Shown piece after piece: positions 1 through 64,000 of a stretch of 64,000 nt of DNA. Below the pieces are notes generated by a model, which was not told where the DNA came from, ran no database searches, and saw only the letters and a list, made by a program, of their open reading frames with translations. Position numbers and translations under genes: made by a program. Within the stretch, counting starts at the first letter, position 1, and every line of letters starts with the position of its first letter. The DNA is from a virus, in UHGV virus genome UHGV-0039337; one strand, 5' to 3'.

Positions 1-32
1 ATCCATTAATAAATCTTCTTTATTTATTTCCA

Positions 33-299
33 TTATTCCATCAAATCCTCTTCTATATCTTCAAATGTATCTGCACAAGTAAATCCTATTATTCTTATAC
101 CATTAAATGATTTCAATATTAAATTATCGTCATAAGCATTTTTATAATAGTCTAACTTGTCATCAAAATTTTCTCTTCTATTTATTATTATTTCTGGTTT
201 TTCAAAACCTTGCATATCTATTTTGACTGCTACATATCTATATCCTATTCTTTTTGCAGATTTAAAACAATTCTCTAAGTTTTTTATTGTTAATTTCAA
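33..299 (-). CDS. hypothetical small protein (apparent TTG start)
   Basis: ORF track 88 aa. Start codon on plus reads caa (TTG on minus). No recognisable motif. Confidence 0.3.
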   Translation of the reverse strand: MKLTIKNLENCFKSAKRIGYRYVAVKIDMQGFEKPEIIINRRENFDDKLDYYKNAYDDNLILKSFNGIRIIGFTCADTFEDIEEDLME

Positions 300-326
300 T
301 ATATCACCTCATTTTATTTTAACTTC

Positions 327-1943
327 TTATAGTTTATCAAGATGGTCGGCATATCCTTTCTTCTTGTTAATAGATTTAAGCGCTATAATATCCCATGATT
401 CATCTGTTATAAGTTGATATATATAACTGATACGCGATACAGAATTAGCGCGCTTAACTCTACCTCTTCTCTGTGTTTGATCAGCATATGAATTAGCTGG
501 CTCATACTCTACTAGATAATGACAATGAGATAAAGATATACCTTCTTTTATTGCATTAGTAGCAACTAATACGTTTACGTTTCCGGTATCAAACTGGTTA
601 ATTGCTATCTCATATTTTTGTTCACTGGTCATAGAACCATTAACGTAAGAGCATTCGATATTAAATGTACTTTTAATGGCTTCAACTATTATATGCTGCA
701 TACGTTCATAACGTGTAAAGATACATACTTTATTATCTGATTCTATTATAGGTTCAATAATATCAAGTAAACTATTAAGTTTAGGACTAGTAGTGTCATA
801 TATATCAAACTCTTTAGTGAATGCATTATTTGTTTGTAGAAGTGCAATACTATCTGCTAATTCTTGTGCATAAGTTTGATATGCTTGTAGATTATTTTGC
901 GCCTTAATCCACCTTTCGTCTGTTTCTTCTACTCCTTGTCGATCTAGTTTATTCAATACAGTATTAAGTTCGTCTATATTGTTATTAATTATATCGTTTA
1001 TTTCTCTCATATTTTTAGTCATAATACATATAGTAGGCGGCATAACATAAAGTTCTGGTAGTTGTCCTGCTATGTCTGATTCATCTTTTTTAAAGATATA
1101 AGGCTTAACTTTATCTATCATTTCTTCTATGTTTTTTGCATAAGCTGGACGCTTATTTCTCCATACTATATAACGATTACTAAACTTAGAATATGATACG
1201 TATATATCTGGTTTAATCATATTGAATATGCTAAATAGATTCAAGGGATTATTAGTAATAGGTGTAGCTGTCAATCCTATCTTAAGCTCTAAGTCTTTAA
1301 ACTTTAATGCTGCTTTAGTGCGTGCTGATTTATAATTACCTATAGCTTGTACTTCATCGAATATTATTCCGTATACATTATGTTCACGTAGTTTTTCATA
1401 TACTTGATCATTTTTTAATGTCTCGTAGTTTAGGATATAAATTCTGCAGTTCTCGAACTGCTTGTTGAATCTCTTTCCTGCTTTGCTAGGGGTGTCAATG
1501 ATATTAGCAGGTAAGTCTGTAAATTTATTTACTTCTTGAAGCCAATTATGTTTTAGTGATGCTTTAGTGCATATAATGATAGGTTGTTCCTGATTACATT
1601 CTAGTACAATACCAGCTCCAATAGTAGATTTACCTGATCCAGTGGGGAGTATCAGTAGACTATTAGGATTATTAAGTGCATAATATATAGCCTCTTTCTG
1701 ATAAGGATAAGGTTGTAGCTTCATATCAGTACCTATAGAGTCCCAAGGATTAATCTTAATAGTGTATTCAAATTTAGATTTGATGTCCTCAAAGTGATCT
1801 TTGAATACTATCCATTCAGAACCTTTAAATTTTTTACGAGCTCCTATAGATACCATATATGATATAAATTTTTTACAATTTGCTAAATCATTCCCTATAT
1901 ATTTAACGCTTATATTTATACCTAAATCGTCTATTAAAACCAT
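327..1943 (-). CDS. SNF2/DEAD-like superfamily 2 helicase
   Basis: 538 aa. Walker A LLILPTGSGKS, DEVQ Walker B-like box, C-terminal helicase domain with QTQRRGRVKR arginine finger. Confidence 0.7.
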   Translation of the reverse strand: MVLIDDLGINISVKYIGNDLANCKKFISYMVSIGARKKFKGSEWIVFKDHFEDIKSKFEYTIKINPWDSIGTDMKLQPYPYQKEAIYYALNNPNSLLILPTGSGKSTIGAGIVLECNQEQPIIICTKASLKHNWLQEVNKFTDLPANIIDTPSKAGKRFNKQFENCRIYILNYETLKNDQVYEKLREHNVYGIIFDEVQAIGNYKSARTKAALKFKDLELKIGLTATPITNNPLNLFSIFNMIKPDIYVSYSKFSNRYIVWRNKRPAYAKNIEEMIDKVKPYIFKKDESDIAGQLPELYVMPPTICIMTKNMREINDIINNNIDELNTVLNKLDRQGVEETDERWIKAQNNLQAYQTYAQELADSIALLQTNNAFTKEFDIYDTTSPKLNSLLDIIEPIIESDNKVCIFTRYERMQHIIVEAIKSTFNIECSYVNGSMTSEQKYEIAINQFDTGNVNVLVATNAIKEGISLSHCHYLVEYEPANSYADQTQRRGRVKRANSVSRISYIYQLITDESWDIIALKSINKKKGYADHLDKL

Positions 1944-1971
1944 TAAAGCACTCCTTTTCGTTAAGTTGTTT

Positions 1972-3753
1972 CTAAAATCTAGTTATTAAATTAGGATCTA
2001 TTTCTTTTATAAATCTAGATATCTTAACATACTTAGATTGTCCATTTATTATTTGATTTTGTGGATATAACATAAATAAATAATCTTTAGCTCTTGTTGC
2101 AGCGACAAACATTAAACGTCTTTCTTCTTCTATTTCTTTAGGAGCAGTAGATCTAAAAGATGGTAAGCATCCTTCAGCTAAATCTATTATCATTACTGCA
2201 GTAAATTCTAATCCTTTAGATTTATGAATAGTAAGTAAGTTAACTGCGTCATCTTCATCTTCTAGTTCTTCTTTGTACAATGATGCTTGTATTACTAAAT
2301 CTTCTATTGTATCATACTCTTTAGCTACACTAACTAGTTCTTGTAGATTTTCTTCTCTATCTGTTAAGTCTTCTCCTTTGTATTGTTGTTTGAACCATGC
2401 ATAGTATCCTGTATTTAATAATATATATTGTATTAGTTCATATGGTTTCATTTCTGTAACAGCTTTTTCTAATTTATTTATTACATCAACATATTCATCT
2501 ATAGAATTCTTAGCTTTACCTTTTAACGGTAAATTCTTATGAATTATAGCATCACGTACATTTAAATTATTGTCTCTGCAAAAGTTTTCTATTTTTTGTA
2601 ATGATACATCGCCTATACTACGTTTAGGACATGATACACTACGTTTAAATGCTTGAAAATCATAAGGATTGACAAGTAGTCTAAGATAACTAAGTACGTC
2701 TTGTATTTCTGCTCTATTAAAGAAAGGAACACCACCAAATATTTTATATTTGATTTTGTTTTCCATTAATACTTTTTCTACATTACGTGATAAATAATTA
2801 TTTCTATATAATATTGCCATATCTTTATAATCTACGCCTTTACTGTGCATAGTTTTAATATATGCTACTGCCTTTTTAGCTTGTTCTTGTTGTGATTTAC
2901 ATGTAGTTACTACAGCATTCATGCCTTTTATATTACGACCACATGATACTTCTTTATCTATTTGATTACTATTATGAGATATTATAGATTTGCCTATATT
3001 AACTATTGTTTCTGTACTTCTATAATTGATTCCTAAGTTATACATTTTAAGATTAGGATAAATAGCTTTTAGATTTATCATATTGTCTACATCTGAGAAT
3101 CTAAAGCCATAGATAGCTTGATAATCATCACCAACAAAGAATATGTTATTATTTGGTCCACTTAATAAATAAGTTAGTCTAGTATCAGCTATAGACATAT
3201 CTTGGCTTTCGTCGCTACTTACATATTTCCATCTATTGTTTATAGTTTCTTTAATGTCTTCGTGTAGTTCTAATAATTTTATAGTATTAAATATTAAATC
3301 ATCAAAGTCCATAACCATTTGTCTTTTAAGTTCATCTTGATATTTTTCATACATATCAGCTACTTGTTTTTCTGTATCATTTGTAGCATTATTCATTGCT
3401 TGTTGAGGAGTTTGGTAATGTGCTTTAAATGCAGCTATAGATGTTTTTATAAGTCCAGCATCTATATTATAAGCTTTGCTTAATTGTTTTATTATCTTAT
3501 CACTATCATTTTCATCCACTATAGTAAATGTTTTAGTATATTCTAATCTATCTGCATATTGTCTTAGTATTCTATTACATATGCTATGATAAGTACCAAC
3601 AGTAATTCTTTTTCCTTTTTCTCCTACTTTATCTACTATACGTTCTTTCATTTCATTAGCTGCTTTATTTGTAAAAGTAGTTAATAATATATTTGCTGGA
3701 TCTATACCATTTAATATCATATATTGAGCTCTTGCTACTATGACTCTAGTTTT
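1972..3753 (-). CDS. UvrD/PcrA/Rep-like SF1 DNA helicase, exon 2
   Basis: The ORF extends in frame upstream of its first Met to ...SKTRVIVARAQYMILNGIDPANILLTTFTNKAANEM, matching UvrD motifs I/Ia (GKTRVLV, TFTNKAA). The Walker A glycine stretch is missing from this exon and is supplied by exon 1. Confidence 0.8.
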   Translation of the reverse strand, partial: KTRVIVARAQYMILNGIDPANILLTTFTNKAANEMKERIVDKVGEKGKRITVGTYHSICNRILRQYADRLEYTKTFTIVDENDSDKIIKQLSKAYNIDAGLIKTSIAAFKAHYQTPQQAMNNATNDTEKQVADMYEKYQDELKRQMVMDFDDLIFNTIKLLELHEDIKETINNRWKYVSSDESQDMSIADTRLTYLLSGPNNNIFFVGDDYQAIYGFRFSDVDNMINLKAIYPNLKMYNLGINYRSTETIVNIGKSIISHNSNQIDKEVSCGRNIKGMNAVVTTCKSQQEQAKKAVAYIKTMHSKGVDYKDMAILYRNNYLSRNVEKVLMENKIKYKIFGGVPFFNRAEIQDVLSYLRLLVNPYDFQAFKRSVSCPKRSIGDVSLQKIENFCRDNNLNVRDAIIHKNLPLKGKAKNSIDEYVDVINKLEKAVTEMKPYELIQYILLNTGYYAWFKQQYKGEDLTDREENLQELVSVAKEYDTIEDLVIQASLYKEELEDEDDAVNLLTIHKSKGLEFTAVMIIDLAEGCLPSFRSTAPKEIEEERRLMFVAATRAKDYLFMLYPQNQIINGQSKYVKISRFIKEIDPNLITRF

Positions 3754-4936
3754 CGAATTTGTTATCGTGAGGCTTTTTATCCTTCACTTCTACGGCTATT
3801 AACCGTAGTCCAGCATATTTTTTCGTGTGATTACTAACTGTGAACACGGTGCGGCCTCGTGGGTTCATTATACTCCTTACTTATAAGGTAAGGGATCAGA
3901 ACCTATGCGTTGCGCCTGGTCGATATTACTATCGTCGCTCACATTACTGCTCGCTAGCTTTTCAGCACCTTCGGTCTCGAGTAGGCTGTCTTTTGACTTT
4001 ACGCCATCCTCGCTTAATTCCGCACTAATACTCTCAGGATTTCTCACAGTCTTATCCTGAGACGGCAATATTCTAAATACTTATTATATTTTCTATCTAA
4101 ATAAACGGTAGCATCTTTATATATATAATCAAATATTTTTTTTAACGAATCAATTTTAAAAATATTTAACGAAGGAACTCTATTTTTATTATTATATATA
4201 TGAATATCATCTTCTTTTAATGTAGAAGTATTTATGATGGCGTTTTTTATATCTTCTAGTACTTGGAAATTATAAGAAACAATTGACCATTTGCAATTTC
4301 CTTTTGTTTTCTTTTTGCCAGATAAACTAAAAGATCCATCTCCATCAAAAACGCCTCTTATAAAATGATGCATAAATTCTTCTGGGATGTTTGGAATTTT
4401 CCATCCATAAGTTTTATTGTGCATTACACCGAGTTCTCTTAATCTATTTGCCATATATGGATCTTGAATAGTAAGTCTATAATATGCATATCCAGATACT
4501 ATCCTAGTGCTGATTTTATGTTCAGCTTCCATATCTGTTTTAAATTTTTCTATGTGTTCCTTATCTTTTATGCATACTTCTAAACTATTCTTTTTTGATA
4601 AATGACCATCAGCAAATATAAAGCCTAACCAATATGCACTTTTTTCATTCCATTCATCAAAGAATTTATTATTAAAATATTTTTTATTATGTTGTGCATG
4701 TTTGGTATTTATTCCTTTTTCGTTAAATTTTTTAGCTAAATAATTTCTATCTCTTTCTAATAATTCAGCTACTTTTGTTAAACTTAATCCATTATTATAT
4801 AATTTGATTGCTATGTTTAATTCTTCTTCAGATATTGATTTTCTAGGCATAGTTAAATTTCTCCTTTATAAAAATATATTTAACTATTTATTACCTAGAC
4901 ATGCCGTTTATTTATTTAAGCATTTAAAAATTATCT
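3754..4936 (-). mobile_element. group I intron (about 1.18 kb) interrupting the UvrD-like helicase within Walker A codons
   Basis: A split P-loop gene. A LAGLIDADG ORF starts about 86 nt into the insert, with its own RBS. A GC-richer structured block of about 290 nt (3754-4043) lies 3' of the ORF. The 5' exon ends in U (GGT) and the intron ends in G. The spliced product reads TATAGAG|KTRVIV, a valid [AG]x4GKT P-loop. Confidence 0.65.
4044..4850 (-). CDS. LAGLIDADG homing endonuclease (intron-encoded)
   Basis: 268 aa with two LAGLIDADG motifs (YWLGFIFADGHL and FIRGVFDGDGSF). Near-paralog of ORF 36563..37357. Confidence 0.85.
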   Translation of the reverse strand: MPRKSISEEELNIAIKLYNNGLSLTKVAELLERDRNYLAKKFNEKGINTKHAQHNKKYFNNKFFDEWNEKSAYWLGFIFADGHLSKKNSLEVCIKDKEHIEKFKTDMEAEHKISTRIVSGYAYYRLTIQDPYMANRLRELGVMHNKTYGWKIPNIPEEFMHHFIRGVFDGDGSFSLSGKKKTKGNCKWSIVSYNFQVLEDIKNAIINTSTLKEDDIHIYNNKNRVPSLNIFKIDSLKKIFDYIYKDATVYLDRKYNKYLEYCRLRIRL

Positions 4937-5038
4937 ACCTGCACCAGCAGTAGCAGTAGTTAAACTAGGTCCTTTTATATGCTTAACAGCTGCTTTTTGT
5001 CCGTCGTTTAATCCTTGCAGCAATTCTTCTGCATTCAT
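4937..5038 (-). CDS. UvrD-like helicase exon 1 (N-terminal about 34 aa)
   Basis: Translating the minus strand from ATG at about 5036-5038 (RBS GGAGG upstream) gives MNAEELLQGLNDGQKAAVKHIKGPSLTTATAGAG. This is the canonical UvrD N-terminus (L-N-x-x-Q-x-x-A-V ... AGAG). A stop follows 2 codons later inside the intron. Confidence 0.6.
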
Positions 5039-5081
5039 ACATTAATACCTCCTTTTAAATAATTTATTATACTATCACCTT

Positions 5082-5573
5082 CTAATAATGGTAATCTATT
5101 GTGTTTCCAAAATAATAAGTTATTTCTTTTGTGTCTGGCAAGTTTCTTACGAAGTTATCAATTGATCGTAAGACATTATTACAACAAATGTAAAATCCAA
5201 ATTTTTCATTTACTAATTGTTCTAAACTATATGCTGTAGTACTATTAATAAAATCATCTAGGTTCATTTCATCAACAGTTTGTTGTAATTTATTAAAGCG
5301 CTCGAAAAAATACATTCTTTTAAAATTTGGTGAAAATGTAATACTTTCTACTACTGTATCAGTACTATTTACCGTAAAGAATCTGTTGTATTCTTCCATG
5401 CATTCAAGAAACCATTCAATGTTTTCATTTCTATCTGTATTTTCATATACATAATCTGCTACTTGTCCAATAAACCATGCATGGTGGTTATCATAACCAA
5501 AATCATCCTCATCTAACCTATAATCATCTATGTTTCCTCTTGATTTTTCCAATTGAAATATTGTACTATGCAT
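5082..5573 (-). CDS. hypothetical protein
   Basis: 163-aa ORF, co-directional with neighbours. No motif recognised. Confidence 0.4.
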   Translation of the reverse strand: MHSTIFQLEKSRGNIDDYRLDEDDFGYDNHHAWFIGQVADYVYENTDRNENIEWFLECMEEYNRFFTVNSTDTVVESITFSPNFKRMYFFERFNKLQQTVDEMNLDDFINSTTAYSLEQLVNEKFGFYICCNNVLRSIDNFVRNLPDTKEITYYFGNTIDYHY

Positions 5574-5620
5574 AATTAATATAGCCAGTAGAATTAACTA
5601 CTGGCTCTCCTCCTCTTTTA

Positions 5621-5824
5621 TTAAAAATTGTTATTATTAGTAAGTTCATCCATAAGATCTCCACTATTATCATAATATTCAGGTTTTTCTGTTTGAGATT
5701 CTTCTACTCCTCCTACTGCTACTAATAATTCATTAAGAGTTTGTTCGCATACTCCTCCAGTAAAACCATTGGCTTCTAACTTAGCGTTACCATCTTTTCC
5801 TATTTTTACTTGTATAGTTCTCAT
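5621..5824 (-). CDS. DUF2997-like small protein
   Basis: 67 aa (MRTIQVKIGKDGNAKLEANGFTGGVCEQ...). Resembles the DUF2997 family (..IEI.VD..G...LE..GFTG..C..). Paired with the DUF1257-like ORF nearby. Confidence 0.4.
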   Translation of the reverse strand: MRTIQVKIGKDGNAKLEANGFTGGVCEQTLNELLVAVGGVEESQTEKPEYYDNSGDLMDELTNNNNF

Positions 5825-5847
5825 ATTAATTATTTCCTCCTTAAATT

Positions 5848-6075
5848 TTATAAAATATTTATATCATAAATTTTTGTTTTTCTAATTTCTATTGTATAAA
5901 GCATATCGTTTATTTCTGCATCAAAATAATTATTTTCATTTGCATTTGTTATATAACTAATTCCATTATCATCTAAGTATTTAATGTATTCTTCTTTTTT
6001 ATATCGTGCACTTTCTATATTAGCACATACGTCTACATTTATTTCGCCATCAAATGACTCTATTACTACATACAT
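5848..6075 (-). CDS. hypothetical protein
   Basis: 75-aa ORF. Confidence 0.3.
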   Translation of the reverse strand: MYVVIESFDGEINVDVCANIESARYKKEEYIKYLDDNGISYITNANENNYFDAEINDMLYTIEIRKTKIYDINIL

Positions 6076-6097
6076 TATATATTTCCTCCAGTTTTTA

Positions 6098-6119
6098 ATA
6101 AAAAATATAAGGGGCTAAT
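6098..6119 (-). terminator. rho-independent terminator (hairpin aaggggc/gcccctt plus T-run on minus strand)
   Basis: Perfect GC hairpin followed, on the minus strand, by ATATTTTTTATT. Lies downstream of ORF 6130..6531. Confidence 0.5.
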
Positions 6120-6129
6120 GCCCCTTATA

Positions 6130-6531
6130 CTAAAATTGTACTGCTGTTATTACTATTTCACCATTTTCATCAACTTCAACAGAATCTATATCAAATCCCA
6201 TATCTGTTAATCTATCTTGATATAATTCAGAATTATAATTTTGTGCTATTCTGTTCATTAATGCATCTTGTTTTCCGTCTCCTCCTAAGCCAGTTCCCCA
6301 AGTATCACCTACTAAAGTAACTCCGCCGTTGTCGTCAACTTTAACTCCTAAGCTTAAAACTTTACCGTCTTTAACAAATGCTGCTGAACATTCTTCATGT
6401 CCCCAAGAATTAGATATACTATTAACTGTATAATCTAAAGAAACACCCATTGATTCTAAACCTTTTTCTAACATTTCCATATCTACTGCTTTTTCCATAG
6501 TATTGTTTTTAACTGATTTCCAAATTGACAT
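6130..6531 (-). CDS. DUF1257-like protein
   Basis: 133-aa Gly-rich protein. Co-occurs with the DUF2997-like ORF, a pair known from cyanobacterial and phage genomes. Confidence 0.35.
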   Translation of the reverse strand: MSIWKSVKNNTMEKAVDMEMLEKGLESMGVSLDYTVNSISNSWGHEECSAAFVKDGKVLSLGVKVDDNGGVTLVGDTWGTGLGGDGKQDALMNRIAQNYNSELYQDRLTDMGFDIDSVEVDENGEIVITAVQF

Positions 6532-6613
6532 AATTTTACCTCTTTCTTTTTATGCATAACGCATATTCTGCTTTGACCTAGTGGTGCAGACAACCACTTT
6601 ATTTTTTAATATT

Positions 6614-7009
6614 TTAATTAATTTTTGATTTGTCTACATTTTCTAATAATGTAGTTCTTTTTTGTTCTATAAAATCTTGTGCTACTTGTTCAGTAGTGTC
6701 TAATACTTGTTGTGTTGTACGTATCATAGCATCTATATTTTCACCTAAAATTAAATCAGGTATAAAATCTCTGTATACTATTAATATATCTTTTAATGTT
6801 TTATTGTTTACGCCTGTAATAGATTCTCCTAGCGCATCATTTATTTCTATTAGTCTATCAATGCAAGTTAATGCTTCACTAGATAACTGTAAAGCTTTTT
6901 CCATTAAATTTACTACATATTGAGTATCATCATCTATACTTTCTGAATGCGCCGGAGACACCACGGCTTCTTTTTCAAACATATCTTCTTCAAAGATATC
7001 ATCACGCAT
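6614..7009 (-). CDS. hypothetical protein
   Basis: 131-aa ORF. Confidence 0.35.
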   Translation of the reverse strand: MRDDIFEEDMFEKEAVVSPAHSESIDDDTQYVVNLMEKALQLSSEALTCIDRLIEINDALGESITGVNNKTLKDILIVYRDFIPDLILGENIDAMIRTTQQVLDTTEQVAQDFIEQKRTTLLENVDKSKIN

Positions 7010-7045
7010 GCCTTCATCCTCCTTTTATAATTTATTTACATGCTA

Positions 7046-7618
7046 TTAATTATTTTTTGCTAATAATTTACTAGCAGATTGTACTGATTTAGTATTTATT
7101 TTTCTGTTAGATTTTTGTTTAGGTTCTTCTGATGCATATAATGCTCTACCTTTAGCCCATTCTTCTAAATCTTTTATCTTTTCTTGAGAAGATATAGTTA
7201 TAGGTATTACATCATTTTTAGCTGCTATTAAATCTGCTTTAGTTACTTCAAACTTCTTACCTTCTTTGGTACATCTTAAGAATGCTTTCTTCATGCTATT
7301 TTTAACTATTTGTTCTATTTCTGCTCCAGTATATCCTTGAGTTTCTACTGCTATATCTTTTATTATTTTTTCAGATACATCTAAACCTTTTTTGTTTATA
7401 TGGACTTTGAATATTTCTTTTCTTTCTTCTAAGTTCGGAGTATTGAAAAACCATATATTATCGACTCTACCGGCTCTAGTTAATTCTGGTGGTAAATCTT
7501 TTACATTATTACTAGTCATAATACAGAATATACCATTAGTATTATCATTTAACATTTCTAATATAGTTCCAAAGACTCTTGATAAAGTCCCTGAATCTGA
7601 AGCGTTTGAACTTGCATA
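7046..7618 (-). CDS. AAA+ ATPase, exon 2 (sensor-1, arginine finger, sensor-2 region)
   Basis: The in-frame upstream extension reads ...YASSNASDSGTLSRVFGTILEMLNDNTNGIFCIMTSNNVKDLPPELTRAGRVD. This is the AAA+ second-region-of-homology (EMDG-like, TSN sensor-1, RAGR arginine). Confidence 0.7.
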   Translation of the reverse strand, partial: YASSNASDSGTLSRVFGTILEMLNDNTNGIFCIMTSNNVKDLPPELTRAGRVDNIWFFNTPNLEERKEIFKVHINKKGLDVSEKIIKDIAVETQGYTGAEIEQIVKNSMKKAFLRCTKEGKKFEVTKADLIAAKNDVIPITISSQEKIKDLEEWAKGRALYASEEPKQKSNRKINTKSVQSASKLLAKNN

Positions 7619-8776
7619 CGTTTTGTTATCAATAGGCTTTTTATCCTATTTTCTGGGGCATTATACCCATTATGAACCTGTTAATTCAGGTTCCAGTCCA
7701 GCATATCTTTTCATGGATTAAATACCACACCATGGAACGGCCTCGTGGACACATTATATTCTACATAGTAGTTTCAGTGTCTATGCGTTGCGGCTGGTTA
7801 AGCTTTTAAACTTATCCTTCACCTCTGATTACGGACATTACCCGCTTTCCAGATTTTTTCCGTTCTAATAATTCTAAGACTTCTGTGGTTTCGTCTTAGA
7901 ACGGCTAATAAATCGTCCTTTTTCATCTCTTGAGATATATGGATGCTCAAGAGCATGACAGTCTTGACATAATGTGATTCCGTTATTAATATCATTAAAT
8001 TCTTTTGAATTTAATATCTTATCTATATTCATATCATATTTATTGCATATATCATATAATTGATTTACATGGTGAGCATGTAAGTTCTTTTTTGTTTTAC
8101 ATTTAGAACATTCATATTTGTCTCTTTTAAGGATCTTTGCTCTCCATTCATCATATTTTTCATGCGTGCGTAAATAATGCGAAATTTCTTTGTAAGTTTC
8201 TTTCTTATTGGTTCTATATTCATCATAGCATTCTTTACTACAAAAGTGCTTTTCGGCTCTATTATATGCATATTTATTTTTTTCAAATTCTTTATTACAA
8301 TTATCACATATTACAATTTGAGTTTCTTTTTTTGCATATTCAATTCTGCATTTTTTATTACAGAAATGCAGATTATGTTTATTTTTAACAGCTAGCACTT
8401 CTTTTCCACAATTATTACATTTAACAAATTCTTTATTTTTACGTTGTTCTGCTATTCTGCATTCAATAGAACAATATTTTGGAATTTGTCCACGCTTACT
8501 TTGTTTATTATAATATGATTCTTTAAGCTTAAAATTTTTACCACAATGTTGACAAATAAGCGAAATTTCTTTACTATATTTTACTTTTCCTTCTTGTTTT
8601 GCTAATTTAGCATGCTCTTTACAGCAATGAAATACTTTATTTTTGCTTTCATTGTATCTTGTAATGGTAATTTTAAACTCTTTATTACAATAATTGCATT
8701 TGACTATCATTATATATCACGTCCTTAATATATTTATTTATTAAGGTATTACCGTGAATGAACGATTTATTTATTT
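7619..8776 (-). mobile_element. group I intron (about 1.16 kb) in AAA+ ATPase gene between Walker B and sensor-1
   Basis: Exon 1 ends ...IDEVEKNLGG (GGT, ends in U). An HNH ORF starts about 66 nt into the insert. The 255-nt structured block 7619-7873 carries the same conserved core (ggcctcgtgg ... ctatgcgttgcg) as the UvrD and clpX introns. The intron ends in G (acG|TAT). Confidence 0.6.
7874..8710 (-). CDS. HNH homing endonuclease with multiple zinc-ribbon repeats (intron-encoded)
   Basis: 278 aa with repeated CxxC...CxxC modules. The C-terminus HAHHVNQ...N...LCQDCHALEH is an HNH motif. Confidence 0.75.
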   Translation of the reverse strand: MIVKCNYCNKEFKITITRYNESKNKVFHCCKEHAKLAKQEGKVKYSKEISLICQHCGKNFKLKESYYNKQSKRGQIPKYCSIECRIAEQRKNKEFVKCNNCGKEVLAVKNKHNLHFCNKKCRIEYAKKETQIVICDNCNKEFEKNKYAYNRAEKHFCSKECYDEYRTNKKETYKEISHYLRTHEKYDEWRAKILKRDKYECSKCKTKKNLHAHHVNQLYDICNKYDMNIDKILNSKEFNDINNGITLCQDCHALEHPYISRDEKGRFISRSKTKPQKS

Positions 8777-9811
8777 ACCTCCCAAGTTCTTCTCTACCTC
8801 ATCTATTAATAATACACAAGGAGCACAAGATTCAACTAAAGTTTTAACTTGAGCAATCTTTCTTTCTGATTCACCAACAAATTTAGTAAGGACAGAACTC
8901 ATATTTAATTTTAAAAATGGTACGTTTAATTCATTAGCTATAACTTCTGCCATATAACTTTTACTAGATCCTGGAACTCCTAATGCTAAATATCCTTTAG
9001 GCATATCAATACCTATTTCTCTAGCTTTAGGAGACATACATATTTTAGTTTCTTCGAACCATTCTTTAAATCTATGATTACCTCCTACATCATTCATTGT
9101 TGCTTTTGCCTCTTTGTAGTCTAACAAACCACTTGATTTTATCATAGATATTTTCTTTTCTTTTAACATTTCATAACTTAATTCATCATATTTAACATAT
9201 GATTCATCAAGAATTTCTATTATTTCTCTTCTACTATAACCTATAAAGTATTTATATACTTCTTCTGTATCTATTTCTTGATTTCTTACTTCAGCATAAT
9301 CATTTATTAATTCTTTTATATCTTCATCTGTTAATTCGTCATAATTTAATTCTTTAAACAAATGGTCTAATGTTGCATTTGATTGATGAGTAGGACTAAT
9401 AACTATAATAGGAGTATATATAGATTGTTTAAATTCTAATATTTCTCTGAATACTCTGGACCATGCATAATTTCCATATAATAAATCCATATCTTTTAAT
9501 ATGATAGCTGATAGTTCCATACTTTCTTTATCGCTTTGTATCTTATTATATAAAGATAATATAGCGGCACCACTAGTACCATTTTTAACTCCACTACTTT
9601 TATCTAGCATTTCTTTTACTATATTATTTTTACTATCAGTATTTAATTTATATATACCGGAAGATGGTTCAAAATCATATATAACATCTATACCTTCTTC
9701 TTTTAGAGTATTTATAACAGAAGCTACAACTTCTTTTTCTTGTTCAGATTTAATCCATATAGCTTCTTTTTTTATTTCTAATAATAAAGCTAATTCTTTA
9801 TTAAATTTCAC
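8777..9811 (-). CDS. AAA+ ATPase, exon 1 (N-domain plus Walker A/B)
   Basis: About 345 aa with Walker A GVPGSSKS, FVGESERKI, and Walker B VLLIDEVEK. Confidence 0.7.
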
Positions 9812-9829
9812 TTATTTATTTCATCTCCT

Positions 9830-10762
9830 TTAACTTAATAAATACTTATTAATATTTATTTTTACTATATTCATTCTTTTGTTTCGTTTACAACATTTTA
9901 TAAGAGTTTCTTGTTCATTGTTTTTAAGTAATTCTTCTATTAAATAACTAGTACTCATATCTTTATTTGGTAGTTTTAATCCTTTTAACTTAAGTTTTTC
10001 GGCATTATAGTTTTCTTCTTTAGATGGATTCTTTTTAGCTATTTTAGTATTATTTAAATCAAAACTACAGTATTTAATAGATTTTCCATTATTAGAATTT
10101 ATTTTTAAGCTTTTGAATATGATAGCTTCATTTTCATTTATTATTACTTTAGCATCTGTATTATCAAGAGAGTCTTCGGCGTTAAAAAGTATAACTTCAA
10201 ATAGTACCATAATATCATTTTGTATTAATAGTCTATTAGCTACTCCTATCATATTGTTAGTACCTGCTCTAAATATCTCTATTCTATAATTAAATAATTC
10301 ATTAGATAATAGTATATTTTCATTAAAAGCTTTGCTATACAAGTTTTCTTTTATTATATTTATTCCTTTAGTTATAATATTTAAGTTAGATACATTAACG
10401 TTTTTATTTTTATTATTTCTTAATGTAGTTAATATTTCTTCTACTAATTCATACAAATCTAACTCATAGTTATCAGAAAATAATACTTTATCTTTTTTAG
10501 TAACTGTACCAATTATAAATAATTTATTATCATTATCAGAGTCATATTTTAATTTAAACTTCATAACTATATCATTGTTATTATCTGTATTAAATGGAGT
10601 AAAAGTTTTCTCTAGTAATAAACCTTCCATAATATTATCTACTGCTATTGTTTCATTTGCTATTTTACTAAGATCTACGCTATCTATACTATAATCATTT
10701 TCTGTATCAATTATGGGTTCGTCTAAATACATTATTCCATTTTTAATTGTCGCTTTCATCAT
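9830..10762 (-). CDS. hypothetical protein
   Basis: 310-aa Asn/Lys-rich ORF. Confidence 0.4.
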   Translation of the reverse strand: MMKATIKNGIMYLDEPIIDTENDYSIDSVDLSKIANETIAVDNIMEGLLLEKTFTPFNTDNNNDIVMKFKLKYDSDNDNKLFIIGTVTKKDKVLFSDNYELDLYELVEEILTTLRNNKNKNVNVSNLNIITKGINIIKENLYSKAFNENILLSNELFNYRIEIFRAGTNNMIGVANRLLIQNDIMVLFEVILFNAEDSLDNTDAKVIINENEAIIFKSLKINSNNGKSIKYCSFDLNNTKIAKKNPSKEENYNAEKLKLKGLKLPNKDMSTSYLIEELLKNNEQETLIKCCKRNKRMNIVKININKYLLS

Positions 10763-11435
10763 TTTCTCCTTTCTTCAAATAGATTAAATTATTTTTATTA
10801 TCTAGTTTTAATCCTTCTATGTCTTTCATATATTTATAATTCATATTAGGTATATCCCATATCTTTTGATTTCCACTACCTATTGAACCATAAAATCCAT
10901 CTGATACGTCAGATTTATATAATTTTTGCGTAGCGTCAAATTCTCCATCTACTAATATATCTATATATTTTAATAGTTCGTCTACTTTACTTACTGATAC
11001 AGGATATTTATTATTGTTATCATTCAAATCTTTATTCATATATCCTTTACGTATTTTAAGTAAGTCATGCCAAGTATAGACAAATATATGATAATTATAT
11101 TTTGTTTTTAATTCTTTACACAATACTATTAAGTTATCAATTTGATCTAGAGGTTCACCTCCTCCTATAGTTATATATTTATTAGGAGTATTTTCATTTA
11201 GAAATGCTGCTAATTCTATAGGATCCCTAGTAAATTCTATTCTAGATGTATCCCATGTAATAGAGTTAAAGCATCCTGGACATTCGTCTCCATTCATTGC
11301 TTTTTTGCATCCTAATAAAAATATTTCTGTTCTTTTATTATTATCAGGAGATGGTCCTGCTGTAGTAGCTTCAAGTTTAATATCGAATATACTTAACCCT
11401 ACTTTTGGCGGTAATTTTCTCAACAATATTTTCAT
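10743..11435 (-). CDS. nrdG: anaerobic ribonucleotide reductase activating protein (NrdG-like radical SAM)
   Basis: Motifs GCKKAMNGDECPGCFNSITW, ITIGGGEPL, ILVDGEF and GSGNQKIW align with E. coli NrdG (GCVHECPGCYNKSTW, SLSGGDPL, LVDGKF, RGSSNQ). Confidence 0.7.
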   Translation of the reverse strand: MKILLRKLPPKVGLSIFDIKLEATTAGPSPDNNKRTEIFLLGCKKAMNGDECPGCFNSITWDTSRIEFTRDPIELAAFLNENTPNKYITIGGGEPLDQIDNLIVLCKELKTKYNYHIFVYTWHDLLKIRKGYMNKDLNDNNNKYPVSVSKVDELLKYIDILVDGEFDATQKLYKSDVSDGFYGSIGSGNQKIWDIPNMNYKYMKDIEGLKLDNKNNLIYLKKGENDESDN

Positions 11436-11451
11436 CTACCTTTCATTTTAT

Positions 11452-11489
11452 TTAAAAAAATATATGGCGATCTTTAAATCGCCATATAT
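11452..11489 (-). terminator. rho-independent terminator
   Basis: Hairpin atatggcgat/atcgccatat followed by an 8-9 nt T-run on the minus strand. Downstream of ORF 11493..11789. Confidence 0.55.
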
Positions 11490-11492
11490 CAA

Positions 11493-11789
11493 TCAATTAT
11501 TTTCTTTTATCCATTCTTCAATACAATCATATATATAATTATTATATTCGCTGAAATCATATTCCATTAAATCTTCTTTAACACTGATATATATATCTTC
11601 AATGTCTTTTTCAGATAATTTTTCATAGTTTTCTTCGTATCTAAAACAAGAATCTAATATATTATCTACATCATCTCTTAATCCTAAATCGTATACGATA
11701 TCAGTTATATTTTTATAATCAATATTATTATTTTTTAATATTCTTTTTACTTTTTCTATATCGTATTTGTCATTTATCTTTATGATCAT
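11493..11789 (-). CDS. hypothetical acidic protein
   Basis: 98-aa ORF. Confidence 0.35.
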   Translation of the reverse strand: MIIKINDKYDIEKVKRILKNNNIDYKNITDIVYDLGLRDDVDNILDSCFRYEENYEKLSEKDIEDIYISVKEDLMEYDFSEYNNYIYDCIEEWIKENN

Positions 11790-12037
11790 CCACGTGGCAC
11801 CACCTTTGGAGACATATTAGAATCAATTAACTTATTACATTTGGCACATCTAATGGCATATCTTCTTTCTGCTTCTACATAAGTAGTATCTAGAGATGTT
11901 ACGTTTTTATCTAACATGTATTCTACTCTTTCATAAAAATAAAGACTTCCACATTCAGGACATGATAATTCATTATCATCATCAAACATTAATCCCATAT
12001 TATTTATCACCTCCTGGATGTTGTAAATCTTTATCAT
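11786..12037 (-). CDS. small zinc-ribbon protein
   Basis: 83 aa with CPECGS ... CAKCNK. Confidence 0.35.
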   Translation of the reverse strand: MIKIYNIQEVINNMGLMFDDDNELSCPECGSLYFYERVEYMLDKNVTSLDTTYVEAERRYAIRCAKCNKLIDSNMSPKVVPRG

Positions 12038-12737
12038 TTTGCAATAATTCTATTAATTTATCCATATATTTAGGATCCATATATTCTATATCCTGTACTT
12101 CACCATCAGATGCTTCTGATATCCAATAAGCTAAATCATCTATGGAATATCCGTTTAATTCACATATTTGATTTATATAGTTAAATTGATCTGCATATTG
12201 TTCTTTTAACTCATCAGTCCATGCTTTAAATAACGAATCATTTATTTCATCAAAATAATCTTCTTCTGCACCACTTCTATATAATTCAAGTGCTATACCT
12301 AATAAAGTAGCTGCTTTTTTTAGTGCATCTGATTGTGCACCTTTGTATCCGTTAATAGACTGAACTGATTGATTACCATTTATTGCTTGAGAACCAAACG
12401 CTGATTTAGTAATAGTAAAATACTTGTTATTTTCGTCTTTAAGATTAACAGTTAGTTCTACTATACACCATGCAGTAGGTGGTTGTGGCACTGGTTCTTT
12501 ACCGTCTTTTTTAACGAATGGAGCAGGAATACCAGGTTCCATCCAATGGTCTACTATTCTCATAGACCAGTTATGTCCAAATATATTATTTAATATGTCT
12601 ATACAAGTATTAGCTGATATATATGATAAATCTGGCTTATTACCATACTGCGGTTTCTTTTTAATTAGTTTAGGGTCAAGATTTTTACTTAATTCTTTTC
12701 TAATATTTTTGTCTAACTTAATAGGTATAAGTGCCAT
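12000..12737 (-). CDS. Rad52/Sak-like single-strand annealing protein
   Basis: N-terminal DLSYISANTCIDILNNIFGHNWSMRIV fits the Rad52/22 family signature (Y+...+...LN..FG..W). C-terminus is acidic. Confidence 0.45.
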   Translation of the reverse strand: MALIPIKLDKNIRKELSKNLDPKLIKKKPQYGNKPDLSYISANTCIDILNNIFGHNWSMRIVDHWMEPGIPAPFVKKDGKEPVPQPPTAWCIVELTVNLKDENNKYFTITKSAFGSQAINGNQSVQSINGYKGAQSDALKKAATLLGIALELYRSGAEEDYFDEINDSLFKAWTDELKEQYADQFNYINQICELNGYSIDDLAYWISEASDGEVQDIEYMDPKYMDKLIELLQNDKDLQHPGGDK

Positions 12738-12750
12738 ATTTTACCTCCTT

Positions 12751-13626
12751 TTAATATGCTTTAGCTAATTCTAATTTAAATACAGAACCAAATGTAATTA
12801 ACATTTGTCTATTTATTTCTATTTCTTTAACAGCTGCTTCATAAAATTCTTGTCTTTCTCTATAGAATTTTAATAGTACAGTTAAATCTATTATAGATTC
12901 ATCATGTTCGTAATTTTTCATAGCATACATACCATTCATTTTTCTTTCTTCTGAATTAGTACCAGTACTACTAGCTATTCTAACTTCTTCCATAATATCT
13001 TTGAGATTAGCTAATGCTACTTTAGATTCTGTAGCTAATATTATTAATTCTCTCAATGTTGAAGACATGTCGGCTATTAATGATTTAACACTAGTAGGAT
13101 CAAGTTCTTCTGTGATAACTATTTTATTTAACATGCCATTTACTCTTTTTTTTTCTTCTGCCCATCCTTCAGCACATGGCATAATAGTATCAAGCATTAA
13201 TTCTTCAGCTTTTTCTAAATCAACAGCTTCTTTATTTTCTTTAGATTCTACTGATTCTTCTTTCTTTTTCCTTCTATTAGATTTCTTTTTAATAGGTTTT
13301 TCTTCTGACGTATCTTTTGATTTAGGTGCAGTATCTATTAATTTTTCTGTCTTATTTTCTTCTGATTCTTTATCTAATTTTTCAGTTACTTGTTTCTCTA
13401 TCTTTTCTTCTTCTATTTTTCCTTCTATTTTTTCTGTTACTTCATCAGTTATGATAGGCTCAGACTCTTCAGGAGTTTCTTCAATTTTTTCCTCTACTTC
13501 AGTTTTTTTTATTTCTTCAATTTTTTCTTCTTCGAATTTTGACTTTTCATCTAATTTGACTTCACTCATAGATTTTGCTGGTTTTAAAGGTCTTGGTGTT
13601 TTTACTTTTTTCATAAAATTAGCCAT
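12751..13626 (-). CDS. Lys/Glu-rich repeat protein with a C-terminal globular domain
   Basis: 291 aa with EEKIEE-type low-complexity repeats (periodic ttcttc repeats in DNA about 13250-13560). Confidence 0.4.
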   Translation of the reverse strand: MANFMKKVKTPRPLKPAKSMSEVKLDEKSKFEEEKIEEIKKTEVEEKIEETPEESEPIITDEVTEKIEGKIEEEKIEKQVTEKLDKESEENKTEKLIDTAPKSKDTSEEKPIKKKSNRRKKKEESVESKENKEAVDLEKAEELMLDTIMPCAEGWAEEKKRVNGMLNKIVITEELDPTSVKSLIADMSSTLRELIILATESKVALANLKDIMEEVRIASSTGTNSEERKMNGMYAMKNYEHDESIIDLTVLLKFYRERQEFYEAAVKEIEINRQMLITFGSVFKLELAKAY

Positions 13627-14180
13627 TATTTATCTCCTTTCGTTATTTTACATATAGTTTGCTTTATTGCAAATTCAATATCATAGTAATTATAGATATT
13701 TTCATGTTTTTCAGTTTCTTTGAAATATTTAAATTTTTGTTTGTCATCATTAATACGTCTTTCTATTTCCTTTGGATTATCTCCTCTATTTTTGAGTCTT
13801 AAATACAAATCGCCAATTTGAGAATTTACTAAAATCGGATGTAATCTATCAATTCCAAAATACTCTTTAAATGCTTTAAAACCATCAGTTTCTATAACTA
13901 TTAAATAGTCCTTATTTTTGTCTTTAAAATCGGATTTTTTATATCCGTATTTCCATACAGATCCGTCATATACGGTATATTCACGCATTTCGATAAAATC
14001 ATCAAAATTATCATCAAAGTGTTTATTGTCTACGTAATGATAATCTACATCTTTTATTTCTCCTGCTCTTATTGGTCTAGAAGTATAAGATACAATTAAA
14101 GGTATTTTAAGTCTTTTAGATACTTCACGGGCAATAGTTGTTTTTCCAGTACCTGACATGCCCATTATGCAATAAATCAT
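13626..14180 (-). CDS. guanylate kinase-like / dNMP kinase
   Basis: P-loop GMSGTGKTT and SYTSRPIRAGEIKDVDYHYV (guanylate kinase TTRP.R.GE.DG.DYHFV motif). Confidence 0.6.
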   Translation of the reverse strand: MIYCIMGMSGTGKTTIAREVSKRLKIPLIVSYTSRPIRAGEIKDVDYHYVDNKHFDDNFDDFIEMREYTVYDGSVWKYGYKKSDFKDKNKDYLIVIETDGFKAFKEYFGIDRLHPILVNSQIGDLYLRLKNRGDNPKEIERRINDDKQKFKYFKETEKHENIYNYYDIEFAIKQTICKITKGDK

Positions 14181-14192
14181 TATTTAACCTCC

Positions 14193-14420
14193 TTAAATAT
14201 CTTTTATTAGAAATTCTCTTTCATAATGTATAGTAAATTTATATCCTAATTTCTTAAGATAATGAATATACACTTTCTTTCTTCTAGGGTCTGACCATGC
14301 TACTACTATACGCTGTTTTTGATATGGATTTTCTTCTTTAATAAACTTTTCAAATGCTATAAGTCCATTTTTTGCCCAAATTAATCCTTCTAAGCCACAT
14401 GTTTCAGTTGTTATATCCAT
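14193..14420 (-). CDS. hypothetical protein
   Basis: 75-aa ORF. Confidence 0.3.
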   Translation of the reverse strand: MDITTETCGLEGLIWAKNGLIAFEKFIKEENPYQKQRIVVAWSDPRRKKVYIHYLKKLGYKFTIHYEREFLIKDI

Positions 14421-14434
14421 ACTTTTTTGTCCTT

Positions 14435-14623
14435 TTAGCCATTCCCAAATACGTTTTTTTTATTATTTATAACAAAAGATACATTCCATTCCCATGTTTT
14501 ACTAATCGTTTCTTTTCCAAGAAATAGGACTCCAGTTTGTCCATTTGAAAACTTTGTTTTTGTATAATATCCATAAAATATTTCGTTTTCTTCTAATCTT
14601 TCGAATTTATAGATAATTATCAC
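14435..14623 (-). CDS. hypothetical protein
   Basis: 62-aa ORF overlapping the next gene by 4 nt. Confidence 0.3.
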   Translation of the reverse strand: MIIIYKFERLEENEIFYGYYTKTKFSNGQTGVLFLGKETISKTWEWNVSFVINNKKNVFGNG

Positions 14624-15243
14624 TTCCTATTACTTATATATTCTTGAGCTTTATTAAAAGTATCTATTATGTCATCTATCTTGTCATCTATAGATTCATT
14701 AAGCTTGCTAAAATTAAAAATATCACGTACAGAATACGTGATCAATGTGTAAATACCTTTATAACATGTGTTTTTGTCTATATTTTCTAATATGTTTACA
14801 TTATCTGGTACATATTGATTAAGAGCAGTTGCGCCCATACTAATTATTATATCTGGCTTTACAAAATCTATTGTAAAGTCTGTATATTGTTTACAGTTCT
14901 TAAGTTCAGTATAGCTTGGTAATCTATATTCTCCATCACTACGTTTACATATACATTTAACAGCTGATGTTACAAATATATCAGACTGGTTTATTTTAGA
15001 ATAGTCAAGTAATTCTTGAAACATTTTTTTATATTCTTGAATATCTGTAGCATAATCGGTTATAATAAGAATACAAGCATTTGGATTACCATAACTTATG
15101 TCTCTCTTATTAGTGTTATTACATAATGTACATGTATTTACTTTTGTATTTAGTGTTTGCATATTATAGGGAGCCAATAATAATCTGGCAGTTTCTAAAG
15201 GGTTATTGCTCCCTATAATAGCTTTAAATGTTCTATTTTTCAT
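14620..15243 (-). CDS. uracil-DNA glycosylase superfamily protein (family 4/5-like, Fe-S type)
   Basis: CTLCNN...GNPNACILIITD...SAVKCICKR...C...IIISMGATAL follows the family-4 UDG layout (C..C, VKC, LG..A). The GEAPG catalytic box is replaced by ITDYAT. Confidence 0.45.
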   Translation of the reverse strand: MKNRTFKAIIGSNNPLETARLLLAPYNMQTLNTKVNTCTLCNNTNKRDISYGNPNACILIITDYATDIQEYKKMFQELLDYSKINQSDIFVTSAVKCICKRSDGEYRLPSYTELKNCKQYTDFTIDFVKPDIIISMGATALNQYVPDNVNILENIDKNTCYKGIYTLITYSVRDIFNFSKLNESIDDKIDDIIDTFNKAQEYISNRK

Positions 15244-15263
15244 ATCGCCAGTCCCTTTCTTAT

Positions 15264-15452
15264 TTAATTAAATATTTTTAATTTTTTACCACACATAGGA
15301 CAATATTTTATTTTACAATTTACACTTATATCGTTACCTTTTTTGTCTATACCATAAACTACTAAATATCTTGGTCCTAAATGTAATTCTAATCCTAATA
15401 CGTCTCTATTTTGTTTACAAATAGGTTCACCTTTTTCACAATATTTACACAT
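15264..15452 (-). CDS. small zinc-ribbon protein
   Basis: 62 aa with CKYCEKG ... CPMCGKK. Confidence 0.3.
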   Translation of the reverse strand: MCKYCEKGEPICKQNRDVLGLELHLGPRYLVVYGIDKKGNDISVNCKIKYCPMCGKKLKIFN

Positions 15453-15782
15453 TTATAGCACCAACTTTCCTTTGTAATGTATCATATTGTTTTCTTTTTT
15501 AGAGATATCTGTTACAGGCTCTATAATATGTCTTATTGAGCCTTTTGCTGTTGAATAAGTTATATATATAGTTTGAATATTAAAAGCATCAAATACTTCT
15601 TCTTTTGTTATTATCATGCCTTCTTCTTTTATTGCATCATAAGTTATGAATATTGCTGATATCGCTAATTCATTAGTAATTAATACTATTTTGCCTCCAT
15701 AGATTCCTCCTGCAAGTAAAAATTGAGGAGAACTATCTTCAGATGCTGCTATTTCTTCATCTAATAAGTTTACTTTTTCCAT
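15453..15782 (-). CDS. hypothetical protein
   Basis: 109-aa ORF. Confidence 0.35.
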   Translation of the reverse strand: MEKVNLLDEEIAASEDSSPQFLLAGGIYGGKIVLITNELAISAIFITYDAIKEEGMIITKEEVFDAFNIQTIYITYSTAKGSIRHIIEPVTDISKKENNMIHYKGKLVL

Positions 15783-16615
15783 TATTCGAAATCACTCGCC
15801 TTCTTAGGCTTTCCACAGCTCATATTACCTTCACCGCATTTACCATGAACACAATCTGGACCTGCATTTTTAAATAAAGCAGGAGCTATTTTCTTACATT
15901 CTTTTAGCATTTCGGTAGCCATTTCACGTATTTCCCATTGTGCTCTATTACAGCATCTTACATTAAAGAAATGCAAAAGCGATCTAGCATTCATGGTAAC
16001 TGCTATTTTAGTTTCACATGCATTAGGAAATACATATCTGGCATCTTCTATAGCTTGTTTTTCTGCTTTACTATAATCTTTAGGGAATTTTTCAGCATAT
16101 AAATTAAATACTTTTGACATGTTTGGTGCTTCATTAGGATTTTCCTTTAATATTTCTTTTATGCAACTACCAAAATCTGAAGCATGTTTATCGGTTAATA
16201 TGTCTTGCATTAATAAATCTACTAATTCGTTATATGCTTCTTGATCTCTTTTCATAGTTTCTATAAATATTTTTTTAGCTTCTGGATTATTTTTAATAGC
16301 AGGTGGTATTATATATTCAAATTGTTCTAATTTAACATATCTTTGTGATTGTTGAGAATAAGAAGCTATTCTATGTCTAACTAATTGATGCGTTAAACTT
16401 CTAGATACACCTTCTATTGCAAAAGTAAAGCTAGCATGTTCCAATGGTGATTCGTGACCTATATCTGCTAAATGGTTTACAAATTTATTTATAGACTCCG
16501 GAGTTAATTTTTCTGTTAATTCATCTACTCCTACAGCTGAATAGCATAATTTAGCAGCTTGTGCCGCCACTTTGTCTGGTTCTGGTGTGTAAGTTAGTAT
16601 TTTTACTTTTAACAC
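15782..16615 (-). CDS. thyX: flavin-dependent thymidylate synthase ThyX
   Basis: 277 aa with the ThyX signature [14 protein letters not shown] plus [12 protein letters not shown]. Confidence 0.85.
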
Positions 16616-16801
16616 TTAATCGCTCTCCTTGTTATTATTGTTAGATCTTATTATATATGGCTCATTTTTATTCACTGCATAATTTTCAGCATTTAAAGTC
16701 CATTCTATTTTTTCCCCTGTTTCAGGATTTGTAATAGAACATATAACTTTATTGTTTCTTTCTTTTTTAGACATTTTTTGTGAATCTTTTGATAATGTCA
16801 T
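16616..16801 (-). CDS. hypothetical small protein
   Basis: 61-aa ORF. Confidence 0.3.
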   Translation of the reverse strand: MTLSKDSQKMSKKERNNKVICSITNPETGEKIEWTLNAENYAVNKNEPYIIRSNNNNKESD

Positions 16802-16959
16802 TAGCTATTTTCAACTCCTATAACAATTGTGAATGTTTTGTTACAATTTCTACATAGATAAATATACTTTATATGTTTATTATCTGTATATTTTTCTATT
16901 AGCGTTAATTCTAAACCTTTACAATTTGGACATTTAATATCATCATACATATTATTCAT
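16801..16959 (-). CDS. small zinc-ribbon protein (below ORF-track cutoff)
   Basis: Manual translation gives MNNMYDDIKCPNCKGLELTLIEKYTDNKHIKYIYLCRNCNKTFTIVIGVENS with a GGAGG RBS. Its stop overlaps the next ATG (TAATG). Confidence 0.3.
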   Translation of the reverse strand: MNNMYDDIKCPNCKGLELTLIEKYTDNKHIKYIYLCRNCNKTFTIVIGVENS

Positions 16960-17040
16960 CCTCCTCTTTTTTTGTTGCGCTCACAATGTTTACATTTACA
17001 TTTATGATTAAAATTAAAGTCAAATATAAAAACTTTTTAG

Positions 17041-17463
17041 TTAATTCTTGTTTTTCTTTTCTTCAATATCATTATTCATTTTATTTGTATCTTCTTCAAG
17101 AGCTTCTTTTAAAGCATCTTCAAATTTGTCTATCATTTCTGCTATATATTTTTCATCAAATTCCATAAGAGAAATTCCTTCTCTGTTTAATTCTGTTTTT
17201 AATCCTTCATATAATTCAAGTACATATTCTTTATTATATTCACCTTTTATTTCCATGCTTTGAGTGGCAAATATTTCAGCTGTACTTGTTATTAAAGCAG
17301 CTTTGTTATTTAAATAATCATCTAAATCTTCTTGTAATACTTTTGTTCCTAAAGCAATATTAGCTTCATAAGATATACAGAACTTATAAGCTTCTATCCA
17401 ACTTTCAATTACTTCTTCATAACTCATTTTCTTTTTGCTCATTATCCATTTCTCCCTTTTCAT
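17041..17463 (-). CDS. hypothetical acidic protein
   Basis: 140-aa ORF. Confidence 0.35.
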   Translation of the reverse strand: MKREKWIMSKKKMSYEEVIESWIEAYKFCISYEANIALGTKVLQEDLDDYLNNKAALITSTAEIFATQSMEIKGEYNKEYVLELYEGLKTELNREGISLMEFDEKYIAEMIDKFEDALKEALEEDTNKMNNDIEEKKNKN

Positions 17464-17669
17464 ATTTCTTCTTTTTTATCATACATTAAACATGCATAGT
17501 TTGGATTATAATATAATTCGTCTTTATCCACATAATGCATTTCACCTGTTCTAATATGTGATATTTTAAATAGTAATTTATTTTTTTCTGACACTATACC
17601 TTTTATTTGACCTGCACTATATGGTTCTTTTGAATAATAAGCCAATACTTCTTTCATATTTTTCACCAC
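17460..17669 (-). CDS. hypothetical protein
   Basis: 69-aa ORF. Confidence 0.3.
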   Translation of the reverse strand: MVKNMKEVLAYYSKEPYSAGQIKGIVSEKNKLLFKISHIRTGEMHYVDKDELYYNPNYACLMYDKKEEI

Positions 17670-17670
17670 C

Positions 17671-17696
17671 TAAAAAAGGGTGTGTTAAACACCCTC
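17671..17696 (-). terminator. rho-independent terminator
   Basis: Hairpin agggtgtgtt/aacaccct followed by TTTTTT on the minus strand, immediately downstream of RNR exon 2. Confidence 0.6.
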
Positions 17697-17702
17697 TATT
17701 AT

Positions 17703-19595
17703 TTAATTACATTTACTGTATCCACAATTTACACAACTAATACATCCTTCAGTTTTTAATAGTGTTTTTTCTTCACATTCAGGGCATGTCATGTAATAAT
17801 CATTTGTTTCTTTAGCTGTTTCTGTTTTTTTAGTTTCTAATGGTTTAGACTTTTCTTTTTGTTGTATTGTTTTAATTTCTATTTCAGTATCATCATCAAA
17901 ATCTATAAATTCTTCCATGAATTGATTATGAGCATTTACTAATGCATAAGCTACTGCTGATGCACATGATGAACCTTTAGAAGTTGTTTTGTCTTTATAT
18001 TTAGAAATACTATATGATGGACATACTAAAGCTGATTCTAATTGATCTGCTATTTCTTCTACTGGTGCTCCTTTTCTTGCACATAGACTAGTAAGTCTAG
18101 ATACTGCATTTAATAAAGATAAACAACCACCTTTGCTTCCTTTATCTAAGAACACTTCACGTAATTCTCCAGTTTCAGGACAGAAATAGAAAGTACAATG
18201 CAAACTTCCACATCCAGTTTTAAGTTTTCTCTTAATACCGATTACGGAATCATCAACTAATATAGTATCTCCAAATTTAAGCATAGATTTAGCTTTTTCT
18301 ATTGGAGTTAGATTCGACTCTTTTTCTTCTTTTTCATTACTTACTGTAAGAATACCTGCTCTTTCACAGTTATTTCTATATATAGTTAATCCTTTAACTC
18401 CTTTTTCGGCACCATATAAATAAATTTCTTTTATTTGTTGTGGCGTAACATCTTCTGATAAATTGACTGTAGATGAAATCGATGCGTCTATATATTTTTG
18501 AATAGTAGCTTGTACATCTACTCTATTAAATGGATCTAATTGGTGTGTTGATATAAAGTATTCAGGTAAATCATTAGTATTACCTGTAACTTTTCTATAG
18601 TCTTCAACTATTTTAGCTTCTACTGTATAGTAAACATCTTCATCATGTAAGCTTTCAGTTTTTCTAGTATAACTATAAGCAAAATTAGGTTCTACTCCAT
18701 ATGAAGTATTAAGTAATCCAGCTACAGTTCCAGTAGGTGCTATTGTAGTTAATTGGCTATTAAATAGTCCATTTTGTAGCGCAGCTTTTAGTGTATTTGT
18801 TTCGTAATAATTTAGATTTCCAACTAAATTTTGTATTATATCTGATTTAAATGTTTTGTCTGCATCATAATTTTTAAATGGTGTGTTGCCTTCTATTTTT
18901 GCATAATCAGCACTAGCTATTATACTATTATATAATAAGGCAGTACCTATTGTTTCTATCACTAATAATGATTCTGACGAACCATAAGTTATTCCTAATT
19001 TTATTAAAGTATCTGCCAATCCCATTATTCCAAGTCCTATTTGTCTTAAATCGCCTACGGTTTTACGTTGTTCTTCTAATGGATGTAAAGGCATACCTTC
19101 TATTAATACATCATTTAATGCAAATATAGCTTTATGAATTACTTTTTTAAATTCATCGTAATCAAATCTAGCGTTTGGTGTAAATGGATCAATTATAAAC
19201 TCACTTAAATTAATAGCACCAAGCAAACATGAACCTCCTGCAGGAAGAGGTTCTTCAGCACATGGATTCACACCTACATAATTAAAATCATCATAATATT
19301 GCATTAAGTTATAATTTTGTATTTTATCCCAATAAAGAATTCCTGGTTCTGCCATTCTCCAATTGTTTAATGCTAGTTTATCCATGATTTTATTAGCGTC
19401 GATTAATTTTACTATAGTATTTCCATCTTCTAATTTAAATGTACAAGGATAACTCTCTTTATTTTTAACAGCTTCAATAAAATTACTATTTATCATAACT
19501 GAAATATTTGCTTTAGTTATGGCATTTAAATCTGTTTTTATATCTATAAATTCTTCAATGTCTGGGTGGCTTACATCCATGGATATCATGAGTGC
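17703..19595 (-). CDS. ribonucleotide reductase, class II-like (NrdJ-type) catalytic subunit, exon 2
   Basis: In-frame upstream extension ALMISMDVSHPDIEEFI (RNR RRGA-L-x-VxHPDI). Active-site finger NPCAEEPLPAGGSCLLGAINL. C-terminal CxxC...CxxC zinc ribbon and no RVCGY glycyl-radical motif, so not class III. Confidence 0.75.
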   Translation of the reverse strand, partial: ALMISMDVSHPDIEEFIDIKTDLNAITKANISVMINSNFIEAVKNKESYPCTFKLEDGNTIVKLIDANKIMDKLALNNWRMAEPGILYWDKIQNYNLMQYYDDFNYVGVNPCAEEPLPAGGSCLLGAINLSEFIIDPFTPNARFDYDEFKKVIHKAIFALNDVLIEGMPLHPLEEQRKTVGDLRQIGLGIMGLADTLIKLGITYGSSESLLVIETIGTALLYNSIIASADYAKIEGNTPFKNYDADKTFKSDIIQNLVGNLNYYETNTLKAALQNGLFNSQLTTIAPTGTVAGLLNTSYGVEPNFAYSYTRKTESLHDEDVYYTVEAKIVEDYRKVTGNTNDLPEYFISTHQLDPFNRVDVQATIQKYIDASISSTVNLSEDVTPQQIKEIYLYGAEKGVKGLTIYRNNCERAGILTVSNEKEEKESNLTPIEKAKSMLKFGDTILVDDSVIGIKRKLKTGCGSLHCTFYFCPETGELREVFLDKGSKGGCLSLLNAVSRLTSLCARKGAPVEEIADQLESALVCPSYSISKYKDKTTSKGSSCASAVAYALVNAHNQFMEEFIDFDDDTEIEIKTIQQKEKSKPLETKKTETAKETNDYYMTCPECEEKTLLKTEGCISCVNCGYSKCN

Positions 19596-20537
19596 CGATT
19601 GTACCGTTTCTTTCGAAATACTTTAACATCGTTTTATACGATCGGTCTAGACTATATCTTCAACTCATATTCTTTTACCGAATATGAGTTGCTTGGTACT
19701 TCCGGTCAGGATTTTCACCTAATTACCCGTACTCTACTCGGTTATTCTCTTAGATATTTCTTCTAAGATATCCTTTCGATAGTCGTTTGACTTTATTTTA
19801 TATTATATAGCTTCATAAGTTATTATATAGTTTTTTAATTTTCCTCTACTTGGCATAGGTTTTTTACCCTCTGCATATAATCCTAAAACCGTTATATTTC
19901 CCGCTGAATATCCAAAGTATCTTGCTAATTCTGATAGTGATACGAATTCTTTAATAAAGTTTCCTTCTCTATCATAAAGGTATACATGCTTATTGCAAGT
20001 ACAACAATCATCACCGTATGCTTGCTGTGTGTTTTCGGATATTGTGCCCCATTTTAGGTTTGTATAATGATTATTTAATTTATTGTTATCTAAATGTAAT
20101 ACTATAGGGTAATCATTTGGATTTTCTAAATAAGTCATAGCGACTAATCTATGCACCCTAAAATGTCTTCTTATTCCATCTTTACATACTAACAATAAAT
20201 CTTCATAACCATCTTTCATTATTCTTGTCGATAAAAACCTTTTTAATATTTTTGAATATATTTGCCCATCTTCGGTTATACTATAATAATCTTGTTTTAT
20301 ATTGAAGCAATCCAAATCTTTTATAAAAATCATCTCCTAATAATTTTTATAAGAAATGGCATAATATAAAATCTTAGCACAGGATTAGCATACCTATATG
20401 GCTTTAGCCTCCCCTGTTAGCACACTCATTAATAACCATTTCCTGTTATTACTAATATACGCTGAGTGTACACCCTAGTTTTTAGGTTCACCAAGTTTTT
20501 CATTATATATCACTATATAAAGGCGGCCGATATTTTA
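19596..20537 (-). mobile_element. group I intron (about 0.94 kb) in RNR gene at the RRG|A codons
   Basis: Exon 1 ends QKGRRG (GGT, U). Exon 2 begins ALMISMD after tcG. An HNH ORF lies in the middle, flanked by structured segments of about 205 nt (19596-19802 and 20334-20537). Confidence 0.65.
19803..20333 (-). CDS. HNH homing endonuclease (intron-encoded, HNH_3 type)
   Basis: 176 aa with RVHRLVAMTY...HLDNNKLNNHYTNLKWGTISEN, typical of phage HNH homing endonucleases. Confidence 0.75.
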   Translation of the reverse strand: MIFIKDLDCFNIKQDYYSITEDGQIYSKILKRFLSTRIMKDGYEDLLLVCKDGIRRHFRVHRLVAMTYLENPNDYPIVLHLDNNKLNNHYTNLKWGTISENTQQAYGDDCCTCNKHVYLYDREGNFIKEFVSLSELARYFGYSAGNITVLGLYAEGKKPMPSRGKLKNYIITYEAI

Positions 20538-20984
20538 ACCGCGTCTACCTTTTTGACCTATAAGTCCTGTTGTCATAGAATATAAATCCATAAAAGATAC
20601 TGCTCCTGATGTGGTTTTGGCTGCATTATGTACTGTAGCTTTATTTGGTCTAAGTTTTGATATATCAATTCCCACACCTCCACCATAGGAGAAAGTTCTA
20701 GCTAATTTTTTTGCCGTATCAAATATACTTTCTAAATTATCTTCAGGTGGTTCTAAAACATAACAATTAGAATAAGTTACTTTTGTTCCATTTTTTTGTA
20801 ATCCTCTATTAGCAAGTATTCTGCCTCCATATATAAATTTTTTATCAAGTATTAATTGCTGTACTTCTTTATCCCCGTTAGTTACTCTTTCTAAAAATTC
20901 ATCAAATGTTTCATTATTATATCTGTATTTTCTTTCATATTCACTTACAGATAGTTTTGATGTTAGCCATTCTTTTATATCCAA
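20538..20984 (-). CDS. ribonucleotide reductase exon 1 (N-terminal 149 aa)
   Basis: FSYGGGVGIDISKLRP ... SGAVSFMDLY ... QKGRRG are the conserved RNR N-terminal motifs. The ORF terminates right after RRG. Confidence 0.75.
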
Positions 20985-21039
20985 TATATCTACCTCTCTT
21001 TTATCCTTATATACTGTAATTAAATATTACTACACTTAG

Positions 21040-22419
21040 CTAGTCATATGACACATCATTTTTGTCATGTCTAAATCTTTTAAATCGTGGTAGTCTTATA
21101 CTAGTTAATCCAGTTTTTTCATCTTTTGTTTCTCCGAAATAAACTACTTCTATTAATTTACCTATATACTTATCTGAATTAGCCCATACTTCTTCTCTTA
21201 TAGCATCTGTTAGTCCAGATCCTACATGTACTAAATTATCTTTATATTCAATTATAAATGCACCTAATCTTCCAGCGTCTTTTCCTTTGCCTTCAATCAC
21301 ATCTACTACTTTAAAATCTCCTGATACTTCAGGCTTCATTTTAAACATACTAGTACCTTTAGCTCTTACATATGAAGCATCAGCTATATCTATTACTAGG
21401 CCTTCTTCACCTTCAGCTATAATTTCTTCATATGTTTCATATATATCTTGCATTAATTTTTCATCTACTTTTACATCATTATAATAAACCGGTACTGTTG
21501 TAATATGTGATATATCTAATTCTCTTATCATATTGACTATGTCTGCTAGTCTATTGCAACGTGGCACCTTATACTCTTCGTAGTTAAAGAAACCTTCAAT
21601 ATCTTCTAGATAATCGAATACTATGAAGTCAATACCTATTTTAGTATCATCCTTACCTAATATTTTAGTAGTAGCATTAAATCTAGTAGTAGAATCTTCG
21701 AATTCTCCATGAGCTATCATTTCACCATCGTATACACCATCTGGTAATAGTTTAGCTTCCTCTATTATTTCTACTAAATTATTATCTAGTTTACCGCTAG
21801 AAGTATATATATTTACATCGTCGTCTTGTTTAATTACTTTATATCTATAACCGTCTAGTTTTAATGTGACGGTTATATTCTTACCTAGTATTTTCTTAGT
21901 TTTAAGTTCACCAGTTTTATTATCAACTAAAGAATGGCCTTTACGTTCTCTCCAGTTTCTTTCTAATCCTGGTATATGACCATAAGCTGTAAGATCAGTA
22001 ACGCCACATTTAAAGTCTTTAGTTAATATATCTGATACAAACTGTCTCTCTTTTTTATCTTCTATGTTGTTTAAAAATCTTTGTGTATTGTATACATCTT
22101 GGTCTTTACCTGTATTGTTCTCTAATAAGAATTCTATTAATAGCTTTATACTAGTAAAGTTTACTTCAAAGAACTCTTTTGTGTCTTTGAATTGCTTTTT
22201 TAGTTTAGATTTTTTAATACCTGTAATTTTATTATCATTTAATAGATATTCTATTAGATAACAGAAATCAGGATCTGATGCGTATTCATCAAGAGTATCA
22301 AGTTTATCTTGTACTTTAGATTTAGATTTGAGATTTGTGAACTTATTATATAAATCAGTTATATTTTCCACTATACTAAACTCTCCTCCATAATTACAGC
22401 TTGTACTTCGCAACAGCAA
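21040..22419 (-). CDS. ATP-dependent DNA ligase
   Basis: 459 aa. Motif I TLKLDGYRY (KxDGxR), motif IV-like EGLVID, motif V FKMK. Confidence 0.75.
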   Translation of the reverse strand: MLLRSTSCNYGGEFSIVENITDLYNKFTNLKSKSKVQDKLDTLDEYASDPDFCYLIEYLLNDNKITGIKKSKLKKQFKDTKEFFEVNFTSIKLLIEFLLENNTGKDQDVYNTQRFLNNIEDKKERQFVSDILTKDFKCGVTDLTAYGHIPGLERNWRERKGHSLVDNKTGELKTKKILGKNITVTLKLDGYRYKVIKQDDDVNIYTSSGKLDNNLVEIIEEAKLLPDGVYDGEMIAHGEFEDSTTRFNATTKILGKDDTKIGIDFIVFDYLEDIEGFFNYEEYKVPRCNRLADIVNMIRELDISHITTVPVYYNDVKVDEKLMQDIYETYEEIIAEGEEGLVIDIADASYVRAKGTSMFKMKPEVSGDFKVVDVIEGKGKDAGRLGAFIIEYKDNLVHVGSGLTDAIREEVWANSDKYIGKLIEVVYFGETKDEKTGLTSIRLPRFKRFRHDKNDVSYD

Positions 22420-22772
22420 GTTTTATTAACTGGTAAAGAATCTATCCATTGGTCAAGTAACTCTAATTTGAGGTCTATATATTCATCTGTTATAACTACG
22501 GATTTATAATTATCTTCTTCTAAGTCTTCCATATATATAGCACATCTTTTATCATCGTGCTCATCACAATAGAACCATCCATGAGGTGATCCTATATTAT
22601 TATCTTCAATATCTATAGATGTACATACGTCAAATACTATATAGCCAAATATTGATCTCTCAGGATGTCCTGAACAACTAAATTCAGTTACATATCCTTT
22701 ATTATTAAGTTTTTTAATATGTGGTGCTATTTTTTCATCAACTTCAAATGTTTTTATTTGTTGCATTATCAT
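22371..22772 (-). CDS. hypothetical protein
   Basis: 133-aa ORF overlapping the ligase start by 49 nt. Confidence 0.3.
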   Translation of the reverse strand: MIMQQIKTFEVDEKIAPHIKKLNNKGYVTEFSCSGHPERSIFGYIVFDVCTSIDIEDNNIGSPHGWFYCDEHDDKRCAIYMEDLEEDNYKSVVITDEYIDLKLELLDQWIDSLPVNKTCCCEVQAVIMEESLV

Positions 22773-23379
22773 TATTTTTAACCACCTCTAATTCAGCTTT
22801 AAGCATATCAACTTCTGCTTGTAATTTAAGATTTTCTGCTTCTGTAAATATACGCTTTTTATCTGCTAAATTTATTCTATGCTGTGCTTCTTTTGCTGTT
22901 TTTCTATCTTCTGTCATAGTAGCTACTATGTCATTCATTTGCTGTTTATCTATTACCACATATTGTTGTTCGTCTGTATTTTTAAAACTAAATACTAAAT
23001 ACCAGAAGTCCATATTCTCAGCTGGCGCTTCTTTTGCAAGTTTATCTAACCATTCTTTCTTAATAGTAAATTGAGAATGACCACGTGCTCTTATTACTTC
23101 TTGTGTCTTTACTTCTTGCATAATATTAACAAGGCCAAGAATTTGTTCATCGCCTTTTATTTTGCCAGCACCAGAATTTGGTGTTAATCCTGTACTAATA
23201 GTAGCAACATTTGATTCATGGTTTATCATTTCTGCTTTAGAACCCATACGATTAGATTCTTTATTGTAATTCTTTTTTAACCCATATGTTTTCTTTTTTA
23301 TCTGTTCATATTTAGATCCATTTACGCACATTAGACACCTATTGGTGTCTAAGTGCTTACACATATTACAATCATGCAT
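22744..23379 (-). CDS. hypothetical protein with N-terminal Cys cluster and C-terminal coiled coil (possible nuclease)
   Basis: 211 aa with CNMCKH...CLMCVNG. The central GDEQILGLVNIMQEVK is faintly PD-(D/E)xK/VRR-NUC-like. Uncertain. Confidence 0.3.
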   Translation of the reverse strand: MHDCNMCKHLDTNRCLMCVNGSKYEQIKKKTYGLKKNYNKESNRMGSKAEMINHESNVATISTGLTPNSGAGKIKGDEQILGLVNIMQEVKTQEVIRARGHSQFTIKKEWLDKLAKEAPAENMDFWYLVFSFKNTDEQQYVVIDKQQMNDIVATMTEDRKTAKEAQHRINLADKKRIFTEAENLKLQAEVDMLKAELEVVKNNDNATNKNI

Positions 23380-23702
23380 TATTCTTTTTCTTCCTGTGTT
23401 TCAAGATTCATTATTTCTTTATGTTTTCCTTCTGTAGTTTCACATATTATATTGGTTATATCATGAAATAACTTATTCATTTTGTTTACGCTTCTTTCTA
23501 CTGCTTTAGTTTTTTTGATAAAAGCTACATATTTGTCTACAGTTTCTTCATCATTGACATCTCCATCATTATATTTTATTGCTGAATCTAGTGCTGCATT
23601 TAAAACTGAGGTTAAATATATATCATCTGTTCTATCATAAATACTATATGAAATTTTGTTTTGATCCAATATTTCTTTTGCAGAATCATCTACTACTAAC
23701 AT
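23379..23702 (-). CDS. hypothetical protein
   Basis: 107-aa ORF. Confidence 0.3.
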   Translation of the reverse strand: MLVVDDSAKEILDQNKISYSIYDRTDDIYLTSVLNAALDSAIKYNDGDVNDEETVDKYVAFIKKTKAVERSVNKMNKLFHDITNIICETTEGKHKEIMNLETQEEKE

Positions 23703-23715
23703 TCAATCACTCCTT

Positions 23716-24291
23716 TTATTCTATTAAAGATATAATTTGATTATTCATATTTCTATATTGATATATATTGCTTCTTGTCATGTTGTCTAAAGTATATAAA
23801 GTTACTTTTAAATCATCAAATGTAGTATATTCTAAATCGTCAATTTTCGGTATTTCTATTATTTCGTCTTCGTCATTCATTTCATAGAAATCTGCTTCGT
23901 TTCCTTCCCAAAAACATGAATTATCTATATCTTTGTCGTTCATATATACATGTATTTCTCCTTCAGCGTAATCTATATTAGTTAATCTTTGTTCCTCGGA
24001 AAGCGCTATTAATCCTCTATCTCTATCTAGATTATCTTCTAATGGTTTAAAACCTAATTGTTCATAAACATATTGTCTATCTTCTATATTTACTCTAGCA
24101 CCTATGTTTTCTAATGCTTTTATAATATTAGTTTCTAGCACTCTTGTTTTTGCAATAGAGTTATATGACCTTATAAAATCTTGAGCTTTGTAATATGCAG
24201 ATCTAGAATAAGCACTCCAATGATAATATACGTTTATGATAGGTGCTTCTCCTCTATTTTTATATATATTCATAATTAATCTTTGTCCCAT
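23716..24291 (-). CDS. hypothetical protein
   Basis: 191-aa ORF immediately downstream of the recombinase gene. Confidence 0.35.
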   Translation of the reverse strand: MGQRLIMNIYKNRGEAPIINVYYHWSAYSRSAYYKAQDFIRSYNSIAKTRVLETNIIKALENIGARVNIEDRQYVYEQLGFKPLEDNLDRDRGLIALSEEQRLTNIDYAEGEIHVYMNDKDIDNSCFWEGNEADFYEMNDEDEIIEIPKIDDLEYTTFDDLKVTLYTLDNMTRSNIYQYRNMNNQIISLIE

Positions 24292-24336
24292 AAGTTCACC
24301 TCTAAAAGAAATAAGCCTATAAACATAGGCTCATTA

Positions 24337-25545
24337 TTATTCTGTTATTGTTTCATCTAACATAGCTTCAAGTTTTTCCATTTCTTGTGCTTCACTTTCT
24401 GCTTGTTCTTTTAATTGCTTTACTTCATCTTCAGGTAAATCTTCTACAGCATAATTTCCTTCTACTTTAGATTTAAGATATTCAAAATATTCTGGATGTG
24501 CTTCTATATAGTTCATGAAAGCTGCTAGACCATTCCATTTAGCTACTGTACCATCTGGTAAAGTTCTTTCATTACCTTTTTCTTTTTCTCCAATTGCATT
24601 GTATTCTCTTATCCAAGCGCCTTTCTTTTCAACTATACCTGAATTAAATACTGCATCTATTATTTCTGGATTTCTATCTATACCACTTCCATATTTTACA
24701 TAGTATCCTATCTTAACATATGTATTTCTATCAGTGATACAATGGTTTTTAGTTACTTTTAAGTCTATTGTCATATATTGATCTTTTACGCTATATAGCA
24801 TATCTTTATTATCCATAAAACCTTTAGATAATTCTAAAGTAAGAACATTATTGTATCTTATTTGTTTACCGCCACCTATAAGTGCACCGGCTCTAGGACC
24901 TCCACCTATGTTGGTACTATAATGTTGAATAGTAATTAATGCAGTTCCTGAAGAGGCTATTATAGGTATAACCTTTCTCATAAATTTACTATTAACTCTA
25001 GCTTGTAATGCAACAGTATCATCTTTCATATCATTTTGAAACTCTTTAGTAGGAGTTAAACATTTTAGTGAGTTTATTACTATCATATCTACTCCAGTAT
25101 AAGCCATTCTTATAACATAATCCAGAACTTCTTCTGCTGTCATATCGTCAGTATTCATAAATATGAATCTGTCTTTTAAATCTTCATCGGTTATACCAAA
25201 CATTTTAATAGAAGTAGATTCTAATGAATTTTCACTTTCTATCCAACATCCAGTAAAATCAGGATCATTTTTAAGGTTATGCGCAATAGTTTCCAGCATC
25301 AGCATAGTTTTACCACTGTCAGGATTTCCTGCTACTAGAGTATATTTACTTCTAGGTATACCTCCACCTGTAGCTTCATTAACTCTCAATGATGGTGTAG
25401 GTATATATTCTATTACTAATTTTTCTGCTATGTCTTCATCATTAAGAGTACCTATGACTGTAGTACCTGCAGCTTTATTTATATCTTTAATAGCTTCTCC
25501 TATCAGTTTTTTTCTTTCTGCTAGGCTTTTACGTTTTATCGCCAT
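24337..25545 (-). CDS. RecA/UvsX-family recombinase
   Basis: 402 aa. IPTPSLRVNEATGGGIPRSKYTLVAGNPDSGKTMLMLE aligns with RecA ISTGSLSLD.ALG.GG.P.GRI.EI.GPESSGKT. Confidence 0.75.
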   Translation of the reverse strand: MAIKRKSLAERKKLIGEAIKDINKAAGTTVIGTLNDEDIAEKLVIEYIPTPSLRVNEATGGGIPRSKYTLVAGNPDSGKTMLMLETIAHNLKNDPDFTGCWIESENSLESTSIKMFGITDEDLKDRFIFMNTDDMTAEEVLDYVIRMAYTGVDMIVINSLKCLTPTKEFQNDMKDDTVALQARVNSKFMRKVIPIIASSGTALITIQHYSTNIGGGPRAGALIGGGKQIRYNNVLTLELSKGFMDNKDMLYSVKDQYMTIDLKVTKNHCITDRNTYVKIGYYVKYGSGIDRNPEIIDAVFNSGIVEKKGAWIREYNAIGEKEKGNERTLPDGTVAKWNGLAAFMNYIEAHPEYFEYLKSKVEGNYAVEDLPEDEVKQLKEQAESEAQEMEKLEAMLDETITE

Positions 25546-25562
25546 ATAATCTCTCCTTTCAA

Positions 25563-25910
25563 TTAATTAATTTTATTTATATAATCATTTAATGATTTTA
25601 TAAGCTCGTCTATTTCTTTTGTAAGAGATTCAGGTGGCGCTGAATTAAAACTTTTATAATAACTATCTACAATATTTTTTTTACGTTGTTCTAATATATA
25701 TACATTAGCTCTAAAAATTGGTTTTGCTGCATTCATATTTACGCTTTTATCTTCTGTCTCTATATATTGTATTAATTCTTCAAGGAAAAGAGCTACAACA
25801 TTACGTACAGCATCTTTTCCTTCATACATCGAAGAAGAAGCAGCTACGCCTATAAAATTAGTTATAGCTGCTCTTAATGATTCTTGTTCATTTGTATATG
25901 GTTTTGCCAC
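25563..25910 (-). CDS. hypothetical protein
   Basis: 115-aa ORF. Confidence 0.35.
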   Translation of the reverse strand: MAKPYTNEQESLRAAITNFIGVAASSSMYEGKDAVRNVVALFLEELIQYIETEDKSVNMNAAKPIFRANVYILEQRKKNIVDSYYKSFNSAPPESLTKEIDELIKSLNDYINKIN

Positions 25911-28342
25911 TATTCCTCTACCTCTTCTATTTGCTCTTCAGGTAAACAAGTAACAGCTACTACATAGTCGTCTTTATCTAAGTTAATTAATTTAGTGCCT
26001 GTAGTATGTCTACTAGAATGAGCAATATTATTCGCATCTATTCTTATAGTTTTGCCATTAGCTGTAGCTATAAGTATATTAGCATTATCTAATATAAACG
26101 CAGATACAACAGGACCTGTTTTATCACTTACTTTATGACAGAAAATACCTTTGCATCCTCTAGACTTAGAAGCAAATTCTTCTTCATTAGTTGCTTTAGC
26201 TATACCATATTTAGTTACAGTAACTACTTCTGTATTAGAATGCATAGATAATATACCTATTACTTCGTCACCTTCACTTAGTTTTATACCTTTAACACCT
26301 CTAGCTGATCTACCACTAGGTCTTACTGTATTAGAGTTGAATCTAGTAGATAAACTATTAGCAGTAAGTATCATAACTTCTTCGTCGTCTTTAGCTAATA
26401 AAGCTCCTACTACTTCATCATCATCTACTAATCCCATTACTTTAGTAACGTTAAATCTATTAGATAATTGTGCTAATGCTAAACGTTTTATTTGTCCTTT
26501 TTTACTTACAAGAACAAGATAGCGTTCTTTGTCATTAAGATTAGTAGCTAATGTTTTAATAGGATACTCTCCTTCTTCCATAGATACAAAGTTAGCTAAA
26601 TTTTTACCACGAGAGGACTTATTTACTTTAGGTATTTTATATGCTTTAACTGTATGACATCTACCTGTATTAGTTATAAATAATAAGTCATCTTTACTGT
26701 TAATAGTAAATAAATCTACTACTAATTCATCGTCTTTAGTATCGGCTCCTTTAGAACCTTTACCAGCTCTTCTTTGTTTATTATATTCATTAGTAGCTAC
26801 AGATTTTATATTTTGATCACTTGTAACAGTAACTATTAATTCTTCATCTTTAATTAGATCTACTAATTCTATTTCATCTTCTAGCTCTATTGCTGTACGT
26901 CTTTCATCTCCATATTTATTTTTCATTTCGGTAAATTCTTCTATTAATTGTTTTAATATTACTTCGTCGTCTTTTGTTAGGTTTATTAAATGAGGTAGTT
27001 GTTCATACATATTAGATAAATCTGTTTCTACTTTTTCTTCAGATACTTTAGACAATCTTGATATTTTCATATCATATACATATTTAGCTTGTTCTTCTTC
27101 TAAGTCAAGTTCATCTTGTAATGATTGTATAGGATTATCTTCTTCTCTTATAATATGAATAACTTTATCTATATTTTCTATAGCTTTTTGTACGCCTTCT
27201 AATATTAATATATTATGATTTAATTTAGTTAAATCATATTGAGAGCGTCTGCGTACTATTTCCATACTGTGTATAATAAATTGTTCAAGACAATCAAGTA
27301 TGCCGAATTCTTTAGGCATTCCGTCTAATAATGCTTTAACATTATAATTTATAGATATTTGTAAATCTGTTTTAGATAATAAATGTTTTATTACTAAATC
27401 TGGATTAGCACTTTTTTTAAGTTTAATTTGTATATTACAGTTTTCTGTACGTTTAGTTACATCTAAAACTTCACGTATGCCTTCTACTTTATTATCTATA
27501 CGTAAATCATCTATTTTGTTTACTAGTTTTAATTTATTTACTTGGTATGGTAGTTCTGTAATTCTAATTATTTTATTATGTCTTTTATCTTCTTCTATAT
27601 CGTATTTACATCTTAAAATTACTTTTCCTTTACCTTCGCTTATTATTTTAAGCCATTCTTTATTAGAAGTTATTATTCCCCCATCTGGAAAATCTGGGCC
27701 TTTTATTATTTTAGCTATATCACTACATTCATACTCTTCATCTTTTAATGCTTTATCTATCATAAATAATATCGCATCATATATTTCTGTTAAATTATGA
27801 GGTGGTACATAAGTAGACATAGACACGGCTATACCGTTTGTTCCATTAGCTAAAAAGTTAGGCAATAAAGATGGTAACGTCATAGGTTCTTTTAAAGTAT
27901 TGTCAAAGTTATCCATATAATTAACAGTATCTTTTTCTATATCTTTACATACAGCATCTCCATATTTAGATAAATGACATGTAGTATATCTATAAGCGGC
28001 AGCTTTAAATCCATCTCTATTACCAAATGAAGTAGTTGTATCTATTAAAGGATATCTCATTACCCAATTTTGTCCTAATCTGGTAAGCGCATCATATAAT
28101 GAGATATCGCCGTGTGGATATGTCGTTGCTAATACTGAACCTACTACTTTTGCACATTTTTTTTCTGGATCTGTACTTTTCATTCCATGAGTATACATAT
28201 CCCATATTATTTTTCTACCTGATGGTTTTAATCCCGTATTTACATCAGGTATTGCTCTATCTCCTATAACAGCTAATGCATAAGCTTTATATCTAGGAGC
28301 TAGAGCGTCGCCTACTGATTTTTCTATAATATGTTCAGCCAC
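25910..28342 (-). CDS. gyrA: type II topoisomerase subunit A (GyrA-like, with C-terminal beta-pinwheel region)
   Basis: 810 aa. AIPDVNTGLKPSGRKIIWDMY and VVGSVLATTYPHGDISLYDALTRLGQNWVMRYPLID match the GyrA signatures (R.LPDVRDGLKP..R, HPHGD). Confidence 0.8.
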   Translation of the reverse strand: MAEHIIEKSVGDALAPRYKAYALAVIGDRAIPDVNTGLKPSGRKIIWDMYTHGMKSTDPEKKCAKVVGSVLATTYPHGDISLYDALTRLGQNWVMRYPLIDTTTSFGNRDGFKAAAYRYTTCHLSKYGDAVCKDIEKDTVNYMDNFDNTLKEPMTLPSLLPNFLANGTNGIAVSMSTYVPPHNLTEIYDAILFMIDKALKDEEYECSDIAKIIKGPDFPDGGIITSNKEWLKIISEGKGKVILRCKYDIEEDKRHNKIIRITELPYQVNKLKLVNKIDDLRIDNKVEGIREVLDVTKRTENCNIQIKLKKSANPDLVIKHLLSKTDLQISINYNVKALLDGMPKEFGILDCLEQFIIHSMEIVRRRSQYDLTKLNHNILILEGVQKAIENIDKVIHIIREEDNPIQSLQDELDLEEEQAKYVYDMKISRLSKVSEEKVETDLSNMYEQLPHLINLTKDDEVILKQLIEEFTEMKNKYGDERRTAIELEDEIELVDLIKDEELIVTVTSDQNIKSVATNEYNKQRRAGKGSKGADTKDDELVVDLFTINSKDDLLFITNTGRCHTVKAYKIPKVNKSSRGKNLANFVSMEEGEYPIKTLATNLNDKERYLVLVSKKGQIKRLALAQLSNRFNVTKVMGLVDDDEVVGALLAKDDEEVMILTANSLSTRFNSNTVRPSGRSARGVKGIKLSEGDEVIGILSMHSNTEVVTVTKYGIAKATNEEEFASKSRGCKGIFCHKVSDKTGPVVSAFILDNANILIATANGKTIRIDANNIAHSSRHTTGTKLINLDKDDYVVAVTCLPEEQIEEVEE

Positions 28343-28356
28343 GCTATCTTCCTCCC

Positions 28357-28752
28357 CTATAATATCGTATAATCTTCTTCAGACATTATATATTGTCTTT
28401 TTTCTGTATTCATTACTTTGCTATTCATACACATAGAAACTATTTTATTAGCTTCTTCTGCGTCTTCAATTGTTATTTTAATTAGTGTTCTATGTTCTGG
28501 ATTCATAGTTGAATCCCATAAACCTTCTGCTGATAATTCACCTAATCCTTTTAAATAAGTTATATTTAATTTTTTATTAGGATATTGTTGTTTAATAGAA
28601 TTTAATTCAGCATCATCTATAGCATATAACGTAGTATTTTTATCTACTATAATCTTATATAATGGTGGGCATGATAAATATAAATAACCTTCTTCTATTA
28701 TAGGTCTAAAATATCTATAAAATAATGTTATATACAAAGTAGCTATATGATA
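28357..28752 (-). CDS. gyrB: type II topoisomerase subunit B (GyrB-like), exon 3 (C-terminal about 131 aa)
   Basis: In-frame extension GYHIAMYITLFYRYF...LSCPPLYKI...YLKGLGELSAEGLW matches the GyrB C-terminus (GSHIRTLLLTFFYR ... PPLYK ... YKGLGEM). Confidence 0.75.
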   Translation of the reverse strand, partial: YHIATLYITLFYRYFRPIIEEGYLYLSCPPLYKIIVDKNTTLYAIDDAELNSIKQQYPNKKLNITYLKGLGELSAEGLWDSTMNPEHRTLIKITIEDAEEANKIVSMCMNSKVMNTEKRQYIMSEEDYTIL

Positions 28753-30013
28753 ACCCGATTACACCCTCGGTTTCCCGATATTTATCAGGGGTCTAGACTA
28801 TACCTTCGCCATTTCAGGCGCACTGAACGTAGTCGTTGGACTCCTCCTGTTCGGAGTCGGCTGCTGATTTTCCATTAATTCACCCTTAGCACGTATTTAA
28901 TAATACGCTTTTGTCTCAGCTTAGGTAATCCTCAATACTTTTTTCTGCTTTCGCAACATTCATATAAGTTTGTTTCATCTTATATTGTAGTGATTAAGGC
29001 TTTAGGAATTCCCAGCAAGCGGTCAGTGTAATAATCCTATAGGTTATTATTCCCTATAAGACGACTATATTTATAAATTAATTATATTTTAAATAGAGAT
29101 TTAAATAACGTTCAAATTTGCGTTCCATATATATAGTACAATCTAAATATAACCAACTCATTATTTGATATACTTGATTATCACCACATAATCTTAAACT
29201 TTGAACGTTTCCGTCTCCGTTTTTATGTCTTTTTTGTAATTTTACATTCTCTTTATTTAAAATTGTTTTAAGCGTTTCTAAAAATTCTGTAGTACCTAAT
29301 ATACTAATATCATAAGTATGATATTTTTTATCTCCTGATATTGACAGAGATCCATCTCCATCAAAATATCCTCTAATAAAATGTCTTTGTAATTCTTTTG
29401 GTACTATATCCTCTGAAGGAAATAAACAATGATTGGTTTTATCAAGGCTAAAACCTTTATTAACTAAATCTTGATACATCTTTTTGCTAGTTATAACCAT
29501 TTTTGACTCTCTTGTAATACAATCAAAACTTTTATTGTAATGTTCATAATCTCTTATTGGATACGTAGAGTCTATATCTTTTTTAAATTTTTCTATCATA
29601 TTACGATCTTTTGTGGCTAACGTTAATCCTATTTCATTCCCTCTATTTGTTATATATCCATCAGCCATTAAAAAACCCAACCAATAAGCTTTATGTTCTG
29701 TATCAATAACTTCAAAGTAATTATCATTTACTTTATTTCTTCTTAAATCATCAGGACTTTTCTTTTGATATAGTCCTGCTTTAATTAAAACTGGATAAAT
29801 AGTTTGAGGTTTTCTATCTTTTAACGATTCTTTATTCTCACAAATCCATTTTACGCTATGTCCCTCTTTATATTTATTGCATATCCATTTTTTATCTTCT
29901 TCAGAAAATGATTTTCTTATTCTTTTTGTCAATATATTCACCCCAATATTTAGTTTCTTTATCTAAATATTACGGTGAACGTAGACGCTTATAATAATTA
30001 TTTATAAATCTTA
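28753..30013 (-). mobile_element. group I intron (about 1.26 kb) in gyrB at the Toprim DxDxD|G codons
   Basis: Exon 2 ends DADVD (GAT, U) followed directly by a stop. Exon 3 begins GYHI after tcG. A LAGLIDADG ORF starts about 72 nt into the insert. A 325-nt structured block 28753-29077 lies 3' of it. Confidence 0.65.
29078..29941 (-). CDS. LAGLIDADG homing endonuclease (intron-encoded)
   Basis: 287 aa with YWLGFLMADGYI and FIRGYFDGDGSL. Same family as the UvrD- and clpX-intron HEGs. Confidence 0.85.
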   Translation of the reverse strand: MNILTKRIRKSFSEEDKKWICNKYKEGHSVKWICENKESLKDRKPQTIYPVLIKAGLYQKKSPDDLRRNKVNDNYFEVIDTEHKAYWLGFLMADGYITNRGNEIGLTLATKDRNMIEKFKKDIDSTYPIRDYEHYNKSFDCITRESKMVITSKKMYQDLVNKGFSLDKTNHCLFPSEDIVPKELQRHFIRGYFDGDGSLSISGDKKYHTYDISILGTTEFLETLKTILNKENVKLQKRHKNGDGNVQSLRLCGDNQVYQIMSWLYLDCTIYMERKFERYLNLYLKYN

Positions 30014-31194
30014 ATCAACATCGGCATCGCTCATTATTATTATCTTATGATATCGTAAGTTATCTATATTAAAATCTTCACCTATACCACACTCTAAACT
30101 ATATAATATATCTTTTAATTTATCAGATGATAATACTTTATCTAAAGTCATTTCTTCTACATTTGGTATTTTCCCGAATACAGGTAATATTGCTTGAGTA
30201 TTCTTGTCACATGCGGTAGTTGCTGTAGAAGCTGCACTATCACCTTCAACTAAAAATATTTCGCAAGCTTCAGGATCTTTACTAGCACATTTTACTAATT
30301 TTTCAACTTTTTTATTAGCGAAATTTTTATTCTTTCTTGCAGCTTCTTTTGCTTTATAGGCGGCTTCTCTGATCTTGTTTGATTCAATAACTTTATTAAG
30401 TATATTATCTTTATCATTCGGTAGTTTATCAAATTGATCTTCACAAAACTCCTTTACTTCACTATACAATATGCTTGCTATTACAGGCATATTTAAATAA
30501 TCTTTTCCTTGTCCTATATAGTTAGGATCTGGTACCTTGACACTAACTACTGCTATTATACCTTCACGTGTGTCTTCTGCTGTTAATTGTGTTTTAGATT
30601 TAGGATATTCATTTTCAAAGCAATCTTTAACAGCTGTAGCTATACCACGTTTAAATCCTGTTATATTAGAAGATTTACCATCGGTATTTATAACATTATT
30701 AGTAAACGCTATTATATTATCACTATAAGCCTGAGTCCAAGCAAAAGCTACAGATATTTCACACGATTTATCATTATCCATTTCAACTGATTTAGTTAAG
30801 AACCAAGGATCATGAATACTTTCTTTGTTAGCTGTAAGTTCTTCAACATATGCTTTAACACCCTCTGGATAATTATAGATTTCATGTATGTTATAGTCCC
30901 CATATTCTATATCTACTTTAATAGTAAGTTCAGGATTAAGATAGCATATTTGTTTCATTCTGCTATTAATAGCTGGTATATTAAAATCATCTTTATCAGC
31001 CCATATTTCAGGATCTGGTTCACATTGTATAAGAGTCATAGTAAAGTCTTCACGTGATATTTCTTCTACTTCGTGTAATTTATGAGTCACTAATCCTTGT
31101 TCAAATTCCATATCATATACTTTACCACCAGTATATATTTCAACATGGAACCATTTAGATAAGAAGTTTATACATGATGCTCCTACGCCATTTA
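30014..31194 (-). CDS. gyrB: GyrB-like subunit, exon 2 (ATPase C-part, transducer, Toprim start)
   Basis: The frame extends upstream of the first Met to NGVGASCINFLS (GyrB HGVGVSVVNALS). Contains EGVKAYVE, DTREGIIAVVSVKVPDPNYIGQGKD, and Toprim EIFLVEGDSA ... KIIIMSDADVD. Confidence 0.75.
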
Positions 31195-31869
31195 CAATAG
31201 TTCACATAGGTTCGCTATTCCTATGCCGCACTATTACGTGCAGCCTCTAGTTTTCACTAGGGATCGGACTATATCATCACCCTTTAATAAGGGGTTCTCC
31301 ATTTCCATTTAATAGGTAATTAAGAGCCTTATTACGGCTCACCTAACCGCTTGGCTGTACTCTACTCACTTCTGTTACTATCAGAATCGCTTTCGATAGT
31401 CTCTGAACTTTCATTTATTCCATTTAAATAACCAAATTCTTGTTCTTTTTCTCTTCTAAAATCAATACACATCTGTTTAGCTTGTTCATAACCATATTTT
31501 TTACACGATCTTGATATTCTACATTTTTTATGTTCATTATCTTTTATTTCTGCAATCCAAGAATCTCTACTTTTATCATATCTTACACCTTTTATTCCGC
31601 TTGTGTTACATTCTCTTAATGATGTATTTTTTAAATTTTCGTGTCTTGTTGTTATTCTTAAATTGTTTTTACGATTATCCAGACCGTTATGATTTAAATG
31701 ATCTACAACAATGTCGTAACCTTCTACGTCTAATATTAATCTGTGCAAATATATTGGTTATATAAAATAAATGTTTAGCTGCTGATTGCCATATGCTTAT
31801 GCACTTAGGTTTCCAGCAATTAAAAGAATTTTTCGATACACATTACTGCGTAAAGGGACTAAATAGTTA
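31195..31869 (-). mobile_element. group I intron (about 0.68 kb) in gyrB ATPase-domain codons (..SAGL|NGVG..)
   Basis: Exon 1 reads K-S-A-G-L then a stop 2 codons later. Splicing GGAT|TAAATGGC restores AGLNGVGAS, which is colinear with GyrB GGLHGVGVS. The 5' exon ends in U and the intron ends in G. An HNH-AP2 ORF sits in the middle, with structured flanks 31195-31361 and 31749-31869. Confidence 0.6.
31362..31748 (-). CDS. HNH homing endonuclease with AP2-like DNA-binding domain (intron-encoded)
   Basis: 128 aa. DHLNHNGLDNRKNNLRITTRHENLKN (HNH_3) followed by GVRYDKSRDSWIAEI (AP2-like). Confidence 0.7.
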   Translation of the reverse strand: MHRLILDVEGYDIVVDHLNHNGLDNRKNNLRITTRHENLKNTSLRECNTSGIKGVRYDKSRDSWIAEIKDNEHKKCRISRSCKKYGYEQAKQMCIDFRREKEQEFGYLNGINESSETIESDSDSNRSE

Positions 31870-32236
31870 ATCCAGCTGATTTAACACCTTCTTCAAATTT
31901 AGTACCAGCTTTTAATCTAGACATACATAATTCAGCTATGGTACATCCTGGTATTTCATCTGATTCTTCTGTAGGTAACGCACCTGCGCTATCTGTTACT
32001 GTTATCCATCCTTGTTTATCTATATTTACTGTTATCTCTTTCTTGGTATATAAATGACTACTTTCGTCATTAACTAGAATATCTACACCATTATCTACTA
32101 ATTCATATATACAATAGTCTTTATTTGGTATATACATTCCCGGTCTAAGTCTTACGTGTTCTCTGTCGTCGAGAAGTTTAAAATCATCTGCTTGTCTTAC
32201 TTTTTTAACCATTTTAGGTTTTTTAATTTTACTCAA
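31870..32236 (-). CDS. gyrB: GyrB-like subunit, exon 1 (N-terminal ATP-binding about 122 aa)
   Basis: DDFKLLDDREHVRLRPGMYI, ELVDNGVD, ITVTDSAGALP, AELCMSRLKAGTKFEEGVKSAGL match the GyrB N-terminal motifs (RKRPGMYIG, E.VDN..DE, V.DNGRGIP, HAGGKFD..YKVSGGL). Confidence 0.75.
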
Positions 32237-32251
32237 TCTATCACCTCATAA

Positions 32252-32527
32252 CTATATATCTTGTTCTAACCATTTTGAATAATCAAACATTTTACTACTA
32301 TCGTGATTTATTTCTAATAATATTTTTTTAAAATATTTATATAATGCATATTCATCATATTCATTTAATATAACAACAGGTATATTTACTATTTTGTATT
32401 CCACTTTATTTATTGTTAATTCTATATGAAAAAATTCTACACCTTTTTCTTTTAACAATTCTTTCATAAAGTTAGTATCTAATTCAGTATATTCTCCTGA
32501 TATTGTTTTTGTATATGTTCTAATCAT
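32252..32527 (-). CDS. hypothetical protein
   Basis: 91-aa ORF. Confidence 0.3.
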   Translation of the reverse strand: MIRTYTKTISGEYTELDTNFMKELLKEKGVEFFHIELTINKVEYKIVNIPVVILNEYDEYALYKYFKKILLEINHDSSKMFDYSKWLEQDI

Positions 32528-33312
32528 TTATTAAACACTTCTTTAAATGCTTTATGATTTTCTGAACTTTTATTTGGTATAGCAAATACTATAGTCTTAA
32601 ATAACTTAGGATATTTATCTAATATTTCTTTAAAGATTTTGGCTACTTCATATGGATCTTGTCCAAATACACCGCATCCATAAGCTCCTAGTATTAAAGT
32701 ATTTACATCATTCTTTACAGCCATGTCTATTATAAATTTTATTCTGCTTTTTAATACTTTATAATTTTCTTTGTTAGATACATTGCAATATTTCTGTGCT
32801 GCAGTTTTATTAGGCGCTGCACATGTTATAACATCACAATATACATATCTATCTTCTCTTTTAAATAATACATCTGGAGTGTATAATCCTCTGTTAAGAT
32901 ATAATGCTTTGTTCTTATGTTGATTATTCAATGAATAAAAGTCAGGTATTTCTTTTAATACATTATACAAATATGATTCATGACATAAGCATTCTTCTTG
33001 TGCTTTTGATCCTTTTAAAAACATACCGCCTGGATTCTTATATGAAGAAAAATTTAACACTGCAGTTATTTCATCTTTGTATTCAAATATTGCAGTTACA
33101 CTATCAAGATCACATATTATAATGTCAGCGTTTTTATCACGATTATTGTATTTTTCTAGTTCCATATTAAAACCTGTATTATATAAGTATGTCTCATCTA
33201 TACAGTCTTTAATTTCTTCTTTAAATTTTTCTTCCATTTGTTCAGTATGTTTTTTTGCTACTTGTGCTCTTTGTTCTTTATTGATCCAATATTGAGAAGT
33301 ATTATAAGCCAT
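32524..33312 (-). CDS. macrodomain protein of the microbial PARG-like family (DUF2263 / TIGR02452-like)
   Basis: 262 aa. LNFSSYKNPGGMFLKGSKAQEECLCHESYLY ... CAAPN ... LILGAYGCGVFGQDP fits the DUF2263 signature (NFAS..NPGGGFL.G..AQEE.LCR.S.LY ... AAPN ... LVLGAWGCGVFGNDP). Confidence 0.6.
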   Translation of the reverse strand: MAYNTSQYWINKEQRAQVAKKHTEQMEEKFKEEIKDCIDETYLYNTGFNMELEKYNNRDKNADIIICDLDSVTAIFEYKDEITAVLNFSSYKNPGGMFLKGSKAQEECLCHESYLYNVLKEIPDFYSLNNQHKNKALYLNRGLYTPDVLFKREDRYVYCDVITCAAPNKTAAQKYCNVSNKENYKVLKSRIKFIIDMAVKNDVNTLILGAYGCGVFGQDPYEVAKIFKEILDKYPKLFKTIVFAIPNKSSENHKAFKEVFNK

Positions 33313-33478
33313 TACTTATCGCACCTTTCTATTTTATATTCTATTATTTTTCTGGCATATTTATCATTTAGAAGTAATGAATCACGGATTAATTCATGAA
33401 TATATTTTATAGGTCCCATACCATAAAATTTATATTCATTACTATTGTCATATCTCAAATATATTCTGTACATCATTA

Positions 33479-33904
33479 TTAATTACCTTCATCATCTATT
33501 TCGTCTATTAAGATTGTACCTTTAATAGTTGATATTGCTGCTGTTATTAAAGTTTGTACAGTTTCTTCTCTTGTAAATTGCCCTTCTAAAGGTGCAGAAT
33601 ATTTAGCTGGTCTATATTGTTTGCCTTGTATTTTATTAGCGTCTTCCATATGATATACGTTGATTACGAATATATTTACTATCGGAGTACCATTTTTATG
33701 ATCTATGCTTTGCCCGTCATATATAAATACATATGGTTCTTCATCTCCGTGTTCATTAACTATATATTCTTCTATTTTGCCTTCCCACATAAGTCTGTTA
33801 GCTAATTCTTTAGCTACTGCTCTTATTTCTTCATGCATTTTTATATCGCTGTCTATTTCAGCCCATCCAGCTTTTAAAATTTTATTAATAGTTTCATTAT
33901 CCAT
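33479..33904 (-). CDS. hypothetical protein
   Basis: 141-aa ORF. Confidence 0.35.
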   Translation of the reverse strand: MDNETINKILKAGWAEIDSDIKMHEEIRAVAKELANRLMWEGKIEEYIVNEHGDEEPYVFIYDGQSIDHKNGTPIVNIFVINVYHMEDANKIQGKQYRPAKYSAPLEGQFTREETVQTLITAAISTIKGTILIDEIDDEGN

Positions 33905-33971
33905 TATATCACTCCTTTAAAAAGATAATTAAGGCATAGACAACGCAGTGTCATCTATGCCTGTTTAGCCA

Positions 33972-34406
33972 TTATTTAGCTACAGCTGGTTTCTTTATTC
34001 CTGGTTTACCTGGTTTAGAAGGTTTAGTAGCTGCTGGTTTAGTAGCTCTATGACGTTCTGTTGTAGGTGCTTCTCCATTATCAGTAGTTTTAGCACTATC
34101 TAAAACATTTAAAGTATTTACATGACATTTAGTAAATGTTCTATTTTCTCCTTCTTCGTTTTGATATTGGTCTACTCTCATTTCACCATCTATTTCTACT
34201 AATCTTCCTTTAGTTACATAGTTACTTATGAATTCAGCAGTTTTTCCAAATGCTTCACATGGTATAAAGTCAGCTGGTCTATTACCATCTTTATCTTTAT
34301 AGTTTCTATTTACTGCAACAGTAAATTTAGCTACCATATTATTTTCTCCTATTGCTTTCACTTCTGGGTCTTTACAAAATCTTCCAGTTAATACTAATTT
34401 ATTCAT
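33972..34406 (-). CDS. ssb: single-stranded DNA-binding protein (SSB, OB-fold)
   Basis: MNKLVLTGRFCKDPEVKAIGENNMVAKFTVAVNR...DFIPCEAFGKTAEFISNYVTKGRLVEIDGEMRVDQYQNEEGENR is the canonical SSB OB-fold pattern. Confidence 0.75.
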   Translation of the reverse strand: MNKLVLTGRFCKDPEVKAIGENNMVAKFTVAVNRNYKDKDGNRPADFIPCEAFGKTAEFISNYVTKGRLVEIDGEMRVDQYQNEEGENRTFTKCHVNTLNVLDSAKTTDNGEAPTTERHRATKPAATKPSKPGKPGIKKPAVAK

Positions 34407-34559
34407 TTTAAATCTCCTTATATTTGCAGGGCGTCACCTGCTACCTTTAATTATTTTTTTATTTTTTACATTAAAAAAGCCACCATGGGCTTGTCCATTT
34501 AAGCAAAATTTACTAAGGCTGGACCTTGCCTATTTTATTACATGTATAATATATGCTTC

Positions 34560-35222
34560 TTATTCTTCATCGTCATTAGGGAATATAAAATCAAATAAAG
34601 CTTCTGCATTAGCATCATCTATAAAATCTGTGCTATGCTCTATAGCATTTATTTCAAGATTACTAAAGTCTACTATATATGCTATTAATTGTTGTTCTGT
34701 TAATACAGTTGCCATACATGCAGCATATGCTCTAGGTAATCCTGGATTCATGTAATTAAATTTTTCTTTATATGCTTCAAAACATTCATTTTCTGTTAAA
34801 TATAATCCTATAGAATCAGCTGTATTTTCATCTAATCCTTCATCTTTTAATTCATTATAAGCATCTGTTATATCTACTTCTTCATCGTTGTCATTTAACA
34901 CTACTCTTACAACTTCTGCATCTTCAAATATTTTATCAGCATTTTTAACATTAGTAGAATCTTCTTCTACTGTTTCAGTCTCAGCAGTTACATCTTCAGG
35001 TTCTTCTACGTCTTCAACTATAGATTCTTCTATTTCATCTTCTGCTAATTCTTCTTCGTGTACTATACCAGTTGGTATATTTGATACAGTGCACATATCA
35101 ATGAATATTTCAATGTACTTACCTCTAAGTTCTGCTCTCTTAGCAACATCTTCTACGCTTTCTAATTCTTCTGCCATTTTGTCTAGTTGGCTAACTATAT
35201 AATCTTTTTGTTTTTTATTCAT
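34560..35222 (-). CDS. hypothetical highly acidic protein
   Basis: 220 aa with a Glu/Asp-rich central repeat. Confidence 0.35.
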   Translation of the reverse strand: MNKKQKDYIVSQLDKMAEELESVEDVAKRAELRGKYIEIFIDMCTVSNIPTGIVHEEELAEDEIEESIVEDVEEPEDVTAETETVEEDSTNVKNADKIFEDAEVVRVVLNDNDEEVDITDAYNELKDEGLDENTADSIGLYLTENECFEAYKEKFNYMNPGLPRAYAACMATVLTEQQLIAYIVDFSNLEINAIEHSTDFIDDANAEALFDFIFPNDDEE

Positions 35223-35341
35223 TAATCATTTCTCCTTTTATTATATAATATTATTTTTTTACTAGATTTTTTTATCATTATAGTGTATCATAATAGTATA
35301 ATCCCTTTTAAGTGATTACATTACTCCATACTATAATAATA

Positions 35342-35378
35342 AGGGGCGATCCGTTTTGCGGTCGCCCCTCTCTCTTTC
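35342..35378 (-). terminator. GC-rich hairpin terminator downstream of clpX exon 2
   Basis: aggggcgatccg/cggtcgcccct perfect hairpin. T-rich sequence follows on the minus strand. Confidence 0.45.
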
Positions 35379-35380
35379 TA

Positions 35381-36250
35381 TTATTCAATTGCTTCTTTTG
35401 CTGTTTCTCTTAATATATCTACTGTTAAATCTTCACGTACTATTACTTTTTTTACTGTAGGATCTCCTGGAACCTCAAATTTGGTTTCAAATAATATATC
35501 TTCCATTACTGTTCTTAATGCTCTAGCACCCATTTTTCTTTCTTTTGCTTTTTGTGCTATTTTAGGCAATGCACCTTCTTCTATGTCAAAATCTATACCA
35601 TCCATTTTAAATTCTTCTTTATATTGTTTTAATAAAGCATGTTTAGGTTGAGTTAGAATCTTAACCATGGCTTCTTCACTTAATTCATGATATACAGCTA
35701 ATAATGGACATCTGCCTATAACTTCTGGTATTATACCAAATTCTACTAAATCATCTGGTATGACTTGAGATATAACATTATTATAATCCATTTCTCCTTT
35801 TGATTCTGGCTTACCATTAAACCCTATGCCTACAGATCCTTTTTTAAGTCTTTTATTTATTATTTCTTCTAGACCTACAAATGCTCCACCTAATATAAAT
35901 AATATATTAGTAGTGTCTATTTTAACGCTTTTAGAATCTAATTTATTTAATTTAACGTCCATTTCGCAGCCTTCAATCATTTTTAGTATAGATTGTTGTA
36001 CTGCTTTACCGTTAACATCTTTGTTATCTCCTCTTGCATCAGATGCTTTAATTTTGTCAAATTCATCTATAAATACTATTCCTTTTTGTGTTTTTTCTAC
36101 GTCTCTACCTGCTGCGATATATAAATCTTTTATCATATCCTCTGTATCACGTCCAACATATCCTGTGCTTGAGAAAGAACTGGCGTCTTGTATAGTAAAT
36201 GGTATATCCATACAAGAACATATAGCTCTTATGGTTTCACTTTTCCCACT
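35381..36250 (-). CDS. clpX: ClpX ATPase, exon 2
   Basis: In-frame extension SGKSETIRAICSCMDIPFTIQDASSFSSTGYVGRDTE...GIVFIDEFDKI aligns with ClpX [37 protein letters not shown]...GIVYIDEIDKI. Confidence 0.8.
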   Translation of the reverse strand, partial: SGKSETIRAICSCMDIPFTIQDASSFSSTGYVGRDTEDMIKDLYIAAGRDVEKTQKGIVFIDEFDKIKASDARGDNKDVNGKAVQQSILKMIEGCEMDVKLNKLDSKSVKIDTTNILFILGGAFVGLEEIINKRLKKGSVGIGFNGKPESKGEMDYNNVISQVIPDDLVEFGIIPEVIGRCPLLAVYHELSEEAMVKILTQPKHALLKQYKEEFKMDGIDFDIEEGALPKIAQKAKERKMGARALRTVMEDILFETKFEVPGDPTVKKVIVREDLTVDILRETAKEAIE

Positions 36251-37441
36251 CGTTCGTTATTAGCGCATAGTTTTTTATCTATGCCTCTGGGCCATTACAG
36301 CCATTTTCATCGGTGTGTTAATTCACACTCAGTCTAGCGTACTTGTTTACGTAATTTACTTGGACAAAACGTAGGACGGCCTCTTGGTGCATTATTTCAG
36401 CACTACGCGTTGCGCCTGACGTGTTGACATATCAACACTCACTATATCACTATAGCTTATCCACTTTTATAGTGGCGCCTTCGGGCTCGAATACACTGTA
36501 TGCAATTTACAATCATACTTTACGTGATCTTCGCTTAATTCCATCCTCATAATCTAGAGTCTTCATTGTCCTTTTGGCTCTAGACGGCAGTAATCTAAGT
36601 ATTTTTTATATTTTCTATCTAAATATATTGTAGCATCTTTATATAACCATTTTAAAAATGCTTCTAACGCTTTAGTACTTGATATATTTAATTCAGGTAT
36701 TTTATAGTCATATTCATAAATTCTAATATGATCTATGGTTTCTTCAACATTATATTTAATAGTTTCTATTAATGATTCTAAAACTGTTCTATCATAGCAT
36801 ATAATTCTAAAAGTAGTACTACCTTTAGTTCTTATGTTTAGGTTTCCATCTCCATCGTATAATCCTCTTATAAAATGATTCATATATTCATTAGGTATAT
36901 CTGGAACAACCCATCCATATGTTTTGTTATGCACTACTCCTAGTTCTTTTAATTTTGTTGCTATAATTTTATCTCTTATATTTATTCTATAATAATCAGT
37001 TCCATTTATTGTTTTTATTCCTACTTTGTGGCTGCTTTCTATATCTGCTTTAAATTTTTCTATGTGTTCTTTATCTTTTATACATATGTCGAGTCCTCCA
37101 TCTTCTGATAAATATCCATCAGCAAATATAAAACCTAACCAATAAGCACTTTTTTCATTCCATTCATTAAAGAAATTACTATTAACTGATTTTTTATTAT
37201 AATGTTGAACTATATTAACACCTGCGGCTTTCATTCTAATAGAAAGCGTACCTCTGTCTCTTTTTAACTGTTTTGCTATTTTAGTAATACTTAAGCCTTC
37301 ATTAAACATATTAGTGGCTTGTTGTATCTCTTCATCTGATATCCTCAAGATAATCACTCCATATTGTGTATTTATCTCTATATTACCGCTACCAGATGAT
37401 CTAATAGAAAATATTGTAAATTTTACTTAGATTATTTGTTT
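36251..37441 (-). mobile_element. group I intron (about 1.19 kb) in clpX inside the Walker A codons (GPTG|SGKS)
   Basis: Exon 1 ends GPTG (GGT, U) then KQII-stop. A LAGLIDADG ORF starts about 84 nt into the insert. The 312-nt structured block 36251-36562 shares the core (ggacggcctcttggtg ... ctacgcgttgcgcctg) with the UvrD and AAA+ introns. Exon 2 begins after acG. Confidence 0.65.
36563..37357 (-). CDS. LAGLIDADG homing endonuclease (intron-encoded)
   Basis: 264 aa with YWLGFIFADGYL and FIRGLYDGDGNL. Over half its residues look identical to ORF 4044..4850 by eye. Confidence 0.85.
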   Translation of the reverse strand: MIILRISDEEIQQATNMFNEGLSITKIAKQLKRDRGTLSIRMKAAGVNIVQHYNKKSVNSNFFNEWNEKSAYWLGFIFADGYLSEDGGLDICIKDKEHIEKFKADIESSHKVGIKTINGTDYYRINIRDKIIATKLKELGVVHNKTYGWVVPDIPNEYMNHFIRGLYDGDGNLNIRTKGSTTFRIICYDRTVLESLIETIKYNVEETIDHIRIYEYDYKIPELNISSTKALEAFLKWLYKDATIYLDRKYKKYLDYCRLEPKGQ

Positions 37442-37843
37442 ACCGGTTGGGCCTAAGAATATAATATTTGATTTATCTATTCTTAATTTATTAGATGCAC
37501 TAGGATCTTCTTCTAATCTTTTTATTCTTTTAGTATGAGAATATAGTTCTGTTGCTATAGTTACTTTAGGTCTTTCTTGTTCTATAACCCAATCATCAAG
37601 ATATTTCTTTATATCTCTTGGAGTATTTATTTCAGTTTTTGCTTGTTCACTATCTTTTTCTAATAAAACTTTTTGTCTTTCTTCAAATTTTTCATATCCT
37701 AATTTTAAACAATTAGAACATATTCTTATCTTTTTGCCATCTACATTTGCTTTAGATTTGTATAAAACAATACCTTTTTCACTTAATTCTTCTTCAGTAT
37801 ATTCTTTACCACAGAAATTACATTTTTTAGTATTCTCAGCCAT
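37442..37843 (-). CDS. clpX: ClpX ATPase, exon 1 (zinc-binding N-domain to Walker A start)
   Basis: CNFCGK...CSNC zinc finger. RDIKKYLDDWVIEQERPKVTIATELYSHTKRIKRL...KSNIIFLGPTG aligns with ClpX PKEI...LD.YVIGQE.AKK.L.VAVYNHYKRL...KSNILLIGPTG. Confidence 0.8.
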
Positions 37844-37871
37844 TATTAATCACTCCCTTTATTTTTATTTA

Positions 37872-38489
37872 TTATATATCATTTCTTGAACTTATTATTT
37901 TATCTACTAAACCCATTTCTAAAGTTTCTTCGGCATTTAACCATGTGTCTAATTTCATCATTTGTCTAAAGTTTTCTAATGATACTTTTCTTGTGTAATC
38001 TGGGTTTAATCTGCTATATAATTTTTCTGCTAATATTTTATTTAAATATTTACTGTGCTCAAAACTAGCTTCCATGTCGTGAACTTTTCCTTGACTGCCT
38101 GAAGATACTTCATGGACCATTACAGAAGATGTAGGTAATATAAATCTTTTACCTGGTGCTCCTTGTGATAATAGGAACGCACCCATAGATGCACTCATAC
38201 CCATACATAAAGTACCTACGTCACAAGATATAAAGTTCATAGTATCGGCTATTGCTAAACCATCGTGTACGCTTCCTCCTGGTGAGTTTATATATAAGAA
38301 TATGTCTTTTTTAGGATCTTCTGCTTCTAAAAATAATAATTGTGCACATATTAAGTTTGAGCTTACATTTGTTACTTCGTCGCCTAAAAATACTATTCTG
38401 TCTTTTAATAGTCTAGAATATATGTCATATGCTCTTTCGCCTTTATTTGTTTGTTCTATTACAGTTGGTATTAATGCCATAAAAAACAC
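37872..38489 (-). CDS. clpP: ATP-dependent Clp protease proteolytic subunit ClpP
   Basis: [33 protein letters not shown]...YINSPGGSV...[12 protein letters not shown]...HEVSSGSQG is canonical ClpP. Confidence 0.85.
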
Positions 38490-38494
38490 TCTCC

Positions 38495-39310
38495 TTATTT
38501 ATTTAATTCTTTTATTATTTTTAAATAATCGTCATTTGTAATTCTCGATCTCATAAATTGTTTGGCTCTTTTCAATTGTCGTGATACCCACGTTTTATTT
38601 CTTTTATATTTTTTGGCTATTTCTACTTGTGTTAAATCTTTGAAATAATGCATCATTACTATGTCGTATGCTAATTCATCATATTCTTTTAATAATTGTA
38701 ATTTTTGCTTAACAAATTCTTTAGCTTCAAATAAAACTATATCTTTTTCTTCATAGTCTTGACACACTGCATCTGTCACTTTACTTTTAGATGCAGAGCT
38801 TGTCATTTGATTAATAGAATTAGAGTGCGCTGACTCTATATACATTGCGTTTACACTTAAGCCATTATGCTTTTGATTTATTTGTCTAGTAAGTTTTACA
38901 TAATGTTGATACATTAAAGTAGATGCGTATGCTATAAATCCTGCATTTCCTTTTACAATACTATATGTGTTAACGGCTTTTAACCAGCCTAATCTTATTC
39001 TAGCAAATAATTCTGTATTTTCTTTATCAACACTATTACTGTACTCAGCTTTATAAAAATCATTAGCATATTTATTGATACAAAAATGTATACTATTTTT
39101 AGTTTTATTATACAATGCAGTCCAATATTCATCTTCATTATATTTTTGACACAATAGAACTAATTGTTCATTTGATAGAAGGCTAGGTTCAATTTGTGAA
39201 TCATGTATATCTGTTATTCTTTTATCTATTGCATCAAGATAACGTTGGTCATTGGTTTTATTGTATAATTTAACGATTTGCAACTCTGTTAAGCTATTTA
39301 ACTCTTCCAA
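38495..39310 (-). CDS. sigma-70 family RNA polymerase sigma factor
   Basis: 271 aa. C-terminal region-4 [35 protein letters not shown]. Region-2-like segment mid-protein. Confidence 0.6.
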
Positions 39311-39347
39311 TATTATCCCTCAATTATAAAGCAAAAAAGAAGCTGGT

Positions 39348-40169
39348 TTATTTCAGCTTCTTTAATGTCTCTATTATAAAATCCTTAAACTCTATAGGCA
39401 CTACTATTTCATTCTTTTCATCCATAATAATTAATGTACCGTTATCTTTTTCTATAGTAATCATATTATTGCTATTTGCATATGAATATACCTCATAATC
39501 ACCTTTGTCTTTAGACATTGGTAAAATACAAGATAATGGAGCTTCTTTTAGATCTATTGATAACAATCCTTCATCGTCTTCATCTTCGTCATCATTTATT
39601 TCATCTGTTCCTAAAACGGCTTTTAATAAATCTGATATAGCTTTATTAGCTTCTTCTTCAATACTAGAAGAGAATCCATTATCCTCTGTATCTTTTGACA
39701 GAGATTTTTCAAATTCCTTTTTAAAATTTTCTTTATATTCTTTCCATTCTTCATCTGTTAATAATACATTTTCTTCACTATCCATATAAATAGTAAAGTT
39801 TGTATATTTTCTTGCATCTGATATTACATTTATAGAATATATTTTATCAGATTTATTTGCTAGTTTTACTATATGATTACGTACATAATCTAAATCTACA
39901 TCAAAACCATTTACTATTATAGTATTCGTTATTTCAGTATCATTTATTTCTGTTAATACATTAAGTAAATTACTTTCTTTAGTGAATTTAAAATTATCTT
40001 CATCTATATCATCACCGTATATTTCTGTTTCTATTCCTAATTCCATGTTAGCATTAAAAACTACAATAGGATCTATTATTATATCTGATTTTGATAATTT
40101 AACTCCACTTTCAAATATGCTTCTTTCTATATTTTCTTTTGGTACTATAGTATACTTAATCCTGCTCAT
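39348..40169 (-). CDS. hypothetical acidic protein
   Basis: 273-aa ORF. Confidence 0.35.
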   Translation of the reverse strand: MSRIKYTIVPKENIERSIFESGVKLSKSDIIIDPIVVFNANMELGIETEIYGDDIDEDNFKFTKESNLLNVLTEINDTEITNTIIVNGFDVDLDYVRNHIVKLANKSDKIYSINVISDARKYTNFTIYMDSEENVLLTDEEWKEYKENFKKEFEKSLSKDTEDNGFSSSIEEEANKAISDLLKAVLGTDEINDDEDEDDEGLLSIDLKEAPLSCILPMSKDKGDYEVYSYANSNNMITIEKDNGTLIIMDEKNEIVVPIEFKDFIIETLKKLK

Positions 40170-40237
40170 TTATTTATATCCTCCCGATTTATATATATTT
40201 GAATATAATATATACTTATTTATCGGTTTAGTTATCG

Positions 40238-41494
40238 TTATTGTAAATCTGCAAATATTTTAGACATTTCACTTCTTACATCTACAGGTAGATACATAAC
40301 TCCGACTAATGGCTCGTTTTTTGATTGATCTATAAAAGCACTAAGTCCATTGTCTATTTTATATCTTTTTTCTGTTTGATTTTTTATATCGCCCATCATA
40401 ACAAACATAGAACCTTTACCTATTCTAGTACCTGCTACTTTTATAAGTTTTAACGATAAGTCTTCGGCTTCATCAAGTATAACTATAGTTCTATCTACTG
40501 ATACACCTTTTAAGTTTTGTACTATATCCATATCTAATTGATATCCTCTTCTTTTAGCTGCATCTTCATTTGTTGGATCAAATGCTTCTTTTACATCATA
40601 CATTGAATCATTAGTTAAGTATTGAGTCATAGGAGTGAAAAAGTGACCTAATTTTGCATAAAAGTCTCCAGGTAAATATCCTATCTCTGTTTCATCAACA
40701 GCTATTGGATTTCTTAGTAATAGCATTTTATCATATAATCCTGAATAAATTCTTTCTTCCATCATGTTTACGGCAAGTCGGCTTTTACCAGCACCATACG
40801 TACCTGCTATTACTTTTATAGGTACTTTATCATTATATAATAAATCCATAGCACAAGCTTGATATATGTTTAGTGGTTTTACTCTGGCGCTTTTATAATG
40901 TATGTCTACAAATTCTTCTGTATTTGCGTCCCAACGAACTGCTGATTCAGTATTAGTATCTGTATCATGTATTATTATATATTCATTAGCATATGGTCTT
41001 TTAGTTTCTAGCATGGCATACAATGCTTCATCATTTTCTTCTTCTGTACCATATAGTTCTATATAGCCTTTGTAGTCTTCTTCTTCATCTTCATCTTTAA
41101 TAGATATGGTAGGTATTTCTAATAGTTTAGCTTTTGCTTTCATACCATTATCATATGTTAATAGTTTTATGTCTACATTTTTTAAAGTGTTTTTCATGGA
41201 TACTAAACATGCTAATATTTTATTATCAGGTATTTTCATATTAAAATTATCTGGTAATGTTGCATTTTCTTGTATCGCTATTAAAATTCTATCTTCTTCT
41301 TCTAACTTATTTAATAATTTAAAAGCTTGACGTGCTTTATAATTTTTTTCTCCGTCTCCGAAATCTTTATGATTGTCAAGTTCATCAAGTACTACAGAAC
41401 ATACTAAAGCTGTTGCATTTTCTCTTTCTAATAATTTATCTACTCCCTCTGGGCTTTGCATAAGCGCTGAAGTATCACAGAATACATATTTCAT
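40238..41494 (-). CDS. phoH: PhoH-like ATPase with N-terminal PIN domain (YlaK-like)
   Basis: N-terminal FCDTSALM ... SVVLDELD (PIN acidic residues). Walker A VIAGTYGAGKSRLA. PhoH C-terminal DEAEDLS / MMGDIKNQ. Confidence 0.7.
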   Translation of the reverse strand: MKYVFCDTSALMQSPEGVDKLLERENATALVCSVVLDELDNHKDFGDGEKNYKARQAFKLLNKLEEEDRILIAIQENATLPDNFNMKIPDNKILACLVSMKNTLKNVDIKLLTYDNGMKAKAKLLEIPTISIKDEDEEEDYKGYIELYGTEEENDEALYAMLETKRPYANEYIIIHDTDTNTESAVRWDANTEEFVDIHYKSARVKPLNIYQACAMDLLYNDKVPIKVIAGTYGAGKSRLAVNMMEERIYSGLYDKMLLLRNPIAVDETEIGYLPGDFYAKLGHFFTPMTQYLTNDSMYDVKEAFDPTNEDAAKRRGYQLDMDIVQNLKGVSVDRTIVILDEAEDLSLKLIKVAGTRIGKGSMFVMMGDIKNQTEKRYKIDNGLSAFIDQSKNEPLVGVMYLPVDVRSEMSKIFADLQ

Positions 41495-41544
41495 ATATAT
41501 CTCCCACTTTCTCTATATTTGTAGTTCTGTACAGATATTACTTA

Positions 41545-42021
41545 TTATAAGACTTCATATTTAGTTTTAACTTGTAATTGTTTTAGCATGTATACTTTTG
41601 GAGTTACAACTAAATGTAATTTTGCTATATGTTCATTTAATTCTGCTTTAGTACCAACGAATACATCAAAATCTTTTTCAGAATAATCTCCTATTACTAT
41701 TAAATATTCTCCAAAGTCTTTTGCTTCTAAATGATGCTTAATATCATCTGCTACTTCTATAGGTTCTGATTCATTTAAATCGTGATCATAATCAGGTGCT
41801 GCTTTAAATGTATATTCTTCTTTAGTTGTTTTAACTTTTTCTTCTGGTACATATATATCATTTTTTATATATGCTTTAGAAGCATCTTCTAGTATTTCTT
41901 GTGGTCCAAATTTTATTTGCATACATTCTCCTGTTGCTTTATTAACTACTGCTATATCTCCTTCTTTTGAAAAAACATATCCTGCAGTTTCATCTAATGT
42001 ACTGTTAAATATTTTAGGCAT
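41545..42021 (-). CDS. hypothetical protein
   Basis: 158-aa ORF. Confidence 0.35.
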   Translation of the reverse strand: MPKIFNSTLDETAGYVFSKEGDIAVVNKATGECMQIKFGPQEILEDASKAYIKNDIYVPEEKVKTTKEEYTFKAAPDYDHDLNESEPIEVADDIKHHLEAKDFGEYLIVIGDYSEKDFDVFVGTKAELNEHIAKLHLVVTPKVYMLKQLQVKTKYEVL

Positions 42022-42024
42022 TGA

Positions 42025-42489
42025 TTAATCCTCCTTCAAATTTTTAATATATTTATAAATCCACGTACATGTGAATTCATTAGCTTGATCAAAATATAAT
42101 TCATACTCATTCTGATATTTCTTTATTACAGAGAACTTAGCCATCTTTCTTATACATATTAAAGGATCTATTGTACAATAATCTTGAGTTTCTCCACTTC
42201 CTCCTAATCTAATAGAAGTACAGCCAAAATGTTTTATAATTTCATCAACTATTAGGGAAGCTTCAAAGATATTATTATAATATATTTTTTCTTCTTTTAG
42301 ATCCAATCTCATATCTGATAATTCTAGGTCTATATCTAATATTTCTATTAAGTATTTTTCAATTGCGTTTTTCATTTCTTCATTAGACATTGTGATTTTA
42401 TACATAATATTATTTGATATATTATCCAATGCTACTATAAGACTAGAATCTGTATAATCTATGTTATCTAATTCAACTTTAAAATTCAT
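42025..42489 (-). CDS. hypothetical protein
   Basis: 154-aa ORF. Confidence 0.35.
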   Translation of the reverse strand: MNFKVELDNIDYTDSSLIVALDNISNNIMYKITMSNEEMKNAIEKYLIEILDIDLELSDMRLDLKEEKIYYNNIFEASLIVDEIIKHFGCTSIRLGGSGETQDYCTIDPLICIRKMAKFSVIKKYQNEYELYFDQANEFTCTWIYKYIKNLKED

Positions 42490-42509
42490 ATTAATTCCTT
42501 TCTATAAAC

Positions 42510-42545
42510 AAAAAATACCCAGAGTATAGGGGATTCTACTCTGGG
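42510..42545 (-). terminator. rho-independent terminator
   Basis: 9-bp hairpin cccagagta/tactctggg followed by TATTTTTTGTTT on the minus strand. Downstream of ORF 42634..43182. Confidence 0.55.
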
Positions 42546-42633
42546 CTTGTAAATAATTTTTACTATCGGGAGCGATAATAACAAATTGTAAATTATTTAT
42601 TTGAATATAATATATTACAATCAGCTTAATCAA

Positions 42634-43182
42634 TTACATATTATTGAATATTTTTTTATTTAAATCTTCTTCGGCTTTCTTAATTAATCTATTGTGTAAT
42701 CTGTTGTATATAGCACGACCATAATCCATTTCTTCTTTGTTGTATTTAAATACTTTAACTTCGAATAATTTAGTTTGATACCAGTTTATTTTAGTAAATA
42801 CTTCTTTGTATAATTGTACAAATATTCTCCATTGCTCAATTTCTTTAGTTGCCAAGATATTACCACTTTGAGTTTTGCCATTTTCTACCCAGAATTTATA
42901 CTTTCCAGTATTTATTTTACTATACAAAGAAGGATTAATATATATCTTTATTTGATTATAATCCTTCTTGTTTTCAATTATTTTAGATAAGTATCTATTA
43001 AGAATGTACAAAGCATTAGTGTCTTTGGCATATAATTCTGAATTAGTACATGGAAGTTTTTTACTAGTAAATCTTTCTAATGTACAATTAGCATAATTTT
43101 TAGCATCTTCTTTGCTATAACATGCAGTAAATATATTTCTTACATCACCATCAATTATAATGTTTTCAAATTTTTTATTCAT
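42634..43182 (-). CDS. hypothetical protein
   Basis: 182-aa ORF. Confidence 0.35.
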   Translation of the reverse strand: MNKKFENIIIDGDVRNIFTACYSKEDAKNYANCTLERFTSKKLPCTNSELYAKDTNALYILNRYLSKIIENKKDYNQIKIYINPSLYSKINTGKYKFWVENGKTQSGNILATKEIEQWRIFVQLYKEVFTKINWYQTKLFEVKVFKYNKEEMDYGRAIYNRLHNRLIKKAEEDLNKKIFNNM

Positions 43183-43204
43183 AAAATCCTCTCCTTTTAT
43201 TTAA

Positions 43205-43441
43205 TTAATATAATAAGTTTTCAGGCCATAGCCATTCTTTATTGTCTACATTTAATAAATATCTTTTAGTATCATTTCCTGCAAATCTTGCTATTACTAT
43301 ACTATACATACCTGCGTATTCTAACATTTCAGGAGTAATGTCTTCTCCATTATCTTTAAATTCTTGTAGATTTTCTACTATTTTTACTCTATCACCTATA
43401 TAATACATAAATATTTTAACACCTCCATATTTATTTTTCAT
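43205..43441 (-). CDS. hypothetical protein downstream of hicA-like gene
   Basis: 78 aa, overlaps the HicA-like ORF by 11 nt. No HicB (RNase H-like/RHH) features recognised. Confidence 0.3.
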   Translation of the reverse strand: MKNKYGGVKIFMYYIGDRVKIVENLQEFKDNGEDITPEMLEYAGMYSIVIARFAGNDTKRYLLNVDNKEWLWPENLLY

Positions 43442-43682
43442 ATAGAAACTGGGCCAGTTTTTCTCTACTAGACCCAGTTTGCTTTAATATTTTACTTACA
43501 GTACCTTGACATAGAGTACCTTTTTTATTCGGAACCGGCACGGATATACCTTTGTTATTTTTAAATATGATATGTGTACTATTAGAATGTCTAGTTTCTA
43601 CATATCCTATATGATTAAGGAATTTTCGTATATCTTTATATTTAATCCTTATCCTATTGTTTGTTTTAATGTTGTCACTCAC
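43431..43682 (-). CDS. HicA-like (YcfA family) small RNA-binding/toxin-domain protein
   Basis: 83 aa. IRKFLNHIGYVETRHSNSTHIIFKNNKGISVPVPNKKGTLCQGTVSKILKQTG fits the HicA pattern (L...G....R..GSH.....+.....+P.H.+..+..G.+..IL+Q.G). Confidence 0.55.
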   Translation of the reverse strand: MSDNIKTNNRIRIKYKDIRKFLNHIGYVETRHSNSTHIIFKNNKGISVPVPNKKGTLCQGTVSKILKQTGSSREKLAQFLYEK

Positions 43683-43694
43683 GATTATACAAAT

Positions 43695-43940
43695 CTATTT
43701 AACTGATTTTGCTATGCTCCCTTCATTTGCTTTATCTTCTAATTCTTTATGATATTTTCTCTTTTTAATTCTTGTTCCGTTTACTACTCTACATACTATT
43801 TCTTCTTCATGTTTATTTATATTTTCTTTGTGTCTTTCTGCTCTTTTTATAATGTCATTGCCTTTTCTTATTTGTTGTTTAGTTGGTTTTTGATTTTGTG
43901 TTCCTAAAGTTATTTTAGTTAATAGTTCTGAAAAATACAT
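43695..43940 (-). CDS. hypothetical basic protein
   Basis: 81 aa, Lys/Arg-rich. Confidence 0.3.
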   Translation of the reverse strand: MYFSELLTKITLGTQNQKPTKQQIRKGNDIIKRAERHKENINKHEEEIVCRVVNGTRIKKRKYHKELEDKANEGSIAKSVK

Positions 43941-43979
43941 ACATACATCATCCCTTCATTATTATAAAATATTTTTATT

Positions 43980-44063
43980 TGGAGCCAATAGTAGGAATTG
44001 AACCTGCATCTGTAAAGATAAAATAAATTATTTTTACCGTTCTTACAATTGAACTATATCGGC
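43980..44063 (-). tRNA. tRNA-like gene with encoded CCA and atypically expanded anticodon arm (identity undetermined)
   Basis: The minus strand reads GCCGATA-TA-GTTC-AATTGTAA-GAAC-G-[GTAAA-16nt-TTTAC]-AGAT-GCAGG-TTCAATT-CCTAC-TATTGGC-T-CCA. The acceptor, D-arm and T-arm (GTTCAATTC T-loop) are good. The anticodon region is 26 nt instead of 17. Confidence 0.5.
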
Positions 44064-44070
44064 AAAAAAA

Positions 44071-44128
44071 GACCACTTACTTTTGCTGTCCATAAAAGGT
44101 CAGGTTTTGTAAGTGGTTAAAATTTAGG
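44071..44128 (-). terminator. rho-independent terminator immediately upstream of the tRNA
   Basis: Long imperfect hairpin (accacttac ... gtaagtggt) followed by TCTTTTTTTG on the minus strand. Confidence 0.45.
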
Positions 44129-44185
44129 GGGTCTATTATGAAAAATACATTTATATAAACTCAGTTTACCAGACTGAGGATATAC

Positions 44186-44234
44186 CAAAAAAGTTAGCTG
44201 ATGGAAAACTAGAGGTGATCTAAAACCATCAGCT
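44186..44234 (-). terminator. hairpin plus T-run (putative terminator)
   Basis: agctgatgg/ccatcagct 9-bp stem with a 21-nt loop, followed on the minus strand by AACTTTTTT. Confidence 0.35.
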
Positions 44235-44257
44235 TTAAAAAAAGGGGGTTGTATTAT

Positions 44258-44301
44258 GCCGTCCTTGTGGAATCGAACCACGGCATGTACCTGTAGGACG
44301 G
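44258..44301 (-). ncRNA. tRNA-like minihelix / truncated tRNA remnant (acceptor stem plus T-arm only)
   Basis: The minus strand reads CCGTCCT-ACAGGTACATG-CGTGG-TTCGATT-CCACA-AGGACGG-C. It has a canonical T-loop and a 7-bp acceptor pairing but no D or anticodon arm and no CCA. A 7-bp hairpin (gtcccag/ctgggac, 44310-44336) lies adjacent. Confidence 0.35.
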
Positions 44302-44396
44302 ATATTAAGGTCCCAGGTTTCTAAAGTTTCTGGGACATTAATTAATAAACTATTTTTAACTAAAAGAATTACTGCTCTAGATTAATAAATTAGTAA

Positions 44397-44816
44397 TTAT
44401 TTTTGTTCTTCAACAGGTTCTTTTTCAGGGTCTTCACCTGGATCGAAATTAACACCCATTAAAGGATATTCATCAGCTTGAGTTTCTCCAGTGTCTACTT
44501 TGATATTAGTTCTATTTAATTTTTCTGGAACTTTAGCTTCAGGATGTTCAGGAAGTTCTTTTTTAGGTTTATCGTAACGTTTAGCTTCTCCACCTTCCAT
44601 GCAAACATGAACATCGTATGGTCTTTCCATTTCTTGTGCTTTATCAGCTTCAGCTTTAGCTGGAAAATCTACATTTTTGTCTCCTTGCAACGTACCTCTT
44701 CTTAAATATAATTGTTCTTCATGTTGTGGTATTACTTTAGCTATAACTTCTTTATCATCTACCATATGAGTTATAACTAATCTACCTTTTTCGTCTCTTT
44801 TCATTGCCATTAGCAT
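44397..44816 (-). CDS. hypothetical protein (locally elevated GC, charged C-terminal tail)
   Basis: 139 aa. Codon composition is visibly GC-richer than neighbours. No confident family assignment. Confidence 0.4.
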   Translation of the reverse strand: MLMAMKRDEKGRLVITHMVDDKEVIAKVIPQHEEQLYLRRGTLQGDKNVDFPAKAEADKAQEMERPYDVHVCMEGGEAKRYDKPKKELPEHPEAKVPEKLNRTNIKVDTGETQADEYPLMGVNFDPGEDPEKEPVEEQK

Positions 44817-44830
44817 ATCCTCCTTAAAAA

Positions 44831-45373
44831 TTAACTTTCTCTTTTATCAGTTCCTTTTTTGATTCCATATTGTCTACGCATAGACATTTCATAATCAAAT
44901 TTTAATAAAGCCGCTGGATCTTTGCTTGCTATTTTAGCACGCGATAAATTATAATTCCATAAATCTTCTTCTTCTTGTTGTTCATATTCAAATTCATCTA
45001 GGAATTTTCTTGCTCTAAAATCATTTATTTTATTAGCATAATTATTTATTTCTCTTATCTTTCTTGAAGTAAGATCTTCTGCAGCTACAGCTTTTTCAAA
45101 CACGTCTTCTATTGATTTAAATTTATTTAGTTTGGAAAGATCCTCTATTCCTGTAATGTTACAAGTCCCTCCGTTTTCATCTATATAATTATAAAATCTC
45201 TCAAAGTGTGTTTTTTCTTCTGCAGCATGCAATTTGAAATAAGAACTCATTCCTTCTAGATCCATAGAATCAAAATATGCGGCACCTGCTAAATAAAAAG
45301 TTTCATTAAATCTTTCATGATTCATATGATTATTTAGCATTTGTTCTAGTTTTTTATCTATCAATATCTCCAC
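44831..45373 (-). CDS. ferritin-like protein (non-heme ferritin family)
   Basis: LNNHMNHERFNETFYLAGAAYFDSMDLEGMSSYFKLHAAEEKTHFERFYNYIDENGG matches the ferritin ferroxidase-centre pattern (LN.Q.N.E..S...Y ... A.EE..H ... GG). Confidence 0.65.
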   Translation of the reverse strand: MEILIDKKLEQMLNNHMNHERFNETFYLAGAAYFDSMDLEGMSSYFKLHAAEEKTHFERFYNYIDENGGTCNITGIEDLSKLNKFKSIEDVFEKAVAAEDLTSRKIREINNYANKINDFRARKFLDEFEYEQQEEEDLWNYNLSRAKIASKDPAALLKFDYEMSMRRQYGIKKGTDKRES

Positions 45374-45426
45374 CTCATATAAAATTGATCTAATATTATA
45401 TTACGTATTAACAGTATATTATTACT

Positions 45427-45726
45427 TTAAATACCGCCATTATCTATAAAAGTATTAATTTTCTTTTCTAATGCTTTATGGTCATCGTAAGATATATACT
45501 TTGTGGTTTCTTCATTTTGAGTATTAGGAAATATGACAGGATAATATCCTTTTGATTTTGAATTATATGAAGTTATAGAATCTATAAACTGATTTATTAT
45601 CACTCTCAAAGATTCATGACACTCTTTACATATTTGTTTAGTAGTATATTGATTACTACTATTAGGATAGCTAAAATTGTATCTTTTATTGCAATCGACA
45701 CCACATATTTCACAAGTCACAGCCAT
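45427..45726 (-). CDS. small zinc-finger protein
   Basis: 99 aa with CEICGVDC ... CKEC. Confidence 0.3.
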   Translation of the reverse strand: MAVTCEICGVDCNKRYNFSYPNSSNQYTTKQICKECHESLRVIINQFIDSITSYNSKSKGYYPVIFPNTQNEETTKYISYDDHKALEKKINTFIDNGGI

Positions 45727-45730
45727 TTAA

Positions 45731-46360
45731 TCACCTCACGTTAATATAATCTTTATTAGCTAAATTACTAGCATCATATAATATTTTATATAGTTTACTT
45801 TTCTTTGATTTTATGCAATTAAGAATATTTGTCCAATACATATTATATATATATTTGGTTTCTATATCTAAATTGTCATAATTATCTTTAAATAATTCAT
45901 CTAAAAGATTTGTGTCTATATTACGTATTATTGATGCTACTATTAATATATCATGTTCATTTTCTGTTAGTTCACGTGATTGAGATAATGCATGTGCTAT
46001 TTTTGTTGTAGCTATAAGATGTGTATTTTTTTCATTTAATATTTCTGATGTTTCTGATATTATATAACGAACAAATGTCTTAAATGATTTTTCTTTTAAT
46101 AGTTTTATTTCATTTTCAAAGTCATAATTATTATTTTCAGTATAATTTTTGTTTACTCCTGGTTCATATATAACTTCTGATTCGTCAAACATATCAATAA
46201 GTCTGTTAAGATACTTATACGGTATGGTCCATATTTTACCTTCATTTTTGTGATATTTTCTACCAGGAATTTTCTTTATTTTTCCAATAGTAAGTTCATC
46301 ATATTCTGCTTTTACTTTTAAGGTTTTTGGTTCCTTTTCGTATAAGGCTATTCTTATCAT
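45731..46360 (-). CDS. hypothetical protein
   Basis: 209-aa ORF. Confidence 0.35.
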   Translation of the reverse strand: MIRIALYEKEPKTLKVKAEYDELTIGKIKKIPGRKYHKNEGKIWTIPYKYLNRLIDMFDESEVIYEPGVNKNYTENNNYDFENEIKLLKEKSFKTFVRYIISETSEILNEKNTHLIATTKIAHALSQSRELTENEHDILIVASIIRNIDTNLLDELFKDNYDNLDIETKYIYNMYWTNILNCIKSKKSKLYKILYDASNLANKDYINVR

Positions 46361-46371
46361 TAATTCACCTC

Positions 46372-46845
46372 CTATTTTATATTAATTTCTAATTCTTTAA
46401 AATTCATTACGTATTTATAATTGACTTTTAAATATTGTATTTGATTATTCCAATTATCTGCTGGTACTCTTTCTATTTCAAATGTTTTTAGATCTACTAA
46501 AAAACATTCTTTATCTTCATCAATAGCCTTTTTTTCATAATTTGCTACTGTTATTACTCCATAATAGTTATGAGTAAGATTATTTTTGACTATCATTCCG
46601 ACTATAAATTTATTTATGTCTGTTGTTGTTTTTTCTTTGGTATTTTGTTTTACTGCTTCTAATATTGGTAAGTCTAATATGTTTAATTTTAAATCTTTAT
46701 ATTCATCATTTATTGTAGTTTCAAATTCATTTTTTCTGTTAAGAGAATTAATGTTTAAAAATAAGAATTTCTCCCTATATTTTATAGTTATATAGGGAGT
46801 TTCATATAGGCTTCCATAAAATTTTACTATTTGTCCATGTTCCAT
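46372..46845 (-). CDS. hypothetical protein
   Basis: 157-aa ORF. Confidence 0.35.
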   Translation of the reverse strand: MEHGQIVKFYGSLYETPYITIKYREKFLFLNINSLNRKNEFETTINDEYKDLKLNILDLPILEAVKQNTKEKTTTDINKFIVGMIVKNNLTHNYYGVITVANYEKKAIDEDKECFLVDLKTFEIERVPADNWNNQIQYLKVNYKYVMNFKELEINIK

Positions 46846-46980
46846 AATAATTGTCCGTCATTTAACACATTAGATACTACACCAAAAGAAAAGCCCGCAA
46901 TAGCTGAATCTATTACAGGCCCAAAAATCATATTCATACATAAATTTAATAATAAACTTAGCATATATATATTCACTCCT

Positions 46981-47355
46981 TTATTCTTCTATAGCTGTTA
47001 CTTTAAATGTACCTCTTAATGTTTGTATAACAGCTTTACCTTTACCTTTTTTTATTCTACTATATAATGTATCTCTATTAACTCCTATAGCTTTAGCTGC
47101 ATCTGCTCTACTACTATATACATAAGGAGTTCTATTATAATTAGCACCAGTAATATTTTGTACTTGAGTTTTCTTACGTGGATAAGGTATATATTCATGT
47201 TCATATACTTTTTCTTCTACTTCTGTTTTTGTGGTATTTTTTAATATATTATCTGGTATTTCATATATTACTTTTATTTTATTATTATCGATTATTTCTA
47301 TACTGTAAATATATTTACTTATATCAATATTATCTATTATTTTTTCTACTTTCAT
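46981..47355 (-). CDS. DNA-binding protein with C-terminal HTH (NUMOD1/IENR1-like)
   Basis: C-terminus YSSRADAAKAIGVNRDTLYSRIKKGKG resembles the HTH modules appended to homing endonucleases and regulators. Confidence 0.35.
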   Translation of the reverse strand: MKVEKIIDNIDISKYIYSIEIIDNNKIKVIYEIPDNILKNTTKTEVEEKVYEHEYIPYPRKKTQVQNITGANYNRTPYVYSSRADAAKAIGVNRDTLYSRIKKGKGKAVIQTLRGTFKVTAIEE

Positions 47356-47984
47356 TATTTGATTCCCCCTAGTTTAGCTTTTGCTTCTTTTAATCTATGA
47401 CAATCATCTAAATCTTGATGTTTAAATTCAAATCCTTTATAATATTTAGCAACTCTAAATACTCTTATTGTATTATTGTTTATATAAGCTCTTTTGCTTA
47501 TATATTTGTAAGCTTTTTCTTCTGAATCGTATAATCTAGTACATACAAATTTATTATCTTTATTGCTTAATGCAAATGCTATATAGCCTACAACTTCTTT
47601 ATGAGATCTTTGTTTATATAAATGCATATCTTCTTTATGCACTTTATTTAGAGTTTTTAATGCATTATCTAAACCAAATGCATTTGCTACATTTCCTTCA
47701 ATATCTTCTATTAAAAATACTCCATCATATTGATTAGTAGTTTTTTCTTTATTAACTATTACAGTTCTTATACCTTCTTTATTAAGTTTTCTTTGTTCTG
47801 TTAATGCTTTCTTTTCTGTACTATAAGTTCCATGTCTTTCTAACTTTTTAGTTTTATTATTCTTAACGAAAATCATATATTCTCTATTAGTTACAATCTT
47901 TTTAAGAGCGTCAGCTTTAACTGGTACACAGTATTCTATTTCTATAACATTTTCTTTTCTTTCTGGTTTAAATATTTTATTCAT
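47355..47984 (-). CDS. hypothetical protein
   Basis: 209-aa ORF. Confidence 0.35.
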   Translation of the reverse strand: MNKIFKPERKENVIEIEYCVPVKADALKKIVTNREYMIFVKNNKTKKLERHGTYSTEKKALTEQRKLNKEGIRTVIVNKEKTTNQYDGVFLIEDIEGNVANAFGLDNALKTLNKVHKEDMHLYKQRSHKEVVGYIAFALSNKDNKFVCTRLYDSEEKAYKYISKRAYINNNTIRVFRVAKYYKGFEFKHQDLDDCHRLKEAKAKLGGIK

Positions 47985-48072
47985 ATCTTTTCTCTCCCTT
48001 ATTTTTAATATTTTTTTAACTCCATACTCATTTTATTAATTAGATATGCCGTATTTTCATATTTTAACCTCC

Positions 48073-48101
48073 ATAAAAAAAGGTGGGGTTTTAACCCACC
48101 T
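48073..48101 (-). terminator. rho-independent terminator overlapping the stop codon
   Basis: Hairpin ggtggg/cccacc with the TAA stop in the loop, followed by a 9-nt T-run on the minus strand. Confidence 0.5.
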
Positions 48102-48513
48102 TAATTCTTTTATTATAATACAATCTTAATCTGTTTAAATAATAAGTATATTCTTCACATTTACTATTCATTCTATATTGATTGATTATATATAAGTCTA
48201 TTTTGTTTCTGTTACAGATTGATACTATTTTTTGTACTTCTGATATTACTTTATCAGTATTGTGTTCTTTGTTAGTAAGCATAGGTAAAGAATCTATTAT
48301 AATAATATCTATAGATCCTGCTAACCTATTTGCTGCATCTTTAATAATTGATACATCATTACTATTAAGTATATACAAACTAGAATCTATTATATTGTCT
48401 TGTAGTTGAAAGTCTGCATTAACGTATAGGCACAATTTATTTTCTTTTTGTATTTTGTTTAAGATATAGCTACTTTTACCAACATCAGGATTACCGTATA
48501 TTTCATATATCAT
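48091..48513 (-). CDS. small P-loop NTPase (RecA-like fold)
   Basis: 140 aa with Walker A GNPDVGKSS and Walker B-like IIIIDSL. Confidence 0.4.
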   Translation of the reverse strand: MIYEIYGNPDVGKSSYILNKIQKENKLCLYVNADFQLQDNIIDSSLYILNSNDVSIIKDAANRLAGSIDIIIIDSLPMLTNKEHNTDKVISEVQKIVSICNRNKIDLYIINQYRMNSKCEEYTYYLNRLRLYYNKRIKVG

Positions 48514-48686
48514 TTATCTATTATTATATCCTGGAAAATTTGATGGTCCTATTATGCCACCTCTGGCTCCTGGTTGCAATGTTTCTTTACTTTGTGTTTT
48601 TGCTAATTTAGTATTAGTTTTTTTGGTAGTAGCTTTCTTCTTTGTTTTAGTTTTACTTTTTTTAGATTTTGCCATAATAACATCTC

Positions 48687-48953
48687 CTATACGTATGATT
48701 CATCATCTTTATGTTTATCATAATATTCATCATATTCAGATATATACTTTAATGTTCCTGTATTATAATTGCTTAAAGCATATAGTTTATTGTCTGCGCT
48801 ATATTTTAATATATATACATTTCCATTTTCTGCTTCACCTACAACTTCTGATTCTCTTAATAGTCTTTGACATTCCACTACTTCTTCTGTTAATTCAATA
48901 GAACCATTGTTATATTGTTCTACTAACTCAAGCACTTCTTTTAAAGATTTCAT
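48687..48953 (-). CDS. hypothetical protein
   Basis: 88-aa ORF. Confidence 0.3.
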   Translation of the reverse strand: MKSLKEVLELVEQYNNGSIELTEEVVECQRLLRESEVVGEAENGNVYILKYSADNKLYALSNYNTGTLKYISEYDEYYDKHKDDESYV

Positions 48954-49196
48954 ACTTATCTCTCCTTTAATAAAATATTTTTTATTTACTGTACATTATG
49001 TACATTACTAATATATATTATATTCAAAAGATAAGCTTAATCTTTTTAATTTTCCTTTCATTATTTTTTAATATTTATTTTTTACTCAATCTCCTTATTT
49101 TATGAGTCCCTACGGTGATCGACTAAACCGTAGGGATTTTTATTTGTCCATAATAATCACCACCATAAAAAAAATAAGCTGATAAATTATATCAGC

Positions 49197-50351
49197 TTAT
49201 AGAAAACCAATTGGTTTTGTTTCTTTATCTTTTTTATTTAGCATTTTATTTAATGTATGTGTTATATGCTCATAGTTAGTTTTTTTAGCTCCATGATCTA
49301 CTGCATATATACCAGCATGATTACAACAAGCAGCTATAAATGCTCCTGTTTTTTCTTCTGTTTGTTCTGCTAATGCTAAATAATCTATATCATCTTCATG
49401 TTTTAATTTTCCTACGTATAATTCAAATAATTTAATTCTTGATTCATAATTAGGAAGTGGTATATTTATTATTTTATCTATACGTCCTTCTCTTATTAAT
49501 GCAGGATCTAATTGTTCTTTTATATTAGTAGCACATATTACTATTATATTTTTTTCTGATGCAGTTGCCATACAATCAAGTAATTTATTTAATGCTGCTC
49601 TATATTCTTTATTTTCATCACTACTACTTCTTTGTACTCCTATGGCATCTATTTCATCTATAAATAAAACACCTCCACCTTCTTTGGCTAGGTCATCAAA
49701 TTCTTTACCTATACGTTTAGCACTATCGCCTACATATTTTTGTATTAAATCTGATGCTACTATGCCTTTATAATTCATATTAGTTTCATTTGCTATTGTT
49801 TTAGCTATTAGCGTTTTACCAGTACCTGGGCTTCCTTCTAATAATATACCAGCTGGTACGTCTACTCCCATTTCTAAATATTCGTCCATTCTTTTTACAA
49901 AGTTTATAGTGCTTAGTATATCTTCTTTTGTATCTTCTTCTAATATTACATTTTCAAGTTTACATTCTTGTATTTCTTTAGGTCCTTCTTTAGCTTTTTT
50001 TCTAGCTATTATTTCTTGCCATTTTTCATAAGCTCTAGGATATGTTTCAAAATGTGATACTATTACTCTCTTATTTGAGTCGTATTTGAAACTTAGTATT
50101 TGTCGTGTTAATCCCATACAACAATTTACTATTCTTATTTTTTCTAGATTACTCATTTCATCTTTATTGGTGAAACTGTTTGCTGTTAGATTATTAGACA
50201 TTACTACATAATCTGTTATAATAACGTCTTCTGTACTTTCTTCACTTAATACATATAAATTCATTGTCATTTGTTCAAAATTGACTGCTAACTCATATAA
50301 TAAGCCATCTACCAAATAATACTTAGTCCTTCTATTTTCTTTATCTTCCAA
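49197..50351 (-). CDS. AAA+ ATPase (classic AAA clade, no protease domain)
   Basis: LLEGSPGTGKTLIAKTIANE, VLFIDEIDAIG, ATNIKEQLDPALIREGRIDKII. Confidence 0.7.
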   Translation of the reverse strand: MEDKENRRTKYYLVDGLLYELAVNFEQMTMNLYVLSEESTEDVIITDYVVMSNNLTANSFTNKDEMSNLEKIRIVNCCMGLTRQILSFKYDSNKRVIVSHFETYPRAYEKWQEIIARKKAKEGPKEIQECKLENVILEEDTKEDILSTINFVKRMDEYLEMGVDVPAGILLEGSPGTGKTLIAKTIANETNMNYKGIVASDLIQKYVGDSAKRIGKEFDDLAKEGGGVLFIDEIDAIGVQRSSSDENKEYRAALNKLLDCMATASEKNIIVICATNIKEQLDPALIREGRIDKIINIPLPNYESRIKLFELYVGKLKHEDDIDYLALAEQTEEKTGAFIAACCNHAGIYAVDHGAKKTNYEHITHTLNKMLNKKDKETKPIGFL

Positions 50352-50368
50352 TTTTACACCAACTCCTA

Positions 50369-50575
50369 TTATCTTTTTTCTATAGTAACAATAATATTAC
50401 TATTATCTAATAATGTTAAAGTAACATTATTGTTTTCTGAATATTTGAAATATTTTACATTCTTATTATAAGTAAGTTGATTGAAGCTATTAACACTTAT
50501 TTTATTATCATATGCTAATAGCTCTCTAATCATTGTAGTACTTAATTCAGTATAATTAACATTTTCTGTATTCAT
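50369..50575 (-). CDS. hypothetical protein
   Basis: 68-aa ORF. Confidence 0.3.
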   Translation of the reverse strand: MNTENVNYTELSTTMIRELLAYDNKISVNSFNQLTYNKNVKYFKYSENNNVTLTLLDNSNIIVTIEKR

Positions 50576-50588
50576 ACATACACCACCT

Positions 50589-51242
50589 TTAATCTAATTC
50601 TAATCCTGTATTATCGAGCATTTCATGGAGAAATTTTGCTATATCTTTTAAAGATTCTCCATCATTTAATAGTTCTATAGCTTCATCAGCTAATTGTCTC
50701 ATTTGTTCGTCATAATCATGTAGTTCATTAATGTTAGTTTTAACGACTATAAATTTAGTAGCTAGATGTTTTTGATAGTAATATACTTGCAATATACGCA
50801 TATTATCTTTTAATATAGGGATAAGCTTGTTTTTAACATTCGTACAAGCTGCATAAGCTATTTCTTCATCTCCAGCTAAAAATATATCATGACTATCAGA
50901 AGATAAATGATAGGAATACTCTTTTTTTAATTGGTCATATGATATATTCATATCTATAGTTTTGCAATAAAGAATATCCTTTTCTTTTGGTGGATTATAT
51001 TGTTTATAGATATTTTCATTATTAAAGCTTTCTATAGTTATTATACTGTAAGTATTGTCGTCGTCATCATCTTCGTCATCGCTTCTATTTCTTTCTAAAT
51101 CTGCTTTATGAATCCATGCTGCAGTTTTTAAAGCATCTTCATAATCTTTAGTTATATAAACTATCTCTTCATTATCGTCAAAGTCGAAGTCGTCTATATA
51201 TGGATAGTATCTTCTTAATATATAATATTCGCTATTATTCAT
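50589..51242 (-). CDS. hypothetical acidic protein
   Basis: 217-aa ORF. Confidence 0.35.
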   Translation of the reverse strand: MNNSEYYILRRYYPYIDDFDFDDNEEIVYITKDYEDALKTAAWIHKADLERNRSDDEDDDDDNTYSIITIESFNNENIYKQYNPPKEKDILYCKTIDMNISYDQLKKEYSYHLSSDSHDIFLAGDEEIAYAACTNVKNKLIPILKDNMRILQVYYYQKHLATKFIVVKTNINELHDYDEQMRQLADEAIELLNDGESLKDIAKFLHEMLDNTGLELD

Positions 51243-51561
51243 TATTCTCTTCTTCCTTTTTTTGTTTTTTAACTATTTCTTCGGCTACTTTATTTATTGT
51301 ATTGGCTACTATTTCATTATCTATTACACACATTAATATTATTGCTAAGGAAAACATTAAATTAAATACTGGCATAAATAAGCATGCAGCTATTGATATT
51401 ATAATATCTTTTTTTGAGCTTTGTTTAATTTGTAATATAGTAAAAATATCTAATTTATCTAATAGTGATTTTACTTTAAAAACATATAAAGCCATACACA
51501 CTATAGATAACATTATTGAAAGTGTATAAAAATTTAATAAAAAAGTTATAATTGTCTGCAT
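51235..51561 (-). CDS. small membrane protein (2-3 predicted TM helices)
   Basis: 108 aa. Hydrophobic N-terminal two thirds, charged C-terminus. Confidence 0.35.
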   Translation of the reverse strand: MQTIITFLLNFYTLSIMLSIVCMALYVFKVKSLLDKLDIFTILQIKQSSKKDIIISIAACLFMPVFNLMFSLAIILMCVIDNEIVANTINKVAEEIVKKQKKEEENNE

Positions 51562-51595
51562 AAAAATTACTCCTTTATAATTTTGTATTAAAATA

Positions 51596-51613
51596 GGGAG
51601 TCCGTAGACTCCC
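51596..51613. terminator. GC hairpin (gggagtc/gactccc) flanked by T-rich tracts on both strands
   Basis: Perfect 7-bp stem with a 4-nt loop inside the 484-nt non-coding region. Confidence 0.3.
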
Positions 51614-52045
51614 TTTATATTAACAGATAGCTTTTCATTAAGTTATATCTTCAAACAATTTATAATAAATAGAATAAATCTATCAATTGTTCTGTTTTTA
51701 ATTAGTTTTCAACTAATAATCCAATATTATATGGCGCTGATCGTTTCGTATTTCGTGTTTTTGTATTATAGAATTATCGTACTATAGAATTAATGTAAGT
51801 AAGAGTGTCGGTTAGCGCTTCGCTTACTGCTTATCGTATGTGGTAGCCATACAGGCTCTTTGATTTATTATATATATGTAAACTTACATATTCATAATCA
51901 TCCATACCTAGGACAAAGGCAGTATTGTTTTATATATTATAGCGTATAATTTAATACATCTATATAATATAAATTTGTAGTTATACTTCACTACGAGAAG
52001 CGTTTGACAGATATAATTAATGAAAAGCTAATACTGGCTAATATG

Positions 52046-52654
52046 CTATTCTAATTCTAACATGTCTTCTAATGTATCAGATATGTTCCATTTAGGTGTA
52101 AATATTACTTCTTTATTTATTTGGGTTTTATCTATTAATGTACTCATTTCTTCGCATTCGTTCTTTATTGCTTTATATATACGTTTTATTTTATTTCTAT
52201 CATAGTTTATTGTAGTTACTTCTTTAACTGTATAGTAAAAAGGTACTTGATTTCCTTCATTGTTTATCATGTATGCTGTTTCTCGTTTTTCTTTTTCTTT
52301 TGCTTTAAGATCTATTAATCTTTTTAATATTACAGCTTGTTTCTGTTTTGCTTTATTCATACTAATAGCATGATCTATGTTTATTTCTGCTTTATTTTTT
52401 GCCTCATATATTGCTTTGCTCAATTCAGCTTTTTCTTGCATTACTTTATCCATAAAATCTATAAGTTCTATTGCTGTATATTCTAAGTCAGGTTTTATTT
52501 CTTTTTCTTCATCAGTGAAAACAGGATTAACTGCTGCTTTTAAATGTGTTTCTTTAATAGTTACTACGTTTTTTGTATCACGTAATATCCATTCTATTTG
52601 TTCCAATTTTTCATCTAGAAAATTCATGTATTGAAAACTTTCTCTTAGATTCAT
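52046..52654 (-). CDS. hypothetical protein
   Basis: 202-aa ORF with coiled-coil-like composition. Confidence 0.35.
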   Translation of the reverse strand: MNLRESFQYMNFLDEKLEQIEWILRDTKNVVTIKETHLKAAVNPVFTDEEKEIKPDLEYTAIELIDFMDKVMQEKAELSKAIYEAKNKAEINIDHAISMNKAKQKQAVILKRLIDLKAKEKEKRETAYMINNEGNQVPFYYTVKEVTTINYDRNKIKRIYKAIKNECEEMSTLIDKTQINKEVIFTPKWNISDTLEDMLELE

Positions 52655-52726
52655 TACACATCACTCCTTAGCATTTATATTATATATCTATTATCTTACA
52701 TAATTGCATATCATTAATAGCAATTC

Positions 52727-52927
52727 TTATTTTCTTATTATTTTTACTTTTCTTGATAATATCTCATATTCTTTTCCGTTAATAGTAACTATGTCATGTT
52801 TATTGTAAACTAACATATGTTTACGTATTAAACGTTTTTTATTAAATTCTTCTATTTCACATGCTATTACCGATATAATTATAATTAATAATGTTAGTGC
52901 ACCTATTATAGCACAAAAATTATACAA
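52727..52927 (-). CDS. small membrane protein
   Basis: 66 aa with a hydrophobic N-terminus. Confidence 0.3.
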   Translation of the reverse strand: MYNFCAIIGALTLLIIIISVIACEIEEFNKKRLIRKHMLVYNKHDIVTINGKEYEILSRKVKIIRK

Positions 52928-52947
52928 TATTTAAAGCACCTCCATAT

Positions 52948-53238
52948 CTAAATTTCTTTAAATTCTATTTTGTCTCCATCAATGAATTCTACACTATAAT
53001 GTTTAGTATTAGACGATTGAGTTCTTTCTTGTACTACTTTATATATTATATCATATTCTTTTCTTTCTATATCATCTAATAGTTTTTTAAACTCTTTATA
53101 CATTATGTTATTTAAATTTATATTGTCTAAATTTAATGGACATCTTGCTTCCAATTCATCCAAATTATTACAATCATATCTTTCATATAAATATTCTAAT
53201 ATACTCATAAAAACACTCTCCTTATAAAAATACATCAT
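52948..53238 (-). CDS. hypothetical protein
   Basis: 96-aa ORF. Confidence 0.3.
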   Translation of the reverse strand: MMYFYKESVFMSILEYLYERYDCNNLDELEARCPLNLDNINLNNIMYKEFKKLLDDIERKEYDIIYKVVQERTQSSNTKHYSVEFIDGDKIEFKEI

Positions 53239-53755
53239 AATTATAATATAATTCTTCTATTCCATTTATATAGAACTTTATAGTATTGAAATCTATAGGT
53301 GTAAAATTATGACAATCAGCACCTACATTTAGTCCATATTTCTTTACCATACATAACTTATGTATGTGTCCAAATAAGTTTATAATGTTACTTTCTGTTA
53401 GATGTCTTTTATCTTTTATTTTGTGAGGTTCATGCTGCATAGTTACAATATTATTATTATATTTAATAGAATATGAGCCTCTATGCACTTCGTTGAATCC
53501 ATAAGCTAATAATTCTTCATCTGTTAATCTATCTTCATAATTGCCACATATTAATATTATTTTGCCATTTAAATGTTTACGTAAATTGTAATCTCCAAAA
53601 TCACCTAAATGGAATACAATATCATCTGGCTTTACTGTTTCGTTCCATTTATTAATCATGTCTTTTGTCATTTCTTCTACTGAATTGTAAGGTCTTTTAG
53701 ATAATACTCTCGTACGTTCTTGCCCGAAAGTGAGTATCTGATATAAAAAAGACAC
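53222..53755 (-). CDS. metallophosphoesterase (calcineurin-like)
   Basis: FHLGDFGDY, ICGNYED, QHEPH, GHIHK match the MPP motifs (GD.xD, GNHE, H, GH.H). Confidence 0.6.
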   Translation of the reverse strand: MSFLYQILTFGQERTRVLSKRPYNSVEEMTKDMINKWNETVKPDDIVFHLGDFGDYNLRKHLNGKIILICGNYEDRLTDEELLAYGFNEVHRGSYSIKYNNNIVTMQHEPHKIKDKRHLTESNIINLFGHIHKLCMVKKYGLNVGADCHNFTPIDFNTIKFYINGIEELYYNYDVFL

Positions 53756-53763
53756 TCATAGCA

Positions 53764-54429
53764 TCACTCTCCTATAAATTTTATAGAATTATTGTTTACT
53801 AACATACCTTCACTATCTGATAGGGCTACTAACATTATATCTTTATTACTTATAGACATTTCTTCAACTATTTCATCTGTAATACGCTGAAATACTTCAT
53901 GATGTTTGTCATAATCATCATGATAATGTACTATAAGTCTTAAGTTTTTTATTAGTCCTAATCCATTATATATTTCGTAATAGTCATAATCTTTATCTAT
54001 ATATGGTGTTACGTTATATTGATCTAATTGAATTAAAGCTCCGGCAGATACTCCTATTATATGCTTATCATATATCTTTAGTAAGTTCCATACTTCAAAT
54101 TGTTTAAGTATATATTCTAATACTGACATATGTCCACCTGCTAAAAATATTATATCACAATTATGTAGCCTGCTTTTAATAGTATCTTTATCATCTTGAG
54201 GTTTTACTATATAGAAATGATCTTCTGTTATGCTTAAATCTTTAAATGGTTCATATTGTTCTTTATAATATCTACCACCTTGAGATAATTCTTTAGTATT
54301 TTCTATTTGCCACTCATAATCAGAACCACTAAAGCATAATACTTTAGAATTTGAAGTCATTATCTTTTGCATTTCTTTCTTTGCTATTAAATTAAAGTTA
54401 TTGTTTGAAAAGAGGTATAACAATTTCAT
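53764..54429 (-). CDS. peptidase S51-like / class I glutamine amidotransferase-like protein
   Basis: IIFLAGGHMSVLEYIL ... IIGVSAGALIQ resembles the dipeptidase E (S51) nucleophile-elbow region. Tentative. Confidence 0.35.
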   Translation of the reverse strand: MKLLYLFSNNNFNLIAKKEMQKIMTSNSKVLCFSGSDYEWQIENTKELSQGGRYYKEQYEPFKDLSITEDHFYIVKPQDDKDTIKSRLHNCDIIFLAGGHMSVLEYILKQFEVWNLLKIYDKHIIGVSAGALIQLDQYNVTPYIDKDYDYYEIYNGLGLIKNLRLIVHYHDDYDKHHEVFQRITDEIVEEMSISNKDIMLVALSDSEGMLVNNNSIKFIGE

Positions 54430-54618
54430 TTTTCTCCTTTAAATATATCAGTAATTCTATCCAATGTAATACCAATAGTCATACATATGGCTATTATATT
54501 TAATTGTGTACTATCATTGAATTGCATAACAAACTTAGTATTAAATAATAGATAGAAACTAATTAATAGTATAATAGTTTGCTTAATAAGCTTTTTTATT
54601 TTGTCAATATTTCACTTC

Positions 54619-54960
54619 CTATTCTTTATCTTTCTTTTTTATTATATCTTTTTGCTTACGATATTTACATAAATTTAAATATTCTTGTATTTCTTCTCTT
54701 GTTTGTATTTCATCTGGAAATCTAAAGTCTGGATCATGTCTACGTTTGTTTCTTGTACTTAAGCATCTATAACATTCATTGCTTAAACCATCATAACGAT
54801 CTTTCTTTTTATTGAATTCTGTTAATTCTTTATATTCTCTACATCTACTACATTTCTTTTTTTCTATTCCGTCTTCAAATATATGATTTATTCTTTTTTT
54901 TGCCATGTTAACATCACTCCTTGTAATATTATTACCAAGTGATGTCTTATAAAATATCAT
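54619..54960 (-). CDS. hypothetical Cys-containing basic protein
   Basis: 113-aa ORF. Confidence 0.3.
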   Translation of the reverse strand: MIFYKTSLGNNITRSDVNMAKKRINHIFEDGIEKKKCSRCREYKELTEFNKKKDRYDGLSNECYRCLSTRNKRRHDPDFRFPDEIQTREEIQEYLNLCKYRKQKDIIKKKDKE

Positions 54961-55079
54961 TTAAAATTTTAAGAATTAAACATGCTAATACAAATAAGCC
55001 TATAAAAAAATACATATCTTCATCTCCTTTCTTTTATAAGGTATATATTATATTCAAATATTTAATGGGAGTGATATTA

Positions 55080-55754
55080 ATGAATGTTACAACGAAAACA
55101 CATGCACTATATGGTAATGTAAGATTTATAAAAGATTATGATGGTATATATAAACCAATAGCTGGTGATATATTAAATATTACAGGCAATAATACAATTG
55201 AAAAATATAATAATGAATCATTACTTGAAAAACGTGAATTACATAGACTAATGGAATCTAGTACTGATAATATAGATTTATTTAAAGAATGGGTAAATAA
55301 TAACTATAATAGATTAAATAATATTAGTAATAACAGAGCTTTAATATTTAAAAATGAATCTGAAATATTAAATACAATAACTCTTGATGATTTTGTTGCA
55401 ATAGATATACATCCTTTTAGTTGTAATCAAATGTATTGTGCTAATAGAAATAAGATAGAAAGAACTAATCAGTACGATAATTGGTGGCGTAATTTTCCTG
55501 TTGAGAATCTTATAAAGTTTAAGGATATAAATTTTAATAAGCCAGTATTTGTTTGGTACTATTTCTTGCATCTTAAAAGTTATGATACAGAGAATCTATT
55601 AAAACCTACCAGTGATAGATTATGTGATTTCTTAGCTACTGATGATAAATACTTTAAACATTTTAGAATTGATGGCGAATATGTTAATAAATATAACGAA
55701 GGAAAGATATACATATTTATATGCAATATAGAAGAAGCAGGACCATTTAATTAA
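55080..55754 (+). CDS. RusA-like Holliday junction resolvase (only convincing plus-strand gene)
   Basis: Internal ATG at 55080 with a GGGAG RBS. DTENLLKPTSDRLCDFLATDDKYFKHFRIDGEYV fits the RusA motif DxDNLxKxxxDaL...DDxxV. The ORF-track start at 54939 is probably an artefactual upstream extension. Confidence 0.5.
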   Translation: MNVTTKTHALYGNVRFIKDYDGIYKPIAGDILNITGNNTIEKYNNESLLEKRELHRLMESSTDNIDLFKEWVNNNYNRLNNISNNRALIFKNESEILNTITLDDFVAIDIHPFSCNQMYCANRNKIERTNQYDNWWRNFPVENLIKFKDINFNKPVFVWYYFLHLKSYDTENLLKPTSDRLCDFLATDDKYFKHFRIDGEYVNKYNEGKIYIFICNIEEAGPFN

Positions 55755-55766
55755 TGGCCTGCTTTT
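55737..55766 (+). terminator. plus-strand rho-independent terminator for the RusA-like gene
   Basis: Hairpin gcaggacc/ggcctgc enclosing the stop codon, followed by TTTTATTA. Confidence 0.5.
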
Positions 55767-55767
55767 A

Positions 55768-56460
55768 TTATGCATTAAATATTATTTCTATACGTTGTTT
55801 ATATCCTAATTCTCTTAATAATTCAGTTATAGCTGTTTTAGTTCTTGATTTCAATATATTACTTTTATTCTTTAGGTTGTAATATTCTTTTATATATTCT
55901 AGTCCTTTCTTATCAAAAGTATCTTCCCATTGTCTTGTTGTTGTTTCTGCATCATTTTTATTTGACATTATATTAGCTGTACATTCATCGTCTAGTCTAT
56001 AGAATGTATTGCTTACTCTATGACAACTTTCTTTATCAAGTCTTGGCTTGTCTATTGATATTTTAAGTTTATCTTTATTTGCTTCTATTATTTCATAAGA
56101 TGATAAATTTACAACATAAGAATAATAAAAGTCTGCAGTACCTGTTAATTGATAACGTGATTTAAGTCCTAGTATACTATCACGTTCATAATGATATGAA
56201 TGTTTAATATTTATTGTACTATTAAGTATTTCGTATTTCTTTTCATTGTTAAATTTTTCTTTTATTGTTGATGTATCTATTGTCGTTTCGGTATAATTCT
56301 GTCGTTGTTCTGTTGCTTGTGTTTGTATATATAAGTCTCTTTTAAGATTGTTGATTTTATTATGTTGTCCTATAAAAATAGAAGTAAGTAAAATACTTAC
56401 TCCTAATAGTATACCTATTACTATTTTACGTGCTTTACTACTTATTCGTTGATTAAGCAT
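55768..56460 (-). CDS. membrane-anchored protein (N-terminal TM helix)
   Basis: 230 aa with KIVIGILLGVSILLTSIFIG. Adjacent to the amidase. Confidence 0.35.
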   Translation of the reverse strand: MLNQRISSKARKIVIGILLGVSILLTSIFIGQHNKINNLKRDLYIQTQATEQRQNYTETTIDTSTIKEKFNNEKKYEILNSTINIKHSYHYERDSILGLKSRYQLTGTADFYYSYVVNLSSYEIIEANKDKLKISIDKPRLDKESCHRVSNTFYRLDDECTANIMSNKNDAETTTRQWEDTFDKKGLEYIKEYYNLKNKSNILKSRTKTAITELLRELGYKQRIEIIFNA

Positions 56461-57192
56461 CTAATCACCTTCCTTAAGAATTTTATATATTTCGTCAGCT
56501 AATGCTTTACTTACTGACTTTATAACATTTCTACTTGTTATAGCTTGTAAATCTCCGTCTATATCAGAGAAAAAGCCGAGTTCAGCAAGCACGGCTATAG
56601 TATCTGTACCTTTGAATTCATTTAATTCTCCGATATATGCTTTATTATTTCTTAAGTTAGGTGCGTTACTTCTTTGTCTTACTGGTGTTACATCTTTAAT
56701 AGAATTTGATAATCTTTTAGCTATATTCATACTGACTGCATCACTATTATTGTACATAAATAAATATCCGTTAGCTCCTGGACAATAGTTATGATGTATT
56801 GATAAATATATCTTAGGATTTTTAGCTTTTGCTATACGACCAGCAGCATTTAAATCCTGTGCTTTAGATGTAGCAATTTGTAAATCAGCATCTATTCCTT
56901 TTTCTTTAAGATTTTTATAAACTTCCTTAGCTATTGCCATATTAATGTCCCATTCATGAATGTAATAGCCAGTTTTATCTTTTCTGATTCTTAAATTAGT
57001 ATTTATACAATCTCTCTCATTTAAGTATATTCTTTTACCAGGTTTAACAACTTCATTATATGGAGTTCCCCATTCTCCAGCTCTTATTACTACATCTGTG
57101 TCTGCAAATGAAGTTATAGGATTCAATAACATAGTTGCTATTAATAAACCATACAAAACTTTTCTAAACTTTTTGATTAATATTCCTAACAT
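56461..57192 (-). CDS. N-acetylmuramoyl-L-alanine amidase (Amidase_3/CwlD-like), probable endolysin
   Basis: N-terminal signal/TM segment. YLSIHHNY and the surrounding pattern match the Amidase_3 zinc-site region. Confidence 0.55.
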   Translation of the reverse strand: MLGILIKKFRKVLYGLLIATMLLNPITSFADTDVVIRAGEWGTPYNEVVKPGKRIYLNERDCINTNLRIRKDKTGYYIHEWDINMAIAKEVYKNLKEKGIDADLQIATSKAQDLNAAGRIAKAKNPKIYLSIHHNYCPGANGYLFMYNNSDAVSMNIAKRLSNSIKDVTPVRQRSNAPNLRNNKAYIGELNEFKGTDTIAVLAELGFFSDIDGDLQAITSRNVIKSVSKALADEIYKILKEGD

Positions 57193-57285
57193 AAAATAAT
57201 TCCCCCGAATTATTAACTCTCTTTATATTATTATCTTTAGTTTATTAAACATATTTAAGAGTAATTTACCATATTACTCTTATGC

Positions 57286-57561
57286 TTAGTCTTTAGTTTT
57301 ATAATTTTTAATAAATGATTCTTTATCAATACGCTTAATATCGTATGATGAATATTTTTTATTTTTTTGTGTGCGTTCTGCTATTATTAATACTATCATT
57401 CCAATAAATCCAGTTATACTTGCTATTAGTATACATAGAAGCATAACTAGTATTTCTGAATATTGTGTTAATCCATATAAACAATGATACCAAAAGGAAC
57501 TATTAATACTAATTATAATAGTTCCTATGGTGGTTCCTATTAGAAAGCCGTAGTACTTCAT
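57286..57561 (-). CDS. small two-TM membrane protein (holin candidate)
   Basis: 91 aa with two hydrophobic helices and a charged C-terminus, upstream of the amidase. Confidence 0.35.
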   Translation of the reverse strand: MKYYGFLIGTTIGTIIISINSSFWYHCLYGLTQYSEILVMLLCILIASITGFIGMIVLIIAERTQKNKKYSSYDIKRIDKESFIKNYKTKD

Positions 57562-57848
57562 ATTTCTTTATTCTCTATTTTCTTTGATCCTATGAAGTTG
57601 CAAAGATTAACATCGAGTTTTTCTTGGAACTTATTTAGTATTTCTTTTGGATCTATGCTGTCACTAAATACATAACCATTAATTAAAAACACATTAAAGG
57701 TTTTATCTACAGCTACTTCTCCTATAAAATACAGATCTTCTTTTTGTATGAAATCAAAAAATAGATTGCCTACATTATCTTCATTTGATATATGACCATT
57801 TAATACTAGTACATCTCTTCTCATTTTATTCCTCCTTAAATTTTGCAT
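57558..57848 (-). CDS. hypothetical protein
   Basis: 96-aa ORF. Confidence 0.3.
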   Translation of the reverse strand: MQNLRRNKMRRDVLVLNGHISNEDNVGNLFFDFIQKEDLYFIGEVAVDKTFNVFLINGYVFSDSIDPKEILNKFQEKLDVNLCNFIGSKKIENKEI

Positions 57849-58719
57849 AATAATTCATTATATAATCTATAGCAAATACTATTTTACAATCTTTACATGG
57901 TGTTTTACCGTCGATAAGACCTCTGTTATAATCTTTATATTTACACTCTTCACGATCATGTTGTTTTAATTTACTAGGGCAATAATGATTTAGGCAATAT
58001 CCTTCATATTCTTTTAATGCTTTTTCATATGTGTTTTTCATTAATTCCTCCTTATGCTCATTTCTTTTTAACCAATTATTAAATTCACATTCTTTACAGA
58101 AATAATCAAAATCTTTATCTATTTCTTCTTCATGGTCTTCTACATATTCCATTGCATCTAATAATGCATCTTCGTCATCTAATAACCAATCTATAAATAA
58201 TTCTTTTTCTATTACTATTATATCTGTATTTGTATCTGATTTACTTTTAAAATATTCTATTGTATCACTATACTCTGCTGAATAACGACACATTATATCA
58301 CCAGGTTGATCATTATCTACTATTGATATAGCACATTCTAGGACATTGTTATAGTGTTCTTCATCTGTTATAAATATATCTTTATATGTCTCATAAAAAT
58401 GTCTAGTTATAAGTATAATATTTGGAACTAATAGAGTATCTAATTCAAAATTTATAACTGCTTCTATTAATACAGCATAAGGATATGTTTCTTTGCTACG
58501 TTCTAAATATAAATTTGTATCACCTAAGTCTGCTTCTTTTATTTCTACGCCATCTATTTCATCTGCAAATTCATCTGATTTACTGAATTCTTCATAATGA
58601 TATTCGTTTAATAGAATATTTTTAGGTTCTTCGTTCGTTAGTTTTTTCATTAAATCTATAGCACGTCTTATTATTTCAGTATAATATTCATCCATATAAA
58701 TCATCTCCTTAATAGACAA
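57826..58719 (-). CDS. hypothetical acidic protein with C-terminal Cys cluster
   Basis: 297-aa ORF. Confidence 0.35.
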   Translation of the reverse strand: MSIKEMIYMDEYYTEIIRRAIDLMKKLTNEEPKNILLNEYHYEEFSKSDEFADEIDGVEIKEADLGDTNLYLERSKETYPYAVLIEAVINFELDTLLVPNIILITRHFYETYKDIFITDEEHYNNVLECAISIVDNDQPGDIMCRYSAEYSDTIEYFKSKSDTNTDIIVIEKELFIDWLLDDEDALLDAMEYVEDHEEEIDKDFDYFCKECEFNNWLKRNEHKEELMKNTYEKALKEYEGYCLNHYCPSKLKQHDREECKYKDYNRGLIDGKTPCKDCKIVFAIDYIMNYYAKFKEE

Positions 58720-58738
58720 AATAATAGAGTAAGTATTT

Positions 58739-58933
58739 CTACTTACTCTCTATTAAAGCATATAGTTTTTTATAATCAGCTTGCAAATCTTCTGCTTTTA
58801 AATAATCAAAACCATATCTTACAGAACCTATATTAAGTATAAGTTTATTATTATTTAGGTCTATTGCTGATGGATTAATTAATGGAATTTTATCTGTATT
58901 AATTGCTGTACCATTAACATCGTTTAGTTTCAT
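58739..58933 (-). CDS. hypothetical protein
   Basis: 64-aa ORF. Confidence 0.3.
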   Translation of the reverse strand: MKLNDVNGTAINTDKIPLINPSAIDLNNNKLILNIGSVRYGFDYLKAEDLQADYKKLYALIESK

Positions 58934-59005
58934 TATGGTATCCTCCTTATATATTATTTTATTCAGTTATAATAACTTCATCTTCTTTCAAGCATTGATC
59001 TGTTT

Positions 59006-59500
<495 letters not shown>

Positions 59501-59503
59501 CTT

Positions 59504-60061
59504 TTAGAATAAGTCTACATCAAAGTCATTGTCTTTATCGTTATTATCAATAACATCATCTTCTAACATATTACTTATATCTATTTCGTATAATTCTTTC
59601 ATAGATTCTTTAAATATTTCTATAGTAGATTCTACAAAATTTATTCCACTAGCTTTACTTAATTCTTTAACTAAATTAACGTCATTGTCGTCACTAGTTT
59701 CTATTTCTTCTAATACTTTTTTAAATTCACATACAATGGAATATACTGCTTCTTCTTTTGTTTCATTATTTAAAAATATGTTATCTTCATTTTTTTCCAT
59801 CATAAGATCTAATGTTTCATTTATCTTTTCGTCTTTTGATACATTTTCTATAATATCTACCATTTCAATATAAGCTTCTTCTGTTGATCCTGGCATTGCT
59901 GCAGCAAATAAACCAACTTCTCCAGATACAGCTTCTAATAATTCATCTAAACGATTTATATTTTCTATTGTACTTTCTCCTTCATTTTCTTTATTATTAG
60001 GCGTTGCTATAAAAGAAAATAAGTCTATATCAGCTTCATATATAATATTAATCATAATCAT
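59504..60061 (-). CDS. hypothetical highly acidic protein
   Basis: 185-aa ORF. Confidence 0.35.
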   Translation of the reverse strand: MIMINIIYEADIDLFSFIATPNNKENEGESTIENINRLDELLEAVSGEVGLFAAAMPGSTEEAYIEMVDIIENVSKDEKINETLDLMMEKNEDNIFLNNETKEEAVYSIVCEFKKVLEEIETSDDNDVNLVKELSKASGINFVESTIEIFKESMKELYEIDISNMLEDDVIDNNDKDNDFDVDLF

Positions 60062-60071
60062 TTCTCCTTTC

Positions 60072-60341
60072 TTATAACAAAGTATCTTCCTCTTCTTCTC
60101 TTAATCTTGCAATAGAGCTGTCCATGATTTCTTCATTCTTTAATGCATTTATAAACGTTTTAGTTAATTCCTCGTATGACACTTCAAATTTTTTTGACAT
60201 AGCCTTTAAAGATAACAGTGTAGTTATAATGAAATCTTGTGGATTATAAGCTTGTATTTCTATTTTTGAATATTCTGTTCCTTTTTCTGATGGTTCAACA
60301 TTAATTTTCACATATCTTCTATCTGCTTTTTCCTTTTCCAT
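60072..60341 (-). CDS. hypothetical protein
   Basis: 89-aa ORF. Confidence 0.3.
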   Translation of the reverse strand: MEKEKADRRYVKINVEPSEKGTEYSKIEIQAYNPQDFIITTLLSLKAMSKKFEVSYEELTKTFINALKNEEIMDSSIARLREEEEDTLL

Positions 60342-60354
60342 AATATTATCTCCT

Positions 60355-60603
60355 TTACATTCTATCTAATACTCTTATTAAAGTATCTCTTTGTTCACAT
60401 ACTTTGTCATATTCTTTTAATAATAAGTCATATCTATCTCTTATTGATTCTAACGCTTCACATTGTTGTCTCAATTCATCTACTTCTCTCATAAGATCTG
60501 TTTTTTCTTGTGCATGCTCTTTTAGTAATAAATCATATTCATTAGCTGTTAAATCCTCTCTTTTTGATAATTTGTCATAAGCTTTTTGTAATTTATCTTC
60601 CAT
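60355..60603 (-). CDS. coiled-coil protein
   Basis: 82 aa with heptad-like Leu/Glu/Arg content. Confidence 0.3.
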   Translation of the reverse strand: MEDKLQKAYDKLSKREDLTANEYDLLLKEHAQEKTDLMREVDELRQQCEALESIRDRYDLLLKEYDKVCEQRDTLIRVLDRM

Positions 60604-60957
60604 TTATTCCAACTCCTTTAATAATTCAATATTTGCGTATAATATAATTGGCGAAAAAGGCTTATTGCTTACAGCCATTATTTTTACTTCTTGACCATTA
60701 TATTTATTTATAATAATTGAGTTTTTATCTGTGCTAATTACAGTTCCAGAGAGTATTTTGTGTATACTTAACTCTAACGATGATACTAAATACGTAGTAT
60801 ATTTACTGTTTATAGTATTGATTTTCTTTTTTAATAAACTTTCTTTATTTCCTATAACATCTATTGAATCTAACGTATTAAATAGACTGTTAATTGATAT
60901 AGGTATGTTATTTTCGCAATAATCTTTTATAAGATTCATAAAATCATCATATGTCAT
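60604..60957 (-). CDS. member of paralog family with N-terminal ..NxPIxxNSLxNTx motif
   Basis: 117 aa. N-terminus NIPISINSLFNTL resembles TPVNLKSLLNTI and IPINLKSLINTI of ORFs 63170..63670 and 62592..63182. Confidence 0.4.
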   Translation of the reverse strand: MTYDDFMNLIKDYCENNIPISINSLFNTLDSIDVIGNKESLLKKKINTINSKYTTYLVSSLELSIHKILSGTVISTDKNSIIINKYNGQEVKIMAVSNKPFSPIILYANIELLKELE

Positions 60958-60973
60958 ATATTAACTCTCCTTT

Positions 60974-61213
60974 CTAAATTAAGTGATACAATAGTACTAA
61001 TGCTATTAATAATATTATCAGTACTATTGTTACTGATATATACTCGACTGTATATTCATCATCAATGAAATGTCTTAATATTTCCATTAATCCATAACAA
61101 ATAACTAATCCTAATATCACGCCTATGAAAATCCCTACTATAGAAAGTAATACTTCTATAAACATGTAAAACATTCCTCCTTTAAAAATATTATAAAGTA
61201 TGCTTACTGGCAT
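60974..61213 (-). CDS. small membrane protein (2 TM)
   Basis: 79-aa strongly hydrophobic ORF. Confidence 0.35.
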   Translation of the reverse strand: MPVSILYNIFKGGMFYMFIEVLLSIVGIFIGVILGLVICYGLMEILRHFIDDEYTVEYISVTIVLIILLIALVLLYHLI

Positions 61214-61784
61214 AATAGTGTTATCTTTTTTTATAACTTATATATAATATACATGAATAAATAAATAAGATTAGAAGTTAAGTAGTGGTTAGGTAAGTAC
61301 ACATTGCGTGTGTGTGGTCACTATAAAATATAACCAAGGGTCATGACCTTCAAATCCATGTAATTTAAATCTTAATTTCAAACTAGAGAAGCCGATACTC
61401 TAGTATAAATAAGATACGATAGGTGAACTGTAGCCAATGCTAAAAAATACAGTGGAAGTAATAATATATATGCCATAGCTACAGACATATATTACTTACC
61501 TCAACTGGGAGAGCTTGAGCAAGCTTAACCCTGATACGTTGTATCAAAAAACAAAAAATGCAAGGATGGATTGCCTGGTAGTTTGTTAACTACGCCTAGT
61601 GAAAAGTATTATGTTTGAATGTGTGGGCAGGATGCACATGAGTAATACTAGTAGCCACAATTGATGGAACCTATACTGGATTCAAATTGTTTCTCTATAT
61701 TTAATAGGGATATTATAGGCCTGTTTTAAGGCCTAACTATGTCTAAAACATAGCACTTTTACCCTACCTGGGCTTTAACTTTGT

Positions 61785-62177
61785 TTAATTCGTATAGCTT
61801 ACAACAACTGCTAATAGTGGCTTTGTTGGATAATATGGTGTAAAGTCATCAGGAAGCTCTTCTTCTAGCTTACTGTTAAACTCTGTTAGAAATGTTTCTC
61901 CTCCAAGTATTTTACTTAATCCTCGGATTAATACGTATTTCTCATCATAGAAGCAGAAGTATAGATAATAACTGTAGTATACTGAATCTTTTCTCAATAG
62001 AACTAACTTAAAGCATGGATAACTCATAAATCTTAACTCTGATATAGTATTTTTAACTTCTATATCATGAGCCGATAAAATATTAAGCAATTTATCTAGC
62101 TCTATCAATATTTCCTTATTATATATAGTTGATAGTATATTATTTAGTTCTTTATTTATTTCGTTATTCTTTTTCAT
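61785..62177 (-). CDS. hypothetical protein, tandem paralog A
   Basis: 130 aa. The whole protein is near-identical in layout to ORF 62206..62589 (YPCF+L+L.RK.SVYYSY.LYFCFY.EK..LI.GL..I.GGE.FLTEFN..LEE..P.DFTPY). Confidence 0.45.
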   Translation of the reverse strand: MKKNNEINKELNNILSTIYNKEILIELDKLLNILSAHDIEVKNTISELRFMSYPCFKLVLLRKDSVYYSYYLYFCFYDEKYVLIRGLSKILGGETFLTEFNSKLEEELPDDFTPYYPTKPLLAVVVSYTN

Positions 62178-62205
62178 ATTTCCTCCTTATATTATTCTAG
62201 ACTTA

Positions 62206-62589
62206 TTAATGATAATCTCTTGGACAGTATGGTGTAAAATCATTAGGAGGATCTTCTTCTAATCTATTATTAAATTCTGTTAAAAATACTTCTCCTCCAC
62301 TTATTCCTTCTAGTCCTTGGATTAATATACATTTTTCATTATAAAAGCAGAAGTATAAAAAATAGCTATAGTATACTGAATTTTTTCTTGATAAAATTAA
62401 TCTAAAACATGGATACTTTACACATTGATGATACTTTGTAATTTTTGCTTCTAATATGTCTTCTTCAATAGTTACATTGTGACTCGATAAAATCTTTACT
62501 AGCTCATTTAGTTCTATTAATATTTTTTTATGATATATGGTTAATAATATATTATCTAATTCTTTATTCATTTCAATACTCTTTTTCAT
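62206..62589 (-). CDS. hypothetical protein, tandem paralog B
   Basis: 127 aa. See paralog A. Confidence 0.45.
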   Translation of the reverse strand: MKKSIEMNKELDNILLTIYHKKILIELNELVKILSSHNVTIEEDILEAKITKYHQCVKYPCFRLILSRKNSVYYSYFLYFCFYNEKCILIQGLEGISGGEVFLTEFNNRLEEDPPNDFTPYCPRDYH

Positions 62590-62591
62590 TT

Positions 62592-63182
62592 TTACTCCTC
62601 GTATTGTTCTAATAGTTTATCGTTCTTTTTTATTGCGTTTTCGTAATGTTCTTTAAAGTCATGTAACTGTGTTTTTAGTAAACTGTTAGGATGTATGAAT
62701 TTATTATTATCATCATTAAATAGATTCATTTCAGCCACAAGTGAATTGTTATAAGTAAAAGTAAGTATGATTATATCGTCGTTAATATTTATATTGTATG
62801 GATCCATATAACATAGCTCATATTCATTGTATGAACTTACTTTTAAGTATTCTTCTTTTGAATATTGCATTTCTAATTTAAACCAATCATTGTAGGTATT
62901 GTCGTATACATCGAAAGTTATACAGTTATAATTAAAAAATGTTGGACTTATAGATGCATCATAAGTGGTTGTATAAAGACAAGATCCAAAAAATAAACTG
63001 TAGTATTCAGTTTCTATTTTTGCATACATATCATTTAAAGAGTCACGATCTCTATAATTTCTTATTCTTAAATTATGATCATAATAGATTGTATTTATTA
63101 GAGATTTTAGATTAATAGGAATGCTATATTTACACATTTCATATAATGTTTTAACTATTTCATGCATTATTAAACCCTCCAA
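62592..63182 (-). CDS. member of NLKSLxNT paralog family
   Basis: 196 aa with N-terminal IPINLKSLINTIY. Confidence 0.4.
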   Translation of the reverse strand: MEGLIMHEIVKTLYEMCKYSIPINLKSLINTIYYDHNLRIRNYRDRDSLNDMYAKIETEYYSLFFGSCLYTTTYDASISPTFFNYNCITFDVYDNTYNDWFKLEMQYSKEEYLKVSSYNEYELCYMDPYNININDDIIILTFTYNNSLVAEMNLFNDDNNKFIHPNSLLKTQLHDFKEHYENAIKKNDKLLEQYEE

Positions 63183-63670
63183 GCAGAACTTTCAATATCT
63201 GTAAGTTTCTTTCTTTTAATGTATTTCCATTTTTCATCACCTGGATATTGTGATATATCTATATTAGCTATATCGCCATAATCATGTACTTTATTCGTCT
63301 TAGTGATGCATAGTATATAAACTTCATCATTAATATTTACAGTACAATTATTCTTTACAGTATAGTCTATATCATCAAGAATATTTATACATACTAAGTC
63401 AGTACGCGTAAAGAATAAATAATATTTTATATTTTCCCAACGTTCTTTTATTGTTATTATTGAAGTATTATTAGCATATATTTCTGTATCTGATTGCTCA
63501 TCTATATAAAGATCTAGACTGCATGGCTCTTTATATTCTCTAGTATTTTTTGATGCTAATACATATTCTTTATCTTCATTTATAGTATTTAATAAACTCT
63601 TTAAATTAACGGGAGTATTATTATTACATAAATTGATTAGCTGTATTATTAAATCTTCTTTATAACTCAT
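63170..63670 (-). CDS. member of NLKSLxNT paralog family
   Basis: 166 aa with N-terminal TPVNLKSLLNTIN. Confidence 0.4.
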   Translation of the reverse strand: MSYKEDLIIQLINLCNNNTPVNLKSLLNTINEDKEYVLASKNTREYKEPCSLDLYIDEQSDTEIYANNTSIITIKERWENIKYYLFFTRTDLVCINILDDIDYTVKNNCTVNINDEVYILCITKTNKVHDYGDIANIDISQYPGDEKWKYIKRKKLTDIESSAWRV

Positions 63671-64000
63671 AGCTTATACTTCTTTCTGTTTCATTAATAG
63701 AGTTAATAGCTTGAATTATAGCATTAGCGATTGTTTCAGCCATTTCAATTATGAAATCTAATTGTACATTACTTAGAGATTCTATCGTTTCCATATAATC
63801 ATTTTTTCCTATACTTACTATTCCTTTTATTGAATAGTCACCTATACTTTCTAATTTTTTATTGACTCCAGATCCTGGTCTAATAGGTCCACTATTTATT
63901 CTGATGGTTCCTACTTCAAATAAACAACTTGTAGCGGCATCTATTGCTAATATAGTAGAATCTTTATGCTTTCTTTTTATTTCAGGTATTTTTTCAGATA
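63660..64000 (-). CDS. partial ORF running off the window edge (C-terminal about 110 aa)
   Basis: Manual minus-strand translation has no stop from the window end to about 63660 (...TILAIDAATSCLFEVGTIRINSGPIRPGSGVNKKLESIGDYSIKGIVSIGKNDYMETIESLSNVQLDFIIEMAETIANAIIQAINSINETERSISYEL). Function unknown. Confidence 0.3.
   Translation of the reverse strand, partial: SEKIPEIKRKHKDSTILAIDAATSCLFEVGTIRINSGPIRPGSGVNKKLESIGDYSIKGIVSIGKNDYMETIESLSNVQLDFIIEMAETIANAIIQAINSINETERSISYEL

Follow-up and report, generated by a model that had tools for sequence, protein, structure and literature searches.

A gyrB-like gene in the analysed DNA of an uncultivated giant phage (a stretch of 64,000 nucleotides, hereafter the window) very probably, at a probability of roughly 0.9, carries two independent mobile group I introns, and its exons would be ligated into an mRNA for a single 648-aa product. 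The parts of the split gene, its inserts and its neighbour were located as follows.

25910..28342, minus strand: gyrA-like gene, Pfam DNA_topoisoIV (401 bits) and DNA_gyraseA_C
28357..28755, minus strand: gyrB-like exon 3, starting GYHIATLYITLFYR... and running to the stop, Pfam DNA_gyraseB_C
28756..30013, minus strand: intron 2, 1258 nt, assigned to group I, starting UAA and ending ...UAAUCG
29078..29941, minus strand: ORF of intron 2, double-motif LAGLIDADG homing endonuclease with LGFLMADGY and IRGYFDGDGS
30014..31194, minus strand: gyrB-like exon 2, 1181 nt, Pfam DNA_gyraseB and Toprim, aligned to 6rks_B
31195..31869, minus strand: intron 1, 675 nt, assigned to group I, IA2-type topology, starting UAA and ending ...CUAUUG
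31362..31748, minus strand: ORF of intron 1, 128 aa, HNH_3 and AP2, in the P6a loop
31870..32236, minus strand: gyrB-like exon 1, 122 codons plus 1 nt, ending ...GCT GGA T
32236, minus strand: TTG start of exon 1, preceded by the Shine-Dalgarno sequence GAGGTG

The three exons were joined in frame on the minus strand into 1947 nt coding for the 648-aa protein, and the start MSKIKKPK of the orthologues P0001-P0012 lies at the same place as that of exon 1. Exon 2 codes for the rest of the ATPase lid, the transducer domain and the first part of Toprim up to DADVD, and exon 3 for the end of Toprim and the GyrB C-terminal domain. The spliced protein matched E. coli GyrB (6rks_B) over residues 17-566 plus 577-630 (phmmer E 8e-104) with no gap at either exon junction, and the GHKL ATPase, transducer, Toprim and C-terminal tail formed one chain in the joined product by Pfam and phmmer. 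All exons were intact and in frame, with catalytic motifs conserved. By these matches the split gene codes for the B subunit of a bacterial-type type IIA topoisomerase (GyrB/ParE-like), standing beside its gyrA-like partner, which lies directly downstream, intact and not split. The best tblastn identity of the spliced protein in a phage genome collection was 37%, a scan of IMG/VR with it found nothing, and a megablast search of phage genomes with the 4-kb region yielded no more than three matches, of 36-47 nt, the phage itself being outside the collection.

The junctions were then read at the protein and DNA level (the caret marks the insertion point). The splits proposed in the original prediction, AGL^NGVG for intron 1 and DADVD^G for intron 2, were recovered in the joined exons, and KSAGLNGVGAS and SDADVDGYHIA are unbroken in orthologues (79-93% identity) that lack the inserts. 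Intron-less DNA of two related genomes (L004 and L005) ran GCTGGAT^TAAATGG across junction 1, and that of L004 ran GATGTTGAT^GGTTATCAT across junction 2, as predicted for ligated exons; in L004 and L005 the uninterrupted sites expected to be endonuclease targets read GCTGGATTAAATGGTGTAGGA and GATGCTGATGTTGATGGTTATCAT. These alleles shared the synteny of the window and matched the predicted ligated junctions base for base. Both inserts opened with an in-frame TAA, both 5' splice sites came after U, and both introns ended in G, the 3' ends being ...CUAUUG^UAAAUGG and ...UAAUCG^GGUUAU with boundaries set by the intron-less alleles. The limits given earlier at 31869, 31195, 31361/31749 and 29077 were retained, and the 3' end of intron 2 was moved by 3 nt from 28753 to 28756. 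An identical gene architecture was present in L003, an independent assembly of 269,929 bp with 98% identity. Given the gap-free GyrB match, the intron-less orthologous DNA and the recurrence in L003, this architecture is not due to chance. The earlier claim of a three-exon gyrB-like gene with two intron-like inserts was thus upheld by in-frame joining, the GyrB match and the intron-less alleles.

Both inserts are group I introns as judged from their cores, in which P3-P8 and P4-P6 with the P3/P7 pseudoknot were supported by covariation, all core helices being intact in the window. Scans of the ORF-free 3' intron parts, a check proposed with the original prediction, gave minus-strand matches to Rfam RF00028 (Intron_gpI) when run narrowly: a full-length match at 28773..29085 for intron 2 (35.2 bits, E 1.5e-7) and one at 31245..31375 for intron 1 (27.9 bits, E 1.3e-5), both below the gathering score of 50 bits, which is the cut-off of one generic model and not a biological criterion. 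The ORF insertions, the 160-nt P5 extension of intron 2 and the P7.1/P7.2 inserts of intron 1 each lower the score. A scan of the 5.5 kb from 27500 to 33000 at E<=1 returned nothing, which is an effect of filtering and insertions and not absence, and a gathering scan of the whole window returned a tRNA-like match only. Related intron cores were found in hundreds of phage records, in the gaps of split terminase, DNA polymerase, RNR, endolysin and RNAP genes.

Intron 1 is, by its predicted structure, a T4 nrdB-like group I intron of IA2 type, the subgroup in which two hairpins, P7.1 and P7.2, separate P7 from P3'. P1 was formed by GGAU^UA and UAGUCC (IGS 31861..31856) with the U.G pair at the splice site, a geometry that recurred in three homologues, and P10 by AUUUA and UAAAU of the 3' exon. 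P3 (UUCU/AGAA), P4-P5 (31818..31780) and P6a (31773..31766 with 31419..31412) were followed by the R element GUUCAGAGACUAU at 31408..31396, P8 at 31293..31280 and the S element GAUAUAGUCC at 31275..31266. P7.1 (UUCUG/CAGAA) and P7.2 (AGGU..GAGCC/GGCUC..ACCU) were placed between GACUAU (31396) and the AGAA of P3', and both covaried in L010 and L011. Despite changed sequences, all helices from P1 to P9.2 were kept in three further introns from phages; that of the SEP1 endolysin gene is annotated as a spliced join. P3 varied among homologues as UUCU/AGAA, GCUA/UAGC and CCUU/AAGG; P5a, P7.1, P7.2, P8 and P9-P9.2 all covaried, and P7 was invariant. Since MAFFT displaced one homologue by a column at P3/P4, a column-based pair count was not used for this intron and the helices were checked in each sequence; RNAalifold gave compensatory changes at 33 of 62 pairs (four sequences). 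Without the ORF, the folding z was -2.99.

The T4 nrdB and td introns have the same element order (P7, P7.1, P7.2, P3', P8, P7'), an ORF looped out of P6a, the U.G at the 5' splice site and a 3' terminal tail of the ...CUGAAC(N)AUUG type, and over 47 nt intron 1 shared 83% identity with the T4 nrdB intron, in the 5' portion of the latter. It differs from them in its host, gyrB and not a nucleotide-metabolism gene; and compared with the T4 introns of I-TevIII and I-TevI, its HNH is fused to AP2 and its ORF tail overlaps P7/P7.1.

The HNH-AP2 ORF lay in the middle of intron 1 and the LAGLIDADG ORF near the 5' end of intron 2, in line with what had been predicted and with Pfam. The former scored 25.6 bits for HNH_3 (cut-off 24.8), a match spanning only profile positions 19-45 of 46, and 51.7 bits for AP2 (cut-off 33.3). 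It had a TTG start with no obvious Shine-Dalgarno sequence, and its 3' end overlapped P6a', J6/7, P7 and P7.1. The best phage match was the HNH-AP2 endonuclease of the RNAP-beta intron of Bacillus phage AR9/PBS1 (45% identity), covering only residues 116-223 of that 225-aa enzyme, and the 60-115 N-terminal residues present in all relatives were missing. The enzyme looks N-terminally truncated and may be inactive; T4 I-TevIII is likewise N-terminally short, being annotated in the T4 record as a defective HNH enzyme whose proximal half carries a deletion. Given the short ORF, the missing Shine-Dalgarno sequence and the P7/P7.1 overlap, intron 1 may no longer be mobile.

Intron 2 lacked P7.1 and P7.2 and had a P5 extension of about 160 nt. 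P1, invariant in four homologues, was formed by GAU^UA and UAGUC, with the IGS within 29070..29060. The IGS lies downstream of the ORF, which is thus placed in the P1 loop; this P1 needs a loop of about 950 nt to hold it, and a second possible guide (GCGUC) stands upstream of the ORF. The remaining helices were P2 (29060..29036), P3 (29028..29023 with the 3' part of 28838..28821), P4 (29017.. with 28867..), P6 (28856..28844), P7 (GACUA/UAGUC, 28838.. and 28804..28793), P8 (28820..28807) and P9 (28791..28763). A P10 was looked for in this intron and no convincing one was found. When the P1-P9 structure was laid on four homologues, 93.8% of cells paired, compared with 31-40% when it was slid; compensatory double changes occurred at 22 of 73 pairs in these four sequences, including two each in P3 and P7, and none of 500 shuffles was as good. 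The MFE fold without the ORF reproduced P2-P9 (z -3.94). RNAalifold paired the strand of the 5' splice site with the 3' strand of P7, a mispairing that arises because the IGS and P7' both read UAGUC; it was rejected, the canonical P1 and P7 being those that covary.

The core of intron 2 matched 263 phage records, mostly of Staphylococcus, Enterococcus, Listeria, Bacillus, Brochothrix and Lactococcus phages, and its P7'-P9 end was 94% identical to the end of an intron that splits the terminase gene of Staphylococcus virus PSU6. An exact search of IMG/VR for the 29-nt P5 pattern gave nothing. The core is related to the introns of Herelleviridae and other Firmicutes phages (Twort/K/SEP1-type, in terminase, endolysin, polymerase and recA genes, with LAGLIDADG or HNH ORFs), from which intron 2 differs in holding its ORF in the P1 loop. 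The three terminase introns of L001 have P7.1/P7.2-type inserts after P7, whereas intron 2 has none and a long P5 extension instead. Its ORF scored 49.5 bits for Pfam LAGLIDADG_3 (cut-off 22.5) in two stretches, and its true start is likely the TTG at 29932 behind GGGGUG, giving 284 aa. The ORF was 81% identical to that of the same-site intron of L007, whose host gene was only 47% identical. Its best annotated relatives were two intron-encoded endonucleases, the "mobile intron protein" in DNA pol III alpha of Bacillus phage 0305phi8-36 and I-MsaII of Staphylococcus phage MSA6.

The two introns showed no significant similarity beyond core motifs (best local match E 0.16), and differed in peripheral architecture and in their unrelated HEG families. 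They had been called unrelated, a description that holds for sequence, periphery and HEGs and not for the ribozyme class, since both have core motifs that are universal to it, among them AAUCAGCAGC and the AUAGUC strand of P7. Presence and absence varied among near-identical genomes: the window and L003 had both introns, L006 intron 2 only, and L004 and L005 neither. Intron 2 was identical at 1258 of 1258 positions in L003 and L006, and the two-intron allele occurred in at least 8 contigs with 0-1 nt differences in the introns between independent assemblies. With no shared sequence beyond core motifs and independent occurrence in sister genomes, the introns were acquired separately, as their different architectures had been taken to imply.

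Around both intron sites, near-identical sister genomes held intron-less blocks of 1-2 kb with only 50-70% identity, L006 and L005 being among the carriers of divergent alleles. In related jumbo phages, kindred introns sat at three staggered sites in the catalytic Toprim motif, each at a GAT codon (SD^AD, SDAD^VD, SDADVD^G), with a LAGLIDADG ORF in P1, a different LAGLIDADG ORF (32% identical) in P9, or none. A single ribozyme lineage, in which the exon triplet GAU is all that P1 pairs with, might have colonised the three successive Asp codons, leaving a record of site-hopping and allele replacement; this reading is tentative, and we place it short of an even chance.

From the exon continuity, the junctions, the covarying cores, the HEG families and the presence/absence polymorphism seen in these genomes, we infer splicing, endonuclease activity and homing by the following course. 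The gene would be transcribed as a single pre-mRNA, with both introns adopting the fold of a group I ribozyme. Guanosine would attack after the U of the P1 U.G pair (GGAU^ in intron 1, GAU^ in intron 2), the freed 5' exon would attack after the terminal G of the intron, and the exons would be ligated. On unspliced RNA, ribosomes would stop at the UAA opening each intron. In mixed infection, the endonuclease would cut intron-less alleles, and the intron with flanking exon sequence would be copied in by repair.

It is very unlikely that at least one intron splices inefficiently and that gyrB, in this lineage, is a pseudogene or has only weak expression. The truncated appearance of the intron 1 HEG, the divergent intron-less blocks swapped into sister genomes and the sub-threshold Rfam scores could be read as decay, but the exons keep their frame and catalytic motifs, the window copy retains all core helices, the neighbouring gyrA partner is undamaged, and the two-intron allele persists almost unchanged in at least 8 contigs. 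Separate translation is likewise very unlikely: HEG cassettes would have split gyrB into three polypeptides that assemble without RNA splicing, as in T4 gp39/gp60 and by NrdA of Aeromonas phage Aeh1, split by mobE. Gene callers on public assemblies do report three products (125, 366 and 126 aa), and T4-like phages do have topoisomerase and RNR subunits that are split (PMC3045599). However, the first in-frame start of exon 2 (ATG 31111) lies 27 codons past the junction, so that NGVGASCINFLSKWFHVEIYTGGKVYD would be lost, including the nearly invariant ATP-lid glycines, and exon 3 would lose GYHIAT, with no Shine-Dalgarno sequence there. Moreover, each insert keeps a group I core of about 290-330 non-coding nt in which compensatory changes occur, which argues against bare HEG insertion because a bare HEG does not need the core. 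Inteins, group II introns or a translational bypass of the gene 60 type are hardly credible and were rejected together with an assembly artefact: an in-frame TAA opens each insert, many stops lie inside and the HEG ORFs are unfused to the exons, Pfam found no Hint/intein domain, there was neither a group II model match nor a reverse transcriptase, and inserts of 675 and 1258 nt compare with a gap of 50 nt in T4 gene 60, whose mention in the original prediction is a contrast only and does not apply here. LAGLIDADG and HNH domains do occur in inteins too, and inteins are known in phage gyrase genes, e.g. gyrA of Staphylococcus jumbo phage DC4 (PMC10638138).

The window holds at least three, probably four, split genes, and at least one further intron was seen in its RNR gene. 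Likewise, in the intron-rich Jug phages, which have large gut-associated genomes, group I introns and HEGs interrupt many essential genes (terL, nrdD, DNA polymerase), and metatranscriptomes confirmed splicing for 37 of 76 predictions (PMC12880540). Those phages form a clade of 360-402 kb, whereas the lineage of the window is about 270 kb with about 28% G+C; topoisomerase appears there as a conserved core gene and, in the passages considered, is not named among the split ones (PMC12880540). In our literature search, which was not exhaustive, no phage gyrB was reported to carry a group I intron.

The introns are ordinary in kind, belonging to a well-known class of selfish elements, in a host gene and at sites for which we found no report, and knowledge of how such introns work is unchanged by them. 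Automatic gene callers give three GyrB fragments and two "endonucleases" here, where annotation should show one 648-aa subunit. The type IIA topoisomerase gene joins those phage genes already known as targets of mobile group I introns, which here sit in the two most conserved protein motifs, the ATP lid (GxxGxG) and the Toprim DxD. If the site-hopping reading is true, these genomes would be a natural record of intron movement by reverse splicing or endonuclease swap, and also of endonuclease-driven allele replacement in an essential gut-phage gene. With alleles holding both, one or no intron, staggered sites and divergent blocks, the sister genomes form a ready-made natural experiment in which homing, co-conversion and resistance to the endonucleases can be followed.

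Nearly all genes of the window lie on the minus strand, and five minus-strand open reading frames (ORFs) followed one another from 32236 to 28357.

ORFs of the gyrB region
ORF 1, minus strand, 125 aa, ending ...KSAGLTI and a stop
ORF 2, minus strand, 128 aa, HNH_3 and AP2 domains (Pfam)
ORF 3, minus strand, 366 aa, DNA_gyraseB and Toprim (Pfam), ending ...SDADVD and a stop
ORF 4, minus strand, 287 aa, LAGLIDADG_3 (Pfam)
ORF 5, minus strand, 126 aa, GyrB C-terminal domain (Pfam)

Before the first ATG of the 366-aa ORF, the GyrB frame was open for another 27 codons (NGVGASCINFLSKWF...), and before the TTG of the 126-aa ORF it was open for another 6 (GYHIAT...). When 32236..31870, 31194..30014 and 28755..28357 were joined, the result was an in-frame sequence of 1947 nt encoding a protein of 648 aa, which matched E. 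coli GyrB (6rks_B) with E 8e-104 and no gap at the junctions (saglNGVGas/sgglHGVGvs and sdadvdGyhi/tdadvdGshi). About 5.8 billion proteins were searched, and orthologues without interruption (648-650 aa, 79-93% identity) were found, in which KSAGLNGVGASCINFLS and IIIMSDADVDGYHIATLYITLFYR ran without break. The DNA of two of them (L004 and L005) had the same synteny (PARG-like gene, 91-aa gene, gyrB, gyrA) and was continuous at the predicted junctions, GCTGGAT/TAAATGG at the intron 1 site of both and GATGTTGAT/GGTTATCAT at the intron 2 site of L004, so the intron boundaries are known to the nucleotide.

Introns of the gyrB-like gene
31869..31195, minus strand, intron 1, 675 nt
30013..28756, minus strand, intron 2, 1258 nt

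The in-frame join, the gap-free GyrB match and the intron-less orthologue DNA bore out the original prediction of a gyrB-like gene in three exons; its coordinates were correct except 28753, which was 3 nt away from the intron 2 end at 28756. The same two-intron gene was present in an independent 269,929-bp assembly (L003; 98% identity across 8.6 kb), and the exon 2 product was present on at least 8 contigs. Synonymous differences flanked both sites: GGC at 31186-31188, 3' of intron 1, versus GGT or GGA in intron-less alleles, and AGC GAT GCC at 30021-30032, 5' of intron 2, versus AGT GAT GCT in L004. These could be marks of co-conversion or target-site immunity.

Both inserts were preceded by U, ended in G and opened with UAA in the exon frame. 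The Rfam scan of the 5.5-kb region returned no match. In the ORF-free 3' parts, for which the original prediction had proposed such a scan as a check, Intron_gpI was matched on the minus strand in intron 2 (35.2 bits, E 1.5e-7, full model, 28773..29085) and in intron 1 (27.9 bits, E 1.3e-5, model positions 191-253), both below the gathering score of 50 bits; independent evidence was therefore sought in homologue covariation and folding.

With the ORF removed, intron 1 matched 566 phage records in a sensitive blastn search, and three were compared with the window: L010, where the intron interrupts the gene for the RNR small subunit in a Vibrio phage; L011, where it interrupts an N4-like RNAP gene; and L012, the endolysin intron of Staphylococcus phage SEP1, which is annotated as spliced. 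Compensatory changes were found by RNAalifold in 33 of 62 pairs. Checked helix by helix, 4/4 sequences had a P1 that places a U.G pair at the splice site, P3 was formed at equivalent positions by UUCU/AGAA, GCUA/UAGC or CCUU/AAGG, and P5a, P6a, P7.1, P7.2, P8, P9, P9.1 and P9.2 were conserved despite sequence change; P7 did not vary. The window intron had a 5-bp P10 (AUUUA with UAAAU of the 3' exon) and a fold z-score of -2.99, and its nucleotides 14-60 shared 83% identity with the T4 nrdB intron in the 5' part of the latter. The order P7, P7.1, P7.2, P3', P8 is typical of IA2 introns. The ORF was looped out from P6a, and its final ~20 codons overlapped P6a', J6/7, P7 and P7.1.

Homologues of intron 2 were found at the identical site in L007, whose host protein is 47% identical, in L009 (336 nt, no ORF) and in L008 (ORF in P9). 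A P1-P9 structure of canonical form, P3/P7 pseudoknot included, was written on the aligned ORF-free cores (A2), where 93.8% of cells were paired, versus 31-40% with slid partners; none of 500 shuffles equalled the real pairing. Two-sided changes occurred in 22 of 73 pairs, two each in P3 and P7 (for P7, GACUA/UAGUC to GAUCA/UGAUC). The minimum free energy fold of ORF-less intron 2 alone recovered P2, P3, P4, P5, P6, P8 and P9a (z -3.94). P7.1 and P7.2 are absent, because P3' comes directly after P7, and P5 is extended by ~160 nt, GAAA tetraloop included. Because the guide UAGUC comes 3' of the ORF, the LAGLIDADG gene and a 72-nt leader are placed within the P1 loop. No convincing P10 was found for intron 2.

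The covarying group I cores, together with the U before and the G at the end of both inserts, upheld their proposed intron-like nature. Translation of the exons as separate fragments without splicing is argued against by the same cores, which would have no reason to covary while non-coding, and by the 27 and 6 conserved codons, ATP-lid glycines among them, that it would leave untranslated. An intein or translational bypass was rejected on account of in-frame stops, the lack of a Hint domain and the length of the inserts.

Alleles L006 and L005 were compared with window 25400-35200, and the divergent blocks spanned 1-2 kb. Both belong to the same phage as the window (flanks 97-100% identical). 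In L006, gyrB nt 0-1050 formed a block of 50-75% identity without intron 1; intron 2 of the window recurred with 1258/1258 identity in L003 and L006. In L005, intron 2 was missing from a block of 52-68% identity that began at gyrB nt ~1200 and reached gyrA nt ~1050. Intron 1 was also absent from L005, yet its exon context was 99-100% identical to the window. Each intron site thus lies within an allele block swapped among otherwise near-identical genomes, and because L006 had intron 2 only and L005 neither, the two introns occur independently. They shared 10-nt core motifs and nothing further of significance (best E 0.16), in agreement with the separate acquisition originally proposed. In related phages the intron 2 ribozyme family was inserted 3' of three successive GAT codons of the Toprim DxDxD motif.

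Toprim insertion sites of the intron 2 family
SD/ADSDG, L008 6507-7704, LAGLIDADG ORF in P9
SDAD/VDG, L009 2706-3041, no ORF
SDADVD/G, window 28756-30013, L006 and L007; in the window, LAGLIDADG ORF in the P1 loop

At all three sites P1 pairs with the exon triplet GAU only, and the L008 endonuclease, positioned in P9, was only 32% identical. The staggered sites (n=4 sequences) fit site shifts via either reverse splicing or endonuclease exchange, without favouring one of the two. Separately, two GyrB homologues (P0029 and P0065, on ~270-kb and 45-kb contigs) ended at ...YLKGL within the conserved KGLGE motif, which suggests a further insertion site in relatives.

The intron 2 LAGLIDADG ORF had both motifs and a conserved TTG start preceded by GGGGUG; it was 81% identical between the window and L007 (host proteins, 47%), and its closest annotated relatives were enzymes encoded within introns in phages of Bacillus and Staphylococcus. 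The closest relative of the HNH-AP2 ORF was the RNAP-beta intron endonuclease of Bacillus phage AR9/PBS1, with 45% identity over residues 116-223 of 225 only. Compared with the HNH ORFs of L010-L012 it lacked the N-terminal 60-115 residues, and no Shine-Dalgarno sequence was found at its start. T4 I-TevIII is annotated as a remnant, and by analogy the HNH-AP2 ORF may be one as well.

The window lineage is an uncultivated phage of ~270 kb and ~28% G+C, with at least one relative from a gut metagenome. Neighbouring genes encode SSB, a PARG-like protein, GyrA, RecA, DNA ligase, RNR, ClpP, a ClpX-like ATPase and PhoH. The RNR large-subunit gene (17703-20984, minus strand) was also split by a group I intron, and the ClpX-like gene (35381-37843, minus strand) was apparently split.

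Other split genes
20984..20535, minus strand, first RNR exon, Pfam barrel profile 1-76
20333..19803, minus strand, RNR intron ORF, HNH_3 and NUMOD1
19789..19626, minus strand, RNR intron core, Rfam Intron_gpI 25.9 bits, E 2.6e-4
19661..19650, minus strand, RNR intron S-element GAAGATATAGTC
19589..17703, minus strand, second RNR exon, profile 81-523 plus TSCPD
37843..37427, minus strand, ClpX-like piece, weak ClpX zinc finger
37357..36563, minus strand, ORF between the ClpX-like pieces, LAGLIDADG_3 and HTH_38, 32% identity to the intron 2 enzyme
36211..35381, minus strand, ClpX-like piece beginning at AAA_2 profile position 33

The RNR insert is the third group I intron of the window, its exon limits being approximate. 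Rfam gave no match at E<=0.01 at the ClpX-like insert, which is either an intron missed by the model or a free-standing homing-endonuclease gene insertion. An Rfam tRNA match above the gathering score (47.7 bits) was obtained at 43983-44063 on the minus strand, notwithstanding which ARAGORN found zero tRNAs in the whole window.

Mobile group I introns that carry an HNH or LAGLIDADG gene and interrupt essential genes of phages are a textbook class of element, as in T4 td/nrdB/nrdD, SPO1 and Twort-type phages, AR9 and Jug phages. More than half of the group I introns of viruses are IA2 (PMC11835236), and a phage gyrA intein is on record (PMC10638138). In Staphylococcus virus PSU6 (Twortvirinae; L001 900-3050), the terminase large-subunit gene is annotated as four separate CDS, and each of the three gaps contained a group I-like core that ended in the CCC..AAAUAUCGGGAAACCGAGGGU P9 element seen in window intron 2. 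A non-exhaustive literature search returned no report of a group I intron in phage gyrB, so the host gene and the insertion sites may be new, the kind of element being already known.

From the exact junctions, the intact covarying cores and precedent, we infer splicing and homing. As to precedent, metatranscriptome reads from gut jumbo phages confirmed 37 of 76 group I intron predictions (PMC12880540). The whole gyrB-like gene would be transcribed through exons and introns, the intron RNAs would fold as ribozymes, and after two transesterifications the exons would be ligated into an mRNA for one GyrB-type subunit; the endonucleases would carry the introns into intron-less alleles during co-infection.

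Follow-up and report, generated by a model that had tools for sequence, protein, structure and literature searches.

Modification of DNA and RNA with ADP-ribose is an emerging weapon in bacterial immunity and interbacterial warfare, and DarTG, CmdTAC and RhsP2 are examples. Of these, RhsP2 serves as a toxin between bacteria and is no defence against phages. The closest described relatives of the gene discussed here are the bacterial poly(ADP-ribose) glycohydrolases (PARGs). Activity has been documented for TcPARG, DrPARG, SCO0909, HaPARG and CdPARG (PMC11833690, PMC6445106, PMC5966428). The clostridial CdPARG removes poly(ADP-ribose), PAR (PMC5966428). SCO0909 and DRB0099 hydrolyse the 2'-OH ADP-ribose (ADPr) that RhsP2 makes on RNA as well as 5'-phosphate-linked ADPr on RNA and DNA, and both protect cells against RhsP2 (PMC11833690). 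A C-terminal ribose cap, Arg268 in TcPARG, limits the enzyme to exo-glycohydrolase action; this cap is absent in DrPARG, which has Thr267 (PMC6445106).

A PARG family gene in a gut jumbo phage

The window, by which we mean the whole 64-kb stretch of DNA that was analysed, comes from an uncultured gut jumbo phage of about 270 kb that is far from known phages. Megablast of positions 31800-34500 against 50,697 phage records gave no match, and for GyrA the identity to phage records does not exceed 35%. We saw no integrase in the 64-kb window.

The ORF of interest has an ATG start and encodes 262 aa of the family PF10021 / TIGR02452 / DUF2263 (Table 1). It scores 191.8 bits against TIGR02452, where the curated cutoff is 50 (E=1.5e-56), and residues 27-257 cover profile positions 22-265 of 266. 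Against PF10021 (PARG_cat_microb) it scores 95.4 bits with a cutoff of 23.5 (E=5.4e-27), and a phmmer search of the PDB finds the PARGs of D. radiodurans (E=1.5e-24) and T. curvata (1e-22). The earlier note had proposed a bacterial PARG-like DUF2263/TIGR02452 macrodomain and an HMM search as a check on it; that search places both family profiles far above their curated cutoffs. It is confirmed that the family match is far beyond chance. The generic Macro profile PF01661 matches weakly, over residues 179-226, at 17 bits and below its cutoff of 22. NADAR families are absent from the Pfam and NCBIfam matches of the ORF even at E<=1, PADLOC gives no match to it (DarG included), and it has no PHROG family.

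The predicted structure tells the same story. The AF2 model has a pLDDT of 88.8 and a pTM of 0.87, with helices at residues 12-29 and 31-40 preceding the alpha/beta core. Its best Foldseek match is TcPARG (3sih; TM 0.80 over 281 columns, E 4e-17), and the crystal structure of DrPARG (5zde) follows at TM 0.76, whereas generic macrodomains reach only 0.35-0.53 and TARG1 (4j5q) 0.35. The macrodomain fold that had been expected from motifs is thus predicted, and it is that of the bacterial PARGs. Taken with the profile matches, the model confirms the assignment of the phage protein as a predicted bacterial-type PARG, a macrodomain with an N-terminal helical extension, from a family that is well known. 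Residues 105-110, the catalytic loop, are modelled with low confidence; this loop is flexible in DrPARG as well (PMC6445106).

All parts of the motif string quoted in the earlier note are present in the translation: N93-PGG, Q105-E106-E107, A165-A-P-N168 and G209 to P220. The first motif begins at N93 with the signature loop of Table 1 and runs on past E107 as C-L-C-H-E-S-Y-L-Y. By alignment E106 and E107 correspond to Glu111 and Glu112 of DrPARG and G96 to its Gly101 (residue roles from PMC6445106); E107 also corresponds to Glu115 of TcPARG. The equivalent of DrPARG Ser95, S90, is intact. G95, G96, Q105, E106 and E107 are invariant in 60 aligned sequences and in 99 homologues, and S90 and the diphosphate loop are also invariant columns across these two sets. 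Within that loop G209, A210, G212, C213, G214 and V215 are invariant in the 60-sequence alignment; the stretch from G209 to F216 (GAYGCGVF) aligns with GAWGCGVF of DrPARG, and the pattern GAxGCGVF occurs in 90 of the 99 homologues. The full loop region, in which F216 is followed by G-Q-D-P220, overlaps the weak PF01661 match. CAAPN is found in 87 of the 99, with A165, P167 and N168 invariant among the 60.

One position departs from the literature signature, GGG-X6-8-QEE. Its third Gly is M97 in the phage protein, a strict mismatch. This position varies across the clade (M, K, G, A or R) and close relatives with the canonical GGG exist. The sole residue of the triplet for which we found an assigned role, DrPARG Gly101, is conserved (PMC6445106). 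The position of Thr267 in DrPARG, the site of the ribose cap, is K254 or N252 in the phage protein, depending on a 2-residue gap.

Table 1. Features of the PARG locus, in positions of the window.
Feature	Position	Strand	Basis or remark
PARG-like ORF, bacterial-type poly(ADP-ribose) glycohydrolase family	32524..33312	-	profile matches, AF2 model, Foldseek
PARG signature loop, residues 93-107, NPGGMFLKGSKAQEE, GGM-X7-QEE	32992..33036	-	alignment to DrPARG
AAPN motif, residues 165-168	32809..32820	-	aligns to 'APAPN' of DrPARG
Glycine-rich diphosphate-binding loop, residues 209-220, GAYGCGVFGQDP	32653..32688	-	aligns to GAWGCGVFRNDP of DrPARG
SSB, upstream replication gene	33972..34406	-	PF00436, 98 bits
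Terminator-like hairpin between SSB and 141-aa ORF	33932..33962	-	consensus scan: 4 sites vs 1.0 expected
141-aa ORF, no assigned function, first gene past hairpin	33479..33904	-	no Pfam/PADLOC match
54-aa ORF upstream of PARG, no assigned function	33312..33476	-	no Pfam/PADLOC match
91-aa ORF downstream of PARG, no assigned function	32252..32527	-	start overlaps PARG stop (ATGA)
gyrB in three ORFs (31859-32236, 30011-31111, 28357-28737), downstream of PARG	28357..32236	-	Pfam

Neighbours of the gene and of its homologues

The gene had been described as part of a replication module, and we agree. It lies between SSB and a split gyrB, and replication and repair genes are found around it in the window: gyrA, RecA, an ATP-dependent DNA ligase, RNR, ThyX, UDG, Rad52, and UvrD and SNF2 helicases. 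Judging by its sequence, the hairpin downstream of SSB probably marks where the transcription unit with the PARG gene has its 5' boundary. The 54-aa ORF contains a GAAAGG Shine-Dalgarno sequence, and its stop codon and the start of PARG overlap in TAATG. PHROGs and PADLOC searches of the four small or uncharacterised neighbours gave no match. The order SSB, 141-aa ORF, small ORF, PARG, gyrB is common to this phage and a related one (L001). The 54-aa ORF is kept in that relative (as family 260), the 141-aa ORF is kept alongside PARG only in this phage lineage, and the 91-aa ORF is not conserved in L001, which has an AP2-like ORF instead. All three are peculiar to this lineage. The gyrB gene is split by an HNH-AP2 ORF (31362-31748) and a LAGLIDADG ORF (29078-29941). 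It is intact in L001 (640 aa) and a variant (L105) is without the HNH-AP2 insertion, which shows that the insertions are mobile. An Rfam scan at gathering threshold found no group I or II introns in the split genes.

Between this phage and L001 the PARG proteins are 78% identical, with dN 0.12, dS 0.53 and dN/dS about 0.23. The gene is under purifying selection. An identical copy is found on 12 contigs, and large viral contigs with a gene of the PARG type number at least 79. Among isolate phages the subtype is rare: it was found in 20 of the 50,697 database records, and 19 of these belong to huge phages.

In neither the 64-kb window nor about 20 kb of flanking sequence, out of a genome of about 270 kb, did we find an ART (ADP-ribosyltransferase), PARP, KptA/Tpt1 or RNA ligase. 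The window search ran Pfam on 87 ORFs, 10 of them singly and 77 concatenated into 20 pseudo-proteins; the flank search used precomputed Pfam annotation for about 10 kb past each window end and found only a weak SIR2-like gene. That gene lies about 32 kb from PARG in the replication region (L109, 14170-14979; PF02146 26 bits, cutoff 24). Its protein is divergent, matching from profile position 30 and without the N-terminal GAGxS region that the SIR2 of another homologous locus (L002) has. No NAD-salvage gene was found in the 64-kb window. Since no RNA ligase was found there, the PARG of this phage stands outside any RNA-repair cassette.

The homologues, by comparison, are recurrently linked to RNA-repair and NAD/ADPr genes. 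An RNA-repair, NAD-salvage, SIR2 or second Macro-like gene lies within 8 kb of PARG in 44 of 99 homologous loci. For RNA repair (RNA ligase, Pnk/HD, Thg1 and RlaP were counted) the figures are 26 of 99 within 5 kb and 33 of 99 within 8 kb, in at least five arrangements; these counts come from lineages other than that of the window phage and carry no genome-wide background rate. In several phage lineages (L066-L070 and L103) PARG has directly behind it an RNA ligase (PF09414), a P-loop kinase + HD protein and LigA, and other homologues adjoin RlaP, Thg1 or further RNA ligases. NAD-salvage genes lie within 8 kb in only 10 of the 99 loci. Downstream of the PARG homologue, at a distance of 18-214 bp, seven loci have the start of a gene for a PncA-like isochorismatase, and after it come either NAPRTase-NMNAT-NadE or Prs-NAMPT-Macro-like-NadE. 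Canonical SIR2 genes lie 1.5-3.5 kb away in seven loci. A SIR2 partner in two bacterial loci (L009 and L010) was not confirmed, as the PF02146 score of the neighbouring gene, 17.4 bits, falls below the cutoff of 24.

Candidate substrates and roles

In our best reading the phage PARG would be an active glycohydrolase that serves either to free nucleic acids of ADP-ribose or as some other NAD/ADPr counter-measure. It probably undoes ADP-ribose damage or signals during infection, and reversal or processing of ADP-ribose chemistry aimed at the phage is a plausible purpose. We give an even chance to the more specific claim that it is a catalytically competent eraser of ADP-ribose adducts with a counter-defence role.

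A mechanism can be proposed from the solved homologues. In the macrodomain cleft the GAYGCGVF diphosphate loop, together with G96 and S90, would hold the ADP-ribose unit, E106 would position the distal ribose, and E107 as acid/base would break the bond at C1'' via an oxocarbenium-like intermediate, giving free ADP-ribose. Two kinds of linkage are known to be cut by enzymes of this type: the ribose(1''-2')ribose O-glycosidic bond, found in PAR and where ADP-ribose sits on the 2'-OH of RNA, and the ester that joins ADP-ribose to a terminal phosphate of RNA or DNA. An eraser whose expression accompanies that of the replication genes might strip such adducts from nucleic acids of the phage or of the translation machinery, or alternatively strip PAR from proteins. 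The adducts would have been installed by host or competitor ADP-ribosyltransferases, and with these gone the ends and backbones of RNA and DNA could still be ligated, replicated and translated. In the papers searched we found no description of an anti-phage defence that makes 2'-OH- or phosphate-linked ADPr. On the opposite side of the ledger we enter the writer and ligase search of the window and its flanks with no ADP-ribosyltransferase, PARP, KptA/Tpt1 or RNA ligase, the RNA-repair linkage that belongs to other lineages only, the Met in place of the third signature Gly, and the low confidence of the catalytic loop.

It is possible, though doubtful, that the phage PARG acts instead on small molecules, NAD/ADP-ribose metabolites or signals, as one tool in the phage's NAD+ counter-defence. 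The earlier note had named the processing of NAD-derived signals as a further option. The enzyme might linearise the cyclic ADPR isomers of TIR/Thoeris systems, in which a 1''-2' or 1''-3' O-glycosidic bond between two riboses closes the ring. Other candidates for removal are sirtuin products, O-acyl-ADPR for example, and ADPr oligomers. The anti-Thoeris proteins known so far are sponges and none is known to be a PARG-type hydrolase, which argues against this reading. The PncA-like genes with NAD-salvage genes behind them and the nearby canonical SIR2 genes, each in seven loci, are what this idea would lead one to expect, as is the divergent SIR2-like protein of the phage itself; however, NAD salvage is near PARG in few loci and was not found in the window, where PARG sits among replication genes. 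The chemistry fits in that the O-glycosidic bonds which close the rings of 2'cADPR and 3'cADPR join one ribose to the other (bioRxiv 10.1101/2022.05.07.491051), and Macro and NADAR domains of jumbo phages are predicted to degrade ADPr-derived signals (PMC7824862). Against this, no paper in the literature searched supports gcADPR cleavage by a PARG-type enzyme.

We think it unlikely that the enzyme erases, or keeps in check, the ADP-ribosylation or PARylation made by a writer of the phage's own, an ART, PARP or SIR2-like protein, as a temporal toggle on host or phage targets of the kind that bacterial writer/eraser pairs form. ARTs are common in jumbo phages and PARPs occur in a few (PMC7824862), a PARP is paired with a DUF2263 PARG in C. 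difficile and H. aurantiacus (PMC5966428), and SIR2-like genes occur both in the replication region of this genome and near PARG in the seven other loci. But no ART or PARP turned up in the window or its roughly 20 kb of flanks, out of a genome of about 270 kb, and the SIR2-like protein lacks its GAGxS region. Bacterial PARGs also leave the protein-proximal mono-ADPr that T4-type ARTs make (PMC6445106).

A bolder proposal is that the phage PARG represents a new class of anti-defence enzyme. It would either cleave Thoeris/TIR 2'cADPR and 3'cADPR or erase ART-made ADPr at 2'-OH groups or phosphate ends. We are led to it because the bond chemistry matches what PARGs cut and because islands of NAD-salvage, SIR2 and RNA-repair genes contain homologues, and we consider it quite unlikely. 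In the first version an alarm signal would be destroyed enzymatically instead of sponged; in the second the writer would be a still-unrecognised host immune ART family in gut Clostridia.

The earlier note had suggested the removal of ADP-ribose placed by DarT-like or ART-type defences; the enzyme would then act in the manner of an orphan antitoxin. The place of the gene among DNA replication genes and next to SSB would suit it, since DarT modifies ssDNA, and orphan DarG-like and NADAR enzymes against DarTG do occur in phages. Those enzymes, however, are of NADAR or DarG2/TARG1 type and not of PARG type (PMC11825919, PMC13309987). Human PARG is unable to remove DarT-made ADPr from DNA (PMC9967889), neither SCO0909 nor DRB0099 acts on uracil-ADPr (PMC13036486), and guanosine-ADPr is reversed by NADARs only (PMC11833690). 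As for the mono-ADPr that ART-type defences put on proteins, its Glu- and Ser-linked forms are not hydrolysed by DrPARG (PMC6445106). Both substrates are disfavoured because of this published specificity, and with the subthreshold PF01661 score and no DarG match in PADLOC we consider the suggestion very improbable. That the protein is a non-catalytic ADP-ribose-binding reader or sponge, with the fold kept but the activity gone, is hardly credible, since the Met in the GGG motif and the poorly modelled loop that speak for it stand against both catalytic Glu and every other signature residue being invariant in 99 homologues (some with canonical GGG), against a loop that is flexible in DrPARG too, and against purifying selection.

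The bond specificity of PARGs, for ribose-ribose and phosphate-linked ADPr, differs from that of NADAR and DarG, the hydrolase types to which the phage counter-measures described to date belong. Conservation in the lineage and the presence of the type on so many viral contigs suggest that phages encounter or make use of these ADP-ribose linkages too. If active, the phage PARG would serve as a ready probe with which to look for its counterpart, the host writer, in gut Clostridia, and it would extend the recently proposed immunity/repair role of bacterial PARGs to viruses. The finding stays at the level of annotation, in an enzyme family that is well characterised, and the recurrence of PARG beside RNA-repair and NAD-salvage genes gives concrete hypotheses.

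Comparison with bacterial PARGs and phage hydrolases

The bacterial PARGs (T. curvata PARG, 3SIG; D. radiodurans DRB0099, 5ZDA-G; S. coelicolor SCO0909; C. difficile CD160 CdPARG) belong to the same Pfam and NCBIfam family as the phage protein. They agree with it in the fold, including the N-terminal helical extension (TM 0.76-0.80), in QEE, the equivalents of Gly101 and Ser95, AAPN and the diphosphate loop, and are about 250-277 aa long against 262 aa. The phage protein is only 25-28% identical to those that have been solved, however, and has GGM where they have GGG. The bacterial genes lie in the chromosome or a DNA-damage operon, whereas the phage gene lies inside a jumbo-phage replication block and has no partner PARP, ligase or Pnk gene nearby. 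The putative repair operon DRB0100-DRB0099-DRB0098 of D. radiodurans (ligase, PARG, HD/Pnk; PMC11833690) is mirrored by the order PARG, RNA ligase, P-loop kinase/HD, LigA in L066-L070. Around the PARG of the window phage this cassette is absent and there is only the ATP-dependent DNA ligase, about 10 kb off.

The phage anti-DarTG enzymes, the T4-like NADAR AdfB and a chimallivirus DarG2-like macrodomain, are, like the predicted phage PARG, stand-alone phage ADP-ribose hydrolases with a plausible part in reversing the host's ADP-ribosylation of nucleic acids. They differ in family and chemistry, though: the NADAR and TARG1/DarG types cleave base-linked ADPr, and the PARG types that have been tested do not (PMC11833690, PMC13036486, PMC9967889). 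The literature search found neither an experimental link of any PARG to a phage defence system nor an experimental study of a phage-encoded PARG; NARP3 is an unrelated NadR/PnuC pathway. The survey of jumbo-phage Macro and NADAR domains by Iyer et al. 2021 (PMC7824862) nowhere mentions the PARG/DUF2263 subtype. It nevertheless describes the same setting of NAD+/ADPr conflict and RNA repair, and its themes match the RlaP, Thg1, RNA ligase, NAD-salvage and SIR2 neighbours of the homologues.

The enzyme, its genome and its relatives

The earlier note had proposed a PARG-like macrodomain within a replication module, and both parts of this proposal hold up. The ORF listing has an ORF of exactly the proposed bounds with an ATG start, and all three motifs are present in its translation (see table). 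TIGR02452 (NCBIfam) covers residues 27-257 with nearly its entire profile (191.8 bits, E 1.5e-56, curated cutoff 50) and PF10021, 'Microbial-type PARG, catalytic domain' in Pfam, scores 95.4 bits (cutoff 23.5), which confirms the family. The generic Macro profile PF01661 reaches 17 bits, under its cutoff of 22, as expected since PARG is a divergent branch of the macrodomain superfamily. When phmmer was run against all PDB chains, poly(ADP-ribose) glycohydrolases alone came up, at E about 2e-24 for D. radiodurans (5zd*) and about 1e-22 for T. curvata (3si*); a profile of 60 homologues improves these to 7e-36 and 1e-31. On these comparisons, chance does not explain the match.

Coordinates of the features discussed, in the window unless another contig is named
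Feature	Location	Strand	Details
PARG ORF	32524-33312	-	262 aa
Motif NPGGMFLKGSKAQEECLCHESYLY	residues 93-116		PARG ORF
Motif AAPN	residues 165-168		PARG ORF
Motif GAYGCGVFGQDP	residues 209-220		PARG ORF
gyrB region	28357-32236		Three ORFs (31859-32236, 30011-31111, 28357-28737), two homing-endonuclease ORFs between
HNH-AP2 ORF in gyrB	31362-31748
LAGLIDADG ORF in gyrB	29078-29941
clpX	35381-37843		Split by, or next to, LAGLIDADG, HNH or zinc-finger HNH ORFs
RNR	17703-20984		As clpX
uvrD	1972-4850		As clpX
AAA ATPase	7046-9811		As clpX
Candidate tRNA	43983-44063	-	Rfam 47.7 bits, cutoff 29
HicA toxin-like ORF	43431-43682	-	PF07927, E 1.3e-9
Two tandem paralogous small-ORF pairs	61785-63670	-	130/127 aa; 196/166 aa
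SIR2-like ORF	L109 14170-14979		269 aa; same phage genome
ISL3-family transposase and YopX ORF	L112 4700-6007		Same-phage variant
PARG region of L002	1-16783		508-kb contig
PARG of L071, L041, L050, L055	8001-8780		NAD-salvage set at +18 to +3700 bp

The window has a G+C of 24-31% and 99 of its 104 ORFs lie on the minus strand. Pfam scans identify a block for replication and recombination (SNF2 and UvrD helicases, a Rad52-like protein, UDG, an ATP-dependent DNA ligase, RecA, GyrA, GyrB, SSB) and nucleotide metabolism (a dNMP-kinase-like protein, ThyX, RNR with its radical-SAM activase), along with ClpX/ClpP, a sigma-like protein, PhoH-PIN, ferritin and, further on, an amidase. SSB, gyrB, gyrA, RecA and the ligase surround PARG. 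The identical PARG protein occurs on 12 assembled contigs, and proteins from the window ends occur on contigs of 271,414 and 269,929 bp, which makes the source an uncultured jumbo phage with a genome of about 270 kb. Megablast matched none of the deposited phage records, and for GyrA the identity to any of them does not exceed 35%; judged by sequence, this phage is far from any deposited one.

The local order is SSB, a terminator-like hairpin, a 141-aa ORF, a 54-aa ORF, PARG, a 91-aa ORF and gyrB. PARG's start shares bases with the stop of the upstream ORF (TAATG), as does its own stop with the start that follows (ATGA), which indicates co-translation in a single unit. The related phage contig L001, with a PARG 78% identical, keeps the same order: SSB, 142 aa, a small ORF, PARG, gyrB, gyrA, RecA, ligase.

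The same phage carries a homing-endonuclease load unusually heavy for one 64-kb stretch. HNH or LAGLIDADG ORFs split gyrB, clpX, RNR, uvrD and an AAA ATPase; at least four genes besides gyrB have such ORFs inside or beside them. Because the first gyrB junction is uninterrupted in a variant contig (L105, a 510-aa ORF) and gyrB is intact in L001 (640 aa), the gyrB insertions are recent and polymorphic. An Rfam scan at the gathering threshold found no group I or II intron; undetected introns or split subunits may account for a functional GyrB. ARAGORN finds no tRNA in the whole window; the one called by Rfam could be atypical or intron-containing. No HicB partner of the HicA-like ORF was recognised by Pfam among the surrounding ORFs of at least 75 aa. 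The paralogous small ORFs have similar N-termini and match no Pfam family. Past the high-coordinate window end, the transposase and YopX insertion in L112 is absent at that site in another variant (L111).

A search of a large protein database gives 2,812 relatives, with a dense cloud at 58-61% identity. By tblastn the gene is in only 20 of 50,697 isolate-phage records, all at most 43% identical; 19 of them belong to huge phages (Lak megaphages, Bacillus phage G gp114, uncultured genomes of about 600 kb), the remaining one being a 23-kb fragment. No PHROGs family includes the gene, and IMG/VR has at least 79 loci, mostly viral contigs of 100-195 kb. Among genomes, the closest matches come from Lachnospiraceae and other Clostridia, at up to 57%, which suggests that these are the host group and that the bacteria and their large phages draw on a common gene pool.

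Fold and catalytic residues

The AlphaFold2 model, computed from 60 aligned sequences, is of high confidence (mean pLDDT 88.8, pTM 0.87) and predicts a macrodomain fold, with two N-terminal helices preceding the alpha/beta core. Foldseek against the PDB places TcPARG (3sih, TM 0.80, E 4e-17) and DrPARG (5zde, TM 0.76) at the top, and ordinary macrodomains (MacroD1/2, macroH2A, TARG1) trail far behind at TM 0.35-0.53. Residues were mapped using HMMER alignments and the DrPARG numbering of PMC6445106. E106 and E107 are the equivalents of Glu111 and Glu112, G96 of Gly101 and S90 of Ser95, and all four are invariant in the 60-sequence alignment; DrPARG E112A is dead (PMC6445106). The protein departs from the literature signature GGG-X6-8-QEE at one place, the third Gly, which is replaced by Met. 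Residues at this position vary in the clade (M, K, G, A, R), with Gly retained by some close relatives, so we regard Met as a trait of the clade and not as decay. Inside the model, low confidence is confined to the catalytic loop (residues 105-110), and the DrPARG loop is likewise described as flexible (PMC6445106). Compared with the 78%-identical orthologue, dN is 0.12 and dS 0.53; the ratio of about 0.23 means the gene is under purifying selection.

Gene neighbours of the homologues

We called and clustered the ORFs of all 99 homologue-bearing loci, about 8 kb per side of each gene, and identified recurrent families with Pfam. RNA-repair genes (RNA ligase PF09414, P-loop kinase and HD protein, Thg1, RlaP or RlaP-like NTases) lie within 8 kb of PARG in 33 loci and within 5 kb in 26, in at least five arrangements: PARG - RNA ligase - kinase/HD - LigA (L066-L070, L103); RNA ligase two genes upstream (L028-L032); PARG - x - RlaP - two metallophosphoesterases (L002); PARG - x - x - Thg1 (L074-L080); and PARG - RNA ligase - x - RNA ligase (L011, a Fusicatenibacter isolate). 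Replication genes are within 5 kb in nine loci of two lineages, the window phage with L001, and L092-L098, where PARG lies between primase and a DHH protein.

NAD-salvage genes are present in 10 loci, and in 7 of these a PncA-like isochorismatase begins 18-214 bp after PARG; next come either NAPRTase-NMNAT-NadE or Prs-NAMPT-(Macro-like)-NadE. Such sets occur on large gut-phage contigs (the four in the table, L034 and L049); some encode an apparently complete Preiss-Handler route (PncA-like isochorismatase, NAPRTase, NMNAT, NadE) directly downstream of PARG, and others Prs-NAMPT-Macro-like-NadE. Their gene content is unlike that of NARP1, NARP2 and NARP3 in the summary of PMC13464706, so phages might have in them one more way to rebuild NAD+. 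A canonical SIR2 lies 1.5-3.5 kb from PARG in 7 loci. Altogether 44 of the 99 have at least one link to RNA repair, NAD salvage, SIR2 or a second Macro; these are raw counts, and the associations are suggestive, not statistically established. L002 (ena:ERZ28617382 scaffold_2), with a homologue 59% identical, also has PemK, GmrSD_N, SIR2 and an intein-interrupted DNA methylase near PARG; this stretch of a megaphage or bacterial chromosome resembles an island of conflict or anti-defence genes.

Substrate and role

Bacterial-type PARGs (TcPARG, made exo-only by a C-terminal 'ribose cap', HaPARG, DrPARG and clostridial CdPARG) hydrolyse PAR (PMC8120803, PMC6445106, PMC5966428). Lu et al. (NAR 2025, PMC11833690) found that in a hydrolase panel only SCO0909 and DRB0099 remove the RNA 2'-OH ADP-ribose installed by RhsP2, which has the same 1''-2' linkage as PAR. 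The phage protein is very probably a working glycohydrolase that acts on ribose-ribose and phosphate-linked ADP-ribose, an assignment with good support. Of the readings of its role the best supported is that it may well be an eraser, expressed with the replication genes: PARG-sensitive adducts on nucleic acids, or PAR, installed by ARTs of the host or a competitor would be cleared by the phage PARG.

It is possible, if unlikely, that the enzyme instead processes small molecules derived from NAD or ADP-ribose, which includes the attractive but speculative idea of opening Thoeris gcADPR rings; the NAD-salvage and SIR2 neighbours belong beside this reading. That it balances a phage-encoded writer is rather improbable. 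In the window and roughly 10 kb past each end, the search turned up no ART, PARP, KptA/Tpt1, RNA ligase or NAD-salvage gene; all it gave of this kind is a divergent SIR2-like ORF, about 32 kb from PARG (PF02146 26 bits, cutoff 24). That ORF, in L109, lies about 13 kb past the low-coordinate window end, between DnaG primase and HU in a replication region; its match begins at profile position 30 and its N-terminus lacks the GAGxS of canonical phage SIR2s such as that of L002. The earlier note had favoured reversal of DarT or protein mono-ADP-ribose marks, and published specificity makes this very doubtful: DrPARG does not remove Glu- or Ser-linked mono-ADP-ribose (PMC6445106), SCO0909 and DRB0099 do not act on uracil-ADPr (PMC13036486), NADARs alone reverse guanosine-ADPr (PMC11833690), and DarT-made DNA marks are beyond human PARG (PMC9967889). 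The described phage anti-DarTG enzymes are NADAR- or DarG2-like (PMC11825919, PMC13309987). We can hardly credit a non-catalytic binder; the QEE triplet is kept in 99 of 99 homologues at 41-100% identity.

The literature searched gave no experiments on a PARG encoded by any phage, and this ORF is a good candidate for them, though one that would not surprise a specialist. In 2021 a comparative survey of jumbo phages (PMC7824862) recorded Macro and NADAR domains across the group, with no mention of the PARG subtype; it predicted for these domains a part in the breakdown of ADPr-derived signals and in NAD-dependent RNA repair, and described RlaP, Thg1, RNA ligases and NAD salvage as well. The PARG ORF adds to a known enzyme family and its setting agrees with these predictions. 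The D. radiodurans ligase-PARG-HD/Pnk operon, a possible end-repair module according to Lu et al. (PMC11833690), is mirrored by the phage PARG - RNA ligase - kinase/HD cassettes.

What the first reader, a model, noticed from the sequence alone, without database searches (positions are those of the whole stretch)
35381..37843. Phage-encoded clpX interrupted by a LAGLIDADG intron exactly inside the Walker A motif
Exon 1 ends GPTG and runs into a stop. Exon 2 resumes SGKSETIRAICSCMDIPF, and the two parts reconstitute a full ClpX with its zinc-binding N-domain. ClpP lies directly downstream. Expression of the viral protease ATPase is therefore splicing-dependent, a possible regulatory checkpoint.
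Basis: partly seen in the sequence, partly recalled or inferred. Interest (0 to 1): 0.75.

Follow-up and report, generated by a model that had tools for sequence, protein, structure and literature searches.

The report
Mobile group I intron splitting phage clpX
A large uncultivated phage carries a clpX gene cut in two, inside its ATP-binding motif, by a 1191-base self-splicing group I intron that encodes its own LAGLIDADG homing endonuclease; this is a well-documented example of a known kind of selfish element, not a new mechanism.

Summary
On the minus strand, clpX exon 1 (37843..37442) ends GPTG. A 1191-nt insert (37441..36251) follows, and exon 2 (36250..35381) resumes SGKS. The joined 423-aa product passes both NCBIfam ClpX equivalog cut-offs. 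It is 100% identical to an uninterrupted ORF found in the same gene order on other phage contigs, where the DNA lacks exactly these 1191 nt.

The insert is a group I intron:
- U precedes the 5' splice site and pairs with a conserved GCC(G) guide.
- The last intron base is G.
- The P3/P7 pseudoknot, P4, P6, P8 and P9 helices are supported by covariation in 28 relatives.
- A covariance model of the family matches it (76 bits, E 4e-14) and also matches the self-splicing Twort orf142 introns.

Rfam's group I model misses this intron. The family P7 reads GCRUA/UAYGC where the Rfam consensus reads GACUA/UAGUC.

The 261-264-aa LAGLIDADG gene lies in the P1 loop. Its end overlaps the guide sequence and P2.

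clpP lies upstream of clpX in the direction of transcription, not downstream. Nothing supports a "regulatory checkpoint": near-identical phages differ only by presence or absence of the intron, which points to a selfish homing element.

The window holds at least two more introns of this family and further split genes. Novelty: a new member of a known kind.

The parts
37872..38489 (-). clpP, immediately upstream of clpX in the same transcription direction (28-nt spacer)
   Evidence: Pfam CLP_protease E 1e-60. NCBIfam ClpP models reach 232-244 bits, below their equivalog cut-offs.
37442..37843 (-). clpX exon 1 (134 codons: Cys4 N-domain and the first half of Walker A, ending ...GPTG with GGT; the last base U37442 is the 5' splice-site U)
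   Evidence: The junction is confirmed by the intron-less allele.
36251..37441 (-). Group I intron, 1191 nt (5' AAACAAAU... to ...AACGAACG 3'; terminal G at 36251)
   Evidence: Exact insertion relative to the intron-less alleles L135-L140. Family covariance model R1 matches 36417..36251 at 76.1 bits, E 4e-14, and the match ends on 36251. Covariation supports the helices.
36563..37357 (-). LAGLIDADG homing endonuclease gene inside the P1 loop. The ORF tool gives a GTG start at 37357. The likely real start is TTG at 37348, 8 nt after GGAG 37360..37357 (261 aa). N-terminal HTH; two LAGLIDADG motifs (LGFIFADGY, IRGLYDGDG). The stop codon 36565..36563 lies in the P2 loop.
   Evidence: Pfam LAGLIDADG_3 and HTH_38. 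PHROG 4645 'endonuclease' E 6e-46. PDB 2dch 'putative homing endonuclease' E 3e-5. 51% identical to the endonuclease of the uvrD intron in the same window. Intact in L141, with 31 synonymous against 18 amino-acid-changing codon differences.
36585..36588 (-). Internal guide sequence GCCG (P1 3' strand). G36588 pairs with U37442, C36587 with G37443, C36586 with G37444 and G36585 with C37445. U36589 can pair with A37441. ACU 36591..36589 (plus UU 36593..36592) can pair with exon 2 AGU(GG) as P10.
   Evidence: Read from the sequence. The GCC guide and an exon ending in GGU are seen in all 10 family introns whose 5' splice site could be fixed from the protein. In relatives the guide changes together with the exon: ACGGGU/GCCCGU in L030, CACGGU/GCCGUG in L029, UGGGU/GCCCA in L035.
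36553..36584 (-). P2 hairpin (UCUAGAG 36584..36578 with CUCUAGA 36559..36553)
   Evidence: Sequence. Equivalent hairpins with different sequence occur in L001, L002, L003, L061, L065 and the window's uvrD and AAA introns.
36374..36546 (-). P3 (GGAUGG 36546..36541 with CCGUCC 36379..36374), enclosing J3/4 AAUUAA, P4 (36533..36530 / 36491..36488), P6 (36479..36476 / 36421..36418) with three branch hairpins P6a, P6b and P6c, the P7 5' strand, and P7.1
   Evidence: P3 is 100% paired in 28 sequences, with 4 of 6 pairs showing double changes. P6 is 91% paired and P6b 93%. The P4 register is shifted by 1 nt in the two window introns (CGAA/UUCG here, CGAG/CUCG in the uvrD intron). A C-G to U-A double change in P6a (36474/36462) is seen in L141.
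36337..36408 (-). P7 (GCGUA 36408..36404 with UACGC 36341..36337), enclosing P7.1 (36403..36400 / 36390..36387), the P3 3' strand and P8 (36373..36369 / 36352..36348). P3 and P7 cross, forming the group I pseudoknot.
   Evidence: P7 is 100% paired, with A-U in 22 sequences and G-C in 6 at the variable pair. P8 is 96% paired, with all 5 pairs covarying. The same helices were found by RNAalifold on 56 family members.
36251..36328 (-). 3' peripheral hairpins P9 (36328..36324 / 36317..36313), P9a (36302..36299 / 36293..36290) and P9.1 (36284..36279 / 36270..36265), then the tail CGCUAAUAACGAACG ending in the terminal G at 36251
   Evidence: P9 is 92% paired, P9a 100% and P9.1 75%. Model alignment shown.
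35381..36250 (-). clpX exon 2 (SGKS... through Walker B DEFD, pore loop GYVG, ClpP-docking loop GIGF and sensor GARALR, to the stop codon)
   Evidence: Motifs read directly from the translation.
35342..35369 (.). G+C-rich hairpin 12 nt after the clpX stop codon; likely end of the clpP-clpX transcription unit
   Evidence: Terminator scan. The only other terminator-like site in 35100..39500 lies upstream of clpP at 39363..39336, so none lies inside the intron.

Best explanation
The 1191 nt between clpX codons 134 and 135 are a mobile group I intron. clpP and the interrupted clpX are most likely transcribed together. The intron RNA folds into a Twort-like (subgroup IA-type) ribozyme. Exon 1's ...CGGU pairs with the guide GCCG to form P1. 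An external guanosine attacks after U37442. The 3' end of exon 1 then attacks after the terminal G at 36251. The ligated mRNA reads GGT|AGT and is translated into a complete 423-aa ClpX with an intact Walker A, GPTGSGKS. The LAGLIDADG protein encoded in the P1 loop is a homing endonuclease. It would cut intron-less clpX alleles at ...AACYGGT|AGTGGA..., and repair would copy the intron in. Shown here: the exact insertion boundaries, the existence of intron-less alleles, the ribozyme helices by covariation, membership of a large phage intron family, and intact endonuclease and exon reading frames. Inferred: that splicing and homing actually occur. The element is best read as a selfish passenger made harmless by splicing, not as a regulator.
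For: (1) The boundaries obey the group I rule: U at -1 and G as the last intron base. They coincide with the only gap in a blastn alignment to intron-less alleles that are 95.6-98.3% identical in the flanks.
(2) The spliced product equals the natural uninterrupted protein P0001 at 100% over 423 aa, in the same gene order PhoH - hypothetical - sigma-like - ClpP - ClpX - hypothetical - SSB.
(3) It passes the ClpX equivalog models as one stretch.
(4) Covariance model R1 was built from 56 other family members and did not include this intron. It matches 36417..36251 at 76 bits, E 4e-14. It also matches the Twort orf142 introns at 37 and 34 bits, E 6e-6 and 2e-5. That record is annotated as containing group I introns, and Rfam RF00028 recognises those introns at 64-101 bits.
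(5) My hand-derived structure, counted on 28 sequences: 82.5% of cells paired against 64.7% in shuffles (0 of 500 shuffles reach it) and 31-48% when partners are slid. 44 of 59 pairs show double changes. The crossing helices P3 and P7 are 100% paired.
(6) The 3' 312 nt have 41% G+C in a 27.6% G+C window. The minimum-free-energy z-score is -2.7.
(7) In a diverged intron-bearing phage (L141) the ribozyme is 96.5% identical while the exons are 84-87% identical. There is a C-G to U-A double change in P6a and a G.U to A-U change in P6.
(8) Between the two intron-bearing alleles the exons show 86 synonymous-only codon differences against 44 amino-acid-changing ones. L141 also splices in frame to 423 aa. 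The gene is therefore kept functional with the intron in place.
(9) Splicing of predicted group I introns in gut jumbo phages has been seen in metatranscriptomes, for 37 of 76 introns (PMC12880540).
Against: Rfam's Intron_gpI model gives no hit on this intron, even at E<=10 on 371 nt, although it hits the Twort introns strongly. The likely reason is that the family P7 reads GCRUA/UAYGC where the Rfam consensus reads GACUA/UAGUC, and that P5 and P6 carry large insertions. One compact family member, L054, reaches 30 bits, E 3e-4, at the right place. P1 is short: 4 pairs with the exon plus 1 with the intron. P4 needs a 1-nt register shift compared with most relatives. No RNA data exist for this phage, so splicing is inferred. 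E-values from R1 are rough because calibration was shortened.
Confidence: 0.9

Rival explanations
1. The intron is a regulatory device. Splicing is conditional (on timing of infection, GTP level or a host factor) and gates production of the phage ClpXP protease.
For: Full-length ClpX cannot be made without splicing. The endonuclease ORF overlaps the guide sequence and P2, so translation of the endonuclease and folding of the ribozyme could in principle interfere with each other. Nothing else supports this reading.
Against: Near-identical phages lack the intron altogether: L135 differs at 2 of 1272 exon positions. The intron is therefore dispensable. The same intron family sits in many unrelated genes, both in this window (uvrD-like helicase, AAA ATPase) and elsewhere. 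It carries an intact homing endonuclease gene. No ligand-sensing extra domain is visible.
Confidence: 0.06
2. The insert no longer splices. clpX is then either a pseudogene or a 'gene in pieces' whose two halves are translated separately and assemble, as in endonuclease-split phage genes.
For: Exon 2 contains an in-frame ATG (MDIPF..., ORF 36211..35381). Gene callers on public assemblies report that 276-278-aa fragment as a protein (P0022). Rfam does not recognise the ribozyme.
Against: The break lies inside the P-loop. The fragment starting at MDIPF would lack SGKSETIRAICSC, that is the Lys and Ser of Walker A, so no complementation could restore ATP binding. I noted no ribosome-binding site before that ATG. 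The ribozyme is conserved at 96.5% with compensatory changes and fits the family model end to end. The exons stay under purifying selection in intron-bearing lineages.
Confidence: 0.04
3. The intervening sequence is an intein or a group II intron rather than a group I intron.
For: LAGLIDADG endonucleases also occur in inteins and in a few group II introns. P-loops are favoured intein sites (my own knowledge).
Against: The exon 1 frame stops 4 codons after the junction (GKQII*), and upstream of exon 2 its frame reads TAA TAA CGA ACG. There is therefore no continuous reading frame, and no Cys, Ser or Thr at an intein N-terminus. There is no reverse transcriptase and no GUGYG...AY ends. No Rfam group II hit was returned.
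Confidence: 0.005

Closest known systems
Staphylococcus phage Twort orf142 group I introns (subgroup IA2; self-splicing, ribozyme structure solved)
   Same: Same order of elements: J6/7 ...GCAACG, P7, a peripheral hairpin between P7 and the P3 3' strand, P8, J8/7 GAAAAUAUA-like, then ...CUGAAC, a P9 hairpin, a P9.1 hairpin and a ...GAUAACAxxxxG 3' tail. Family model R1 hits two of the three Twort introns at E about 1e-5. Both are phage protein-coding introns with U at -1 and a terminal G.
   Different: P7 is GCGUA/UACGC here and GACUA/UAGUC in Twort. Rfam RF00028 finds the Twort introns (64-101 bits) but not this one. This intron has a three-branched P6, an extra P9a hairpin, and an endonuclease gene in the P1 loop; the orf142 introns are about 250 nt and have no ORF.
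T4 td, nrdB and sunY introns and other classical phage group I introns with homing endonucleases
   Same: A mobile group I intron in a conserved site of a phage gene, carrying an endonuclease gene in a loop, with presence/absence polymorphism among related phages.
   Different: According to the review PMC3984707, phage introns most often carry GIY-YIG, HNH, PD-(D/E)xK or EDxHD enzymes; this one carries a LAGLIDADG enzyme. The host gene, clpX, did not turn up as an intron host in my full-text searches. The ORF lies in L1 and overlaps the guide sequence; in the T4 introns it lies in P6 or P9 loops (my own knowledge).
Group I introns of gut jumbo ('Jug') phages and crAss-like phages
   Same: Uncultivated gut phages with many genes split by group I introns and endonucleases. 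Jug phages average 18.5 introns per genome, with splicing seen in metatranscriptomes (PMC12880540). A family-consensus 3' domain finds crAss-like phage genomes by blastn.
   Different: The split genes named in the passages I read are terL, nrdD and DNA polymerase, not clpX. Only 17 LAGLIDADG enzymes were counted among hundreds of endonucleases there. This phage is not shown to be a Jug phage: related contigs are 185-278 kb, against 360-402 kb for Jug phages.

Membership tests
Group I intron | 5' splice site follows a U that forms a U.G wobble with the internal guide sequence in P1 | tested here: met
   U37442 faces G36588, and GG/CC and C/G pairs extend the helix. An exon ending in GGU and a GCC guide are seen in 10 of 10 family introns with a defined junction. 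The guide covaries with the exon in L029, L030, L035, L100 and L102. The pairing is inferred from sequence, not probed.
Group I intron | Last intron nucleotide is G | tested here: met
   G36251. The insertion boundary is fixed by the intron-less alleles. The R1 match ends on this base.
Group I intron | Conserved core: P3-P8 and P4-P6 domains with the P3/P7 pseudoknot, supported by covariation | tested here: met
   P3, P7 and P9a are 100% paired, P8 96%, P6 91%. 44 of 59 pairs have double changes. 0 of 500 shuffles reach the observed pairing or covariation. Slid controls give 31-48% paired. P4 fits only with a 1-nt register shift (41% paired in the aligned register).
Group I intron | Recognised by the curated Rfam model RF00028 (Intron_gpI) | tested here: not met
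   No hit at the gathering score or at E<=10. Positive control: the Twort introns score 64-101 bits. One compact family member (L054:540-775) scores 30 bits, E 3e-4. A curated-model test was failed, so the filing rests on the other rows.
[quoted passage not shown]
   Model R1, built without the Twort introns or this intron, hits Twort orf142 introns at 37 and 34 bits, E 6e-6 and 2e-5, and this intron at 76 bits. E-values are rough because calibration was shortened.
Group I intron | Guanosine-dependent self-splicing with exon ligation | not testable with these tools
   Needs in vitro transcription with GTP and Mg2+, or RNA-seq.
Subgroup IA (IA2-like) | Extra P7.1/P7.2 element between P7 and the P3 3' strand | tested here: inconclusive
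   One hairpin (GUGC/GCAC, 36403..36387) sits at that place. Most relatives have a longer hairpin there (GGUGAA...AUAUAAUCC). I could not run the subgroup-specific models.
LAGLIDADG homing endonuclease | Two LAGLIDADG motifs with acidic residues in a single-chain enzyme, and a family profile match | tested here: met
   Motifs LGFIFADGY and IRGLYDGDG are read directly. Pfam LAGLIDADG_3 scores 29.3 bits against a cut-off of 22.5. PHROG 4645 matches at E 6e-46. PDB 2dch matches at E 3e-5. Cleavage activity is not testable here.
ClpX | Full-length match to the ClpX equivalog models above the curated cut-off | tested here: met
   NF003745 scores 390.4 against 359. TIGR00382 scores 371.6 against 370.75, which is marginal. 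Each is one stretch over residues 3-410. GYVG, GIGF, Walker B and GARALR are present in the translation.
ClpX | N-terminal C4 zinc-binding domain | tested here: inconclusive
   CxxC...CxxC is present (C8, C11, C42, C45), with a spacer longer than I recall for the E. coli protein. Pfam zf-C4_ClpX scores 17.9 bits, below the cut-off of 27.
Intein | Continuous reading frame through the insert with splicing residues at both junctions | tested here: not met
   There is a stop codon 4 codons after the junction, and two stop codons in frame before exon 2.

The most novel reading that the evidence does not exclude
This Rfam-missed intron family may be tied to sites ending in the glycine codon GGU by an almost invariant guide sequence (GCC). 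That constraint could explain why its members sit repeatedly in glycine-rich nucleotide-binding loops of unrelated ATPases: ClpX GPTG|SGKS; a ClpB/ClpC-like protein GPTGTG|KT; UvrD-like helicases TAGAG|KT; and an AAA ATPase ...NLGG|. If so, the ribozyme's own exon-pairing requirement, and not only the endonuclease's DNA specificity, directs spread to new genes. Spread could occur by reverse splicing, or by endonuclease paralogs (51% identical within this window) retargeting among GGU sites.
Probability: 0.25. Interest if true: 0.5.

Novelty: new member of a known kind. Interest (0 to 1): 0.3.

Why it matters
Annotation: gene callers report this clpX as two or three unrelated ORFs, and the standard Rfam model does not flag the intron. 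Phage ClpX, helicase and ATPase genes of this clade are therefore fragmented in databases. The covariance model and the P7 variant described here would recover them.

Biology: this adds clpX to the list of phage genes colonised by mobile introns. It gives a clean natural pair of intron-plus and intron-minus alleles that differ at 2 exon bases, which is well suited to testing homing and any fitness cost. It does not change how group I introns or ClpXP are thought to work.

Tried and rejected
1. Rfam on the region, on the 371-nt core alone and on the whole window returned no group I hit. I therefore built the case from relatives.

2. megablast and blastn of the locus and the intron core against GenBank phages found nothing useful. 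tblastn with ClpX found only uninterrupted phage ClpX genes at 40% identity or less.

3. The search for related loci with ClpX exon 2 in IMG/VR found no relative. The endonuclease protein was the productive query.

4. I first looked for the guide sequence in the 84 nt before the ORF and found no acceptable P1. The guide lies after the ORF, directly 5' of P2.

5. There is an 8-bp pairing between the intron 5' end (AUAAUCUA, 37435..37428) and the P2 3' strand plus J2/3 (UAGAUUAU, 36556..36549), and similar pairings occur in L001. I rejected it as a core helix. It would cross P1, and the A-to-U change at 37432 in L141 has no compensating change.

6. My first P7 guess paired GCUAG with CUAUGC. I dropped it once covariation showed that CAUAG/CUAUG is a local hairpin (P9.1) and that P7 is GCGUA/UACGC.

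7. Pairing between CCGAAGGCG and CAGGCGC is not supported: L002 varies without compensation.

8. R1 with filters off over 17000..33000 gave no significant hit. The intervening sequences in the RNR and topoisomerase genes therefore belong to other families or are not introns of this type.

9. The G at exon 2 position +6 (AGTGGG, against AGTGGA in all six intron-less alleles) is not an intron-linked signature. Intron-bearing L141 has A at that position.
Full report
**1. What is in the sequence**

All genes in this part of the window run on the minus strand.

- clpP occupies 38489..37872 (Pfam CLP_protease, E 1e-60).
- An ORF starts 28 nt further on at 37843. It reads MAENTKKCNFCGK...IIFLGPTG and then GKQII-stop.
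- About 1.2 kb further on, the frame that holds ORF 36211..35381 can be extended upstream to 36250. From there it reads SGKSETIRAICSCMDIPF....
- Joining 37442 to 36250 is in frame and gives 423 aa with the Walker A motif GPTGSGKS.
- This product matches both NCBIfam ClpX equivalog models above their cut-offs, as one uninterrupted stretch over residues 3-410: NF003745 at 390.4 against 359, and TIGR00382 at 371.6 against 370.75.
- The pore loop GYVG, the ClpP-docking loop GIGF, Walker B (IDEFD) and GARALR can be read in the translation.
- The four N-terminal cysteines are present. The zinc-finger profile scores below its cut-off.

One statement is reversed: clpP is upstream of clpX in transcription, not downstream. 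A G+C-rich hairpin at 35342..35369 follows the clpX stop codon. The only other terminator-like site in 35100..39500 lies upstream of clpP, at 39363..39336, so none lies inside the insert.

**2. The insertion is real and precisely bounded**

A search of the large protein collection with the in-silico spliced protein returned P0001: 423 aa, 100% identical, seen on several contigs of up to 278 kb.

The contigs that encode it carry the same neighbours: PhoH-like, a hypothetical gene, a sigma-like gene, ClpP, ClpX, a hypothetical gene, SSB and PARG. There the clpX ORF is uninterrupted.

At the DNA level:
- L135 differs from the window's joined exons at only 2 of 1272 positions.
- L136 to L140 differ at 21-25 positions.
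- blastn of the window against L138 aligns on both sides of the junction and leaves a gap of 1190-1191 nt in the window.

The one-base ambiguity arises because the intron and exon 2 both begin with A. It is resolved by the group I rule, since only the 37442|37441 and 36251|36250 choice puts U before the 5' splice site and G at the intron's end.

Other metagenomic contigs (L141-L145, several of them from pig-gut metagenomes) carry the same intron at the same site. In these:
- the exons are only 84-87% identical to the window;
- the ribozyme core is 96.5% identical;
- the endonuclease gene is 93.3% identical;
- the intron 5' segment is 91.7% identical.

**3. What the insert is**

*The ORF.* ORF 37357..36563 is a LAGLIDADG protein with an N-terminal helix-turn-helix:
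- Pfam LAGLIDADG_3 above its cut-off, plus HTH_38;
- PHROG 4645 'endonuclease', E 6e-46;
- PDB 2dch, E 3e-5.

Its likely start is TTG 37348, 8 nt after GGAG. This start aligns with the N-terminus of a 51%-identical paralog elsewhere in the window.

*The RNA part.* The last 312 nt of the insert have 41% G+C in a window of 27.6%. Rfam gave no hit, so I looked for relatives.

- The endonuclease protein found 13 IMG/VR loci.
- nhmmer showed that the DNA after those genes resembles the clpX insert.
- Reading the loci showed other interrupted genes: a ClpB/ClpC-like gene with two introns (L001), a UvrD-like helicase (L002) and an AAA ATPase with an ORF-less 431-nt insert (L003).
- In every case exon 1 ends in GGT and the insert ends in G.
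Nearly all of the listed matches share the same downstream architecture.
- A consensus of that architecture finds crAss-like, Staphylococcus, Bacillus and Clostridium phage genomes by blastn, mostly in unannotated gaps.

**4. Link to proven group I introns**

From memory, the architecture resembled the Twort ribozyme. I tested this. My recalled sequence matched Twort at 97%. I then fetched record AF132670, whose orf142 is annotated as containing group I introns.

I aligned 56 family members, leaving out this intron and the Twort introns. RNAalifold predicted five helices, and 17 of 23 pairs carry compensatory changes. I built covariance model R1 from that alignment.

R1 results:

| Target | Bits | E-value | Note |
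|---|---|---|---|
| clpX insert, 36417..36251 | 76.1 | 4e-14 | Matches end to end and stops on the predicted last base |
| Twort orf142 intron | 37 | 6e-6 | |
| Twort orf142 intron | 34 | 2.4e-5 | |

Rfam's own model finds all three Twort introns at 64-101 bits. It finds a compact family member, L054, only below threshold (30 bits, E 3e-4), though at the right place.

Comparing consensus sequences gives the likely reason. The Rfam R and S elements read GUUCAAAGACUA and AAGAUAUAGUC, so P7 is GACUA/UAGUC. This family reads GCAACGCRUAG and AAAAKRUAYGCU, so P7 is GCRUA/UAYGC. In addition, the clpX intron has long insertions in P5 and P6.

**5. Structure of this intron** (RNA sense, window coordinates)

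- **P1:** exon C37445-G-G-U37442 pairs with guide G36588-C-C-G36585, giving U.G at the splice site. A37441 can pair with U36589.
- **P10:** exon 2 AGUGG can pair with UUACU 36593..36589.
- **P2:** 36584..36578 with 36559..36553. The endonuclease stop codon lies in its loop.
- **P3:** 36546..36541 with 36379..36374.
- **J3/4:** AAUUAA.
- **P4:** 36533..36530 with 36491..36488.
- **P6:** 36479..36476 with 36421..36418. It closes three hairpins, one of them capped by the tetraloop GUGA.
- **J6/7:** AGGCGCAA.
- **P7:** 36408..36404 with 36341..36337.
- **P7.1:** 36403..36400 with 36390..36387.
- **P8:** 36373..36369 with 36352..36348.
- **J8/7:** AACAAG.
- **P9, P9a and P9.1:** three hairpins, followed by the tail ...UAAUAACGAACG ending at G36251.

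I counted this structure on an alignment of 28 family members:
- 82.5% of cells form standard pairs, against 64.7% in column shuffles (0 of 500 shuffles reach it) and 31-48% when partners are slid by 1-3 columns.
- 44 of 59 pairs carry double changes.
- P3 and P7, the two strands of the pseudoknot, are paired in all 28 sequences. P3 has four covarying pairs.
- P8 has five covarying pairs.
- P4 scores badly in the aligned register. The two window introns use a register shifted by one base: CGAA/UUCG here and CGAG/CUCG in the uvrD intron, which is itself a compensated change.

A cruder family-wide test asked whether the 7 nt after ACCAMGAG have a complement upstream. It found 37 perfect cases among 96 elements, against a mean of 12 when the strands were permuted.

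The guide sequence is supported by comparison:
- GCC is present 5' of P2 in all members examined.
- It is kept even where the endonuclease reading frame differs (L002) or where there is no ORF (L003).
- Longer guides change together with the exon: ACGGGU/GCCCGU in L030, CACGGU/GCCGUG in L029, UACGGU/GCCGUA in L102, UGGGU/GCCCA in L035.

Within the clpX intron lineage itself, L141 shows a C-G to U-A double change in P6a (36474/36462) and a G.U to A-U change in P6. A plain energy fold recovers P3, P4, the P6 branches, P7.1, P9 and P9.1, with z = -2.7.

**6. How it most likely works**

*Shown:*
- a precise insertion in a codon-boundary position of Walker A;
- a ribozyme core that fits a large family related to proven self-splicing introns;
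- intact endonuclease and exon reading frames;
- intron-less alleles in near-identical genomes.

*Inferred:*
- The clpP-clpX transcript folds and splices by the two guanosine-initiated transesterifications typical of group I introns, and yields mRNA for full-length ClpX.
- The LAGLIDADG enzyme cuts intron-less alleles during mixed infection, and the intron is copied in by repair.

Support for continued function:
- Between two diverged intron-bearing alleles, 86 codons differ synonymously and 44 change the amino acid. Both alleles splice in frame.
- The endonuclease gene shows 31 synonymous against 18 amino-acid-changing differences.

**7. Rivals**

- **Regulatory role.** This cannot be excluded, but it has no positive evidence. 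It fits poorly with the presence/absence polymorphism and with the same family sitting in many unrelated genes.
- **Dead insert or 'gene in pieces'.** This is unlikely. The break removes the Walker A lysine and serine from any fragment starting at the internal ATG, and the RNA is conserved with compensated changes.
- **Intein or group II intron.** Both are excluded by the in-frame stop codons, the boundary sequences and the absence of a reverse transcriptase.

**8. Context and novelty**

The window is a DNA-metabolism block of a large uncultivated phage. It carries helicases, RNR, ligase, a UvsX-like recombinase, topoisomerase II, an endolysin and many ORFans. Relatives are held in IMG/VR as 185-216 kb viral contigs.

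The window is rich in split genes:
- R1 finds two more introns of the same family, in a UvrD-like helicase (again in Walker A) and in an AAA ATPase.
- Reading the ORFs shows split RNR and topoisomerase II genes with endonuclease ORFs between the pieces. R1 does not recognise these.

Intron-rich gut jumbo phages have been described, with splicing confirmed by metatranscriptomics (PMC12880540). Phage group I introns have been known for decades, and LAGLIDADG enzymes are the less usual cargo in phages (PMC3984707). Full-text searches found no report of an intron in a phage clpX.

The finding is therefore a new, well-supported member of a known kind. It has practical value for annotation, because the Rfam model misses the family, and modest biological novelty.

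Noticed in passing
window 3753..5000 (minus strand): A second intron of the same family splits a UvrD-like helicase inside its Walker A (exon 1 ...TATAGAG ends with GCAGGT near 4935; exon 2 begins AAAACT = KTRVIV... near 3752 and continues into ORF 3720..1972). It carries a LAGLIDADG gene (4850..4044) that is 51% identical to the clpX-intron enzyme. R1 scores 105.5 bits on 3917..3753.
   Followed up: partly
window 7046..9811 (minus strand): A third intron of the family splits an AAA ATPase after ...EVEKNLGG (exon 1 9811..8777; exon 2 begins YASSNASD near 7619). This one carries an HNH endonuclease gene (8710..7874) instead of a LAGLIDADG gene. R1 scores 111.6 bits on 7795..7617. The homologous intron in L003/L004 has lost the ORF but keeps a remnant of its C-terminus.
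   Followed up: partly
window 17703..20984 (minus strand): The ribonucleotide reductase large subunit appears split (20984..20535 ends ...GQKGRRG; 19589..17703 resumes MISMDVSHPDIEEFI), with a 176-aa ORF (20333..19803) in between that I took for an endonuclease from reading it; I did not scan it against any library. Neither R1 (filters off) nor Rfam recognises the intervening sequence, so its nature (another intron family?) is open.
   Followed up: partly
window 28357..32236 (minus strand): A topoisomerase II/GyrB-like gene lies in three pieces (32236..31859; 31111..30011 ending ...MSDADVD; 28737..28357). They are separated by an HNH-like ORF (31748..31362) and a LAGLIDADG ORF (29941..29078, 32% identical to the clpX-intron enzyme). 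R1 does not match these intervening sequences.
   Followed up: partly
window 43983..44063 (minus strand): Rfam calls a tRNA here (47.7 bits, E 4e-7), but ARAGORN reports no tRNA anywhere in the window.
   Followed up: no
L001 700..4150: A ClpB/ClpC-like two-ring ATPase gene in a 216-kb viral contig carries two nearly identical copies of this intron family, each with its own LAGLIDADG gene. One lies after ...GAKYRG and the other inside the second Walker A (GPTGTG|KT).
   Followed up: partly
L030 2780..3845: One viral contig has a family member (3292..3497) flanked by two Rfam-recognisable group I introns (3624..3845 at 94.5 bits; 2780..2952 at 33 bits). That makes three introns within about 1.1 kb.
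   Followed up: no
window 37428..37435 with 36549..36556: The intron 5' end (AUAAUCUA) can form 8 pairs with the P2 3' strand plus J2/3. Similar pairings exist in L001 and L002. It would compete with P2 and cross P1. One substitution in L141 is not compensated, so I treat it as unsupported, but an alternative (pre-splicing or translation-linked) conformation is not excluded.
   Followed up: partly
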